The position numbers and the translations under genes were made by a program. 64,000 bases of DNA from Macrostomum lignano. Taxonomy: Eukaryota. The stretch lies in assembly GCA_002269645.1 (NCBI GenBank), contig NIVC01001096.1:124001-188000 (forward strand), read 5' to 3'. The notes below the pieces were generated by a model that did not search any database, had not been told where the DNA came from, and worked only from the letters and a program-made list of their open reading frames with translations. Numbering within the stretch: position 1 is the stretch's first letter; each line of letters opens with the position of its first letter. This document shows positions 1-64,000 of the stretch, piece after piece.

Positions 1-860
1 GAGAGAAGGGAGAGGAGAGAAGGGAGAGGAGAGAAGTGAGTGGAGAGAAGGGAGAGAAGAGAAGGGAGAGGAGAGAAGTGAGTGGAGAGAAGGGAGAGGA
101 GAGAAGGGAGAGGAGAGAAGTGAGTGGAGAGAAGGGAGAGGAGAGAAGGGAGAGGAGAGAAGTGAGTGGAGAGAAGGGAGAGGAGAGAAGGGAGAGGAGA
201 GAAGGGAGAGGAGAGAAGGGAGAGGAGAGAAGGGAGAGGAGAGAAGGGAGAGGAGAGAAGGGAGTGGAGAGAAGGGAGAGGAGAGAAGGGAGAGGAGAGA
301 AGTGAGTGGAGAGAAGGGAGAGGAGAGAAGGGAGAGGAGAGAAGGGAGTGGAGAGAAGGGAGAGAAGAGAAGGGAGAGGAGAGAAGTGAGTGGAGAGAAG
401 GGAGAGGAGAGAAGGGAGAGGAGAGAAGGGAGAGGAGAGAAGGGAGAGGAGAGAAGGGAGAGGAGAGAAGGGAGAGGAGAGAAGGGAGTGGAGAGAAGGG
501 AGAGGAGAGAAGGGAGAGGAGAGAAGTGAGTGGAGAGAAGGGAGAGGAGAGAAGGGAGAGGAGAGAAGGGAGTGGAGAGAAGGGAGAGAAGAGAAGGGAG
601 AGGAGAGAAGTGAGTGGAGAGAAGGGAGAGGAGAGAAGGGAGTGGAGAGAAGGGAGAGGAGAGAAGGGAGAGGAGAGAAGGGAGAGGAGAGAAGGGAGAG
701 GAGAGAAGGGAGAGGAGAGAAGGGAGAGGAGAGAAGGGAGAGGAGAGAAGGGAGAGGAGAGAAGGGAGAGGAGAGAAGTGAGTGGAGAGAAGGGAGAGGA
801 GAGAAGGGAGAGGAGAGAAGGGAGAGGAGAGAAGGGAGAGGAGAGAGGAGAGGGGAGAGA
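1..860. repeat. Polypurine minisatellite, 14-bp unit GGAGAGGAGAGAAG, presumably in intron 3 of plastin-like gene 1
   Basis: Near-pure A/G tandem array. It explains the E/R/G ORFs 36-945. Confidence 0.95.
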
Positions 861-929
861 GGAATCGGTGTTAATCTACTGGCCTAATTTTCGGAAAGGT
901 ATATATTACACGCAATCCTGCCGGCGCAG

Positions 930-2553
930 GTGTGGGACGCCATGATCCCGGATCCGTGCCTTGGAAGCAAGTCAAACTGCAGCAGTTTGTAAACACTGCT
1001 AGACGCAAGTTCAGCATGATTTCGAATTGCGATATAGCGGTTAAAATCGGGGACAAAAACGGGATATCAAAGAATGTCTGCTCGTCAGGCAATATTACGG
1101 CCGGAGAAACCAAGTACATCGCGTCCTTCGTGTTTCTCATGATGCGGCTGCACGCTCAGCTGCTTCGCAAAGGCATCATTGGTGGGCCTAAAAAAGTTGC
1201 GGAACTTGACGACAACGGGTTGACGAAATGGTTCAACGAAAGCATGGAGAAATACGGCAGCACTTTTCGGTTGAAGAGTTTAGAGGTGAGCTCAGTCTTT
1301 TGTATACATTTAGCTGGGTCTGAGCCCAGCTCTGAGCTTTCATCTTATCTGAGTACGGCAAATTTGAGCTGGATCTCAGCTTGCTGACACGGTGTCTGTC
1401 TTAACCAGTAATATCAATCCGAATTAGCTGCACACTAACAACCGCTAAGGGGGCCGGCGACTCAGGCTCGAATTCTTCGGTCTAAATTGGAATCTCGGCT
1501 TGGCTTTGCTCGAGCAATTAACGTCCTTGAAGACCAACCCCAAGGCACAGTGAAGTGTACATGCCGATAACGATAAATAGTTAGGGCCGCTGTACACTCC
1601 TGTGTGAGTGTGCGCCTGTGCGTTTGACTGCGTGCGTAAACGCGCGCTTGTGTGCCTCTGTAGGGAGTCGTCTTAACTGTCGATTGTGTAGTCGGTTCTG
1701 TCGATTGTGTAGTCGGTTCTGTCGGTTGTGTAGTCGGTTCTGTCGATTGTGTAGTCGGTTCTGTCGATTGTGTAGTCGGTTCTGTCGGTTGTGTAGTCGG
1801 TTCTGTCGATTGTGTAGTCGGTTCTGTCGATTGTGTAGTCGGTTCTGTCGATTGTGTAGTCGGTTCTGTCGATTGTGTAGTCGGTTCTGTCGATTGTGTA
1901 GTCGGTTCTGTCGGTTGTGTAGCAAGTTCGCTTAAGCACACAGCCCCCTGCCTCTGATAACAAACTAGCGTCCGCCAAGTCAACTTAAAAACAGCTAGCG
2001 ACCTCCAGATATGTCAAAGGGGATATAATAGTCAGAAATGCCATCTGTCCATGTCTCACTAGACCACAATGGGACAACATGGAATGAAATGTTGGATAAA
2101 AGCTAGTGAAATTATTAACTCCAAATTTCCCAGGATCCGTCGCTAAAGAGCACAAACGCTCTTGGCTACTTTGGCGAGCGAGTCCTAGTTGAGAACAATC
2201 TGTGCTCAAGCGGTCCCGCCGACTTTCCAAGAAAACCGAAAGCCACAGCTAAGAGCGCCAACGCGATCGATATCAGCTTGGCCGACGCCGACGACGAGAC
2301 TGCTGCTCAAGATGAAGCACAGCAGCAGCAATCCGACGCTAACAACTCGGGCGAGGGCGCGTGGCTGTTCAACAGCGTCGAGCAGGTGTCGTCGGATCCG
2401 GCGCTGCTCACAAAGTTCTCGGTGACGGCCATCCTCATGTTCAACAAGGCCGGCGTGATTGTCTATGCCAGCAAGCTGGGACCGGAGACGGACTTGTCGG
2501 TCTATCGGAGCGTCCTGATGGAGCTGAACGCTTTGTCGCTCAAGACCAACTGA
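930..2553 (+). CDS. Plastin/fimbrin-like gene 1, last two exons only (CH3-CH4), with a 1-nt frameshift
   Basis: Exons 930-1285 (cgcag|GTG..GAG|gtgag) and 2134-2553 (cccag|GAT..TGA). Paralogous to genes 2 and 3. Exon 4 is 356 nt versus 357 nt in both paralogs (one C short at 947-949). AATAAA at 2648. The 5' exons lie outside the window. Confidence 0.8.
1455..1670 (+). mobile_element. Dispersed repeat, probable tRNA-derived SINE family B (partial copy)
   Basis: Clearly similar to 10405-10610 (aatctcggcttggct..ccaaggcacagtgaagtgtacatgccg..tgcgcttgtgtg..gggagtcg). Confidence 0.65.
1677..1921. repeat. 21-bp minisatellite CTGTCGATTGTGTAGTCGGTT (~11.5 copies)
   Basis: Period of 21 read directly. 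Lies in intron 4 of gene 1. Confidence 0.95.
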
Positions 2554-2849
2554 CGTGTGATCTGCTCAAGTCTGCTCAAGCCACAGAATCTCTTTGAGTT
2601 CATATATAATTAATACCGAAGGCACCGTTTCAATCGAGCAAATACTAAATAAAAAAGCTTAGTTACTAGCGTGTGCCTAATTCGTGTTGAAAACAACTCA
2701 ATTTAAGTTTTCTTTTTGATTGTTGGCTACACGCAATGATTAATATTTGTTTTTGTTTACTGAACTTTTGACAAGGTGACAGGGTCGCGCCTAACAAGAG
2801 ACAGGGTCCCCCACCATGAGACAGGTGCATCCGCTTGAAGAGAGAGGGG

Positions 2850-3292
2850 CCACCAAGAGTCAGAGTCACCCACCAAGAGTCAGAGTCACCCACCAAGAGT
2901 CAGAGTCACCCACCAAGAGTCAGAGTCACCCACCAAGAGTCAGAGTCACCCACCAAGAGTCAGAGTCACCCACCAAGAGTCAGAGTCACCTACCAAGAGT
3001 CAGAGTCACCCACCAAGAGTCAGAGTCACCTACCAAGAGTCAGAGTCACCCACCAAGAGTCAGAGTCACCTACCAAGAGTCAGAGTCACCCACCAAGAGT
3101 CAGAGTCACCCAACAAGAGTCAGAGTCACCCAACAAGAGTCAGAGTCACCCACCAATAGTCAGAGTCACCCAACAAGAGTCAGAGTCACCCAACAAGAGT
3201 CAGAGTCACCCAACAAGAGTCAGAGTCACCCAACAAGAGTCAGAGTCACCCACCAAGAGTCAGAGTCACCCACCAAGAGTCAGAGTCACTCA
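2850..3292. repeat. 20-bp minisatellite CAGAGTCACCCACCAAGAGT (~22 copies)
   Basis: Period of 20 read directly. Intergenic between genes 1 and 2. Confidence 0.95.
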
Positions 3293-3612
3293 GCAAAGCT
3301 TCTACACTTTTGATCTGTCGATTTGTTTGTCTATGACCTGTTTCTTAAGACAGTTGATTGCAAAGATTGCTCATTAAGTACCAAATTGTATGTTTTGTAC
3401 GAGTATTTCAGTTGTTTTACTAAGCCCCGACACAAGCAATAGCTGGGGCATCAACGGCCATAGAGATCGTGCCGCTGTTACACCAGCCTGTTGGGCCATT
3501 TTAACTACATTGTTTTTCTACGAGCCGTCTAATTAATCGAGCACGCCAAGATTAAGCGCACGGAGCTCGGATTTTAACTGAAGCAATCAATTTGAAGCAT
3601 TCAAGCAACATC

Positions 3613-6398
3613 ATGTCGATAACTAAGGGCTACATCAACGGAAAGTTTATCATGGTTATTGATATTGAATCTAGGAAGGAGGTAAGAATGACTTCGTCCC
3701 TAAGTAAAGTCATACTGAGCTCTGAATTTGATACCGTTTTGCTTTGCTCAACTCGCAGGACGAGCAGGCGAAGGCGCAGCCTCAGCCGCTCACGGAGACC
3801 AGTGTCCGTGAAAAATACGCTTACGACATGTACTGCATGGTGGAGCACTTCAACAGCCTACTCAAAGGTAACTCATTGGCGGCTGGCTTCCTCCCGCTCA
3901 CCGAAGTCAGCGTGTTCTCTCGGATCTACGAAGGCGTTCTACTGTGCGCCTTGGCCAACCTGCTCAAGCCGAACTTTGTGGACGAGAAGAGCGTCGTGGT
4001 GAAAGAGGAGCTGCTCGACAACTCGGCCGACGGGGAGCTGCGCAAGATGGAGAACCGCAACATCGGCATCACGGCGCTCCGGACTCTGGGCGTGTACATG
4101 GACTCCGAAACGGCTGAGTGGATCAAGATGGACACCCCGTTCGAGATGACGGGTCTTCTAGTCCAGGTTCTGAGGCTGGCCACTGTCGGGCGAATGCACT
4201 TTCAGAACTTTGAGATTCTGGTTCACCTGTTCGACGGCTGGTCCGAGCCTGAGGAAGCTGGGTGAGAATGTGGCTCAGGAGTGTCTGAAAAAGTACATCC
4301 TATTGCAACTTCCGTATGATACATGCCAGAGGCATCGGTGAGCTTAAATTAGTGTCCCAACCAGATCAGAGTCTTTTTATCTGTCACAATTGGCAAATTG
4401 TTTTACCGAATCGAATCTAACTATACTACCTCAATGCGATTTTTCTAGCTTGATTCTAGCCACCGACCGTGAGACAATGCTACTAATCTGGATCAATTAT
4501 CAGCTGAAAAAAGCTGGCTCAGACATCAAACTCGCAGATCTTGGTGAAAGTTTGGCTGACTCAAAAGTGTACTCAACACTGTTGTGGACAGTGGCCCCTG
4601 AGGCTCAGCGAGCTTCGCTGACATCCGCTAAAGACATCATGAAGGAGACGGATCTGACCAAGCGAGCCGAGCTTGTCATTGCCAACGCTGAGAAACTGGG
4701 AATTTCCGGCGTGTTGAGGCCTGAGCACATTGCCACAGCTGGGAAACTGGGTATAAGCAACTCAAAAGGATTGCACAACATTGTTCTCAACATGGCTTTT
4801 TTCTATCGCATATTTGCTGCTTATCCCAATATCGATGTACCGAAGATGAAGGACAAACCAGCAGGCAAAGAAGCTGCATCGACCCCGGAGCAGCAGGTAC
4901 AGGAGTCGTGCAAATACGGCGTCTCAGAAGAGACTCTAATCCGCTGGCTGAACTCCTTCGGTCCATCGAGTCCCGTTGTGTCACTGCAAACTGACCTGCG
5001 CAACGGGCGAGTGCTGCTTGAGGTGAGTCACATTGACGAGTCTTGGATTATTACAGAGAATTTTCAGACTCTTTGCTTGGATTCGTTGGGCTTGTCACGT
5101 AATTGTTTCATCCGTTAGGCGTCTCGCCCTCTTCAGAATTCAAAAGATATGGGGACGGAATTGTACGTAGTAGGAGTTTGAATTGTCTGGGATGTACGTG
5201 TACGAGTACAATCGACATGTAATGAAAGGCGTTGCATGTCGATTCTCGTAGCACCTGTACGTCCCTACGAACTTGACGTTTTGCTACGCTGGCATCGAAA
5301 CATAAAACATGATTTTTTCCCACTGCATTCGTTAGGTTTGGGACGCGATGTTTCCCGGCAGTGTTCCGTGGAAAAAAGTGAAGCTTGAACACTTTGAAAT
5401 GTTTGCTAGGCGCAAATTTAACTGGATAGCTAACTGCGACATTGCTATTAGCATCGGCGAGAAGCACGGCATCTCGAAGAATGTCTGCTCGTCTGGTAAC
5501 ATTGCGGCGGGAGAGACCAAGTACATCGCGTCCATGGTGTTTCTCATGATGCGCCTGCACTCTCAGTTAACTAGACAGCGGGCCATCGGCGGATCTAAAA
5601 AAGTTGCCGAACTCGACAACCAAAGTCTGGTGAAGTGGTTCAACGAGAGCATGGAGAAGTACGGGAGCGCATTTCGTCTAAAAACTTTAGAGGTAAGTTG
5701 TCCAACCAACGCGGACCAGGCAAATAAAAATATTGGTTTTATCGATGTGCTTTCATTCACGAATGTCAACTTCAGTCTAGGAAACAGCTTCCCAGAACAT
5801 AATAGGATGTGGATTTGCAAAACAATTACCTATCAACAGGTACATCTACATCTCGTGGCTAAAAAAATAAAATAGTTCCTGGAATTTCAATTGGAATTGC
5901 ATAAATAAATTACAAAATTAAACTTGTGCACACTAAGGCTAATTTGTAACTCACTCGCAATTACCCTTAATCCCCCAGGATCCGTCGCTAAAGAGCACAA
6001 ACGCTCTGGGCTACTTTGGCGAGCGAGTCCTAGTTGAGAACAATCTGTGCTCAAGCGGTCCCGCCGACTTTCCAAGAAAACCGAAAGCCACAGCTAAGAG
6101 CGCCAACGCGATCGATATCAGCTTGGCCGACGCTGACGAAGAGACTGCTGCTCAAGATGAAGCACAGCAGCAGCAATCCGACGCTAACAACTCGGGTGAG
6201 GGCGCATGGCTGTTCAACAGCGTCGAGCAGGTGTCGTCGGATCCGGCGCTGCTCACAAAGTTTTCGGTGACGGCCATCCTCATGTTCAACAAGGCCGGCG
6301 TGATTGTCTATGCCAGCAAGCTGGGACCGGAGACGGACTTGTCGGTCTATCGGAGCGTCCTGATGGAGCTGAACGCTTTGTCGCTCAAGACCAACTGA
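3613..6398 (+). CDS. Plastin/fimbrin-like actin-bundling protein gene 2 (4 CH domains, no EF-hand), 5 exons, 640 aa
   Basis: Exons 3613-3681, 3759-4261, 4449-5022, 5336-5692, 5979-6398. All introns GT-AG, phases 0/2/0/0, total 1923 nt. Plastin-like motifs: GVLLCALANLLKPNFVDEK (CH1), LLIWINYQL..LADSKVY (CH2), EETLIRWLNS..NCDIAISIG (CH3), AILMFNKAGVIVYA (CH4 end). In-frame TAA upstream at 3553, AATAAA at 6529. Confidence 0.88.
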
Positions 6399-7171
6399 CG
6401 TGTGATCTGCTCAAGTCTGCTCAAGCCAGAGAGTCTCTTTGAGTTCATAAAAGCTATCTATTGAGAAAAATTTAAGCTTTATAAAATTGTAAAATGGCAA
6501 AAACTGTCAACAAGCAACATTTCAATTGAATAAAGTTCAACTTAAGTTTTAACAACTAAAAATATCTTCCGCTTCAATTTTAACTGGCTCTTTAGTTAAA
6601 AGGATGCTTGATCCCACCAATATGATGTTGAATCTATTTGCTCAACATAGGTGAACGTGTGGTGACTGCTGTCCGTTCGGAACTCCGGCCTCTGTCACCC
6701 AAGTTTACGGAAATGAGCCATGCAGGGGCTAAAATACACCGGGGATTGTAATGCGCTGACACTACGTACAGATTGCCTATAGTGGCGTTGGGATGAGCAG
6801 AATGAAAAACCTGATCTGGATCCAAAGGTAAAAGACAAGAGAAGACGGAAACATGGTCTGACCAAGCAGCGCCATTATGACGCCTAGAAAACGTTGGGAT
6901 TAAAGATAAATACAAATCGACAAAAAATTCGACAAAAAGTATAATGATCTTTTCAAAAGAATAGTAGGAATTAGCTCTTGACTTACTGAGTTAAAATTTC
7001 TCGCAGTTTTGCGTACTGAAGTAAGTTCATCGTTGTTTATGGTAAAACTTGCTACATCTTGCTTGTGCGTTTTAAAAGGCACTTTTGCAAAGCAAAACCA
7101 TTTTTTTAACAAGCGTAGTTCCACACGCAAACAACTTCACATAATACACTCGGACATCTCAATAAGGCAAA

Positions 7172-10100
7172 ATGGCGACACATGTAAACTTCATCAATGG
7201 AACAACATTTACGCATATTGAAAAAACCATAATAAGAAGCGAGTTTACGGTAAGGAATTGAAAAGGTTTACTTAACGTATATTTATTACGCCTGCATCGT
7301 TTGGGCCAGATGTGCAACCGACAGCTCAGCCGCAGCTATTGCGCGGTGCATGTGAAGGCTGCGTACGGCTGTTCAGTCCAAGGACTGGGGCTGGGGGGTC
7401 GCCACACACCTCAATTACCCCAGCTAATGCTGGCACCCGTTTTACAGCTGTGTGAACTGAAGCAATGCAAAGTTAAGTGTCTTACTTAAGGACACAAATT
7501 GTTCCGAGTGGGATCGGGAATCGAACCCCCGACCTTTCAGTCATGAGTCCGAGGCTCTGACCACTAGGCTAAAACCTCCATGTTTACTGGAGCAAGTGTT
7601 GAATACGAGCTAATATGCAGCAAAGCCATATTTTCAATAACCGAGAAACTAGCACGCGTTAAAGACAATCTAATTTACCCTTTACCTACTGCTTTTTGGC
7701 CCTAATTTCCAGATTTTCATCAATAGTGAAAGTGAGCAGTCCAAGCCCATACCGATCTCGGAAACGATTGTTCGCAAACAATTCGGATTTGACATGGTCT
7801 GCATGGTTGAGCATTTTAACAGAGTGCTGAAGGACATCACTCTGGCAACCAGCTGTGTACCTCTAACTGAGGTGAGCATCTTCTACAAAGCCTACGAAGG
7901 CATCCTGCTCTGCGCTTTGGCCAATCTGCTCAAGCCGGATTCGGTAGACGAAAAAACCATCACCTTGAAACCGGAGCTGCTGGACGATTCGCCAGACGGA
8001 GAGTTGAGAAAAATTGAGAATCGCAATATCGGCATCACAGCCCTGCGCTCTCAGGGTGTCTGCATCAGCAGGCAGTCTGCCGCGATGGTTAATATTCACG
8101 TGCCGTCTACCATTGCGGCTATTCTCGTTCAGGTGCTCCGGCGAGTCACTCTGGGCCGGATGCACTTTCAAAGCTTTGAGGTGTTGGTTCACCTTTTCGA
8201 CGGCTGGTCAAGCGCAGAGGAGGCCAGGTGAGATTGGTAATAAATGTGGCTTCTTCAAGTTTATGTTGATAAAATAGTTCCAATTTTTTTATTTTTCTGA
8301 AACTTGCGTTGGAGACTTATGGGGCACCCAAAATTATAAAAATGCAAAAAAAGTGTAGAAAATTACCTGTACGGTTGATGCAATCACAATTTACTCGATT
8401 CCCTATTCTCTTAATGAGGTTCGGTGAGAAAAAGTTTCTACGAATACATTTTTGAAAGTGTATCCACTAGACTTTTTATCTAATAGCACATGTGCTAGAA
8501 CTTCATTAGGCCAATTAAAGATGAATATTAATATCTACAAATTAATATGCAATTGTCTTTTACGTTCGCTGATAATAGTTTTTCAATTTAGTTATAATGC
8601 ATAGACAGTGCCACGTCACTGTTCGCTTTTTTTAAAAAACTGCCACGTCACGACCGGCTCGATCTTTGCACTACCACTTTCACTGCACCCAGCCAAAGCA
8701 ACGTTCGCAACTTTAAAGCATTTCGCACCTCAAAACCAATTACTGTACAAGGCTAGATTACTAATTCTATTGTATTAAGGCAGTAACAGCACTTGATTTT
8801 GGTAAGCAAATTCATTTAGATAAAGTTATAGAATTCAACCAACTTCTAACATAATTATGTTGACTCTTTGGTGGATTCTCTCTTTTCTCGTGTCGTGGAG
8901 TTACAACCCCTCCCCCCCCCCTATTAGAATTGGAATTTATCAGCACAATCTTGAATAGGTCTCCATGTCTCTATTCAAGTTTATGTTGATAAAATCAATC
9001 CCCATGAAGAATCTCCCCACCCTAAAACCCCCCATTCCCCATGCCCCGGTGGTTGGCTTTAAGCTACATATAATTGGGTTAAAGCTACCTAAAAATGGAG
9101 CTCAAATTTGAAATCAGCACCATCAAAAACCCCTAGAGAGACAAAATTATGATCCTATAAAAATTGAAACTATTTTATCAACATAAACTTGAAGAAGTCC
9201 AATAAATGTTCTACTTGTTTGTATCAGTAGTGCAACTGCATGGCTCTATCGTCAGATAACAAATCTCCCGATGATGCAATCACAATGGTTGTAAAACTCG
9301 CAATCATTCAAACGATGTGCTTTGAATGGAAGCAATCACAACTAGACATTGCCTTACAAAAGACTATCTTCACTTGCTGCATTTTAAACGAATGTATACG
9401 TAGGTTGGTTGGTTTAAAACCGAGAGTGACTGCGTGCAGTGCTTGTATGTGCTCAGGAGCCAGCGGCATGGGCAGAATTGCCTCTACGCTGGTTCTGTAC
9501 TGTAGGTCGACTCTGCTGCAAATAGTTATTATATAAAACCTATAACTCTCAAGCTGCTTCGTTAATTTCTTTATTAAAAAAATCATTCGACACGAATATA
9601 GTTCTCGTTGCCTTCTCTCCCTTTGCTTCAATCTGTGTTGCGTCAGTGCGATTCTGGCTACCGATCGAGAGAAGATGCTGCTGATCTGGATCAATCACCT
9701 GTTGAAAAAGGCCAGCACGGATCTGCAGCTGACTAATCTTGGAGCAAACTTGGCCGACTCAAAAGTGTACTCAATTCTACTCTGGACAGTGGCGCCCGAG
9801 GCTCAGAGAGCTTCGCTAACATCTTCCGAAGACGTCATGAAGGAGACGGATTTGACGAAGCGAGCCGAGCTAGTTGTTGCCAACGCTGAAAAATTGGGCA
9901 TTACCGGGATTTTGAGGCCCGAGCACATTGTGAAAGTTGGCAAAGATTCCGCAATTACCTTTGTAGGCCTGAAGAATATTGTGCTCAATTTGGCATTTCT
10001 GTTTCGCATATTTGTCGCTTACCCGAACATCGATGTGCCCAAGATGAAGGACTTGCCGTCTGCTGCTTCTAAAAAGGCCGCCGCAGTGGCGCCGATGCAG

Positions 10101-12813
10101 CAGGTCAGCAGTCTGGGCAAACACGGCGCCACTGAGGACTCTCTGATCCGCTGGCTGAACTCGTTCGGCCCTTCAAGTCCTGTCGTGTCGCTCAAAACTG
10201 ACCTGTGCAATGGACGAGTGCTGCTTGAGGTTCGTTTCTGTCTGCCTGTGTTTGGTCCTGTAGAGCAAATCCACTCTTTGTTTTTTCTAGGGATCCTTAT
10301 ACCGATCTATACATTCGATAATGGGGAGCCGTAGCCCAGCGGTCCAGCGCGGCTCTCTGCTGTACCAGCGGCCCATAACTCGATTCCAAGTACAGTCAGT
10401 CACATTAACTTCGGGCTAATTTGAAATCTCGGCTTGGCTCTGCTCGTGCAATTCACGCCCTTGAGGGCCAACCCCCCCCCCCCAAGGCACAGTGAAGTGT
10501 ACATGCCGCTTTACACTCCTATGTGTGTGTGTGCCTGTGCGTATGACTGCGTACGTATCCTTGCGCTTGTGTGTGCCTGCTCAGGGGAGTCGGCGGAATG
10601 GGCAGTAATGCCTCTCGCCGGTTGTGTGACAGACTCAAGGCTTGTTGACTACGCCATCAAACGATCGGTAAAAACTTCAGTCAGTACGAGCGTAGTTGTG
10701 ATTTTTATTACTCAATTGATGACGAGTTTGTATATTCTTAATATTAAAAAGTAGGATTACAGAGCTTTAAGTTTAAATACGATACTTGAAGTCGATGTAT
10801 TCGACTAATGGAAGTCACCCAAGGCGAAGGGAGTGACATGCCTGACAGTTAAAAATTCAAGGTCATTGTGCACCCTGTGTGAGCAAGTGTACGAGCGTAT
10901 AAATGTGTGCTTGCGTACAGCATCAGTGCGTGTTTGCAAGCATGACTGCGGGTCGACTGTGGCCTTTGATTTGCGGAAATGGCTACACTGAATGAAGGTC
11001 GGGGGTTCTATTCGGCTGATCCCACTGGATCAATTTGTATCCTTGAGCAAGACACTTCACTCTGCATTGCTTCAGTTCACTCAGCTGTAAAATGGGTGCC
11101 AGCATTAGCTGGGGTAATTGAGGGTGTGTGTGGCGACCCCCCAGTCCTTGGACTGAACAGCCGTACGCAGCCTTCAGATGCGCCACGCAATAGCTGCGGC
11201 TGAGCTGCCGGTTGCGAATCTGGCCATTAGGGCAGGTATAATAAATCATTATGATTATTGACTTCTCTTCGCACCATCGCGCAGGTGTGGGACGCCATGT
11301 TTCCCGGCTGCGTTCCCTGGAACAAGGTCAAGCTTGAAGAGGTAAACCTGAGCTCTAGGCGAAAATTCACCTGGATGGCCAACTGCGACATTGCTATTGG
11401 CATCGGGCAGAAACATGGCATCACCAGGGACGTCTGCTCTTCTGGCAACATCTCTACCGGTGAGGTAAAGTACATCGCTTCAATGGTGTTCCTCATGATG
11501 CGCCTGCACGCCCAGCTGACTCGCAAGGAGATCATCGGCGAAGACAGCAAAGTTGCCGATTTAGACGATAAAGGGCTGGTTAAATGGTTCAACGAAATGA
11601 TGGAGAAATATCGCAGCGACTTCCGACTGAAGAGTGTTGATGTAAGTTTGAGTAAAAGTAGGGCTTTTGGTTCTGGATTCCCCAAATGTCACATTCCCCA
11701 AATGTCACATTCCCCAAGTGTCACATTCCCCAAATGTCACATTCCCCAAATGTCACATTCCACAAATGTCACACTCCCCAAATGTCACACTCCCCAAATG
11801 TCACACTCCCCAAATGTCACACTCCCTAAATGCCCCATTCCCCAAATGTCACACTCCCCAAATGTGACATTCGCCAAATGCCCCATTCCCCAAATGTCAC
11901 ACTCCCCAAATGTCACACTCCCCAAATGTCACACTCCCCAAATGTCACACTCTCCAAATTTCACACTCCCCAAATGTCACACTCCCTAAATGCCCCATTC
12001 CCCAAATGTCACACTCCCCAAATGTGACATTCGCCAAATGCCCTATTCCCCAAATGTCACACTCCCCAAATGTCACACTCCCCAAATGTCACACTCTCCA
12101 AATGTCACACTCTCCAAATGTCACACTCCCCAAATGTCACACTCCCCAAATGTCACACTCCCCAAATGTCACACTTCCCAAATATGTCACACTCCCCAAA
12201 TGCCCCATTTCCCAAATGTAAAAAATCGAACCCCGGCGCACTCTTCATTGCCCTGCAAACTCAGGATCCCAATCTTAAAAACACCAACGCGCTGGGCTAC
12301 TTCGGCGAACGAATCCTGGTTGAGAACAACCTGTTGTCAAGCGGTCCGGCCGATTTTCCAAGAAAACCAAAGGTCGCAGAGGCAGCGAAGAAGCCGGCAG
12401 CAGCCGCAGGCGCCGCAGGCAAGCGAACGCCGCCGCCAGTTGCGCCGAAACCGAAGATGCCGGCAAAGATGCCGCCAAAGAGTAAAAATGCAGCCGACAG
12501 CAACGCGGAAGAGGACGACGGAGCTAATAATGAGGAGCCGGCGGCTACGAATGACGACAACGGAGAGGAGGAGGAGCAGCAGACGCCAGCTGAAGCGCAC
12601 AACTCCGGCGGTGGCGCTTGGCAATTCAACAGCGTCGAACAGGTGTCGTCGGACCCGGCGCTTCTGACGACATTCTCCGTAACTGCCATCCTGATGTTCA
12701 GCAAGGCAGGGGTCATTGTCTACGCTAGCAAGCTGGGACCGGAGACAGATGCAGCCGTGTACAGAAGTGTCTTGATGGAGTTGAACGGTTTGTCAATGAA
12801 AACCTGCAATTGA
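7172..12813 (+). CDS. Plastin/fimbrin-like gene 3 (4 CH domains, no EF-hand), 5 exons, 693 aa
   Basis: Exons 7172-7249, 7713-8227, 9647-10229, 11285-11641, 12265-12813. Same intron phases as gene 2, total 2082 nt. Exon 1 MATHVNFINGTTF.. resembles gene 2 exon 1 MSITKGYINGKF. AATAAA at 12932. Confidence 0.87.
7280..7579 (-). mobile_element. tRNA-derived SINE family A with a CORE-like central domain
   Basis: On the minus strand: A box TAGCCTAGTGG, B box GGTTCGATTCC, then GTGTCCTTAAGTAAGACACTTAAC..CTTCAGTTCACACAGCTGTAAAACGGG. Related copies at 10980-11245 (+) and 42781-42890 (-). Confidence 0.85.
10323..10625 (+). mobile_element. Probable tRNA-derived SINE family B
   Basis: A-box-like TAGCCCAGCGG and B-box-like ACTCGATTCC. 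Body shared with 1455-1670. Confidence 0.65.
10980..11245 (+). mobile_element. SINE family A copy (degenerate head)
   Basis: Matches the reverse complement of 7280-7560 over more than 200 bp. Confidence 0.85.
11680..12225. repeat. 16-bp minisatellite CCCCAAATGTCACACT filling intron 4 of gene 3
   Basis: Period of 16. The intron spans 11642-12264. Confidence 0.95.
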
Positions 12814-13080
12814 CACCGCAAGCCTGCTGTGGGATCATTTATGTTTCAAAATCATCCATTGTGTAGAAGTAACATTGGTACATAACTGCATAATGACGCG
12901 TCTTGCTAAGCAACAAGCTGGCATGTCAGGTAATAAATTTTTGTTTTTCTAGTCTGATGCCGGATCATTTTTGACAACAATGGCCAATGCAGGATGCAGG
13001 CAAAAATACACGGAAACCTACTATATAATAATTTAGAAAAATATGAAGCCAAGTTCATCATTTCATACGATTTGAATGCC

Positions 13081-13108
13081 TGACTGACTGACTGACTGAC
13101 TGACTGAC
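13081..13108. repeat. (TGAC)7 microsatellite at the left junction of the retrotransposon
   Basis: Read directly. A longer interrupted copy lies at 18284-18330. Confidence 0.9.
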
Positions 13109-13114
13109 TTGAGC

Positions 13115-13287
13115 TGTAGTAACTGAGTCAGAGGCCGTGTTTGCTGTGTAGCCAAACTCTTACAAATCTCGCCGCGCTGGGCACGCGTCTATATATTATG
13201 GAGTTAGAATTGGGGTGGCGGTACCCACCCCACTCCGCAGCCAATCAGACTGCCCGGGCGTACCATACTGTGCGTACGCACACTACA
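13115..13287 (-). repeat. 3' LTR (173 bp)
   Basis: Direct repeat of 17550-17722, preceded on the minus strand by the PPT. Confidence 0.97.
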
Positions 13288-13512
13288 TCTCTCCCCTTTC
13301 GAATAGAGACTGAGAGAGAAGAAAATCGATTTAAACGTAACTCGAAAATACAAAGTTCGAAAGATTCACCGATGATGCGCATTGAAAATGGAGATTAAAA
13401 TATTGAGGAAATAAAATATTTGAATTGAATGCAGCAAAAACGTAAAAAAACTTCAGTCCGCATATTACGGAAAAGAAAGCCAGTTAATTTCGGTCATTGC
13501 AGGATTTCAAAT

Positions 13513-16500
13513 TCAGTCCTTGTAGATTTTCACGCCCGCCCGAGCAGCGCGGGGGTGCGGGCGCAGCGCCACGGGGGAGGCGGGTGGATCTCGGGCCGCC
13601 TCGCCCGAAGCTCTCGGTGCAGCGGTCTGCGTCTGGGCGCCGGCGTCGGCCAAGTCGGGGCTGACGACTTTGACCGCCGTGCAGTGCCGCCAGCAGGTCG
13701 TGCCGTCCCGGCGTAGCAGCAGCGAGTTGCCGGCCACCCGCTGGACTGTCCAGGCACCGCTCTCGAATGGCGTCTGCGTCTTGCTGGCACCGACCCACCG
13801 TCGTAGCACCGAGTCGCCGACCTGGACGTCGTGCCGCCGTGGTCGCCTTTTTGCGTCCGCGTGCTGCTTCATCGCCGCCTTGGCGCCAGCGTCGGCTTCT
13901 CTCAGCCGCTGCTCGTTGATGCGGACTCGCTGGGACGGCCGGGCGGCGGGGATGATGTCGTTTGGCCGCCGGCCCATCAGCAGCTCGGCTGGTGCGCGCC
14001 CGGTGGCCGTGTGCGGCGTGTTCCTGTAGGCCAGCAGCCACTCGTCCAGAGCGGCCCTCCAGTCCCGCCGCTCCTCGATGGCTGCTCGCACGACTTTGTT
14101 GATGGAGCGGTTCAGTCGCTCTGTCATGCCGTTGGCCGCTGGGTAGTAGGGCGTGATGAGGCGGTGCTTGATCCCGTAGCTCGCCAGGAACCGGCCGAAC
14201 TCCTTGGACGAGAAAGGTGGTCCATTATCTGTCACGAGCTCCTGTGGGATCCCGAAGCGGGCGAACATCTCTCGCAGGCGGGGAATCAATGCCTCGGCCG
14301 TCGTCGTCTGCATGAGCTGCACCTCCGGAAACCTTGAGTAGCGGTCCACGCACACCAGCAGCATGTTGTTGTTGATGGGTCCCACGAAATCGGCGCCGAT
14401 CGACAGCCAGGCGCCCGCGGGGATCGGCGTCGGCTGCAGAGGCGTGGCCCGGACGGCTGGCGTGTGCGACGTGACGGCGCAGCTGCGGCATCGACTGACG
14501 AATTCCTCCGCTTGAGTTGCCATCCTCGGCCACCATACCTTCGTGCAGAGTCTGGCGATCGTCTTCTGCGAGCACTGGTGCCCTTGATGCGCTAATTCGA
14601 GCATCTGCTGCCGCAGATCAGCTGGCACGACGATTCGGTGGTGTCGAAGGAGGACCCCGTCAACCGCAGACAGCTCCTCTCGCAGCGCGTGGAGCGAGCG
14701 CATCTCGGGGTTGGAGCGATCCCACCGACCGCCTTGCGTCGCCGCTATCGCCGCCCGGATGACTGTGTCGCTGGCAGAGCTCTTGCGGATGTCTTGGAGT
14801 GTCAGCGCCATCGGCACAGCCGCCTGCGCTACCTCGTTGATGTAGGCCTCCCTCCGCTGCTCGCCAAAACTTCCGTCGTGCTCGCTTAGGGGCTGCCTGC
14901 TGAGTACATCTGCAGCATTGGAGGCTCCCGGCTGATACTCGACCTTGAACACTAGGTGCTGGATCCTCAGCGCCATTCGCTCGACTCGTGGAGGCGGGCG
15001 CGACCCAGGCGCGAACATGGCCGTCAGCGGCTTGTGATCAGAGACCACTGTGAACTGGGGCGATCCATGCAGGTAGTACTCAAACTTCAGGCAGCCGAAC
15101 TTCACGGCGAGTGCCTCTTTCTCGGTCTGCGAATATCGCCGCTCGACATCGGAGAGGGTCCGGCTGGCGTATGCGACCGGCCTCGAGCTGCCGTCGCGCT
15201 GCACCTGCGCCAGGATGGCGCCCAGTCCGGTCGGCCCCGCGTCCACAATCAGCTGCGTGTGTAGCCGCTTGTCGTAAAAAGCCAGCGTTGTCGGCTCCGC
15301 GATGCTGCGCTTCAGCTGCTCAAAGGCGCTGGCCTGGTCGGCGCCCCACTGCCAGTCGACGGTCTTCCTGGTCAGGCGCCGCAGCGGCTCCGCCACCTTG
15401 GCCAGCTGTGGCGTGAACACGGCGAGGTAGTTCACGAGGCCTAGGAATGAGCGAAGCTGCCCAATCGACTCGGGCTCCTTGAAGTCTTGAACGGCGGCGA
15501 CCTTGCTCTCCGTGGCCTGGACCCCTTCCGCCGTGAGCCGCATTCCCATGAACTCGATGCTGCTGCGCGCCAGTCGGCATTTCCGAGCGTTCAGCGTGAT
15601 GCCATGCTGCGCCAGGCGGGCCAGACATGCCTCGAGGCTGCTGTTGTGCTCCGCCATCGTGCGGCCGAACACGACCACGTCGTCGTGGATCCATTTGACG
15701 TTGGGCAGGCCAGCCAGCACTCGACTCATCACATTCTGCAGGATCTCCTGGGAGGTGGACAGGCCCATGCACAGCCGGGTGAGACGGCGAAGCCCGCGAG
15801 GCGTCGAGAATGTTAGCAGGTTGCGGCATTTCTCGGCGACAGGCACCTGGTAGAACGCCTTCGCGATGTCCAGCTCTGAGAACACAGTGCTGCCAGCCAT
15901 GTCCCCGGTCACCTCCTCGAAAGTCGGAATCTGGTGTCGCTCGCGGATGACAAAGCGGTTGACATCGCGGAGGTCCTGCGTGATGCGCACCTCGCCCGGC
16001 TCCTTCTTGGGCACGACGACCATCCGCGCGACCCACGGCGCCGGGCCGTCGACGGGCTCAATGATCCCGAGCTGCTCTAACAACTGCAGTTCCTTGTCCA
16101 CCGCGTCTGCCAGGTGGATCGGCACCTTCGAAGGCGCATGGCAGACCGGGCGGGCGCTGTCGGTGAGGTGGATGTCGGCAGGCGGCCCGGTGAAGCAGCC
16201 GATTCCGCTGAACACGCTGGCGTGCTTGCGCAGCACCCTGCCGATGTCCTCGACGTGTCCTTGAGGCACTCCGCTGGATCTCGTGCCGCTGAGAAGGCCA
16301 TCGACCGCCGCCTCCGCTTCAGCGACCTGCAGCACCTGCTGTCCGGCTGTCGGTGGTGGCCCGACCCGCAGGATGTCCATCTGAGTGGCCGTCTGCCTGC
16401 CGATGATGGTGATGCCTCTCCCTTCGACGACGTGGAACGTGGCGACTGCCTGCCGGCCGAAAATGCGGACGTCCATCGCCGCCTTGCCCAGCAGCTGCAT

Positions 16501-17517
16501 CGGCCTGTCCGACCCGTACGCGAACAGCCTGTCCGAGGTGGTCTGCAGGTGCGGCCGCTGTCTCAGACTCTCGAACGTGGCCCGGTTGATCACATTTCGA
16601 GCCGCACCGCTGTCGATCAACACCGACAGTCTGGAGCCGTTGATCTCGGCTATTGTGTGGGCCGACTGCTCACCCTGATCGACCTCGAACACGCCGGAGT
16701 CCGGGTGGTCCACCTTCTGGTAGCTGGTCTCGCCTTGCAGCGTTGCGACGGCGTCGGCGCCGCTCTGCGGGGCGCCCTGCTTGGACCTGCAGGCTCGCGC
16801 GAAGTGGCCCGGCTTCCCGCACTTTCTGCAGCTCTTGCCCTGCGCTGCGGTGCACGTGGGGTGCCCTGGCCTGCCGCAGCGATCGCACGATACGTGCTGC
16901 GTTGGTGTCTGCGGCATCTGTGGCTTCTGGTCTCTTCTGACTGCTGCGAGCTGCTGCGGTTCCCCTGGTCTGTCGCTCTCCATCGCGGTGGCCTGCTGCT
17001 CCGCGGCTTCTTTCGCCCTCGCCTTTTTGAGCACATCTGCCAGGGAGATATTGTTGGTCTGCAAGAAGTCTCTCCTGAGTCTCTCAGATTCGCAGTAGGC
17101 GACGATTTTGTCACGGATCAGCGAGTCTCTGAGGGTCCCGAACTCACACTGCTCCGCCGCCTTGCGCAGACGCTGATACCACTGGTCGATCTGCTCGCCA
17201 GGCTGCTGTCTGCAGGTCTCAAACTTGAAACGCAGGAACACAATGTTATTCTTCCCGTCCCAGAACGCCTGGATGTTTTTCGCGAGGCTGCTGTAGTCCT
17301 CTCCAGAGGCGATCTCGTTCTCTTCGACTACAGCCTGCAGCTCCTCTCCTGCGGCGTACAGCAGCAGCTGCTGCCCTCGAGTCTTGTCGGTGATTCCAGC
17401 TGCATTGATGTACGTGGCGAAGCGACGAGTCCATGCAGTCCAGCGCTGTGCTGTGGAGTGGCAGTCGCTATCGATTGTAAACGGCCCGGGTGGCGCGAGT
17501 GAAATTTGCTGAGTCAT
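13513..17517 (-). CDS. gag-pol: Gag-Pol polyprotein, 1334 aa, uninterrupted
   Basis: Zn knuckles CDRCGRPGHPTC and CRKCGKPGHFARAC; protease LIDSGA; RT FSELDIAKAFYQ..WIHDDVVV; RNase H DAGPTGLGAIL..EKEALA..SDHKPL; integrase HHCC plus D(GADFVGP)-D(TDNGPPF)-E(GMTER). Confidence 0.97.
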   Translation of the reverse strand: MTQQISLAPPGPFTIDSDCHSTAQRWTAWTRRFATYINAAGITDKTRGQQLLLYAAGEELQAVVEENEIASGEDYSSLAKNIQAFWDGKNNIVFLRFKFETCRQQPGEQIDQWYQRLRKAAEQCEFGTLRDSLIRDKIVAYCESERLRRDFLQTNNISLADVLKKARAKEAAEQQATAMESDRPGEPQQLAAVRRDQKPQMPQTPTQHVSCDRCGRPGHPTCTAAQGKSCRKCGKPGHFARACRSKQGAPQSGADAVATLQGETSYQKVDHPDSGVFEVDQGEQSAHTIAEINGSRLSVLIDSGAARNVINRATFESLRQRPHLQTTSDRLFAYGSDRPMQLLGKAAMDVRIFGRQAVATFHVVEGRGITIIGRQTATQMDILRVGPPPTAGQQVLQVAEAEAAVDGLLSGTRSSGVPQGHVEDIGRVLRKHASVFSGIGCFTGPPADIHLTDSARPVCHAPSKVPIHLADAVDKELQLLEQLGIIEPVDGPAPWVARMVVVPKKEPGEVRITQDLRDVNRFVIRERHQIPTFEEVTGDMAGSTVFSELDIAKAFYQVPVAEKCRNLLTFSTPRGLRRLTRLCMGLSTSQEILQNVMSRVLAGLPNVKWIHDDVVVFGRTMAEHNSSLEACLARLAQHGITLNARKCRLARSSIEFMGMRLTAEGVQATESKVAAVQDFKEPESIGQLRSFLGLVNYLAVFTPQLAKVAEPLRRLTRKTVDWQWGADQASAFEQLKRSIAEPTTLAFYDKRLHTQLIVDAGPTGLGAILAQVQRDGSSRPVAYASRTLSDVERRYSQTEKEALAVKFGCLKFEYYLHGSPQFTVVSDHKPLTAMFAPGSRPPPRVERMALRIQHLVFKVEYQPGASNAADVLSRQPLSEHDGSFGEQRREAYINEVAQAAVPMALTLQDIRKSSASDTVIRAAIAATQGGRWDRSNPEMRSLHALREELSAVDGVLLRHHRIVVPADLRQQMLELAHQGHQCSQKTIARLCTKVWWPRMATQAEEFVSRCRSCAVTSHTPAVRATPLQPTPIPAGAWLSIGADFVGPINNNMLLVCVDRYSRFPEVQLMQTTTAEALIPRLREMFARFGIPQELVTDNGPPFSSKEFGRFLASYGIKHRLITPYYPAANGMTERLNRSINKVVRAAIEERRDWRAALDEWLLAYRNTPHTATGRAPAELLMGRRPNDIIPAARPSQRVRINEQRLREADAGAKAAMKQHADAKRRPRRHDVQVGDSVLRRWVGASKTQTPFESGAWTVQRVAGNSLLLRRDGTTCWRHCTAVKVVSPDLADAGAQTQTAAPRASGEAARDPPASPVALRPHPRAARAGVKIYKD

Positions 17518-17549
17518 GATTTTTAAAGGTTCAGTTCTTGCGACGCCAT

Positions 17550-17722
17550 TGTAGTAACTGAGTCAGAGGCCGTGTTTGCTGTGTAGCCAAACTCTTACAA
17601 ATCTCGCCGCGCTGGGCACGCGTCTATATATTATGGAGTTAGAATTGGGGTGGCGGTACCCACCCCACTCCGCAGCCAATCAGACTGCCCGGGCGTACCA
17701 TACTGTGCGTACGCACACTACA
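17550..17722 (-). repeat. 5' LTR (173 bp) with promoter-like motifs
   Basis: Followed by a 1-nt spacer and the PBS. On the minus strand it has ATTGG (CCAAT box) about 50 nt upstream of TATATA, and TGACTCA (AP-1-like) near its 3' end. Confidence 0.95.
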
Positions 17723-18306
17723 GGAGCTAATAATGAGGAGCCGGCGGCTACGAATGACGACAACGGAGAGGAGGAGGAGCAGCAGACGCCAGCTGAAGCG
17801 CACAACTCCGGCGGTGGCGCTTGGCAATTCAACAGCGTCGAACAGGTGTCGTCGGACCCGGCGCTTCTGACGACATTCTCCGTAACTGCCATCCTGATGT
17901 TCAGCAAGGCAGGGGTCATTGTCTACGCTAGCAAGCTGGGACCGGAGACAGATGCAGCCGTGTACAGAAGTGTCTTGATGGAGTTGAACGGTTTGTCAAT
18001 GAAAACCTGCAATTGACACCGCAAGCCTGCTGTGGGATCATTTATGTTTCAAAATCATCCATTGTGTAGAAGTAACATTGGTACATAACTGCATAATGAC
18101 GCGTCTTGCTAAGCAACAAGCTGGCATGTCAGGTAATAAATTTTTGTTTTTCTAGTCTGATGCCGGATCATTTTTGACAACAATGGCCAATGCAGGATGC
18201 AGGCAAAAATACACGGAAACCTACTATATAATAATTTAGAATTGTATGAAGCCAAGTTCATCATTTCATACGATTTGAATGCCTGACTGACTGACTGACT
18301 GACTGA
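17723..18306 (+). pseudogene. Duplicated 3' part of plastin-like gene 3 (end of exon 5, stop, 3'UTR, polyA signal)
   Basis: Copy of 12520-13103 at a constant offset of 5203. The only non-microsatellite difference seen is AAA (13039-13041) versus TTG (18242-18244). Confidence 0.92.
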
Positions 18307-19384
18307 ATGACTGACTGACTGACTGACTGAATTACATGTAAAAGCGGCTAAAGGAGAGGATGAAATAACGAATTATGTCGACATTTGCAGTCAGGTTGCA
18401 GGCAGGAATTCTAATTGGAGGGTGGGGCACAGTTAAACCTAAGGGACAACAATATTTTAATGGGTGCCCCTGTTCTCCTATAGCTTAGGTGGGCGCCCCC
18501 TCCCTGTTGCTTCTACAGTATCTCTTTGGTTGGGCACCTATATCTCATGCTTTGGGCACCCCTACCCCTTTCTCAGTAACTACTCCGAACTGAAGCAAAT
18601 CAAGGGACTGAGAACTGGGACTATACACTGTAGAGAGCTATAAAATAAAAAACCATGGATATTTAAGGTCATAATTCGTGTAAAAAATATCTGTGGCGAA
18701 AAATAAAATATAATCAATGAATGACTGTCTTTTACTCAAGGCAGTGAGGACGCTCAGAATTTGGACGCCCATGTTGAGCATTTGATTTCTGACGAATATT
18801 TAATCAGTATATTTTTAGCTTTCAGAATGAAACTTCAAGAGGGGAAACCTCCATTTCAATTTGAATGATCTGACTTACCTTTTTCGTTGCACGGGTTTTC
18901 GTTATCGACCGTTAAATGGACACGACTGATTTTAGTTGCAATTCAAAAAGCCTTTTTTACGAGAATGTAAAAGAATGAGAAGAACTTGAGAACATTGAAT
19001 GTTCGGAAGTAAATAAAGACTGTGTGCAAGGGTTGAACTCCTAAAAAAGAATCGTTTAAACTGAAACAGTACTGAAGACTACTGAGTCAGTGTATTTGCG
19101 TTGTTCTCTTTTTGAATAAGGTGGTAACTATAAATGTTTGTGAGAAAACTATAATAACTATTTAAAACATATTGCACGATAACTAGACTGTAAACTAAAC
19201 TGACTGTTTCATATGCAGATCGAAATGCCGAAAGTACAGATCACTAAATACTGAATTCGAGCAGAATCACTTATCGACTTTCGCTATCTGTCTTATTTTA
19301 TTGCAACTTAGTGAATTTAAGTCTAGTTGCAAATTACTGTCTGTGATCTAACCTGTAAACAGATTTGCGGCTAATTATTAAAAA

Positions 19385-24299
<4,915 letters not shown>

Positions 24300-24399
24300 G
24301 CCTCCGATGACCTTCATTTGTTACCCGCCTAATGCTTCACTGCCTCTAACCGCTCTACTTCTCTAATCTCTCCCCTATCCCTCACTGTTCTCTCCTAAC

Positions 24400-25240
24400 C
24401 CAACTCTACTTCTACCCTCACTCTACTTCTACACCCACTCGACTTCGACTTCTCTCCCCTACCCTCACTCTGCTTCTCTCCCCTACCCTCACTCTGCTTC
24501 TCTCCCCTACCCTCACTCTGCTTCTCTCCCCTACCCTCACTCTACGTCTCTCCCCTACCCTCACTCTACTTCTCTCCCCTACCCTCACTCTACTTCTCTC
24601 CCCTACCCTCACTCTGCTTCTCTCCCCTACCCTCACTCTACTTCTCTCCCCTACCCTCACTCTACTTTTCCCCTACCCTCACTCTACTTCTCTCCCCTAC
24701 CCTCACTCTACTTCTCTCCCCTACCCTCACTCTACTTCTCTCCCCTACCCTCACTCTACTTCTCTCCCCTACCCTCACTCTGCTTCTCTCCCCTACCCTC
24801 ACTCTACTTCTCTCCCCTATTCTCACTCTACTTCTTTCCCCTACCCTCACTCTACTTCTCTCCCCTACCCTCACTCTACTTCTCTCCCCTACCCTCACTC
24901 TACTTCTCTCCCTTACCCTCACTCTACTTCTCTCCCCTACCCTCACTCTACTTCTCTCCCCTACCCTCACTCTACTTCTCTCCCCTACCCTCACTCTACT
25001 TCTCTCCCCTACCCTCACTCTACTTCTCTCCCCTACCCTCACTCTACTTCTCTCCCCTACCCTCACTCTACTTCTCTCCCCTACCCTCACTCTACTTCTC
25101 TCCCCTACCCTCACTCTACTTCTCTCCCCTACCCTCACTTTACTTTTCTCTTCTACCCTCACTCTGCTTCTCTCCCCTACCCTCACTCTGCTTCTCTCCC
25201 CTACCCTCACTCTGCTTCTCTCCCCTACCCTCATTTCTAC
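24400..25240. repeat. 24-bp pyrimidine-rich minisatellite CTCTACTTCTCTCCCCTACCCTCA
   Basis: Period of 24, matching the 8-aa RVRVGERS periodicity on the minus strand. Lies between the convergent SLC37 and TFB1M genes. Confidence 0.95.
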
Positions 25241-26304
25241 TTCGCTTTAAAATAAAGCCCGCTACTCTAAAATGAGTATTTTTAAGTTGCGCAATGTCTG
25301 GTACAGGGTGTAGTGTACTTGGTGTCCTGTTTACACAGCTAATCGAATAAAAGTGCATGTAGTTCTATTTAGTCTCAAACTTTAGAAAATATTTATACAA
25401 CTGGGTCCAAGTATTTGCAAGTGAAAATTATTTATTCGTTAATTAGTTACAAAAGTAGTCTATGCGGTTAGTTTACACAGGTGTGATAGAACAGAACAAA
25501 TCTTATTTCGTCCGTCCATATTTTATATTCATAAATAATAACTTATTTTTGTTAACACTGTCGCTTGGGTAAGATGATATGTGTACACGCAGGGTTATGG
25601 TAATGCGCGAACGCGATGTACTACTTATTTACAGACACGATGCAATCGTATGCATTGATGTTTTTAAACTTGCTAGATGTAATACTACTACTGCTATGCA
25701 TATACTGCTTGAATAAGTAGTATGTAGCTGCTAAATTCGTGTGCCAATATTATTTTGGTCACATTACCAACCTCTGGGTAGCTTCTGAACGAAAATGCTT
25801 GTTAATTAGAATACATAGTGCTTATTATATTTATACGAGATATTCTGCTGATACTACTGACAATTATAAATGCAATAATTACAGCTGATCTTTGACGGAA
25901 ATTTAAACTTTATAAAACGCCTTAGCCTGCAGTGCCATACTTTTTAGTTTATGATAATTTGTTTTTTTTGTTTTGAACTTTTATTCGGCCTGTCTCTTCG
26001 ATCTGTCTCTGAGGCGAAGGTTTCTATTCAATGTTTATAAATGCTGAAATCAATAATGGCATTCAATAAATGCTGCTTATGTTTTAATTCTTTCGGTAAA
26101 ATTAATCAACTATAAAACAAGAATAAGACAGTCTTTTACTACTTGTTTTCTTTACACTACTAAAGTAAGTAGTGCAGTTAGCAGATGACAGTATATTATG
26201 ATCAGAAAATGCAATTTGTAGTTTGAATTTTTCAGTATCCACAAGTTGTAATCGTTTTTTTGTAAAAATGCCAAGAGTCTGAGGTCGGCTGTGATACTCT
26301 CGAG

Positions 26305-28823
26305 TCAGCCAGACTGATTCGCCTGCTGAGCCAGCCGAGTTTTGTTAACAATATTCGCCACAGTGAAATAATTGACAGTCAGCCCGTTCAGCACCTTCCG
26401 CTGCACCGATTTCCTGGTTCTCCACAGGTCCTCTTTGCCAATGTAGGTGAAGTCAAACAGTTCGGAGCCTTCAGTCTGGCACATTCGGTGATAGGCCTGG
26501 CACAGATCGGAGAACTGCGCTATGCTCAGCTCCCTCGGAGTGCACTGCGGCTGGGTGCCAGTCTCGGCAAACAGCCTGATAAGCAGGTCGCACCGCTCTG
26601 GCGGGAACAGGGTCTCCATGCAGGCCACCAGACTCTTGTTTGGGAAAGCGAATGCGTGCTTGACCAGCTTGTTAACGTAGGGATACGGCACCGGGATCAG
26701 CGGCTGCCGCAGCGGCACCAGCCGTACGACTGTTACATCGACTTTTGCCGGCGGCAGAAATGCCCGACCGGAGATGTCGAAGCAGCGCCTGGCTTCGCAC
26801 AGGTACTGAGTGAGGATGCTGGGCCGGCCGCGGCTGCGGGTCCACGTGTCCGCTAGCAGCCTGTCGGCGAACTCCTTCTGGAAGGTCAGCACCAGCGGCA
26901 CGCGACCGTGCTGCCAGACGCTACGCCGCTCGGCGATGTCCTGCAGCCAGGTCATGAGCAGCGGGGTGGAGATATTGAATGGCAGGTTGCCAACCAGCCG
27001 GATTTTGGGCAACTGCTGGCTGTGCCAGTCTGCTGACAGATCCTGCTCACGCTGGGTGAACAGTCCGTCTGTGGAGAAGTTCACGGCGCTGGTGAAGTGT
27101 AGCTGGAGCGAGATGATTAGCGGTAGAAATATGATTTATTATATATTATTGGTTTGAAGCGATACTTTTAACTCGGATTAAGGATTCCTTCACCTTAAGG
27201 ATTTGGGATTCTTAGATTGCGGATTTGGGATTCTCAGACTGGGGATTTGGGATTCTAAAACTGGGGATTTGGGATTCTCAGACTGGGGATTTGGGATTCT
27301 CAGACTGGGGATTTGGGACTCTGAAGCAGGGGATTTGGAATTCTCAGATTGGGGATTTGGGATTTTCAGATTGGGGATTTGGGATTCTCAGATTGGGGAT
27401 TTGTGATTCTCAGATTGGGGATTTGGGATTTTCAGATTGGGGATTTGGGATTTTCAGATTGGGGATTTGGGATTTTCAGATTGGGGATTTGTGATTCTCA
27501 GATTGGGGATTTGTGATTCTCAGATTGGGGATTTGGGATTTTCAGATTAGGGATTTGGGATTTTCAGATTGGGGATTTGGGATTTTCAGATTGGGGATTT
27601 GTGATTCTCAGATTGGGGATTTGTGATTCTCAGATTGGGGATTTGGGATTTTCAGATTGGGGATTTGGGATTTTCAGATTGGGGATTTGGGATTTTCAGA
27701 TTGGGGATTTGTGATTCTCAGATTGGGGATTTGGGATTTTCAGATTGGGGATTTGTGATTCTCAGATTGGGGATTTGGGATTTTCAGATTGGGGATTTGT
27801 GATTCTCAGATTGGGGATTTGGGATTTTCAGATTGGGGATTTGGGATTTTCAGATTGGGGATTTGGGATTTTCAGATTGGGGATTTGTGATTCTCAGATT
27901 GGGGATTTGGGATTTTCAGATTGGGGATTTGTGATTTTCAGATTGGGGATTTGTGATTCTCAGATTGGGGATTTGGGATTTTCAGATTGGGGATTTGTGA
28001 TTCTCAGATTGGGGATTTGGGATTTTCAGATTGGGGATTTGGGATTTTCAGATTGGGGATTTGGGATTTTCAGATTGGGGATTTGTGATTCTCAGATTGG
28101 GGATTTGGGATTTTCAGATTGGGGATTTGTGATTCTCAGATTGGGGATTTGGGATTTTCAGATTGGGGATTTGTGATTCTCAGATTGGGGATTTGGGATT
28201 TTCAGATTGGGGATTTGGGATTTTCAGATTGGGGATTTGGGATTTTCAGATTGGGGATTTGTGATTCTCAGATTGGGGATTTGGGATTTTCAGATTGGGG
28301 ATTTGTGATTCTCAGATTGGGGATTTGGGATTTTCAGATTGGGGATTTGTGATTCTCAGATTGGGGATTTGGGATTTTCAGATTGGGGATTTGTGATTCT
28401 CAGATTGGGGATTTGGGATTTTCAGATTGGGGATTTGTGATTCTCAGATTGGGGATTTGGGATTAGGAATTTCTAACAGCCAGTCACAAAGCGAACCTCC
28501 AAGTCTCGGTCGGCAGCTCGCACACAGTCCTGCAGATTCTCCAGGCACGGCTGGAATCTCCTGTCGAGCTCCACGCCGACCACCCGCTGGGCGCCCTCCC
28601 TAAACAGCTCCCTGGTGAAGCCGCCGGGGCCGCAGCCGATCTCCAGCACGTGACAGCCAGCCAGAGGTTTAGCGGCCTTAGCCAGCTTGTTCAACAGGCG
28701 AGGCTCCAATAAAAAGTTCTGCGACAGTTGTCGACGCGCCCGAAGGTCAAGCATTCGCAGCAGGTCGGCGAGGCTGGGCAGCGGCGGCAGGCGGATTGCG
28801 GACTTCACAGTTGAGACAGACAT
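26305..28823 (-). CDS. TFB1M: Mitochondrial 12S rRNA dimethyladenosine transferase 1 / mtTFB1 (KsgA family), 2 coding exons, ~374 aa
   Basis: Exons 28823-28497 (donor GAG|gttcgc; alternative TTT|gtgact) and 27102-26305 (ctaatcatctcgctccag|CTA). Motifs RLPPLP..LSQNFLL, LEIGCGPGGFTR, VELDRRF, VGNLPFNISTPL, LTFQKE, AFLPPAKVDVTVV. An acceptor (ttccag) lies 2 nt before the ATG, implying a 5'UTR intron. Confidence 0.93.
27200..28466. repeat. 22-bp G-rich minisatellite TCAGATTGGGGATTTG(G/T)GATT(T/C) filling the TFB1M intron
   Basis: Period of 22. The intron spans 27103-28496. Confidence 0.95.
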
Positions 28824-28914
28824 CGCTGGAATTAAAGAGTACAGACTGTCCTTTTATTGCAAACTTTTGTGTCCGTTTGCCCTGGCCTGCATCGCCGGAG
28901 ATCCGTCCCTTGAT

Positions 28915-29170
28915 ATGAGATTTGCCCCCCCCGCAGTGAGATCCACCCCTTGCCCAGTGAGAATCGTCCCCTTCTACGTAAGATTCGCCTCCTGCTACAT
29001 GAGATTCGCCCCCTGCTATATGAGATTCGCCCCGTGCTACATGAGATTCGTCCCTTGCTATATGAGATTCACCCCCTGCTATATGAGATTCACCCCCTGC
29101 TATATGAGATTCGCCCCCTTGCTATGAGATTCGCCCCCTGCTATGAGATTCGCCCCCTGCCATATGAGAT
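28915..29170. repeat. 21-bp minisatellite ATGAGATTCGCCCCCTGCTAT just upstream of the TFB1M start
   Basis: Period of 21, matching the MRFAPCY periodicity. Confidence 0.9.
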
Positions 29171-30341
29171 CAAAAAGCTGACGTATGAAACCAGCTAAAT
29201 ATAATAATTCAAAAGAAGCAATCAAGCAGAAACATGCCAATTCGACAAACTAAACTCATCAGAAAAGAAGAAACACAAAAAAGGTTTTGCTTTCGCAATA
29301 TATGCTTCTATTTATCTATCAACTTCAGCGCCAGACGAAAGCAAACTTGAAGTGACTTATGAAAGTAAAATGATGAAAACAAAGCGAATTATAAATATAA
29401 TAATATTGCCAAAGGCGCCAGATCTACGAGTAATATCCATTTGGAACCCGAACAGAAAGTACCGCATTTATGGTACCAAAGTTAACAAAAAGAAACTCAG
29501 GCGGCCAGCAACCCACACGGACACCCAGTGCCTCTCTTGCAAGTTATTGAAAATAAAACAAGAGCAAATACGCTTTGTCGAATGCTTAACTTTCACAATA
29601 AATATGTAAGCATCTTCCAGCCTTAGTCTCCAATGTATCATACAAATTATTCGCGTAAAATGCAATTCATACTACTTGAGAAGATAACAAACCAAAAACA
29701 GTATAATAATATAGCAGATTATTTTTTCAAAATAAAATAAAAACAGAAATCGAACCAAGATACCCAAATAGAACAGAGTAACAGCATAAAGTTAATAAAT
29801 AATTTTATTATATCAATATGCCTTAAACCCAATTACAATGTGACCTTCAGCCTTCAGCTTATAGTAGCTTATGTAAATAAACACAAATTATTAATATTTA
29901 ATAAACCAAAACACCAATATAGGGTTTTTTAATCTGGCCAGACTAAAATAAAAAGTAAATAACGGATCACAGCAAAGTTTTTAATGGCAATAATATGAGC
30001 CTGTTAATACAAGTCGATAATGACATCTAATCTACGAGCGAATAGAAATTAAAATAAATTAAAACTCTTAGAAATGAAATCTTCATCTGAAACTTTTTTT
30101 AGCAAAGTTGATCTTTAATGAGCACACAAGTTCAATACTTCAATACAGTTGTACAAGTTGGCAAAATAATAGATTTATGAAAACAAACAAAAAACAGAGA
30201 TAAAACCTGCATCGCGCTACTGCTCGGCTCCAAAGTTAGTAAGTAGTTTGGGCGCGCATTTTAAGGCGACATTAGAAAAAACACTGCATTAAGAAAATTG
30301 AAGATTTTTCTATCACAAAATAGATTCCGGCTCTAATCGCA

Positions 30342-33300
30342 CTACTGATTCTCTTTGTCGGCAGTAGTCTGTTGCGATTCAGCGGCATCGTCTCCGCCGG
30401 ATTGAAGTGCGTCGTCAGCCTTGCCGCAGGCCTCCTTCAGGCGCTCCGCCTGCTCCTCCGCCTCTCTGTAAAATGTTGCGCGGTTCTTGCCCGTTAATCT
30501 CACCCTCCTGTGCCTGTTCATCTCACCCTCCTGTGCCTGTTCATCTCACCCTCCTGTGCCTGTTCATCTCACCCTCCTGTGCCTGTTCATCTCACCCTCC
30601 TGTGCCTGTTCATCTCACCCTCCTGTGCCTGTTCATCTCACCCTCCTGTGCCTGTTCATCTCACCCTCCTGTGCCTGTTCATCTCACCCTCCTGTGCCTG
30701 TTCATCTCACCCTCCTGTGCCTGTTCATCTCACCCTCCTGTGCCTGTTCATCTCACCCTCCTGTGCCTGTTCATCTCACCCTCCTGTGCCTGTTCATCTC
30801 ACCCTCCTGTGCCTGTTCATCTCACCCTCCTGTGCCTGTTCATCTCACCCTCCTGTGCCTGTTCATCTCACCCTCCTGTGCCTGTTCATCTCACCCTCCT
30901 GTGCCTGTTCATCTCACCCTCCTGTGCCTGTTCATCTCACCCTCCTGTGCCTGTTCATCTCACCCTCCCCTCCCTGTTTATCTCACTTTCCCGTGCCTGT
31001 TTATCTCACCCCCAGTGCCTGTTTATCTCACCCTCCATTGCCTGTTTATCTCACCCTCCATTGCCTGTTTATCTCACCCTCCATTGCCTGTTTATCTCAC
31101 CCTCCATTGCCTGTTTATCTCACCCTCCATTGCCTGTTTATCTCACCCTCCATTGCCTGTTTATCTCACCCTCCATTGCCTGTTTATCTCACCCATCTCA
31201 AGGGAATTAATGACCATTCTCAGGGGAATTAATGACCATTATCAGAGGGAATAAACAGCAATTCTAGCGTCATAAAAGCACAAAAAACAGAATTATTCCT
31301 CACCGCCACAGCTGGCCCCGACTGCGCACAGCCAGAGCGTGCTCAGTCATGTTCGCCGATAAGCCCGAGATCTGCGATTGCAACTCGTCCAGACAGGCGT
31401 TCACGCTAGCCAGCGGCTGCGGCGGCCGCGACTGCCAGCACATCGGAGCGGTGTCTCCCACCAGACGCTCCAAGGCGGCCCAGTCGATTCCGCCATCGTC
31501 TGCTGAGGCAGCGCCGGCGCTGGCGCCCTCCTCAGTGGAGAACAGCCGGTGCCGGTCGATGGCGGACTTCAGAGCTCCGCGCAGCTGAGCCAGACGGCCC
31601 AGAGCGTCGAGCCGATCGCGGCGAGCGGTCTCCAGCTCGGCTCGGAGGCCTCGATTCTGGCGCTCCGTTGATTCCAGCACCCGCTGCAGGCCGGCTAGAG
31701 CGTCGGCGCCGCTGTTCTCGTTGCTTAGCAACCGAGCCTGCGCGTCGGCCAGTTGGGCGTCTTTCTCGTCTAGAGCCTTGGAAACGGTATCCAGGCGAGC
31801 TTGGGCTTCGGCAGATTCCGCTAGTTGCGATCGGGCGTCCGCCAGCTCGCCGCGAAGTCGCTCGAGTTCCTCGCGTTGCTTAGCAACCAGCTCGCGACCG
31901 GATTCCACTTCGCACTGGAGACCGGCGGCTGTCTCCGCGTCACTGGGAATTTTTGATTTGGGTGGTTGGGGATTTAAAGACATTCGGGAGACATTTGGGG
32001 TCAGAATGACACCGAGGGGATCAGAATGACACCGAGGGGATAAGAATGACACCGAGGGGATAAGAATGACGCCGAGGGGATCAGAATGACCCCGGAGGGA
32101 TCAGAATGACATCAAGGGGATCAGAATGACACCGTGGGAATCAGAATGACACCATTGGGATCAGAATGACACCAAGGGGATCAGAATGACACCGTGGGGA
32201 TCAAAATGACACCAAGGGGATCAGAATGACACCGAAGGGATCAGAATGACACCAAGGGGATCAGAATGACCCCGAGGGGATCAGAATGACATCAAGGGGA
32301 TCAGAATGACACTGTGGGGATCAGAATGACACCAGGGGAATCAGAATGACACCAAGGGGATCAGAATGACACCGTGGGGATCAAAATGACACCAAGGGGA
32401 TCAGAATGACACCGTGGGGATCAGAATGACACCAATGGGATCAGAATGACACCGAGGGGATCAGAATGACACCAAGGGGATCAGAATGACACCGTGGGGA
32501 TCAAAATGACACCAAGGGGATCAGAATGACCCCGAGGGGATCAGAATGACACCGAGGGGATCAGAATGACACCAAGGGGATCAGAATGATATCAAGGGGA
32601 TCAGAATGACACCAATGGGATCAGAATGACACCAAGTGGATCAGAATCCTCACCTAGAAGTGGCAGTGGCCAGCTCAGTCTGCAGTCGGGCCCTCTCAGC
32701 TCTCAGGGCGTCGCACTCCCCAGCGAGTCGGCCAGCATTTCCCAGCGCGGACTCCAACTGCTCCTGAAGCTGGCCTCTGCTCGCCAGAGCGTCCAGCAGT
32801 TGATTCTCGGCCGCTCGCAGATCGTCAGCCTGACGTTCGCCGCCGGCCTCGCGTGTGGCCAGAGCCGCTTGAAGCGCCTCGGCGTGCTGCCTGAGCTGAG
32901 CTTGGGCGCGCGCCAAGCCGTCGGCGCGACCTTTGGCGCGCTCCAATTCAGCGTGCAGAGCGCGATTCTGGGTGCGCCAATTCTGCGCTTCGGCCAGCTG
33001 CGCTTCAAGCCGGTCGGCGCGCTCCTTGGCCGAGGCCGCTCGGACAGACAGCTCGGCCGCTTCGGCGTCAGCGCGAGCGCGAGCTTCAGCCAGGTTTTTG
33101 GCTGCCTCGGCTCTGCAGATGCGTGGGCGGAGTGACGATTGCGGAGGGTTGCAAATTACCAAATCCTCAGTTTCTAGGCCAGCCTCCCAGGTCCTCAGTT
33201 GCTGGGCCAGCCTCCCAGATTCTCAGTTGCTGAGCCTCAGTTGCTGGGCCAGCCTCCCAGATCCTCAGTTGCTGAGCCAGCCTCCCAGATCCTCAGTTGC

Positions 33301-36300
33301 TGGGCCAGCCTCACAGATCCCCAGTTGCTGGGCCAGCCTCCCAGATCCTCAGTTGCTGGGCCAGCCTCCCAGGTCCTCAGTTGCTGGGCCAGCCTCCCAG
33401 ATTCTCAGTTGCTGAGCCTCAGTTGCTGGGCAGATCAAACCCAGCAACTGATCTGCCCAGTTGGGCCAGCCTCCAAGATCCTCATTTGCTGGGCCAGCCT
33501 CCCAGATCCTCAGTTGCTGGGCCAGCCTCCCAGATTCTCAGTTGCTGAGCCTCAGTTGCTGGGCCAGCCTCCCAGATTCTCAGTTGCTGAGCCTCAGTTG
33601 CTGGGCCAGCCTCCCAGATCCTCAGTTGCTGGGCCAGCCTCCCAGATCCTCAGTTGCTGGGCCAGCCTCCCAGATCCCCAGTGGCTGGGCCAGCCTCCCA
33701 GATCCTCAGTTGCTGGGCCAGCCTCCCAGGTCCTCAGTTGCTGGGCCAGCCTCCCAGATTCTCAGTTGCTGAGCCTCAGTTGCTGGGCCAGCCTCCCAGA
33801 TCCTCAGTTGCTGGGCCAGCCTCTCAGATCCTCAGTTGCTGGGCCAGCCTCCCAGATCCTCAGTTGCTGGGCCAGCCTACAAGATCCTCAGTTGATGGGC
33901 CAGCAACTGAGATTCTCAGTTGCTGAGCCTCAGTTGCTGGGCCAGCCTCCCAGATCCTCAGTTGCTGGGCCAGCCTCCCAGATTCTCAGTTGCTGAGCCT
34001 CAGTTGCTGGGCCAGCCTCCCAGATCCTCAGTTGCTGGGCCAGCCTCTCAGATCCTCAGTTGCTGGGCCAGCCTCCCAGATCCTCAGTTGCTGGGCCAGC
34101 CTACAAGATCCTCAGTTGATGGGCCAGCAACTGAGATTCTCAGTTGCTGAGCCTCAGTTGCTGGGCCAGCCTCCCAGATCCTCAGTTGCTGGGCCAGCCT
34201 CCCAGATCCTCAGTTGCTGGGCCAGCCTCCCAGATCCTCAGTTGCTGGGCCAGCCTCCCAGATCCTCAGTTGCTGGGCCAGCCTCCCAGATCCTCAGTTG
34301 CTGGGCCAGCCGCCCAGATCCTCAGTTGCTGGGCCAGCCTCTCAGATCCTCAGGTGCTGGGCCAGCCTCCCAGATCCCCAGTTGCTGGGCCAGCCTCTCA
34401 GATCCTCAGTTGCTGGGCCAGCCTCTCAGATCCTCAGTTGCTGGGCCAGCCTCTCAGATCCTCAGGTGCTGGGCCAGCCTCTCAGATCCTCAGGTGCTGG
34501 GCCAGCCTCCCAGATCCTCAGTTGCTGGGCCAGCCTCCCAGATCCCCAGTTGCTGGACCAGCCTCCCAGATCCCCAGTTGCTGGGCCAGCCTCCCAGGTC
34601 CTCAGTTGCTGGGCCAGCCTCCCAGATTCTCAGTTGCTGAGCCTCAGTTGCTGGGCCAGCCTCCCAGATCCTCAGTTGCTGGGCCAGCAACTGAGATTCA
34701 CAGTTGCTGAGCCTCAGTTGCTGGGCCAGCCTCCCAGATCCTCAGTTGCCGGGCCAGCCTCCCAGATCCTTAGTTGCTGGGCCAGCCTCCCAGATTCTCA
34801 GTTGCTGAGCCTCAGTTGCTGGGCCAGCCTCCCAGATCCTCAGTTGCTGGGCCAGCCTCCCAGATCCTCAGTTGCTGGGCCAGCCTCACAGATCCCCAGT
34901 TGCTGGGCCAGCCTCCCAGATCCTCAGTTGCTGGGCCAGCCTCCCAGATCCTCAGTTGCTGGGCCAGCCTCCCAGATTCTCAGTTGCTGAGCCTCAGTTG
35001 CTGGGCCAGCCTCCCAGATCCTCAGTTGCTGGGCCAGCCTCCAAGATCCTCAGTTGCTGGGCCAGCCTCTCAGATCCTCAGTTGCTGGGCCAGCCGCCCA
35101 GATCCTCAGTTGCTGGGCCAGCCTCTCAGATCCTCAGGTGCTGGGCCAGCCTCCCAGATCCCCAGTTGCTGGGCCAGCCTCTCAGATCCCCAGTTGCTGG
35201 GCCAGCCTCTCAGATCCTCAGTTGCTGGGCCAGCCTCTCAGATCCTCAGGTGCTGGGCCAGCCTCTCAGATCCTCAGGTGCTGGGCCAGCCTCCCAGATT
35301 CTCAGTTGCTGAGCCTCAGTTGCTGGGCCAGCCTCCCAGATCCTCAGTTGCTGGGCCAGCCTCTCAGATCCTCAGTTGCTGGGCCAGCCTCCCAGATTCT
35401 CAGTTGCTGAGCCTCAGTTGCTGGGCCAGCCTCCCAGATCCTCAGTTGCTGGGCCAGCCTCCAAGATCCTCAGTTGCTGGGCCAGCAACTGAGATTCACA
35501 GTTGCTGAGCCTCAGTTGCTGGGCCAGCCTCCCAGATCCTCAGTTGCCGGGCCAGCCTCCCAGATCCTCAGTTGCTGGGCCAGCCTCCAAGATCCTCAGT
35601 TGCTGGGCCAGCCTCCCAGATTCTCAGTTGCTGAGCCTCAGTTGCTGGGCCAGCCTCCCAGATCCTCAGTTGCTGGGCCAGCCTCCCAGATCCTCAGTTG
35701 CTGGGCCAGCCTCACAGATCCCCAGTTGCTGGGCCAGCCTCCCAGATCCTCAGTTGCCGGGCCAGCCTCCCAGATCCTCAGTTGCTGGGCCAGCCTCCAA
35801 GATCCTCAGTTGCTGGGCCAGCCTCCCAGATTCTCAGTTGCTGAGCCTCAGTTGCTGGGCCAGCCTCCCAGATCCTCAGTTGCCGGGCCAGCCTCCCAGA
35901 TCCTCAGTTGCTGGGCCAGCCTCCAAGATCCTCAGTTGCTGGGCCAGCCTCCCAGATTCTCAGTTGCTGAGCCTCAGTTGCTGGGCCAGCCTCCCAGATC
36001 CTCAGTTGCTGGGCCAGCCTCCCAGATCCTCAGTTGCTGGGCCAGCCTCTCAGATCCTCAGGTGCTGGGCCAGCCTCCCAGATCCCCAGTTGCTGGGCCA
36101 GCCTCTCAGATCCCCAGTTGCTGGGCCAGCCTCTCAGATCCTCAGTTGCTGGGCCAGCCTCCCAGATCCCCAGTTGCTGGGCCAGCCTCTCAGATCCCCA
36201 GTTGCTGGCCAGCCTCTCAGATCCTCAGTTGCTGGGCCAGCCTCTCAGATCCTCAGTTGCTGGGCCAGCCTCTCAGATCCTCAGTTGCTGGGCCAGCCTC

Positions 36301-39300
36301 TCAGATCCTCAGGTGCTGGGCCAGCCTCTCAGATCCTCAGTTGCTGGGCCAGCCTCTCAGATCCTCAGTTGCTGGGCCAGCCTCCCAGATCCTCAGTTGC
36401 TCGGCCAGCCGCCCAGATCCTCAGTTGCTGGGCCAGCCTCCCAGATCCTCAGTTGCTGGGCCAGCCTCCCAGATCCTCAGTTGCTGGGCCAGCCTCCCAG
36501 ATCCTCAGTTGCTGGGCCAGCCTCCCAGATCCTCAGTTGCCGGGCCAGCCTCCCAGATCCTCAGTTGCTGGGCCAGCCTCCCAGATCCTCAGTTGCTGGG
36601 CCAGCCTCCCAGATCCCCAGTTGCTGACCCAGCCTCCCAGATCCTCAGTTGCTGGGCCAGCCTCCCAGGTCCTCAGTTGCCGGGCCAGCCTCCCAGATCC
36701 TCAGTTGCCGGGCCAGCCTCCCAGATCCTCAGTTGCCGGGCGGTACTCACCGATCAGCCACAGCGGCCTCCAGCTCCCGCCGCAGCTGGGCCACCTCCTC
36801 GCCAGTTTCGTTCGCGCGCTTTGCCAGCTCGGCTTCAAGCGCGGCGCCGCGCGCCTCCGCCTCGGACAGGGCGGCGCTCAGTTGGCGCAGCTCCTCGGTC
36901 ATTGCGCCGGACTCGGCAGCGTGGGCGGCCTCCCGCTGAGCCAGCTGTTCGGCCAGCGCCGCTTCTCGAGAGGCACCTTCGGCGCGCAAATTCTCGTGCG
37001 CTTCAACGAGCTCGGCGTACCTGACAGATGCGAGGCATGTGACAGGTGATGGATCTGACAGGTGATGGATCTGACAGGTGATGGATCTGACAGGCGATGG
37101 ATCTGACAGTTGATGGATCTGACAGGTTAGATGGATCTGACAGGTTAGATGGATCTGACAGGTTAGATGGATCTGACAGGTTAGATGAATCTGACAGGTT
37201 AGATGGATCTGACAGGTTAGATGGATCTGACAGGTGATGGATCTGACAGGTTTTGGATCTGACAGGTGATGGATCTGACAGGTGATGGATCTGACAGGTG
37301 ATGGATCTGACAGGTGATGGATCTGACAGGTGATGGATCTGACAGGTTCTGGATCTGACAGGTGATGGATCTGACAGGTGATGGATCTGACAGGTTTTTG
37401 ATCTGACAGGTGATGGATCTGACAGGTGATGGATCTGACAGGTTTTTGATCTGACAGGTTAGATGAATCTGACAGGTTAGATGGATCTGACAGGTGATGG
37501 ATGACAGGTTTTTGATCTGACAGGTTAGATGGATCTGACAGGTTAGATGGATCTGACAGGTTAGATGGATCTGAAAGGTTAGATGAATCTGACAGGTTAG
37601 ATGAATCTGACAGGTGATGGATCTGACAGGTGATGGATCTGACAGGTTTTGGATCTGACAGGTGATGGATCTGACAGGTGATGGATCTGACAGGTGATGG
37701 ATCTGACAGGTGATGGATCTGACAGGTTTTGGATCTGACAGGTGATGGATCTGACAGGTGATGGATCTGACAGATTTTGATCTGACAGGTTAGATGAATC
37801 TGACAGGTTAGATGAATCTGACAGGTGATGGATCTGACAGGTGATGGATCTGACAGGTGATGGATCTGACAGGTTTTGGATCTGACAGGTGATGGATCTG
37901 ACAGTTGATGGATCTGACAGGTTTTGGATCTGACAGGTGATTCATCTGACAGGTGATGGATCTGACAGGTGATGGATCTGACAGGTTATGGATCTGACAG
38001 GTTAGATGGATCTGACAGGTTAGATGGATCTGACAGGTTAGATGGATCTGACAGGTTAGATGAATCTGACAGGTTAGATGGATCTGACAGGTCAGATGGA
38101 TCTGACAGGTTAGATGGATCTGACAGGTTAGATGAATCTGACAGGTTAGATGAATCTGACAGGTTATGGACCTGACAGGTTAGATGGATCTGACAGTTGA
38201 TTCATCTGACAGGTTATGGACCTGACAAGTGAAGGATCTGACAGGTTTTGGATTTGACAGGTTAGATGGATCTGACAGGTTAGAAATTTGAGACTGGCAC
38301 TAACTCAAAGATCTGACAACAGAGACAACCAGAGCCACCCTCACCGATCCTGCACAGTGCTGAGCTCCGCAATCTGGCGTCTGGCATCCGACAGTGCAGT
38401 CTTCAATTCGCCAACCTCTGCTTGACTTTGCATGGCGCTCAACTCGGCCGCTTCCAATTTGGCGCGCAGATTGGCCAAATCGGCGCGCAACCCTGCGCTC
38501 TCTTCGGCTAGCGCGGCCAGCTGAGCGCGCGCCTCGTCGCGTTCTGCCAACGCGGCGGTTAGCGCCGCTTCCTGTTGCGCCAAATTATCGCGCGCTAGCG
38601 CCAATTCGTTAGCTAAATCGGCGCGCAACGATTCGGCGTGAGCCAATTCGGCTGCGCGCGCTGTCAGGTCGGCGCGCATCTTAGAGAAATTCTCTTGAAC
38701 CCAGCCCATGTTGTCGCGCAATTCGTTAATTCGCGCGTCCAATGCGCGCTTCTCCTCTCGACTAGCGGCTAACTGGACCTCAGCTTCGGCCAGCTCAGCT
38801 TGAGCAGTTTCTAATTCGGCGCCACGCGCGGCGCCGTCAAAGCGCGCCGAATCTAATTGGCGCGCAGATTCGGCTAGTTCAGCTCGAGCCGCCTCCAATT
38901 CAACAGCTGCCGCGGCCGCCTGACCATCCAGATGGGCGACTCGGGCGCCGAGAGTGGCGCGCTCTGTCTCGGCGGCCTCGAGAGCGGCCTCGCGCTCAGC
39001 CAGTGCGGCAGCTTGACGTTCGGCTTCCAGTTCGGCTTCGCGCAGAGCGTCGGCCAGCTTGTCGAAAGCCTGCCGCTCCCTGGCCAGCTGGTCGGTCTTG
39101 AAGTCCAGAGCCTCCTGCAGAGCGGCCCGCTCGGTCATGGAGGCCTCTAGCAGGGCCTCGCGTTCAACAATCTCGGCTTTGATGCGCTCCAATTTATCCA
39201 GCCAATACTGCCGCTCCGACAGCATCTGGGCCTCCAGTTCGGCCAGACGAACCCGAAGATGATCGCTCTCGCCGCCCATCTGCTCAGCCTGAGCAGCCAG

Positions 39301-42300
39301 TACAGTCTGCAGCCGGGACAGCTCATCCTGCATTGTCTGCCTGGCATCTTGAGCCGCTCGCAGCTGCTCAGCGTAAAACTCTTTGGCTCGGCGCAATGCC
39401 GCCGCCTCGGCTGCCAAATCTCGGCTGGAAGCTTCGCTGGCTTCGCGTGCCTGACGTCCGGATTCGAGGTCAACGTACAGCTCGGCTAGGCGGGACTTCA
39501 GCGATTGCACCGTCTCTTGGCGGGCATCCAGGCAGTCCTGGAAGGGATTGACAAATACGGATGGATAGAGCGACATGATTCTAGACAGGGTGACATGATT
39601 CTAGAAAGAGCGACATGATTTTAGACAGAGTGACATGACATTAGACAGACCGACATAACATTAGACAGACCCACATAACATTAGACAGACCAACATGACA
39701 TTAGACAGACCAACATGACATTAGACAGACCAACATGACATTAGACAGACCGACATAACATTAGACAGACCCACATAACATTAGACAGACCAACATAACA
39801 TTAGACAGACCCACATAACATTAGACAGACCGATATGACATTAGACAGACCGACAGAGCATTAGACAGATCGATATTACATTAGACAGACCGACATGACA
39901 TTAGACAGACCAACATGACATTAGACAGACCCACATAACATTAGACAGACCGACATGACATTAGACAGACCGACATAACATTAGACAGACCCACATAACA
40001 TTAGACAGACCGACATGACATTAGACAGACCAACATGACATTAGACAGACCGACAGAGCATTAGACAGATCGACATTACATTAGACAGACCGACATGACA
40101 TTAGACAGACCAACATGACATTAGACAGACCCACATAACATTAGACAGACCGACATGACATTAGACAGACCGACATAACATTAGACAGACCCACATAACA
40201 TTAGACAGACCGACATGACATTAGACAGACCGACATGACATTAGACAGACCAACATGACATTAGACAGACCAACATGACATTAGACAGACCGACATGACA
40301 TTAGACAGACCGACATGACATTAGACAGACCGACAGAGCATTAGAGAGATCGACATTACATTAGACAGAGTGACGTGACATTAGACAGAGCGACATGACA
40401 TTAGACAGAGTGACATGACATTAGACAGAGTGACATGACATTAGACAGAGCGACATGATTTTAGACAGAGCGACATGATTTTAGACGTAGTGACGTGATA
40501 TTAGATTGAGCAACACGATTTTAGACAGAGCGACATGATTTTAGACGTAGTGACGTGATATTAGATTGAGCAACACGATTTTAGACAGAGTGACATGGTT
40601 TTAGATATTTTTATTAACCTCATTTTAGTTATTAGTGAGAACATTTTAGAGACAGTGACATGATTCTACACGGATTGACATGATTTGAGATAATAGTGGC
40701 ATTGTTTTAGACAAATTGACATACAATAGTAGACATGACTTATGGACAAATTTCCAAGCACATGATTCAAAAGACAGAGTGACATGAGCTGGGGACAAGC
40801 GGTCGAACTCACCTGCAGTCCAACAACCTGCTGTCTGAGATCGGCGCTAGCCCGATTAGCGGCCTCCAATTCGGCGCTAAGCGCCCGCGCCTCAGCGGCG
40901 CGATCCTCCAGCGCCAGTCTCAGTCGGGCCCGCTCGGTCTGTGCGGCGTCCAGCTCGCGGCGAGTCTCCGGACCGCCCGCGGCGAGGCTGCGCAGCCGCT
41001 CGCATTCGGCTGCCAGTTCGGCCCGCTGACGGAGTGCCGTCTCCGCTTCGGCTGACAGAACCTCCAACTGGCCGAGCAGCTTGGCCCGTTCCAGACTCTC
41101 GGCTTCATCGTCGAAGTCGGATACGCCGGCTGTTGACTCCATATAGAGCGATTGGTCTTGGGGACGGGTTAATTGTGCGATTAATTACAGTGAATTTAGG
41201 GCAGCGATAATTAACGATAATTAGTTAACAAAAGCAACGATAATTATCGATAACTAGTGAACAAAAGCAGCTATAGCTATCGATAATTAGTTAACAAAAG
41301 CAACGCTAATTATCGGCGAATAGTGAATAAAAAAGCTGCGATAATTATAGTAAATAAAAAGCAGCGATATTCATCAATAGCTAGTGAACAAAAGCAACGA
41401 TATTTATCGATAATTGGTACATTAATAAAACTGGTAATTATCTATGATTGGTGAATAAAAAGCAGCGAAGTTTATCGATAATTAGTGAACAGAAGCAGCT
41501 ATAGTCATCGATAATTAGTTGACCAAAGCAGCGATAATTATCGGCAATTAGTGAATAAAAAAGCGGCGATAATTATCGATAATTATAGTAAACAAAAAGC
41601 AGCGATATTCAATGAATATAAAGATCCGATAACTATGGATAATTAGTAAATTAATGAAACTGGAAATTATCGAGGATTAGTGAATAAAAAGCTGCGATAA
41701 TTATCGATAACTAGTCAACAAAAGCTGCTATAGTTATCGATAATTAGTTAACAAAAGCAACGATAATTATCGGCAATTAGTGAATAAAAAGCGGCGATAA
41801 TTATCGATAATTATAGTAAACAAAAAGCAGCGATATTCAATGAATATAAAGATCCGATAACTATGGATAATTAGTAAATTAATGAAACTGGAAATTATCG
41901 AGGATTAGTGAATAAAAAGCTGCGATAATTATCGATAACTAGTCAACAAAAGCTGCTATAGTTATCGATAATTAGTTAACAAAAGCAACGATAATTATCG
42001 GCAATTAGTGAATAAAAAGCGGTGATAATTATCGATAATTAATAATTATAGTAAAAAAAGCAGCTATAATTATCCATAATTGGTGGAAAAAAAGATGCGA
42101 TAAATATCGATAATTAGTAAGTTAATTAAAGACACCGATAATTATTGTACAAAAATTAGACAATTATCGATAACTTTTAGAAGTAAAACTATTGAATAAT
42201 TAGTGGAGCAGCGGTAAACCACAATAGAACTCACCATCTCCCATAGTTGCAGCCTTCTTACTATCGGCATCTGCAGCTTCCTGCTCCTCTTCCTGACCAA

Positions 42301-43102
42301 CAGCTTCCTCCACCCTCAGCCCGTCCAATCCCGGATCTCGAGTCGGCGGCGACTGGGTGCCTCTGGCCGACGACAAGCCTTCGACACCGCCGCCGGCACC
42401 CGCTCCTCCTCCGCCTCCTCCGGAAGGCAACGAACGCTGCAACTGGCCCAAACTGAGCACAATTGGCACGGGATGATACTCGAATGTCATATCCGGGATG
42501 CCGGAATCGCGAGACACTCTCGACACTCCAGACGCTTGAGACAGTCGACTGCTGCCGCCCGGCGGTCTCGGCGGCGACCGGTGGACGCCGACTTCGCGCC
42601 ACAGGGCGCCACCACCGACAGCGCCTCCTGGCGGGTTGTTGACATCGTCTTCTTCAACTTCAGCGCGCGCTGCTGCAGGTCTCTGTTGTTGTTGTTGCTG
42701 CTGCTGCTGCTGCGACTGAGGCTGCTGCAGAATTGCTGAACCCTCTAATAAATTTACGTATTTAATTTCATGTAGAAAGTGAACTGAAGACAAGTGTATC
42801 TTGCTCAAGGACACAAATTGCTCTAGTGGAATCAGGAATCGAACTCCCGACCTTCAAGTCGTGAGTCCGATGCTCTAACGAGAAGGCTACAACTCTAGGG
42901 ATTACAAACTGGGGTTTTGAACAGAGCTTGGCCTACAACCTGGAGTTAATTTGTTTAGATAAGATAATTAATTTAGACTCTTACCTGTCTCATCAGAATT
43001 AGATGCAGATTGCACATCAGAACTGATTGGCTCCTTCTGCTTCTGTTTAGTCTTTGAATCATCAATGCTTGATGGCTTTGATTGCTGCTTGCGGGATGAC
43101 AT
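30342..43102 (-). CDS. GOLGA3: Golgin-160-like long coiled-coil protein, 8 exons, ~1209 aa
   Basis: Exons 43102-42985, 42744-42235, 41129-40813, 39537-38345, 37020-36751, 33112-32654, 31942-31304, 30465-30342. Phases 1/1/0/2/2/2/2, total 3630 nt. Heptad-rich E/A/L/R/Q body. The C-terminal [37 protein letters not shown] resembles my recollection of the GOLGA3 tail (PLKNLNSCLQQLKQEMDSLQRQMEEHALTVHESLSSW). The gene structure is better supported than the name. Confidence 0.8.
30495..31195. repeat. 23-bp minisatellite with two sequential variants (CTCACCCTCCTGTGCCTGTTCAT, then CTCACCCTCCATTGCCTGTTTAT), GOLGA3 intron 7
   Basis: Period of 23; the variant switches near 30965-31030. Confidence 0.95.
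31995..32647. repeat. 20-bp minisatellite GGGATCAGAATGACACC(G/A)AG, GOLGA3 intron 6
   Basis: Period of 20. The intron spans 31943-32653. Confidence 0.95.
33165..36738 (+). repeat. 28-bp minisatellite array 2 (~3.6 kb), GOLGA3 intron 5
   Basis: Same unit as 21905-22300. The intron spans 33113-36750. Confidence 0.97.
37037..38285. repeat. 16/18-bp minisatellite (TA)GATGGATCTGACAGGT, GOLGA3 intron 4
   Basis: Read directly. The intron spans 37021-38344. Confidence 0.95.
39570..40600. repeat. 20-bp minisatellite TTAGACAGACCGACATGACA, GOLGA3 intron 3
   Basis: Period of 20, with degenerate ..GAGTGACATGA variants at both edges. Confidence 0.95.
41200..42175. repeat. Degenerate AT-rich ~33-bp satellite with ATTATCGATAAT palindromes, GOLGA3 intron 2
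   Basis: Recurring GATAATTATCGATAATTAGTGAA.AAAAGC motif, plus a ~228-bp block duplicated. Confidence 0.85.
42781..42890 (-). mobile_element. SINE family A, 5' fragment
   Basis: On the minus strand: tRNA-like head with B box GAGTTCGATTCC followed by GTGTCCTTGAGCAAG. Confidence 0.8.
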
Positions 43103-43405
43103 TGCAGCTGAGCTAAAAGTGGAAATACATGTTTGAACTTTTTGAATAAATCGTCATTTAATTTTGAGTAATAGTGTTGTATAGATATTTCATAAGAAAA
43201 CATTTATAAATTTCAAACTATAGAAACTATAACTAATCAGTAAAATTGATCTAATTTACTATTTCATAAGCATAGAAATACATATTTTCTAAATAAACAT
43301 CTAGTATATTTTATACAACATCTGTACATCTAGTGTGTTTATTATAGTATTACTATTGTTAATAAACTATGAAACAGTTATTTTATTGTCAACGTTCATT
43401 GAAAA

Positions 43406-45077
43406 CAGTGTTGGGTACCGTTAATGAAAATCTTAACTTCCATTAATAGCAAAAGTGTTAGCGTTAAAACAAAAAAATCTTAACTTTTTAACTCATAATT
43501 TTGTTAAGTTAACTGAAAGTTAACTGATAATCGTTAATAAGCGTTAATCCGTTAAAGTTAACACAGAAAATATGGAAATCTTGCACGTTTTTTCCAAAAC
43601 AGACTTCGTAATGCACGTCTTTGCTATTCCATCTTTTTAGCGAAACACAGAGGTCATCTAAGCGATTTGAAAGCTAAAAAAGTAATAAATAATCATTTTA
43701 AAAACTTGCATGCATAATACTACTAAAAGTAAAGCATATGGTAAAAAAGTAACTTATTTTATTTGAAACTTAAAAGCTAATAACGAGAAATTCATAATTA
43801 AATACGCATAGGAAGGTTGTTTCAGTACCATTAGCAGGCGCAGGCTCATTCCATATAAGATGGACATATTTGGAAAATAGAAAAAAGTCCATATTTTTGC
43901 TTGCCATTGCCTAATTAGCCTATTTTTTTACCAAATGTTTATATTGTGCAATATATACAATCTAAGAATAAAGGAATGGTAAAATGTTGGATTAGTATGT
44001 TATCAATTGGCAAAAAGTCATTTTTGTAAAAATTTGGACATTTTTCGAAGCAAAAGACATCATTAAGATTTTGTACCTTTTAAAAACAAATAGAAAGCTT
44101 TTGAAGGTTGAAACAAACTATAGATAAAAGTATAGTACTTGCATCATCAGATAAAAGCATTGGTGACCAAATAATCTATTATATTTTTAATGTATTAGTA
44201 CCTCAAAGTTACTGAATTGACAGAAAAAAATATGTTACGACCATAATGTTACGACCATAAGGCTGCCTTTTCTTTTGTATCTTTGTTGCCTTTTGAGTTT
44301 ATATATTCTAATAAAAGAGTATGATTTCTAAAGATGTTCTTAGTCAAATTTTAAAAATGTATTGCAAAATATCAAAAATGAAAAATGTTATAAGACTTTT
44401 ACCTTTTAGTTTCTATATGTCAAAAATCCTGTCGTTACGACCATAAGTGTCATTTAAGGTTTAATAGCATCTATACTAATGATGATATCTATATGAAACT
44501 CTATAAATATATTCTAGACAAAATAATCTTTCATTTAAAATATTGGTTTAGTATATTCTATTATTAGATTTCATTTTATAAGTAAAAATAACCTGTCATG
44601 TTACGACCATGCTTATATGGAATGAGCCCGCAGCAGAAAGTTCAGAAAAATTGGGACAGAAGTGAATCAAAGCGATCGATGCTCACGCGCAAGAAATAAA
44701 GTTTCTCACTATTTTAATTCATTATTTTAAAGTTTATTTGTAAGAAGTTGTTAATTACATGTACATCTGTATGATCATTGTCATAAATAGAGAGATTATA
44801 TTTAGACATATAGGTAAGCTCAAATACATTTGTAATGTTTAAACTTCTTGTAAGACTTCTATTTTTTGTTCCTTCTTTGCGTCTTTGGTCATTGACATCG
44901 ACACTACCGTTAATGATGAAATTTATCGTTAATTCACAAAATTTTTAACGCAAATTCGTTAATCCGTTAGTTCAAAAAAATCTTAACGACAGTCCATTAA
45001 CGTTAAAGAAAAATCTTAACGCTTATTAATGCTTATTAACGGATTAACGCTTATTAACGGACTGGTGCCCAACACTG
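43406..45077. mobile_element. Non-autonomous hAT-type DNA transposon
   Basis: TIR CAGTGTTGGG..CCCAACACTG (13/14 match). Perfect 8-bp TSD ATTGAAAA at 43398-43405 and 45078-45085. Many subterminal CGTTAA/TTAAC motifs, no ORF. Confidence 0.92.
43843..44628. mobile_element. MITE nested in the hAT element; superfamily unassigned
   Basis: Perfect 17-bp TIR GGCTCATTCCATATAAG. 4-bp TSD CGCA at 43839-43842 and 44629-44632. Internal GTTACGACCAT motif occurs 4 times. Confidence 0.88.
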
Positions 45078-48000
45078 ATTGAAAACAATATTGCTATAAC
45101 AACAAAACACAAATGAAAAAATTGAATTGTATAATAAGCATAAGCTTTTTTTACTTTTTTATTTTTATTTGTTAAACTATGTTCATAATACAAGTATAAA
45201 GCAAAAACTTTTATATTTCTTTAAGATAAATAAAGCATAATTGGTTTTCAAAGCCTTAAGACAATTTTTCTGATGAAACATTTTTATAGTTACTATAGCT
45301 ATATATTTTATCATCACTTTTAATAGATAAGATAAGAGCATGATAAGGTAAGACAAGGGTTTTAACTTTTGGTAAGATTTTGGGACCCTATCTTTAGTTC
45401 TTTTAGGCCTAGTATACATATAATATAGGCTCTATAGCATGTTTACTAAAGGGTGATAAATAAAGATTTAGGTTGAATTGATGACTTTACAAACTAAAAA
45501 TTTAGAATTTCAATGAAAAAGGTATTTTTTGTTTTTCCTTACTTGGCCTTGCCCAATACATGCTATATACATGTAGAAGCTGTACTTTACTGCTTGCTCA
45601 ATGCATGCTATATGCATTAACATTGTAACATGCCTAGGCTATATCTCTTTACTTTTTGCAACTTTTTGTATAGGCAGTGCAGCCCCTTTGATAGCTAATA
45701 TAGCAGCTTAGTAGCCAGCTTAATAGCTACTTCTATTGGGGTGCCACCAAATTTGTCAACTTTATTGATAAATTGGGTTACCTAACTATGTCTATATGTT
45801 GTTGACTATTGTTTATTATTTATTATATACTAAAAATTAAAATACAGAGCCTATTAAGAAGATATATATATATGTTTAATTTAGGATAATAAAGGCATAT
45901 GCCCTATGGCCTATGGTTTATATTTGGTATTTACTTTTTATAAGCTAGCTTGCAAATTTTAAATTCACTGAATTTCAATCATTGAAAATATTTGTGTGCA
46001 TGCATTTTGAAATCTAAAATCATACCAAAATAGCCATTCTGTTTCTTATATACAATGACCATATAAATAACAGCTTTGCTATTTATATGGTTACAATCTT
46101 ATGCAAGCATATTAGTTTTAGGCATTCACCATAAAAATAACCATTTCACTATTTATACGGTTACTATAACAATAACAACTGCCTACAAAAAATGCCATTT
46201 TGACACAATGTCTTGTCAGCTTGACAGCTCTATTGTCATGTCATGTATGTATGCTGGGATATACCCTGAAAAAGGGTAAGACCCTTGTTGTATGCTAGAA
46301 AATCCCGGTGTACATGTTCTCTTCCAATTTATGGGCTAGTTCCAACTTCACTAGAAATACTAATAATAAGTTAAAATTCTATAAGCTAGGCCTATGGATT
46401 CCATGTCAGTCAGGCTCATGGATACTAAAATAACCAGATGGGCCATTCAGGCATATATAATTAGGCCTAGTAAAACAGCTTTCCACTTTCAGTTCACCGA
46501 ACTACTTGCTGTCTGTCACCAAATAATAGCTTGCACCTCATCATAGACCTATCTGGGGTAATAGTAGTAGGCCTAGTAACATTGTTATATCAATATAAGG
46601 CTCGAAGTTTCAACAGTCCAGCCTCCAACAACTTTATGCAGAACATGGTGATACTTCTAATGTAAGTATAATTTAATTACGACACACAGGTTATAGGCCC
46701 TCCCTAGCTAATGTTAAAATAAAAATAAATCTAACAGTCTAACACTAACAGTAACACTACGCTATAGTCATAATTAAATATATATATATATATTTAGCCA
46801 TCATATTATACTGAGGCCTACGCATAGAAATGCTAGATATATCAGTTCGTACGCACTACTAAGAACTTAGTACTTAGTAACTGATCCGGCCCAAAACAAT
46901 ATCGAAAAATATGCAAACGGTCACACGGTCACAGTGAATACAGACAGTCTGACATGATCTAGTTTAAAAATCATGAGTGATACATTCCAAGAAACATTCT
47001 TTTGTTACAATAAAAATTCATTAATTTTACATAATTTAAATAATATATTTTTTCAAAAAACCTTTTCGAAAAAATTATGCGAAATAGAGTGCGGCTTTTA
47101 GCTTATTTGAAAATCGAAAATCTGTTTTACTGAATCACGGCTCGAAAATTAAAAGACTTTTTAATTATCGTCTGGCCAGCATGGATCGGCGATCGCACAA
47201 TTTTTAAAATAAAGTTAAAAAACCACCTTTATTCATCTTCTACATCTATTTATGCAAAAGTATACCAGGGACAACTAAAACACAATGTTTTAGAAAATTG
47301 CTTATGTTTTAGAATGTTTTAACACAATGTTTTAGTTGTCTGAGCATTATGTCTAACAAAAATTGCGAATTATTAATCTTTATATTTCCCCCAAAGTTAG
47401 TATCGAAGGCTATTTAAGTCTGTTCCTGATGTCTACGTGTTGGCTCAAGGATAATATCGTTGCTTACTTAGAATATACTGTACTTTAACTGCTACTTCAA
47501 AACTATTTGACGTCGCTTAAACTCTAGAATGCACATTTCCATCTCCGTAAAGAAAACGCATATATTTCTCAGTCTCGGGTGTCCTGGGAGGGCATGATCT
47601 GCATTTTGAAGCATTGTATGTACATGTAACAGTACAACACGTAAATTTATGCGTACATAACATTGCATGTACTCCGATCTTACGTGCAAATTAAATGCAC
47701 ACTTGCGATGTACGCCACTAATCGAATGGAAACTATTTGAAGGAAATTTCGCGCCCCATTCACCACAGAGCCCCCGGGTCTTGCTGCTTGCAGATGTTCA
47801 TATAGGTACTCGCATCAATAATACAGTAATTAATGCAGTAAAATATAACTGCATCTTTTATTTAATGACTGAGTCGTTTATTTTTAGTAGAGAAGCGAAC
47901 GCAAAATTTCACCCACACTTTTCTGAGGGAGAACAAAAGAGAAAAAAGTACGCCAAATCTGACCACAATTGGATTTGACTATTCAAATACTCAGGTACAT

Positions 48001-48393
48001 ACCCCACTGTACGAATTATGACGATAAAAATTAGGGTGCACTGCTCATTACGACGGTTTGAAAACACACCGTCATGAGTCTGTCGGTAATAAAACTCTAG
48101 CTTTATTGTCGCGAAGGAGCAATAGAAAAATGGCTGCAGAGTTACTAGCTACTTGACGCCAAATAAAAAATACGGTCTCGCAGTTTGGCGTCGTTAGCAT
48201 TTATACGCTCGTTTCTTCAACTTTTTTTCGAAATGCTTTGGTTTTTTAGAGTCAGTATAGAAGTCTATTTGTACTTATCTATCGTCCTACAGCATTTGTC
48301 ACAGTGCCTCCATAGCAATTAGCACTCGACACAGCATCTGAAGCAGACAGACAAGAGTAAGAGAATCTAACACAGATGGGATTAAAGTAGCTG

Positions 48394-48757
<364 letters not shown>

Positions 48758-49613
48758 GGACGGACTCACAGACAATAGCTGACATTTTCTCCGCCCATAT
48801 CTGGATATCAAAGCTGGTTAAAATCATACGCGGACAGAATTTCAAGTCATGCAAAGGCTTATATTTAATTCACTCAAGTTAGACAAATGTCAGTTTTGTG
48901 CATTCAATGAACTATAATTACGCAGTATCATGTCAAACGGACACAGTCGTATTGCAGCTAAATACACATTATATGATTTAGTATTTCACATGGCTAAATT
49001 TCATTAAATTCGTGTAGCATGATTTTTTTAAAGCAAATTTTCGATTGAACCATCCTACAAGAGTCCTTTTTGATGTGAGCATCTGAGCGCTATATATGCG
49101 TATACGTGACTAAAGCTGTTTATGCCGATAGCTACCACAATAGGCAGAGATGGACAGAAAATGCATTGAGAAAGAGAGAGAGAGGCAGTTTACACAATAG
49201 GAGGGGGCCACGGCCTGCTCGCGGCTTGGCAACTCCTCCCTCAAAATCTTTTCTTCTTTTTTGGCCTGGCTTTTTTCCGCAGTTTTGTGCCGTTTCTTTG
49301 CCCTGACCTGCCCCCCCCCAACTCGCCTCCTCTGTCCTGTCTTCTTCTCGGCAAAGACTGCGCCCAATATATGAAACTCAATTTTGGCCAATTCAATTCA
49401 AATTTAATTTTTCATTGCCTCCACTGCATCTCTTTGCCGAGGGCCAACCACCCACACCGTGGCTGGCGCTTCAACTACGAGTAGGATAACATTCAAGTGG
49501 TCAGAGACCTCTCTCAGATATATAAAAGTTTTTTTAGCAAGGCGAGCATCTGCCAGAGTGAAAGAATTTGGTGCTGCTTCTGCTGTTGCAAAAACAATTG
49601 GCTCAGCTAAGTC

Positions 49614-62159
<12,546 letters not shown>

Positions 62160-63324
62160 GCATGCACTTATAGTAACTGGATTGGACATCTAACCTTGCA
62201 TACTACTAATAGTAAAGCTTGGTTCCTACCTCTGAATTAACTAATCATGCCGACATTGAAATGATAACCAAAAACAATATTCACAAGGCTATACCTGTGT
62301 GTTTATCGTGCTCATTTCATCCAATAAGTTTATTTAAAAGCAGCCAACAAATTTTGTTTTAATTAAGTCACTTGTTTTTATTCATTAATTACAATAATTA
62401 CGACCAAAGTTTGCATAAACCTTTTATAGAATAACTATAAAATATAATTGTATAATACTTTGTAAGAAAAGATATGAAAAGCAGGAAAATATAAAATATT
62501 ATAGATAAAAATACTAGAATAAATAAATTTTAGAGAAAATATTTCTTTATTTTTTGCACTAAATAGCTATAAGGTTTATACAATCTTTGATTCTTACTAA
62601 AGTTTTAGTCCGCAAAAAAATTTAAATATCAAATCAGGGTTGTACAGGACAGAATAAAAATAGAAAAACCTACTTGTAAGCTGTTTTGTTATTTCTAATT
62701 GACGATTTAAAAAGTAAAACAAAATAAACCGTTTCCTTTATCATTACTCGCGCACTGGTGTAATGGACCGTTTAAGTGCTTATTTTTGCGCTATGCAAAA
62801 AGTGAAGTAATTGTTGCTAAAAATAAACAATTTCTCTGAGACAATTTCCGTAGACAATAATTTTGTTTCACTTTTTTCTCGACAAGAAGCTCAATAAGTA
62901 CTTATCCTGCAGGTGGGAAGTAGTGATTTCACTCAGTGCTAAAAGAACCGAAAACTTCCAATCTCGCGAATTATTTTTCGATCTCTGTTTTAGAATGATT
63001 AATTGTCCACAAGTTTTGCGCATAAATTGATCAGCGCGGTATAAGAAATTTTGGAGCATTAGATAAACATTTGATTCTGTCCACTTAAAGCGCATCATTC
63101 CTTGGCTAATCAATACAAGGGATCTGAACCAATCCTACATTTGATTTGAGCAATTTTGCTCGCATTTGTAGGCTGTAACTAATAAGTGTAAATTTGTCTT
63201 TAGTTTATCTTGTACAACCCAGACGAGACGGTCAAACATTAAAATTTTTAGTCTTCATTTTAAAAACTGTCGCATGGATCAAGCCTACTGGCAATGTTTC
63301 TAATTGCTACACGCAGATAACGAT

Positions 63325-63405
63325 TAGGCCCAAATCCCGGGATCACCCTTGTCCGGGATTCGAAAATCCCGGGATTGACAATCGGGATCTCGATCCCGGT
63401 TTGCA
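63325..63405. mobile_element. Cluster of ATCCCGGGAT-type palindromes; possible MITE terminus remnant
   Basis: Several (A)TCCCGGGAT/CGGGAT motifs within 80 bp; no TIR pair or TSD identified. Confidence 0.3.
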
Positions 63406-64000
63406 ATAATTCAATCATTCATTCTCGAGTAGTACTTGTAGTATCTGCAGCTGAGCTACTTGTCAGGTGAAAATCGTAACCCAGTTGTCCTGCTTCGATT
63501 TATTAATCTTTTAAGCATGCAGGCTAGTGAGACTGAGAAGGCTGGGGCTGCAGGGATACAAAACTGAAGCTGTTGGCAGATCGTAAGGAGATTTCAGGTG
63601 TAATAATGTACGTGCAACTGTATGCATACGATACTCGCAGACTAATGTAATTATTATTCTAAAATCTGTACACAGAGCCTAAAGCAATAGAAGCCAATCT
63701 CTCATTGTTTCCGATCACAGAGCTATACATGTAGCTCGCCAGACGGGAGTCAAATAATTGTGAATTTGAACTCTCCCTCTATCTCAAACCCAGCTAAAAT
63801 CAAGGGGTCTCGACCTTGCGCAGATCAGAAGCCCCCTATGCGAAAGACATCATTCTCAGCACTGTCAGTCCATACCTTCAAAACTCCTTGGCCGTAGTAG
63901 GGATTAGAACAGTGGGACCTGGCTATCGGACCACAACCCAAGCTACCAGTTCTCCATCTGGGGCGGGTGCTATCGGAACACAACCCAAGCTACCAGTTCT

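What the first reader, a model, noticed from the sequence alone, without database searches (positions are those of the whole stretch)
930..12813. Tandem family of EF-hand-less, highly divergent plastin/fimbrin paralogs
At least three head-to-tail genes share intron positions and the four-CH layout. Both complete copies start with a 23-26-aa exon carrying a shared (Y/F)ING motif and go straight into CH1, so there is no EF-hand headpiece. Animal plastins are normally regulated by Ca2+ through N-terminal EF-hands (established). Inference: a lineage-specific expansion of Ca2+-insensitive actin bundlers, perhaps for a specialised actin structure.
Basis: partly seen in the sequence, partly recalled or inferred. 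Interest (0 to 1): 0.8.

Follow-up and report, generated by a model that had tools for sequence, protein, structure and literature searches.

The report
Headpiece-less divergent fimbrin gene array, flatworm
The window holds the end of a tandem array of Macrostomum lignano (flatworm) genes encoding very diverged fimbrin/plastin-type proteins that keep the four-CH core but have no calcium-binding EF-hand headpiece, an undescribed variant of a well-known protein family.

Summary
Two intact five-exon genes on the + strand (3613-6398, 640 aa; 7172-12813, 693 aa) share all intron positions and phases. A third copy (930-2553) is cut by the window start and carries a frameshift.

The sequence is Macrostomum lignano. 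The same locus in assembly Mlig_3_7 has transcript-based gene models of exactly 640 and 693 aa. There the array has six head-to-tail members, so the window shows only its 3' end.

Sequence search, two AlphaFold models and Foldseek all place the proteins in the fimbrin/plastin four-CH core. No EF-hand is encoded anywhere in the window. CH1 starts after about 45-52 residues, against 109-138 in canonical fimbrins.

A distant ortholog on an intronless contig, with an in-frame stop before its ATG, also lacks the headpiece and shares the N-terminal "ΦING" motif. About half of the near-universal fimbrin residues are replaced, including the ABD2 actin-contact loop.

dN/dS is 0.15, so the genes are functional. 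A sister paralog is testis- and germline-specific. Ca2+-independent actin cross-linking is plausible but untested.

The parts
930..1285 (+). g0 exon 4 (rest of CH3 and start of CH4). Belongs to a copy whose exons 1-3 lie upstream of the window. A 1-nt deletion near 946 shifts the frame, so this is a probable pseudogene.
   Evidence: alignment with g1, g2 and the Mlig_3_7 copy. In one search, L001 shows g0 exons 1-3 upstream. The L001 copy carries different lesions: 5-, 13- and 13-nt deletions in exon 4 and a frameshift in exon 2.
2134..2553 (+). g0 last exon (rest of CH4 with the loop insertion, plus stop). It is 98% identical in DNA to g1's last exon.
   Evidence: dS 0.05 against g1 here, but about 2 in exon 4, so the gene is a mosaic, probably from gene conversion.
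3613..3681 (+). g1 exon 1: 23 aa, MSITKGYINGKFIMVIDIESRKE, carrying the clade-specific ΦING N-terminal motif.
   Evidence: In-frame TAA 60 nt upstream. The same motif is present in paralogs A, C and g2 and in ortholog P0008.
3759..4261 (+). g1 exon 2: linker, CH1 and the CH1-CH2 connector.
4449..5022 (+). g1 exon 3: CH2, the ABD1-ABD2 linker and the start of CH3.
5336..5692 (+). g1 exon 4: rest of CH3 and the first helix of CH4.
5979..6398 (+). g1 exon 5: rest of CH4, including a disordered insertion of about 50 aa (residues 529-575), plus stop.
   Evidence: 55 residues where canonical fimbrins have 4.
7172..7249 (+). g2 exon 1: 26 aa, MATHVNFINGTTFTHIEKTIIRSEFT.
   Evidence: In-frame TAA 9 nt upstream with no AG in between. 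Matches the annotated BOX15_Mlig006537g3.
7713..8227 (+). g2 exon 2: linker and CH1.
9647..10229 (+). g2 exon 3: CH2, linker and the start of CH3.
11285..11641 (+). g2 exon 4: rest of CH3 and the start of CH4.
12265..12813 (+). g2 exon 5: rest of CH4 with a disordered insertion of about 90-100 aa (Pro/Lys/Ala-rich, then acidic; residues 541-627), plus stop.
17723..18016 (+). Orphan duplicate of the last 294 nt of g2's coding sequence, ending at the stop codon (18014-18016). It is 100% identical to 12520-12813; the identical stretch continues 6 nt further, to 18022 (= 12819). It lies directly after the 3' LTR of a retrotransposon.
   Evidence: The same junction appears in the chimeric UniRef model A0A1I8F182.

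Best explanation
The window contains the 3' end of a tandem, same-strand array of Macrostomum lignano genes. The array has six members in assembly Mlig_3_7. The genes arose by old duplications of a fimbrin/plastin gene and have diverged strongly.

Each intact product (g1 640 aa, g2 693 aa) keeps the monomeric four-CH actin-cross-linking core: ABD1 = CH1-CH2 and ABD2 = CH3-CH4, packed as in the fimbrin crystal structures. Three features set the clade apart:
1. There is no EF-hand/calmodulin-binding regulatory headpiece. CH1 is preceded by only 45-52 residues. These begin with a conserved Φ-I-N-G-x-x-Φ motif encoded by a small first exon.
2. A long, disordered, paralog-specific low-complexity insertion sits in one loop of CH4.
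3. About half of the residues that are near-invariant in other fimbrins are replaced.

Proposed mechanism (inferred, not shown): the protein binds F-actin through its ABDs and probably cross-links it. It lacks the headpiece through which Ca2+ inhibits bundling in vertebrate plastins, so it cannot be switched off by Ca2+ in that way. Control would instead come from tissue-specific expression, probably in the male germline, and perhaps from the N-terminal motif and the CH4 loop.

g1 and g2 are functional genes under purifying selection. g0 is a recently broken copy.
For: Shown:
- Exact gene models with shared intron positions and phases.
- The same locus in GCA_002269645.1 carries products of 640 and 693 aa. 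That annotation is built wholly from RNA-seq and transcript assemblies (PMC5730564).
- phmmer against PDB: Arabidopsis fimbrin 1.8e-36, S. pombe fimbrin 1.6e-33 and plastin-3 2.5e-27, each aligned from CH1 into CH4. Filamin reaches only 2e-3.
- AlphaFold2: pLDDT 81 / pTM 0.82 for g1 and 79 / 0.79 for g2. Only the N-terminus and the CH4 loop are disordered.
- Foldseek top hits are 1pxy and 1rt8, E about 1e-16 to 1e-15, TM (normalised to target) 0.60-0.69.
- No EF-hand: no Pfam EF-hand hit at E<=1; no PS00018 loop in any frame of the 64 kb and no loose loop pattern in either intergenic spacer; no tblastn match to a plastin headpiece.
- In-frame stops lie 9 nt (g2, no AG between) and 60 nt (g1) upstream of the ATGs.
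- Residues before the CH1 anchor: 45, 52, 59 and 89 in the clade, against 109-138 in the 22 comparison fimbrins that have a full N-terminus.
- Ortholog P0008 sits on a 2155-nt contig with an uninterrupted ORF and an in-frame TGA before its ATG. It has no EF-hand and the motif AELINGVTIF.
- The ΦING motif is also in the first exons of paralogs A and C.
- dN/dS for g1 against g2 is 0.15 at dS 1.35.
- The clade is monophyletic in 200/200 NJ bootstraps.

Lead for tissue: paralog Mlig000473.g1, in the same array, is classed 'Testis' and 'germline_FACS'. Read counts are 9 in the head fragment and 326, 217 and 193 in the three progressively longer fragments (Brand et al. 2020, PMC7336406, Tables S6/S8).

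Established knowledge: Ca2+ binding to the EF-hands inhibits bundling by human plastins (PMC7244493).
Against: - No biochemical or localisation data exist for these proteins.
- The ABD2 loop that contacts actin in plastin-2/3 is FSLVGIGG from plants to humans. Here it reads ISKNVCSS (g1) or ITRDVCSS (g2). The position of PLS3 Leu478 is Lys/Arg here, and the L478P mutation abolishes PLS3 bundling (PMC7244493).
- Only 49 of 94 near-invariant fimbrin columns are kept in both g1 and g2 (11/24 in CH1, 4/14 in CH4).
- The large CH4 loop could hinder ABD2. So F-actin cross-linking may be weakened, altered or lost.
- Expression data were found only for a paralog, not for the two genes in the window. 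The stored supplementary tables are truncated before Mlig006537.
- AlphaFold gives no confident structure for the N-terminal motif.
- Alternative isoforms that skip exon 1 cannot be excluded from DNA alone.
Confidence: 0.6

Rival explanations
1. Neofunctionalised CH scaffold. The proteins keep the fimbrin fold but no longer cross-link actin. For example, only one ABD may still bind, or the CH domains may bind another partner. The disordered CH4 loop and the N-terminal motif would then provide the real, male-germline-specific function.
For: The ABD2 actin-contact loop is replaced, with Lys/Arg at the Leu478-equivalent position. Only 49 of 94 near-invariant fimbrin columns are kept, and CH1 and CH4 are the most eroded. 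Each paralog has a different long low-complexity insert in the same CH4 loop: acidic/Gln-rich in g1, basic Pro/Lys then acidic in g2, about 560 aa of decapeptide repeats in B, and polyproline/Ser-rich in A. The replaced residues are themselves conserved within the clade.
Against: The compact four-CH core is predicted with high confidence and matches the fimbrin cores. Many core signature residues persist, such as W205/N207, N415/C416, W357 and N359. CH3 and CH2 are the best conserved domains. Purifying selection acts over all exons.
Confidence: 0.3
2. Gene-model artefact. The real transcripts carry additional upstream exons that encode the EF-hand headpiece, and the short first exons are mis-called.
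For: DNA alone cannot prove a transcription start. M. lignano uses trans-splicing and polycistronic precursors (PMC5730564), so 5' ends are hard to call.
Against: Independent transcript-based annotation gives the same 640- and 693-aa ORFs. The intergenic spacers are only 1059 and 773 nt and hold no EF-hand-like ORF. No PS00018 loop occurs in any frame of the 64 kb. There is no tblastn hit to a plastin headpiece. In-frame stops lie just upstream of both ATGs and of paralogs A, B and C. The first-exon motif is conserved across five paralogs and a 36%-identical ortholog. That ortholog's intronless contig has an in-frame stop before its ATG.
Confidence: 0.05
3. The array is a set of decaying, non-functional duplicates in a repeat-rich, partly polyploid genome.
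For: g0 is broken in both assemblies, by different lesions. An orphan exon fragment sits next to a young LTR element. The locus is full of minisatellites.
Against: g1 and g2 have intact ORFs in two assemblies. dN/dS is 0.15 with saturated dS. Canonical splice sites are preserved. The gene models are transcript-derived. A paralog has strong, tissue-specific read counts.
Confidence: 0.05

Closest known systems
Canonical animal plastins/fimbrins (human PLS1, LCP1, PLS3; e.g. Lingula plastin-2; Mesocestoides corti fimbrin A0A5K3ERM3)
   Same: One polypeptide with four CH domains forming two actin-binding domains in a compact core. They are the best sequence and structure matches. The flatworm fimbrin is the most frequent NJ sister, in 85 of 200 replicates.
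   Different: Canonical proteins have a regulatory headpiece of about 110-125 aa (two EF-hands plus a calmodulin-binding motif) before CH1, and 4 residues in the CH4 loop. The window genes have 45-52 residues before CH1 and 55-97 in that loop. Identity is only 22-28%, against about 58-60% between animal phyla. The ABD2 actin loop is replaced.
Ca2+-insensitive fimbrins of yeast, plants and Tetrahymena (Sac6/Fim1, AtFIM1/5, Tetrahymena fimbrin)
   Same: These are fimbrin cores that bundle actin without Ca2+ control (PMC10533516; PMC10046292). This is the behaviour predicted for the window genes.
   Different: Yeast and plant fimbrins still possess the headpiece fold, which simply does not bind Ca2+. 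From my own memory, not checked here, the Tetrahymena protein was reported to lack EF-hand motifs; it is a ciliate protein with no specific relationship to this clade. None is known to carry the ΦING motif or the CH4 insertion.
Engineered RD-truncated (ΔRD) plastin-3 core
   Same: An ABD1-ABD2 core without the regulatory domain. This is the architecture the flatworm genes have naturally (PMC7244493).
   Different: It is a laboratory construct with the canonical actin-binding surfaces intact. The natural flatworm proteins have remodelled surfaces and extra disordered segments.
Two-CH actin-binding domains of alpha-actinin, filamin, spectrin, dystrophin and plectin
   Same: The same CH fold. They appear as weaker Foldseek and phmmer matches.
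   Different: They have only one tandem CH pair followed by rod or repeat domains. The window proteins have two pairs and nothing else. E-values are about 30 orders of magnitude weaker.

Membership tests
Fimbrin/plastin family | Four CH domains in one chain, arranged as two tandem-CH actin-binding domains with no rod or repeat region. | tested here: met
   Pfam CH hits (three stretches; CH4 is split by the insert). phmmer alignments run from CH1 into CH4 of 1pxy and 1rt8. AlphaFold models show four CH helical bundles.
Fimbrin/plastin family | Closest homologs are fimbrins/plastins rather than other CH proteins. | tested here: met
   PDB search: fimbrin/plastin 1e-16 to 1e-36, filamin 2e-3. In the search of 1.84 billion representatives, the hits I identified or inspected outside the clade were fimbrin-type, for example Populus fimbrin-1, Mesocestoides fimbrin, Myxobolus and a plastin-1 cluster.
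Fimbrin/plastin family | Compact ABD1-ABD2 core fold as in the crystal structures 1pxy and 1rt8. | tested here: met
   Foldseek 1pxy_B E=1.3e-16 (TM to target 0.66) and 1rt8 E=6.8e-15 (TM to target 0.69), over about 600 aligned columns. pTM is 0.82. This rests on predicted structure only.
Fimbrin/plastin family | [quoted passage not shown] | tested here: not met
   No EF-hand Pfam hit at E<=1 on the full proteins or the isolated N-termini. No EF-hand loop pattern in the window. Only 45-52 residues precede CH1. Stops lie upstream of the ATGs. I therefore file these genes as a headpiece-less offshoot of the family, not as canonical plastins.
Fimbrin/plastin family | Conserved ABD2 (CH3) actin-contact loop, PLS3 474-483 (FSLVGIGG) with its hydrophobic cluster. 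| tested here: not met
   The loop reads ISKNVCSS (g1) or ITRDVCSS (g2). The Leu478-equivalent position is Lys/Arg and the Ile481-equivalent is Cys. Lingula, Populus and Mesocestoides sequences from the database show the same canonical loop.
Fimbrin/plastin family | F-actin binding and bundling activity. | not testable with these tools
   Needs co-sedimentation or microscopy with recombinant protein.
Ca2+-regulated animal plastins (PLS1/2/3 type) | Bundling inhibited by Ca2+ through the EF-hand headpiece. | not testable with these tools
   The structural prerequisite, the headpiece, is absent (see above). Actual Ca2+ insensitivity was not measured.
Alpha-actinin/filamin/spectrin-type ABD proteins | A single tandem CH pair followed by spectrin, filamin or plakin repeats. 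| tested here: not met
   There are two CH pairs and no repeat domains. Matches to these proteins cover one ABD only.

The most novel reading that the evidence does not exclude
A Macrostomum-lineage, male-germline-specific subfamily of headpiece-less fimbrins. The conserved N-terminal ΦING element replaces Ca2+ control, and the hypervariable disordered CH4-loop inserts give each tandem paralog a different partner or material property. Examples of these inserts are polyproline in paralog A, decapeptide repeats in B, and acidic or basic tracts in g1 and g2. Together the paralogs would build or shape the unusual actin-dependent structures of spermatids or sperm, and the family would evolve fast under sexual selection.
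Probability: 0.25. Interest if true: 0.6.

Novelty: new variant of a known kind. Interest (0 to 1): 0.45.

Why it matters
The headpiece is retained in the vast majority of fimbrins even where it no longer binds Ca2+ (PMC10533516). A natural animal lineage that has deleted it entirely, while keeping the four-CH core under purifying selection, therefore acts as a natural experiment on what the regulatory domain is for. The same applies to how much of the canonical actin-binding surface can change.

The paralog-specific disordered inserts in one CH4 loop, the tandem expansion and the testis link fit the known fast evolution of reproduction-related genes in Macrostomum.

M. lignano has RNAi, in situ hybridisation and transgenesis, so the hypothesis is directly testable. 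It is a modest, family-level finding rather than a new kind of system.

Tried and rejected
1. Canonical plastin in M. lignano. I spent the last word-indexed search on an annelid-type plastin (P0158). The 120 rows listed held no flatworm sequence. Whether M. lignano also has a canonical, headpiece-bearing plastin is therefore undetermined.
2. Expression of Mlig006537. There were no full-text hits. The supplementary tables of PMC5816591, PMC7336406 and PMC12896417 are truncated in storage or lack the identifier. Only paralog Mlig000473.g1 was found.
3. Species of ortholog P0008. The sample is SRR30276804 and its taxon is not available here. A search seeded with P0008 found no close relatives. 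P0162 looked headpiece-less from its Pfam hits but has a degenerate EF-hand on inspection, so I rejected it as a clade member.
4. Origin of the clade. The NJ tree leaves the sister group unresolved: Mesocestoides 85/200, Myxobolus 62/200, both long branches. An animal or flatworm origin is the parsimonious reading but is not demonstrated. The first tree script timed out.
5. Pfam on the isolated N-terminal peptides gave nothing. AlphaFold gives the N-terminus low confidence, so the structure and role of the ΦING motif remain unknown. A resemblance to the plastin switch helix was considered and dropped as too weak.
6. Rfam and tRNA scans of the window found nothing.
7. Horizontal transfer was considered because plant and yeast fimbrins score slightly better than human plastin-3. 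I rejected it as unsupported. The score differences are small, the genes have spliceosomal introns and host repeats, and the bootstraps favour animal long branches.


Full report
**1. What is in the sequence**

- g1 has five exons: 3613-3681, 3759-4261, 4449-5022, 5336-5692 and 5979-6398. They give 1923 nt and 640 aa.
- g2 has five exons: 7172-7249, 7713-8227, 9647-10229, 11285-11641 and 12265-12813. They give 2082 nt and 693 aa.
- All introns are GT-AG. Intron phases are 0, 2, 0, 0 in both genes, and the junctions fall at the same aligned residues.
- The first exons encode 23 and 26 residues and carry YING and FING.

A third copy, g0, is represented by exon 4 (930-1285) and the last exon (2134-2553). 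Its exon 4 is 356 nt instead of 357. A single-base deletion near 946 breaks the frame.

tblastn also found a duplicate of the last 294 nt of g2's coding sequence at 17723-18016. The perfect identity extends to 18022, 300 nt in all.

**2. Source and independent annotation**

The proteins match Macrostomum lignano, a free-living flatworm. The 693-aa protein is about 98-99% identical, by tblastn of its exons, to BOX15_Mlig006537g3.

The protein look-up returned contig NIVC01001909.1 of assembly GCA_002269645.1 (Mlig_3_7). There the same locus is 98.3% identical over 8.2 kb. It carries called genes with products of 300, 640 and 693 aa, followed by an MFS transporter and an RrnaAD methyltransferase gene, as in the window.

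That annotation was made entirely from RNA-seq and transcript assemblies, with gene ends set by trans-splicing and poly(A) reads (PMC5730564). The 640- and 693-aa ORFs are therefore transcript-supported and not just my splicing by eye.

A second look-up on the same contig shows the array is larger than the window. Six same-strand members lie in about 34 kb:
- A, 898 aa.
- B, Mlig000473g1, 1174 aa.
- C, 642 aa.
- g0, g1 and g2.

The window begins inside intron 3 of g0.

g0 is a C-like copy. In Mlig_3_7 it carries 5-, 13- and 13-nt deletions in exon 4 and a frameshift in exon 2. In the window it instead carries the 1-nt deletion. It is best read as a recently inactivated copy. Its exon 4 still shows dN/dS of about 0.08 against g1.

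g0 and g1 are mosaics. They are nearly identical in exons 1-2 (99.4% DNA) and in the last exon (dS 0.05), but old in exons 3-4 (dS about 2). This points to gene conversion or unequal exchange within the array.

**3. Family assignment**

- Pfam finds CH domains (E=2e-29 and 6e-26).
- phmmer against all PDB sequences gives Arabidopsis fimbrin 1.8e-36, S. pombe fimbrin 1.6e-33, plastin-3 2.5e-27 and LCP1 4e-18. The alignments run from CH1 into CH4. Filamin is the next family at 2e-3.
- AlphaFold2 with a 42-49-sequence alignment gives confident models. g1 has pLDDT 81 and pTM 0.82. g2 has pLDDT 79 and pTM 0.79.
- Foldseek against the PDB returns the fimbrin cores 1pxy and 1rt8 first, at E about 1e-16 to 1e-15 and TM (normalised to target) 0.60-0.69 over about 600 columns.

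**4. Absence of the EF-hand headpiece**

- No EF-hand family is hit at E<=1 on the whole proteins, the isolated N-termini, paralog P0004 or ortholog P0008.
- The PROSITE EF-hand loop pattern occurs in no frame of the whole 64 kb. A loose version is absent from the two intergenic spacers of 1059 and 773 nt.
- In a common alignment, the CH1 anchor is preceded by 45 (g1), 52 (g2), 59 (B) and 89 (P0008) residues. The 22 comparison fimbrins with a full N-terminus have 109-138. Three unnamed sequences of 527-534 aa have only 17-29 and may be partial.
- In-frame stops lie 9 nt upstream of the g2 ATG, with no AG between, and 60 nt upstream of the g1 ATG. For A, B and C the distances are 30, 18 and 87 nt.

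The strongest independent evidence is P0008. It is the only protein outside M. lignano that falls between the family (E<=1e-160) and ordinary fimbrins (E>=1e-56) in an exhaustive HMMER search of 1.84 billion cluster representatives.
- It is encoded by an uninterrupted ORF (nt 29-2047) on a 2155-nt contig from run SRR30276804.
- It has an in-frame TGA at nt 11-13, before the ATG.
- It has no EF-hand.
- It carries AELINGVTIFDSERK near its N-terminus.

The same Φ-I-N-G-x-x-Φ element begins the first exons of A (DVINGWKIV), C (GFINGRFIT), g0/g1 (GYINGKFIM) and g2 (NFINGTTFT). B has a degenerate MMVGNAQKI. The little first exon is therefore coding and constrained, and it is a hallmark of the clade.

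**5.

(a) CH4 loop insertion. The last exon encodes most of CH4. A loop that has 4 residues in all 25 canonical sequences compared has 55 (g1), 97 (g2), 57 (P0008), about 575 (B, decapeptide DAKKTSGTQL repeats) or about 270 residues (A, long polyproline and Ser/Gly/Lys tracts). AlphaFold leaves exactly this segment, and the first 20-32 residues, unstructured.

(b) Divergence is extreme. Identity to any canonical fimbrin is 22-28%, while an annelid-type plastin is about 58-60% identical to plastins of other animal phyla. Of 94 columns that are near-invariant in canonical fimbrins, only 49 are kept in both g1 and g2: 11/24 in CH1, 17/25 in CH2, 14/24 in CH3 and 4/14 in CH4.

(c) The ABD2 actin loop is replaced. 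The CH3 loop that contacts actin in the plastin-2 cryo-EM structure contains the Leu whose L478P mutation abolishes PLS3 bundling (PMC7244493). It is FSLVGIGG from plants to humans. Here it is ISKNVCSS or ITRDVCSS, with Lys/Arg at the Leu position. The replacement is itself conserved within the clade.

**6. Are the genes functional, and where?**

g1 against g2 gives dN/dS 0.15 with dS 1.35. Exons 2-5 each give 0.09-0.18. Exon 1 is too short to be informative. The duplication is therefore old and both copies are under purifying selection.

I could not find data for Mlig006537 itself. In the re-annotation by Brand et al. 2020, its array neighbour Mlig000473.g1 is classed 'Testis' and 'germline_FACS'. 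In the positional dataset the fragment cut anterior to the testes has 9 reads, and the three progressively longer fragments have 326, 217 and 193 (PMC7336406, Tables S6/S8). This is a lead for the family, not evidence for g1 or g2.

**7. Mechanism**

Shown: homology and predicted fold of a complete fimbrin core, absence of the regulatory domain, a conserved N-terminal motif, a disordered CH4 insert, and purifying selection.

From established knowledge: in vertebrate plastins, Ca2+ bound by the EF-hands inhibits bundling by acting on ABD2. Fimbrins of yeast, plants and Tetrahymena bundle without Ca2+ control. The headpiece is nevertheless retained in the vast majority of fimbrins.

Inferred: the flatworm proteins bind and probably cross-link F-actin, and cannot be regulated by Ca2+ through a headpiece.

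My estimates:
- Membership of the fimbrin-core lineage: about 0.95.
- Headpiece-less: about 0.9.
- Still cross-links actin: about 0.55.
- g1 and g2 expressed mainly in the male germline: about 0.5.

The main rival is neofunctionalisation of the scaffold, at about 0.3.

**8. Origin and novelty**

The clade (g1, g2, B, P0008) is monophyletic in 200/200 NJ bootstraps. Its sister is unresolved: a cestode fimbrin in 85 replicates and a myxozoan in 62, both long branches.

The cestode fimbrin keeps a headpiece-length N-terminus of about 110 aa but has no Pfam EF-hand hit. Headpiece erosion may therefore have begun earlier in flatworms.

I could not determine whether M. lignano also retains a canonical plastin.

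I found no paper describing headpiece-less animal plastins or these genes. The database names are 'hypothetical protein' and 'CH domain-containing protein'.

I rate this a new variant of a known kind. It would interest actin and flatworm-reproduction specialists and is testable in a tractable model, but it is not a new type of system.

Noticed in passing
window 13115-17722: Young LTR retrotransposon. It has identical 173-nt LTRs (13115-13287 and 17550-17722) and an intact 1334-aa gag-pol ORF on the minus strand (13513-17517). It is absent from the Mlig_3_7 contig, so it is an insertion polymorphism or a difference between genome copies.
   Followed up: partly
window 12520-12819 and 17723-18022: A perfect 300-nt direct duplication of the 3' end of g2's last exon brackets the retrotransposon and about 300 nt of flank. 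This is far too long for a target-site duplication. UniRef A0A1I8F182 is a chimeric model that joins an ORF on the + strand inside the retroelement (antisense to its gag-pol), this exon fragment and the MFS transporter. The arrangement therefore exists in another assembly, but its origin (real duplication or assembly of two haplotypes) is unexplained.
   Followed up: partly
window 1-860, 1677-1922, 2850-3289, 11679-12219: Four long minisatellites with periods of 14, 21, 20 and 16 nt lie in the introns and spacers of the array. Each gives long spurious ORFs in several frames.
   Followed up: partly
window 7305-7536 and 10989-11259: An inverted pair of a dispersed repeat of about 230-270 nt sits in intron 1 and intron 3 of g2. 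ARAGORN and Rfam report nothing there.
   Followed up: partly
L005 3841-22486 and L001 (contig NIVC01001909.1, about 47.4-81.5 kb): Three further family members lie upstream of the window. A (898 aa) has a polyproline/Ser-rich CH4 insert. B (Mlig000473g1, 1174 aa) has about 560 aa of DAKKTSGTQL repeats and is annotated as testis/germline. C (642 aa) is an intact g0-like copy.
   Followed up: partly
g0 versus g1: window 2129-2604 = 5974-6449; L001 1-990 = window 3269-4259: Neighbouring paralogs are mosaics. Their 5' ends (promoter region, exons 1-2) and last exons are 98-99% identical, while their middle exons have saturated synonymous divergence. This indicates gene conversion or unequal crossing-over within the array.
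   Followed up: partly
window about 19000-24300 (+), 26305-28823 (-), 31300-41142 (-): Downstream genes are an MFS-type transporter, an RrnaAD (rRNA adenine dimethylase-like) gene and large coiled-coil ORFs. They are interspersed with very long low-complexity tandem repeats, for example at 33150-36750 and 54460-56140. None was studied further.
   Followed up: no
P0017 (Mesocestoides corti fimbrin, not in the window): This canonical-length cestode fimbrin has an N-terminal region of about 110 aa that gives no Pfam EF-hand hit. Headpiece degeneration may therefore be wider among flatworms.
   Followed up: no

Follow-up and report, generated by a model that had tools for sequence, protein, structure and literature searches.

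An LTR retrotransposon flanked by a 590-bp duplication of its target region at an intact gene of Macrostomum lignano: a structure consistent with repair of a failed integration junction

Results

The host gene and the target site

The sequence studied is a stretch of 64,000 bp of the Macrostomum lignano assembly Mlig_3_7 (contig NIVC01001096.1:124001-188000); it is called the window here, and its own positions are used throughout. The host gene, gene 3, is a member of a tandem array of three CH-domain paralogs, which are 75-80% identical to one another. The gene was delimited by tblastn with P0046/P0050, by Pfam CH domains and by the NCBI gene call. All five of its exons are intact, the protein contains three CH domains (Pfam), and the NCBI annotation lists it as a 693-aa protein, PAA72374.1. 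The gene is backed up in the assembly by two homeologs and by the two tandem paralogs.

7172..12813, plus strand: gene 3, BOX15_Mlig006537g2 (Mlig006537.g2)
7172-7252, 7707-8225, 9645-10232, 11270-~11650 and 12259-12813, plus strand: the five exons of gene 3
12520..12524, plus strand: target pentamer GGAGC, uninterrupted in the intact exon 5 (codons GGA GCT)

Exon 5 starts at 12259, and position 12520 lies 87 codons further in, with the codons GGA-GCT in frame. The original prediction had equated the GGAGC that follows the right LTR of a downstream retrotransposon with these two codons, and this reading was borne out by the frame.

An intact Ty3/gypsy-type element

The retrotransposon occupies positions 13115-17722 (4,608 bp) on the minus strand, antisense to gene 3. 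It is an intact LTR element of the Ty3/gypsy type with the following parts.

13115..13287, minus strand: left LTR, which is the 3' LTR in the element's own orientation, 173 bp
13288..13300, minus strand: polypurine tract GAAAGGGGAGAGA (element strand), adjoining the 3' LTR, read from sequence
13513..17517, minus strand: gag-pol, one uninterrupted ORF of 1334 aa with CCHC knuckle, DSG protease motif, RT, RNase H, and integrase zinc domain and core
17534..17548, minus strand: primer-binding site TGGCGTCGCAAGAAC, separated by 1 nt from the 5' LTR, read from sequence
17550..17722, minus strand: right LTR, which is the 5' LTR in the element's own orientation, 173 bp

The two LTRs are 100% identical (0 differences) and have the termini TGTAG...CTACA. 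Pfam matches in gag-pol were zf-CCHC (residues 229-244), RVT_1 (502-661), RT_RNaseH (724-854), Integrase_H2C2 (964-1016) and rve (1052-1126); the protease gave no Pfam call, and a LIDSGA motif was seen in the ORF. The order of the pol domains, RT, RNase H and integrase last, is that of Ty3/gypsy (Metaviridae-type) elements, to which the direct LTRs with TG...CA termini, the primer-binding site by the 5' LTR and the polypurine tract by the 3' LTR also conform. A tRNA gene matching the PBS primer was not found in the window, where there is no tRNA gene. The perfect target-site duplication (TSD) of 4-6 bp that such elements have is lacking, as TGAGC on the left matches GGAGC on the right in four of five bases. 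This imperfect TSD is an anomaly to be explained and no argument against the Ty3/gypsy identity of the element.

Judged by its sequence, the element is complete, young and recently active, since it has identical LTRs, a single 1334-aa ORF with RT, RNase H and integrase domains, a primer-binding site and a polypurine tract. Further copies of the family exist, with proteins 99.5-99.7% identical and different flanks. An exact look-up of the gag-pol ORF gave no match on any other contig, and neither a second copy nor a solo LTR was found in the window or in two other copies of the locus described below (L001 and L004). A related M. lignano element (locus L002) has the same LTR termini and a perfect 5-bp TSD (GTAGC); its polypurine tract, GAGGAGAGA, is similar.

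Two copies of a 590-bp block flank the element

On either side of the element lies a copy of a 590-bp block (12520-13109 on the left, 17723-18312 on the right); the two copies are identical at 586 of 590 positions (99.3%). The block comprises the 3' part of exon 5, the 3' UTR and a (TGAC)n microsatellite.

12520..13109, plus strand: block A, the presumed newly synthesised copy, continuous with the rest of exon 5 and carrying both derived differences
13080..13109, plus strand: microsatellite (CTGA/TGAC)7.5, end of the copied tract (TRF and alignment)
13110..13114, plus strand: left junction TGAGC, consisting of T (1 nt, filler or G>T) and GAGC, adjoining the left LTR
17723..17727, plus strand: right target-site copy GGAGC, with a precise joint to the LTR terminal CA
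17723..18312, plus strand: block A', the native 3' end of exon 5 with its UTR, severed from the gene (alignment with block A)

Block A contains the 3' 294 nt of the exon 5 coding sequence, the stop codon, the 3' UTR with an AATAAA at about 12925, and (TGAC)7. It had been predicted that an intact exon end, UTR and (TGAC)7-TT lie upstream of the left LTR; all of these are present, but the homology extends to 18312 and not to 18306. Downstream, A' runs into the native interrupted microsatellite (18283-18330) and then into the native sequence that follows gene 3. The four mismatches between the copies are AAA versus TTG (13039-13041 / 18242-18244) and C versus A (13104 / 18307). In the NCBI annotation A' is the 100-aa fragment gene P0049. 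In exact look-ups, P0049 was found in NIVC01001096.1 only and the ORF crossing the left junction on no other contig.

The two ends of the element are joined to the host differently. At the right end, ...CTACA/GGAGC at 17722/17723 is a normal integrase-made junction. The left end, which rests on the assembly consensus, is non-homologous: (TGAC)7-T is followed by T and by GAGC-LTR; one base of the TSD is missing or altered, and 1-2 T residues are present. The left copy thus ends in C(TGAC)7 T and then T-GAGC-LTR, while the repeat of the right copy reads (TGAC)5 TGAA (TGAC)5 TGAATTACATG before unique sequence begins. The first T of the 'TT' may be read as the next templated repeat base, in which case the filler is perhaps 1 nt; alternatively, 'TT' may represent the two native bases past the microsatellite (TGAA-TT-ACATG), the repeat having contracted. 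The two blocks are co-linear: the target pentamer supplies the first base of A (12520), and A' begins directly after the LTR (17723).

The GAGC expected before the left LTR, four of the five TSD bases, was found within TGAGC at 13110-13114. The chance of at least four matches in five at this place is about 1.6%, and that of GAGC exactly about 0.4%. Another local source of GAGC, or a template for the left-junction filler, was not found nearby, where 6-7-mers matched at chance level only. Because the related L002 element has a perfect 5-bp TSD, the GAGC by the left LTR is best read as a TSD remnant. The left LTR end, although the aberrant one, is complete and carries four of the five TSD bases, which fits either a break after two-ended strand transfer or copying of 4 nt of target by a host polymerase.

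Empty loci and the direction of change

In the same assembly, two other subgenome copies of the locus (L001 and L004) have no element, a single block and an uninterrupted GGAGC. The claim that the element inserted into exon 5 at GGAGC was supported by these two empty loci, together with the 5-bp TSD of the L002 element. In both loci the three CH genes are followed directly by an MFS gene, and there is no fourth CH copy. A search for homologs with the last-exon protein as query gave no matches; a concatenated-exon query found them.

In the alignment, A and A' have three window-specific variants in common that are absent from L001 and L004. These shared variants show A and A' to be sister copies that arose within the lineage of the window. 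The variants also rule out the homeologs as template. A', L001 and L004 all carry TTG and the interrupting TGAA, which are thus ancestral, whereas AAA and the uninterrupted repeat are private to A. By this comparison, the left copy is the derived one, and its two differences fit error-prone, slippage-prone repair synthesis. The original prediction had taken the AAA/TTG difference as a sign that a homolog was the template; this reading was not upheld, as TTG is ancestral and AAA private to the left copy, and an error of repair synthesis fits AAA as well as an allelic variant does. The three subgenome blocks form a mosaic with a switch point upstream of 12225. A haplotype switch (inter-homolog exchange) at the element was rejected, the switch being located away from the junction.

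A model for the origin of the structure

The best explanation, in which we have moderate confidence, is integration at GGAGC, failure of the left junction, resynthesis of about 590 bp and end joining at the microsatellite. As to what broke the junction, which molecule served as template, which way synthesis ran and how the ends were joined, we infer the following. A Ty3/gypsy-type element would have integrated antisense at GGAGC in the last exon of Mlig006537.g2, its right end being joined normally by integrase. The left junction would either have broken within the 5 nt that are single-stranded in the intermediate or never have been completed; the chromosome would then have ended in '...exon-G', and the free end of the element would have been 'GAGC-LTR'. 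The sequence rightward of the target, about 590 nt that comprise the remaining exon and the 3' UTR and reach into (TGAC)n, may then have been copied by templated synthesis. The template would have come from the same lineage; candidates are the sister chromatid, if still empty, a homolog of nearly identical sequence, and the downstream block. The copied strand would have had no annealing partner, because the second end starts with LTR sequence that is missing from the template. Synthesis presumably slipped and halted in the microsatellite, and end joining would have sealed the ends with one T added or changed. Both the gene and the element would have come out intact, with an orphan exon fragment left over; the net effect would be a target duplication of 590 bp.

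Several properties of the locus are those of a repair-mediated duplication: the ancestral site is empty and has a single tract, the duplicate starts exactly at the break and the junction is non-homologous. One normal integrase junction with a 590-bp direct host duplication at the other end is also what one-ended integration leaves. The view that the left block is a templated secondary copy, ending in the microsatellite and end-joined to GAGC-LTR, is supported. Some points count against this explanation. A 3-nt substitution (AAA) is unusual for polymerase error, and published aberrant ends usually have no TSD remnant and are often truncated, neither of which is the case here. Such events are also rare with wild-type integrase.

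Alternative explanations

The same final structure could have arisen in two steps, if an ordinary exon-disrupting insertion persisted and generations later a break at its left junction was repaired off an empty homolog, the restored gene then being selected. This course of events is possible, though we consider it unlikely. A new insertion is heterozygous at first, so an empty homolog would have been at hand, AAA/TTG could be allelic, and duplications of this type are known to form when synthesis-dependent strand annealing (SDSA) fails and the ends are joined instead. Yet a spontaneous break would be required inside one particular 5-bp site, and AAA occurs only in the left copy, with TTG elsewhere, and hence is no pointer to a homolog. 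Templates like L001 and L004, the sole other copies available in the genome, are excluded by the three shared variants, and selection would be weak given two homeologs and two tandem paralogs. Of the rescue that had been proposed, the part that stands is that the gene was left intact, but a separate, later selected step is unnecessary, because two homeologs and two tandem paralogs exist and because a break exactly within the 5-bp site is far likelier to be part of integration. Most likely, the event coincided with integration or came right after it, and was no independent rescue at a later time; for this timing we argue from prior probabilities.

The original prediction had itself named two alternatives, a mis-join of haplotypes and a deleted fourth tandem gene copy. 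Under the former, an empty and a filled haplotype, or chimeric reads, were joined wrongly, and the left junction and the intact exon never occur together on one real molecule. Mlig_3_7 is indeed redundant and error-prone and contains three subgenomes, with 63.95% error-free bases (REAPR), the copied tract ends in a microsatellite, a frequent assembly breakpoint, and AAA/TTG is what would be expected of two haplotypes. Nevertheless, we find such an artefact very unlikely: the junction has zero Ns and no overlap able to cause a mis-join, and a contig start 4 nt before the LTR would be a coincidence. Moreover, Mlig_3_7 is a Canu long-read assembly at 130x, and the multi-kb minisatellite arrays in the window need long reads. 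The gene model P0051 of ML2, which was made with another assembler, shows the same order A'-element-A-exon as Canu/Mlig_3_7, although the two assemblies were built from the same PacBio reads and are not fully independent. The fourth-copy alternative, in which the right block is the remnant of a further gene whose 5' part was deleted up to the LTR, draws on the fact that the gene stands in a tandem array of three paralogs. We consider it refuted, or at most extremely improbable, since the block is 99.3% identical to gene 3, against 75-80% between paralogs, and shares its window-specific variants. Both L001 and L004 have three CH genes and then the MFS gene, the native downstream sequence of gene 3 follows A', and the deletion endpoint would need to fall 1 nt inside the TSD.

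Two further models put the duplication before or into the integration step. If a 590-bp tandem duplication came first and the element inserted at its junction with a 5-bp TSD, a G at 13110 would originally have made the TSD perfect, one base having mutated since, and such sizes with microsatellite junctions are common among tandem duplications. The TSD would, however, have to match the first 5 bp of the second copy, about 1 in 590 given an insertion within the block, and a substitution would be needed in a 5-bp site even though the LTRs show 0 differences in 173 bp; the duplication is also absent from both other subgenome copies. This order of events appears highly improbable. We hold the same of a true long target-site duplication, in which the ends of the element attacked 590 bp apart (by a wide stagger or two half-site events) and the gap was filled; its pure form with a wide stagger was rejected. 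One-ended, non-concerted retroviral integrations with long duplications are documented, but the 5-6 nt by the left LTR (T-TGAGC) are not native at that place in A', L001 or L004. These bases match the TSD at four of five positions (p about 0.016), while the pure model predicts native sequence up to the LTR. Capture of mRNA or cDNA by template switching of reverse transcriptase was rejected: the host tract at the 3' LTR is antisense to the gene, the TSD remnant intervenes, and the tract extends beyond the poly(A) signal into the microsatellite.

Discussion

We read the locus as a DNA-repair accident of a familiar type that happened in nature; it involves no new mechanism and leaves general principles unchanged. 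Its value is that of a base-resolved germline case in which the empty ancestral state is kept twice in one genome, such outcomes having come so far mostly from cell-culture retrovirus experiments and repair mutants. It illustrates that an exon insertion can be neutral from the outset, and it accounts for the spurious gene of 100 aa that the public annotation lists. It also leads to a prediction, namely that recombination between the 590-bp direct repeats could excise the element precisely. A genome screen would be possible for LTR elements that lack a perfect TSD and are flanked by direct host repeats of at least 50 bp, and would gauge the rate of misintegration in vivo.

Integration by this element family, or by LTR retrotransposons at large given the repair background of M. 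lignano, might repeatedly give rise to long target duplications, although we think this improbable. If it were true, elements would regularly enter exons without gene loss and seed orphan exon fragments, the long direct repeats around them would permit scarless loss, and standard TE annotation would overlook such insertions, which seemingly have no TSD.

Comparison with known systems

LTR retrotransposon families of M. lignano have been described (PMC12801592). The element of the window resembles the canonical Ty3/gypsy (Ty3/Mdg4) element at L002 in its termini (TGTAG...CACTACA), the start of the primer-binding site (TGGCGTCGC in both), a purine-rich polypurine tract, the order gag-PR-RT-RH-IN and a 5-bp target stagger. 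It differs in that L002 has the perfect TSD GTAGC, whereas here four of five TSD bases are found together with a 590-bp flanking duplication.

In aberrant retroviral integrations one end is normal and the host DNA at the other is duplicated, for hundreds to thousands of bp; they were seen with ASLV vectors that have one defective end and with HIV-1 in the presence of suboptimal integrase inhibitors or with integrase mutants (PMC5041404). With wild-type integrase, no such aberrant events occurred among about 180 proviruses, so they are rare. The likeness to our locus lies in the precise joining of one end by integrase and the repair of the other by the host, with a direct duplication that measures hundreds of bp and not 5 bp, and with nearby host sequence copied by host polymerases during repair. 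Here, however, an endogenous element is fixed in an animal germline, as opposed to a vector in cultured cells, and its LTR end is untruncated with four of five TSD bases, which suggests that both strand transfers took place and that the intermediate broke afterwards.

Tandem duplications of 0.1-10 kb result from SDSA if the extended ends do not anneal and end joining takes over (PMC8654963). Examples are those of helq-1 and brc-1 mutants of C. elegans and the duplications linked to BRCA1 (PMC8654963, PMC12309385). As in those cases, a break end would have been extended on an intact template beyond the break, with the copied tract (0.1-10 kb) duplicated and a junction of little or no homology with occasional inserted bases. 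In contrast to the mutants, annealing would have failed for a structural reason, the 4.6 kb element being absent from the template, and not by a genetic defect, and the repeats are separated here by the element.

Proximal repair-mediated duplications of up to 619 bp were reported in 2009 (PMC2671141). Like our block, these are short (619 bp at most there, 590 bp here) and lie about 5 kb or less from the donor; their breakpoints carry filler, small deletions or microhomology, and an empty ancestral site is available for comparison. They sit inside old TEs, whereas in M. lignano the break coincides with a fresh integrase junction.

Comparison loci and host gene

The window comes from the Mlig_3_7 assembly (GCA_002269645.1; contig NIVC01001096.1, 124001-188000) of Macrostomum lignano (a free-living flatworm), which was made with Canu from 130x PacBio coverage of the inbred DV1 line and polished with Illumina reads. 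DV1 carries three diverged subgenomes, S (diploid), L1 and L2, which differ by about 1.4-2.4% SNPs and many indels (PMC10733133). Using the gene's protein, we retrieved a locus (L003) identical to the window across 22,813 bases and two further Mlig_3_7 contigs, L001 (NIVC01001909.1, carrying g3) and L004 (NIVC01000732.1, carrying g4). The latter two share the gene order of CH (calponin-homology) genes, MFS transporter and rRNA dimethylase.

The window holds three old tandem CH paralogs, whose DNA identity is only 75-80%:

~930-2553, CH gene
3613-6398, CH gene
7172-12813, CH gene (gene 3)

Gene 3 is annotated as BOX15_Mlig006537g2 (693 aa, three CH domains) and has five exons and an undisrupted frame. 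Position 12520 in exon 5 is codon-aligned, GGA GCT being codons. From here the left copy of the duplicated block (A) supplies the final 97 codons, the stop codon, the AATAAA signal and about 150 bp past the signal, so that gene 3 of the window is complete.

Gene 3 also contains, in intron 2, a 953-bp non-autonomous TIR element (8248-9200) with TIRs of about 42 nt (95%) and a 9-bp TSD, AATAAATGT, at 8239-8247 and 9201-9209. It is absent from the L001 and L004 blocks and is thus a second lineage-specific insertion of a transposable element within the gene. Introns of gene 3 and other places in the window (10995-11246; 7281-7536, inverted; 42796-42856) also hold a dispersed repeat, about 250 bp long and 86% identical, which looks like a SINE or MITE.

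The retrotransposon

The element between the two copies of the block (13115-17722; G+C 64% vs 39-52% in the flanks) and a relative have the following parts:

13115-13287 and 17550-17722, LTRs, direct repeats of 173 bp each, 100% identical, termini TGTAG...CTACA
13513-17517, minus strand, gag-pol, single uninterrupted ORF of 1334 aa
1 nt away from the 5' LTR, primer-binding site TGGCGTCGCAAGAAC
adjoining the 3' LTR, purine tract
L002 2238-6883, related intact M. lignano element, 57% protein identity, 196-bp LTRs, 99-100% identical

A CCHC knuckle, RT, RNase H, integrase zinc domain and integrase core were found in the ORF, in Ty3/gypsy order. Two other family members, from the ML2 assembly (P0001, P0002), show 99.5-99.7% protein identity and sit between different flanks, so the family was recently active. 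The L002 element has the LTR termini of the window element (TGTAG...CACTACA) and the same start of the primer-binding site, TGGCGTCGC, there immediately after the LTR. Its TSD, GTAGC, is a perfect 5 bp; a 5-bp stagger is therefore expected in this lineage.

Target site and duplicated block

The features listed in the original prediction (LTRs, GGAGC and GAGC flanks, block, AAA/TTG difference and (TGAC)7-TT) were all present. GGAGC stands right after the right LTR and TGAGC just before the left one. In a four-way alignment, L001 and L004 read ...GACGAC-GGAGC-TAA... unbroken, each with one block, after which an interrupted (TGAC)n ends in TGAATTACATG; searches of both loci for the element, for a solo LTR and for a fourth CH gene found none. 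The native target was thus GGAGC in exon 5, as had been proposed, the insertion is specific to the window lineage, and the ancestral state is one block. A deleted fourth tandem copy, the competing source named for the extra fragment, finds no counterpart at either locus.

Next to the left LTR, GAGC agrees with the expected TSD at four of five bases (chance about 0.4-1.6%). It is native at that position in no copy of the alignment, and a search for another local template found none. It is therefore best read, as predicted, as the remnant of the left TSD.

Blocks A (12520-13109) and A' (17723-18312) match at 586 of 590 positions; the mismatches are AAA vs TTG at 13039-13041 and one C vs A within the microsatellite. 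Three variants common to both (window 12528, 12841 and 12936) are absent from L001 and L004, so A and A' are sister copies of this lineage and L001-like and L004-like homeologs are excluded as template. Block A ends in (TGAC)7-T-T-GAGC-LTR, whereas A' goes on with (TGAC)5 TGAA (TGAC)5 TGAATTACATG and then unique DNA. AAA is private to A, TTG being the state of A', L001 and L004; likewise these three carry the TGAA interruption at repeat unit 5 or 6, which A's seven units lack. Both differences are thus derived in A and the native downstream sequence continues from A', which marks A as the secondary copy, in agreement with the prediction. From the two differences by themselves the polarity argument is weak, since chance alone would put both on A in 1 of 4 cases. 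The AAA/TTG difference had been taken as a sign of a homolog as template, a reading that a change derived in A does not bear out. Slippage-prone, error-prone repair synthesis would produce such private changes; an allelic origin is the alternative. We also noticed that TTG>AAA makes a 7-mer, AAAAATA (13037-13043), also present 35 bp upstream (13002-13008); a short templated (misalignment) mutation could explain this, as could chance in an A-rich stretch.

Over 900-27050 the three subgenome blocks form a mosaic, suggestive of exchange or gene conversion among subgenome copies. The window differs from L001 at 3 positions in 5.3 kb over 900-7200 and is close to it past A' (18335-20300); at 9205-11650 and 23850-24800 it diverges most among the three. 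The haplotype switch lies upstream of 12225, close to the 16-bp minisatellite rather than at the element; at the junction, therefore, the three-block comparison gave no sign that divergent chromosomes had exchanged.

Origin of the left junction

An assembly artefact at the left junction is very improbable. The junction has no sequence overlap able to mislead an overlap assembler, and resolving the window's multi-kb minisatellite arrays is possible only with long reads. Moreover, the older ML2 assembly, made by a different assembler from PacBio reads shared with Mlig_3_7, has the same order, A'-element-A-exon. There a giant antisense gene model (P0051) is co-linear with the window's minus strand, so the two assemblers concur:

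1, minus strand, rRNA dimethylase gene
2, 17893-17681, minus strand, A' and adjoining LTR edge
3, 17544-13534, minus strand, gag-pol
4, 12719-12315, minus strand, A and upstream exon, 12520 crossed unbroken

This model (UniProt A0A1I8I569, 3512 aa, named 12S rRNA dimethylase) is an annotation artefact, an antisense fusion that takes in the dimethylase gene, gag-pol and the CH genes' antisense strands. So is the 100-aa GenBank/NCBI gene at 17714-18013 (P0049), three LTR codons followed by the orphan exon fragment. Minisatellite density in the window is very high (periods 9-28 bp, arrays up to several kb):

1-860, 1677-1922, 2850-3289, 11679-12219 (16-bp period, intron 4 of gene 3, several reading frames open), 21026-23650
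27057-28300, 33092-36760, 48310-48850, 50809-52000, 54465-54964

Some arrays are common to distant sites in inverted orientation, e.g. 36031-36530 and 54465-54964.

The left junction probably arose, whatever the timing, by templated synthesis followed by end joining. The structure calls for integrase-type joining at GGAGC, for a discontinuity at the left junction inside the 5-bp site, and for templated synthesis of about 590 nt, beginning exactly at the target and ending in or just past the microsatellite, with a non-homologous join to close the gap. If the integration intermediate broke in its single-stranded 5-nt gap, the ends would be the very two that are seen, exon-G and GAGC-LTR. Annealing would be blocked structurally, since the second end starts with 4.6 kb of element absent from the template. 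The template could be a still-empty sister chromatid, given integration after replication, a near-identical homolog, or A' itself with microhomology priming. We give an event coupled to integration about an even chance. Later rescue, after a spontaneous break, is rather unlikely, about half as probable as the coupled event, because that break would have to fall in the same 5-bp site.

The structure is real and well resolved, and the outline originally drawn is right, but its framing as a rescue exceeds the data. The gene is indeed intact; it has two tandem paralogs as well as two homeologous copies, and losing a single copy would probably be tolerated, so that an intact gene 3 need not mean selection for rescue. 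The element is now bracketed by 590-bp direct repeats; were these to recombine or undergo single-strand annealing, it would be lost together with one block, leaving the exact ancestral sequence. Since the element runs antisense to gene 3, its left LTR faces that gene's 3' end, and antisense read-out is possible.

Comparison with known repair outcomes

The window structure is a further natural case of a known class of repair outcome. A structure of this kind is the known product of extended break ends that fail to anneal with the second end and undergo end joining; in C. elegans, tandem duplications of 0.1-10 kb arise in this way (PMC8654963). Vertebrate genomes commonly contain proximal repair-mediated duplications, which reach 619 bp (PMC2671141). 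In aberrant retroviral integrations, integrase inserts one end whereas host enzymes join the other, and host DNA at the aberrant end becomes duplicated for hundreds or thousands of bp (PMC5041404); the window structure carries this same signature.
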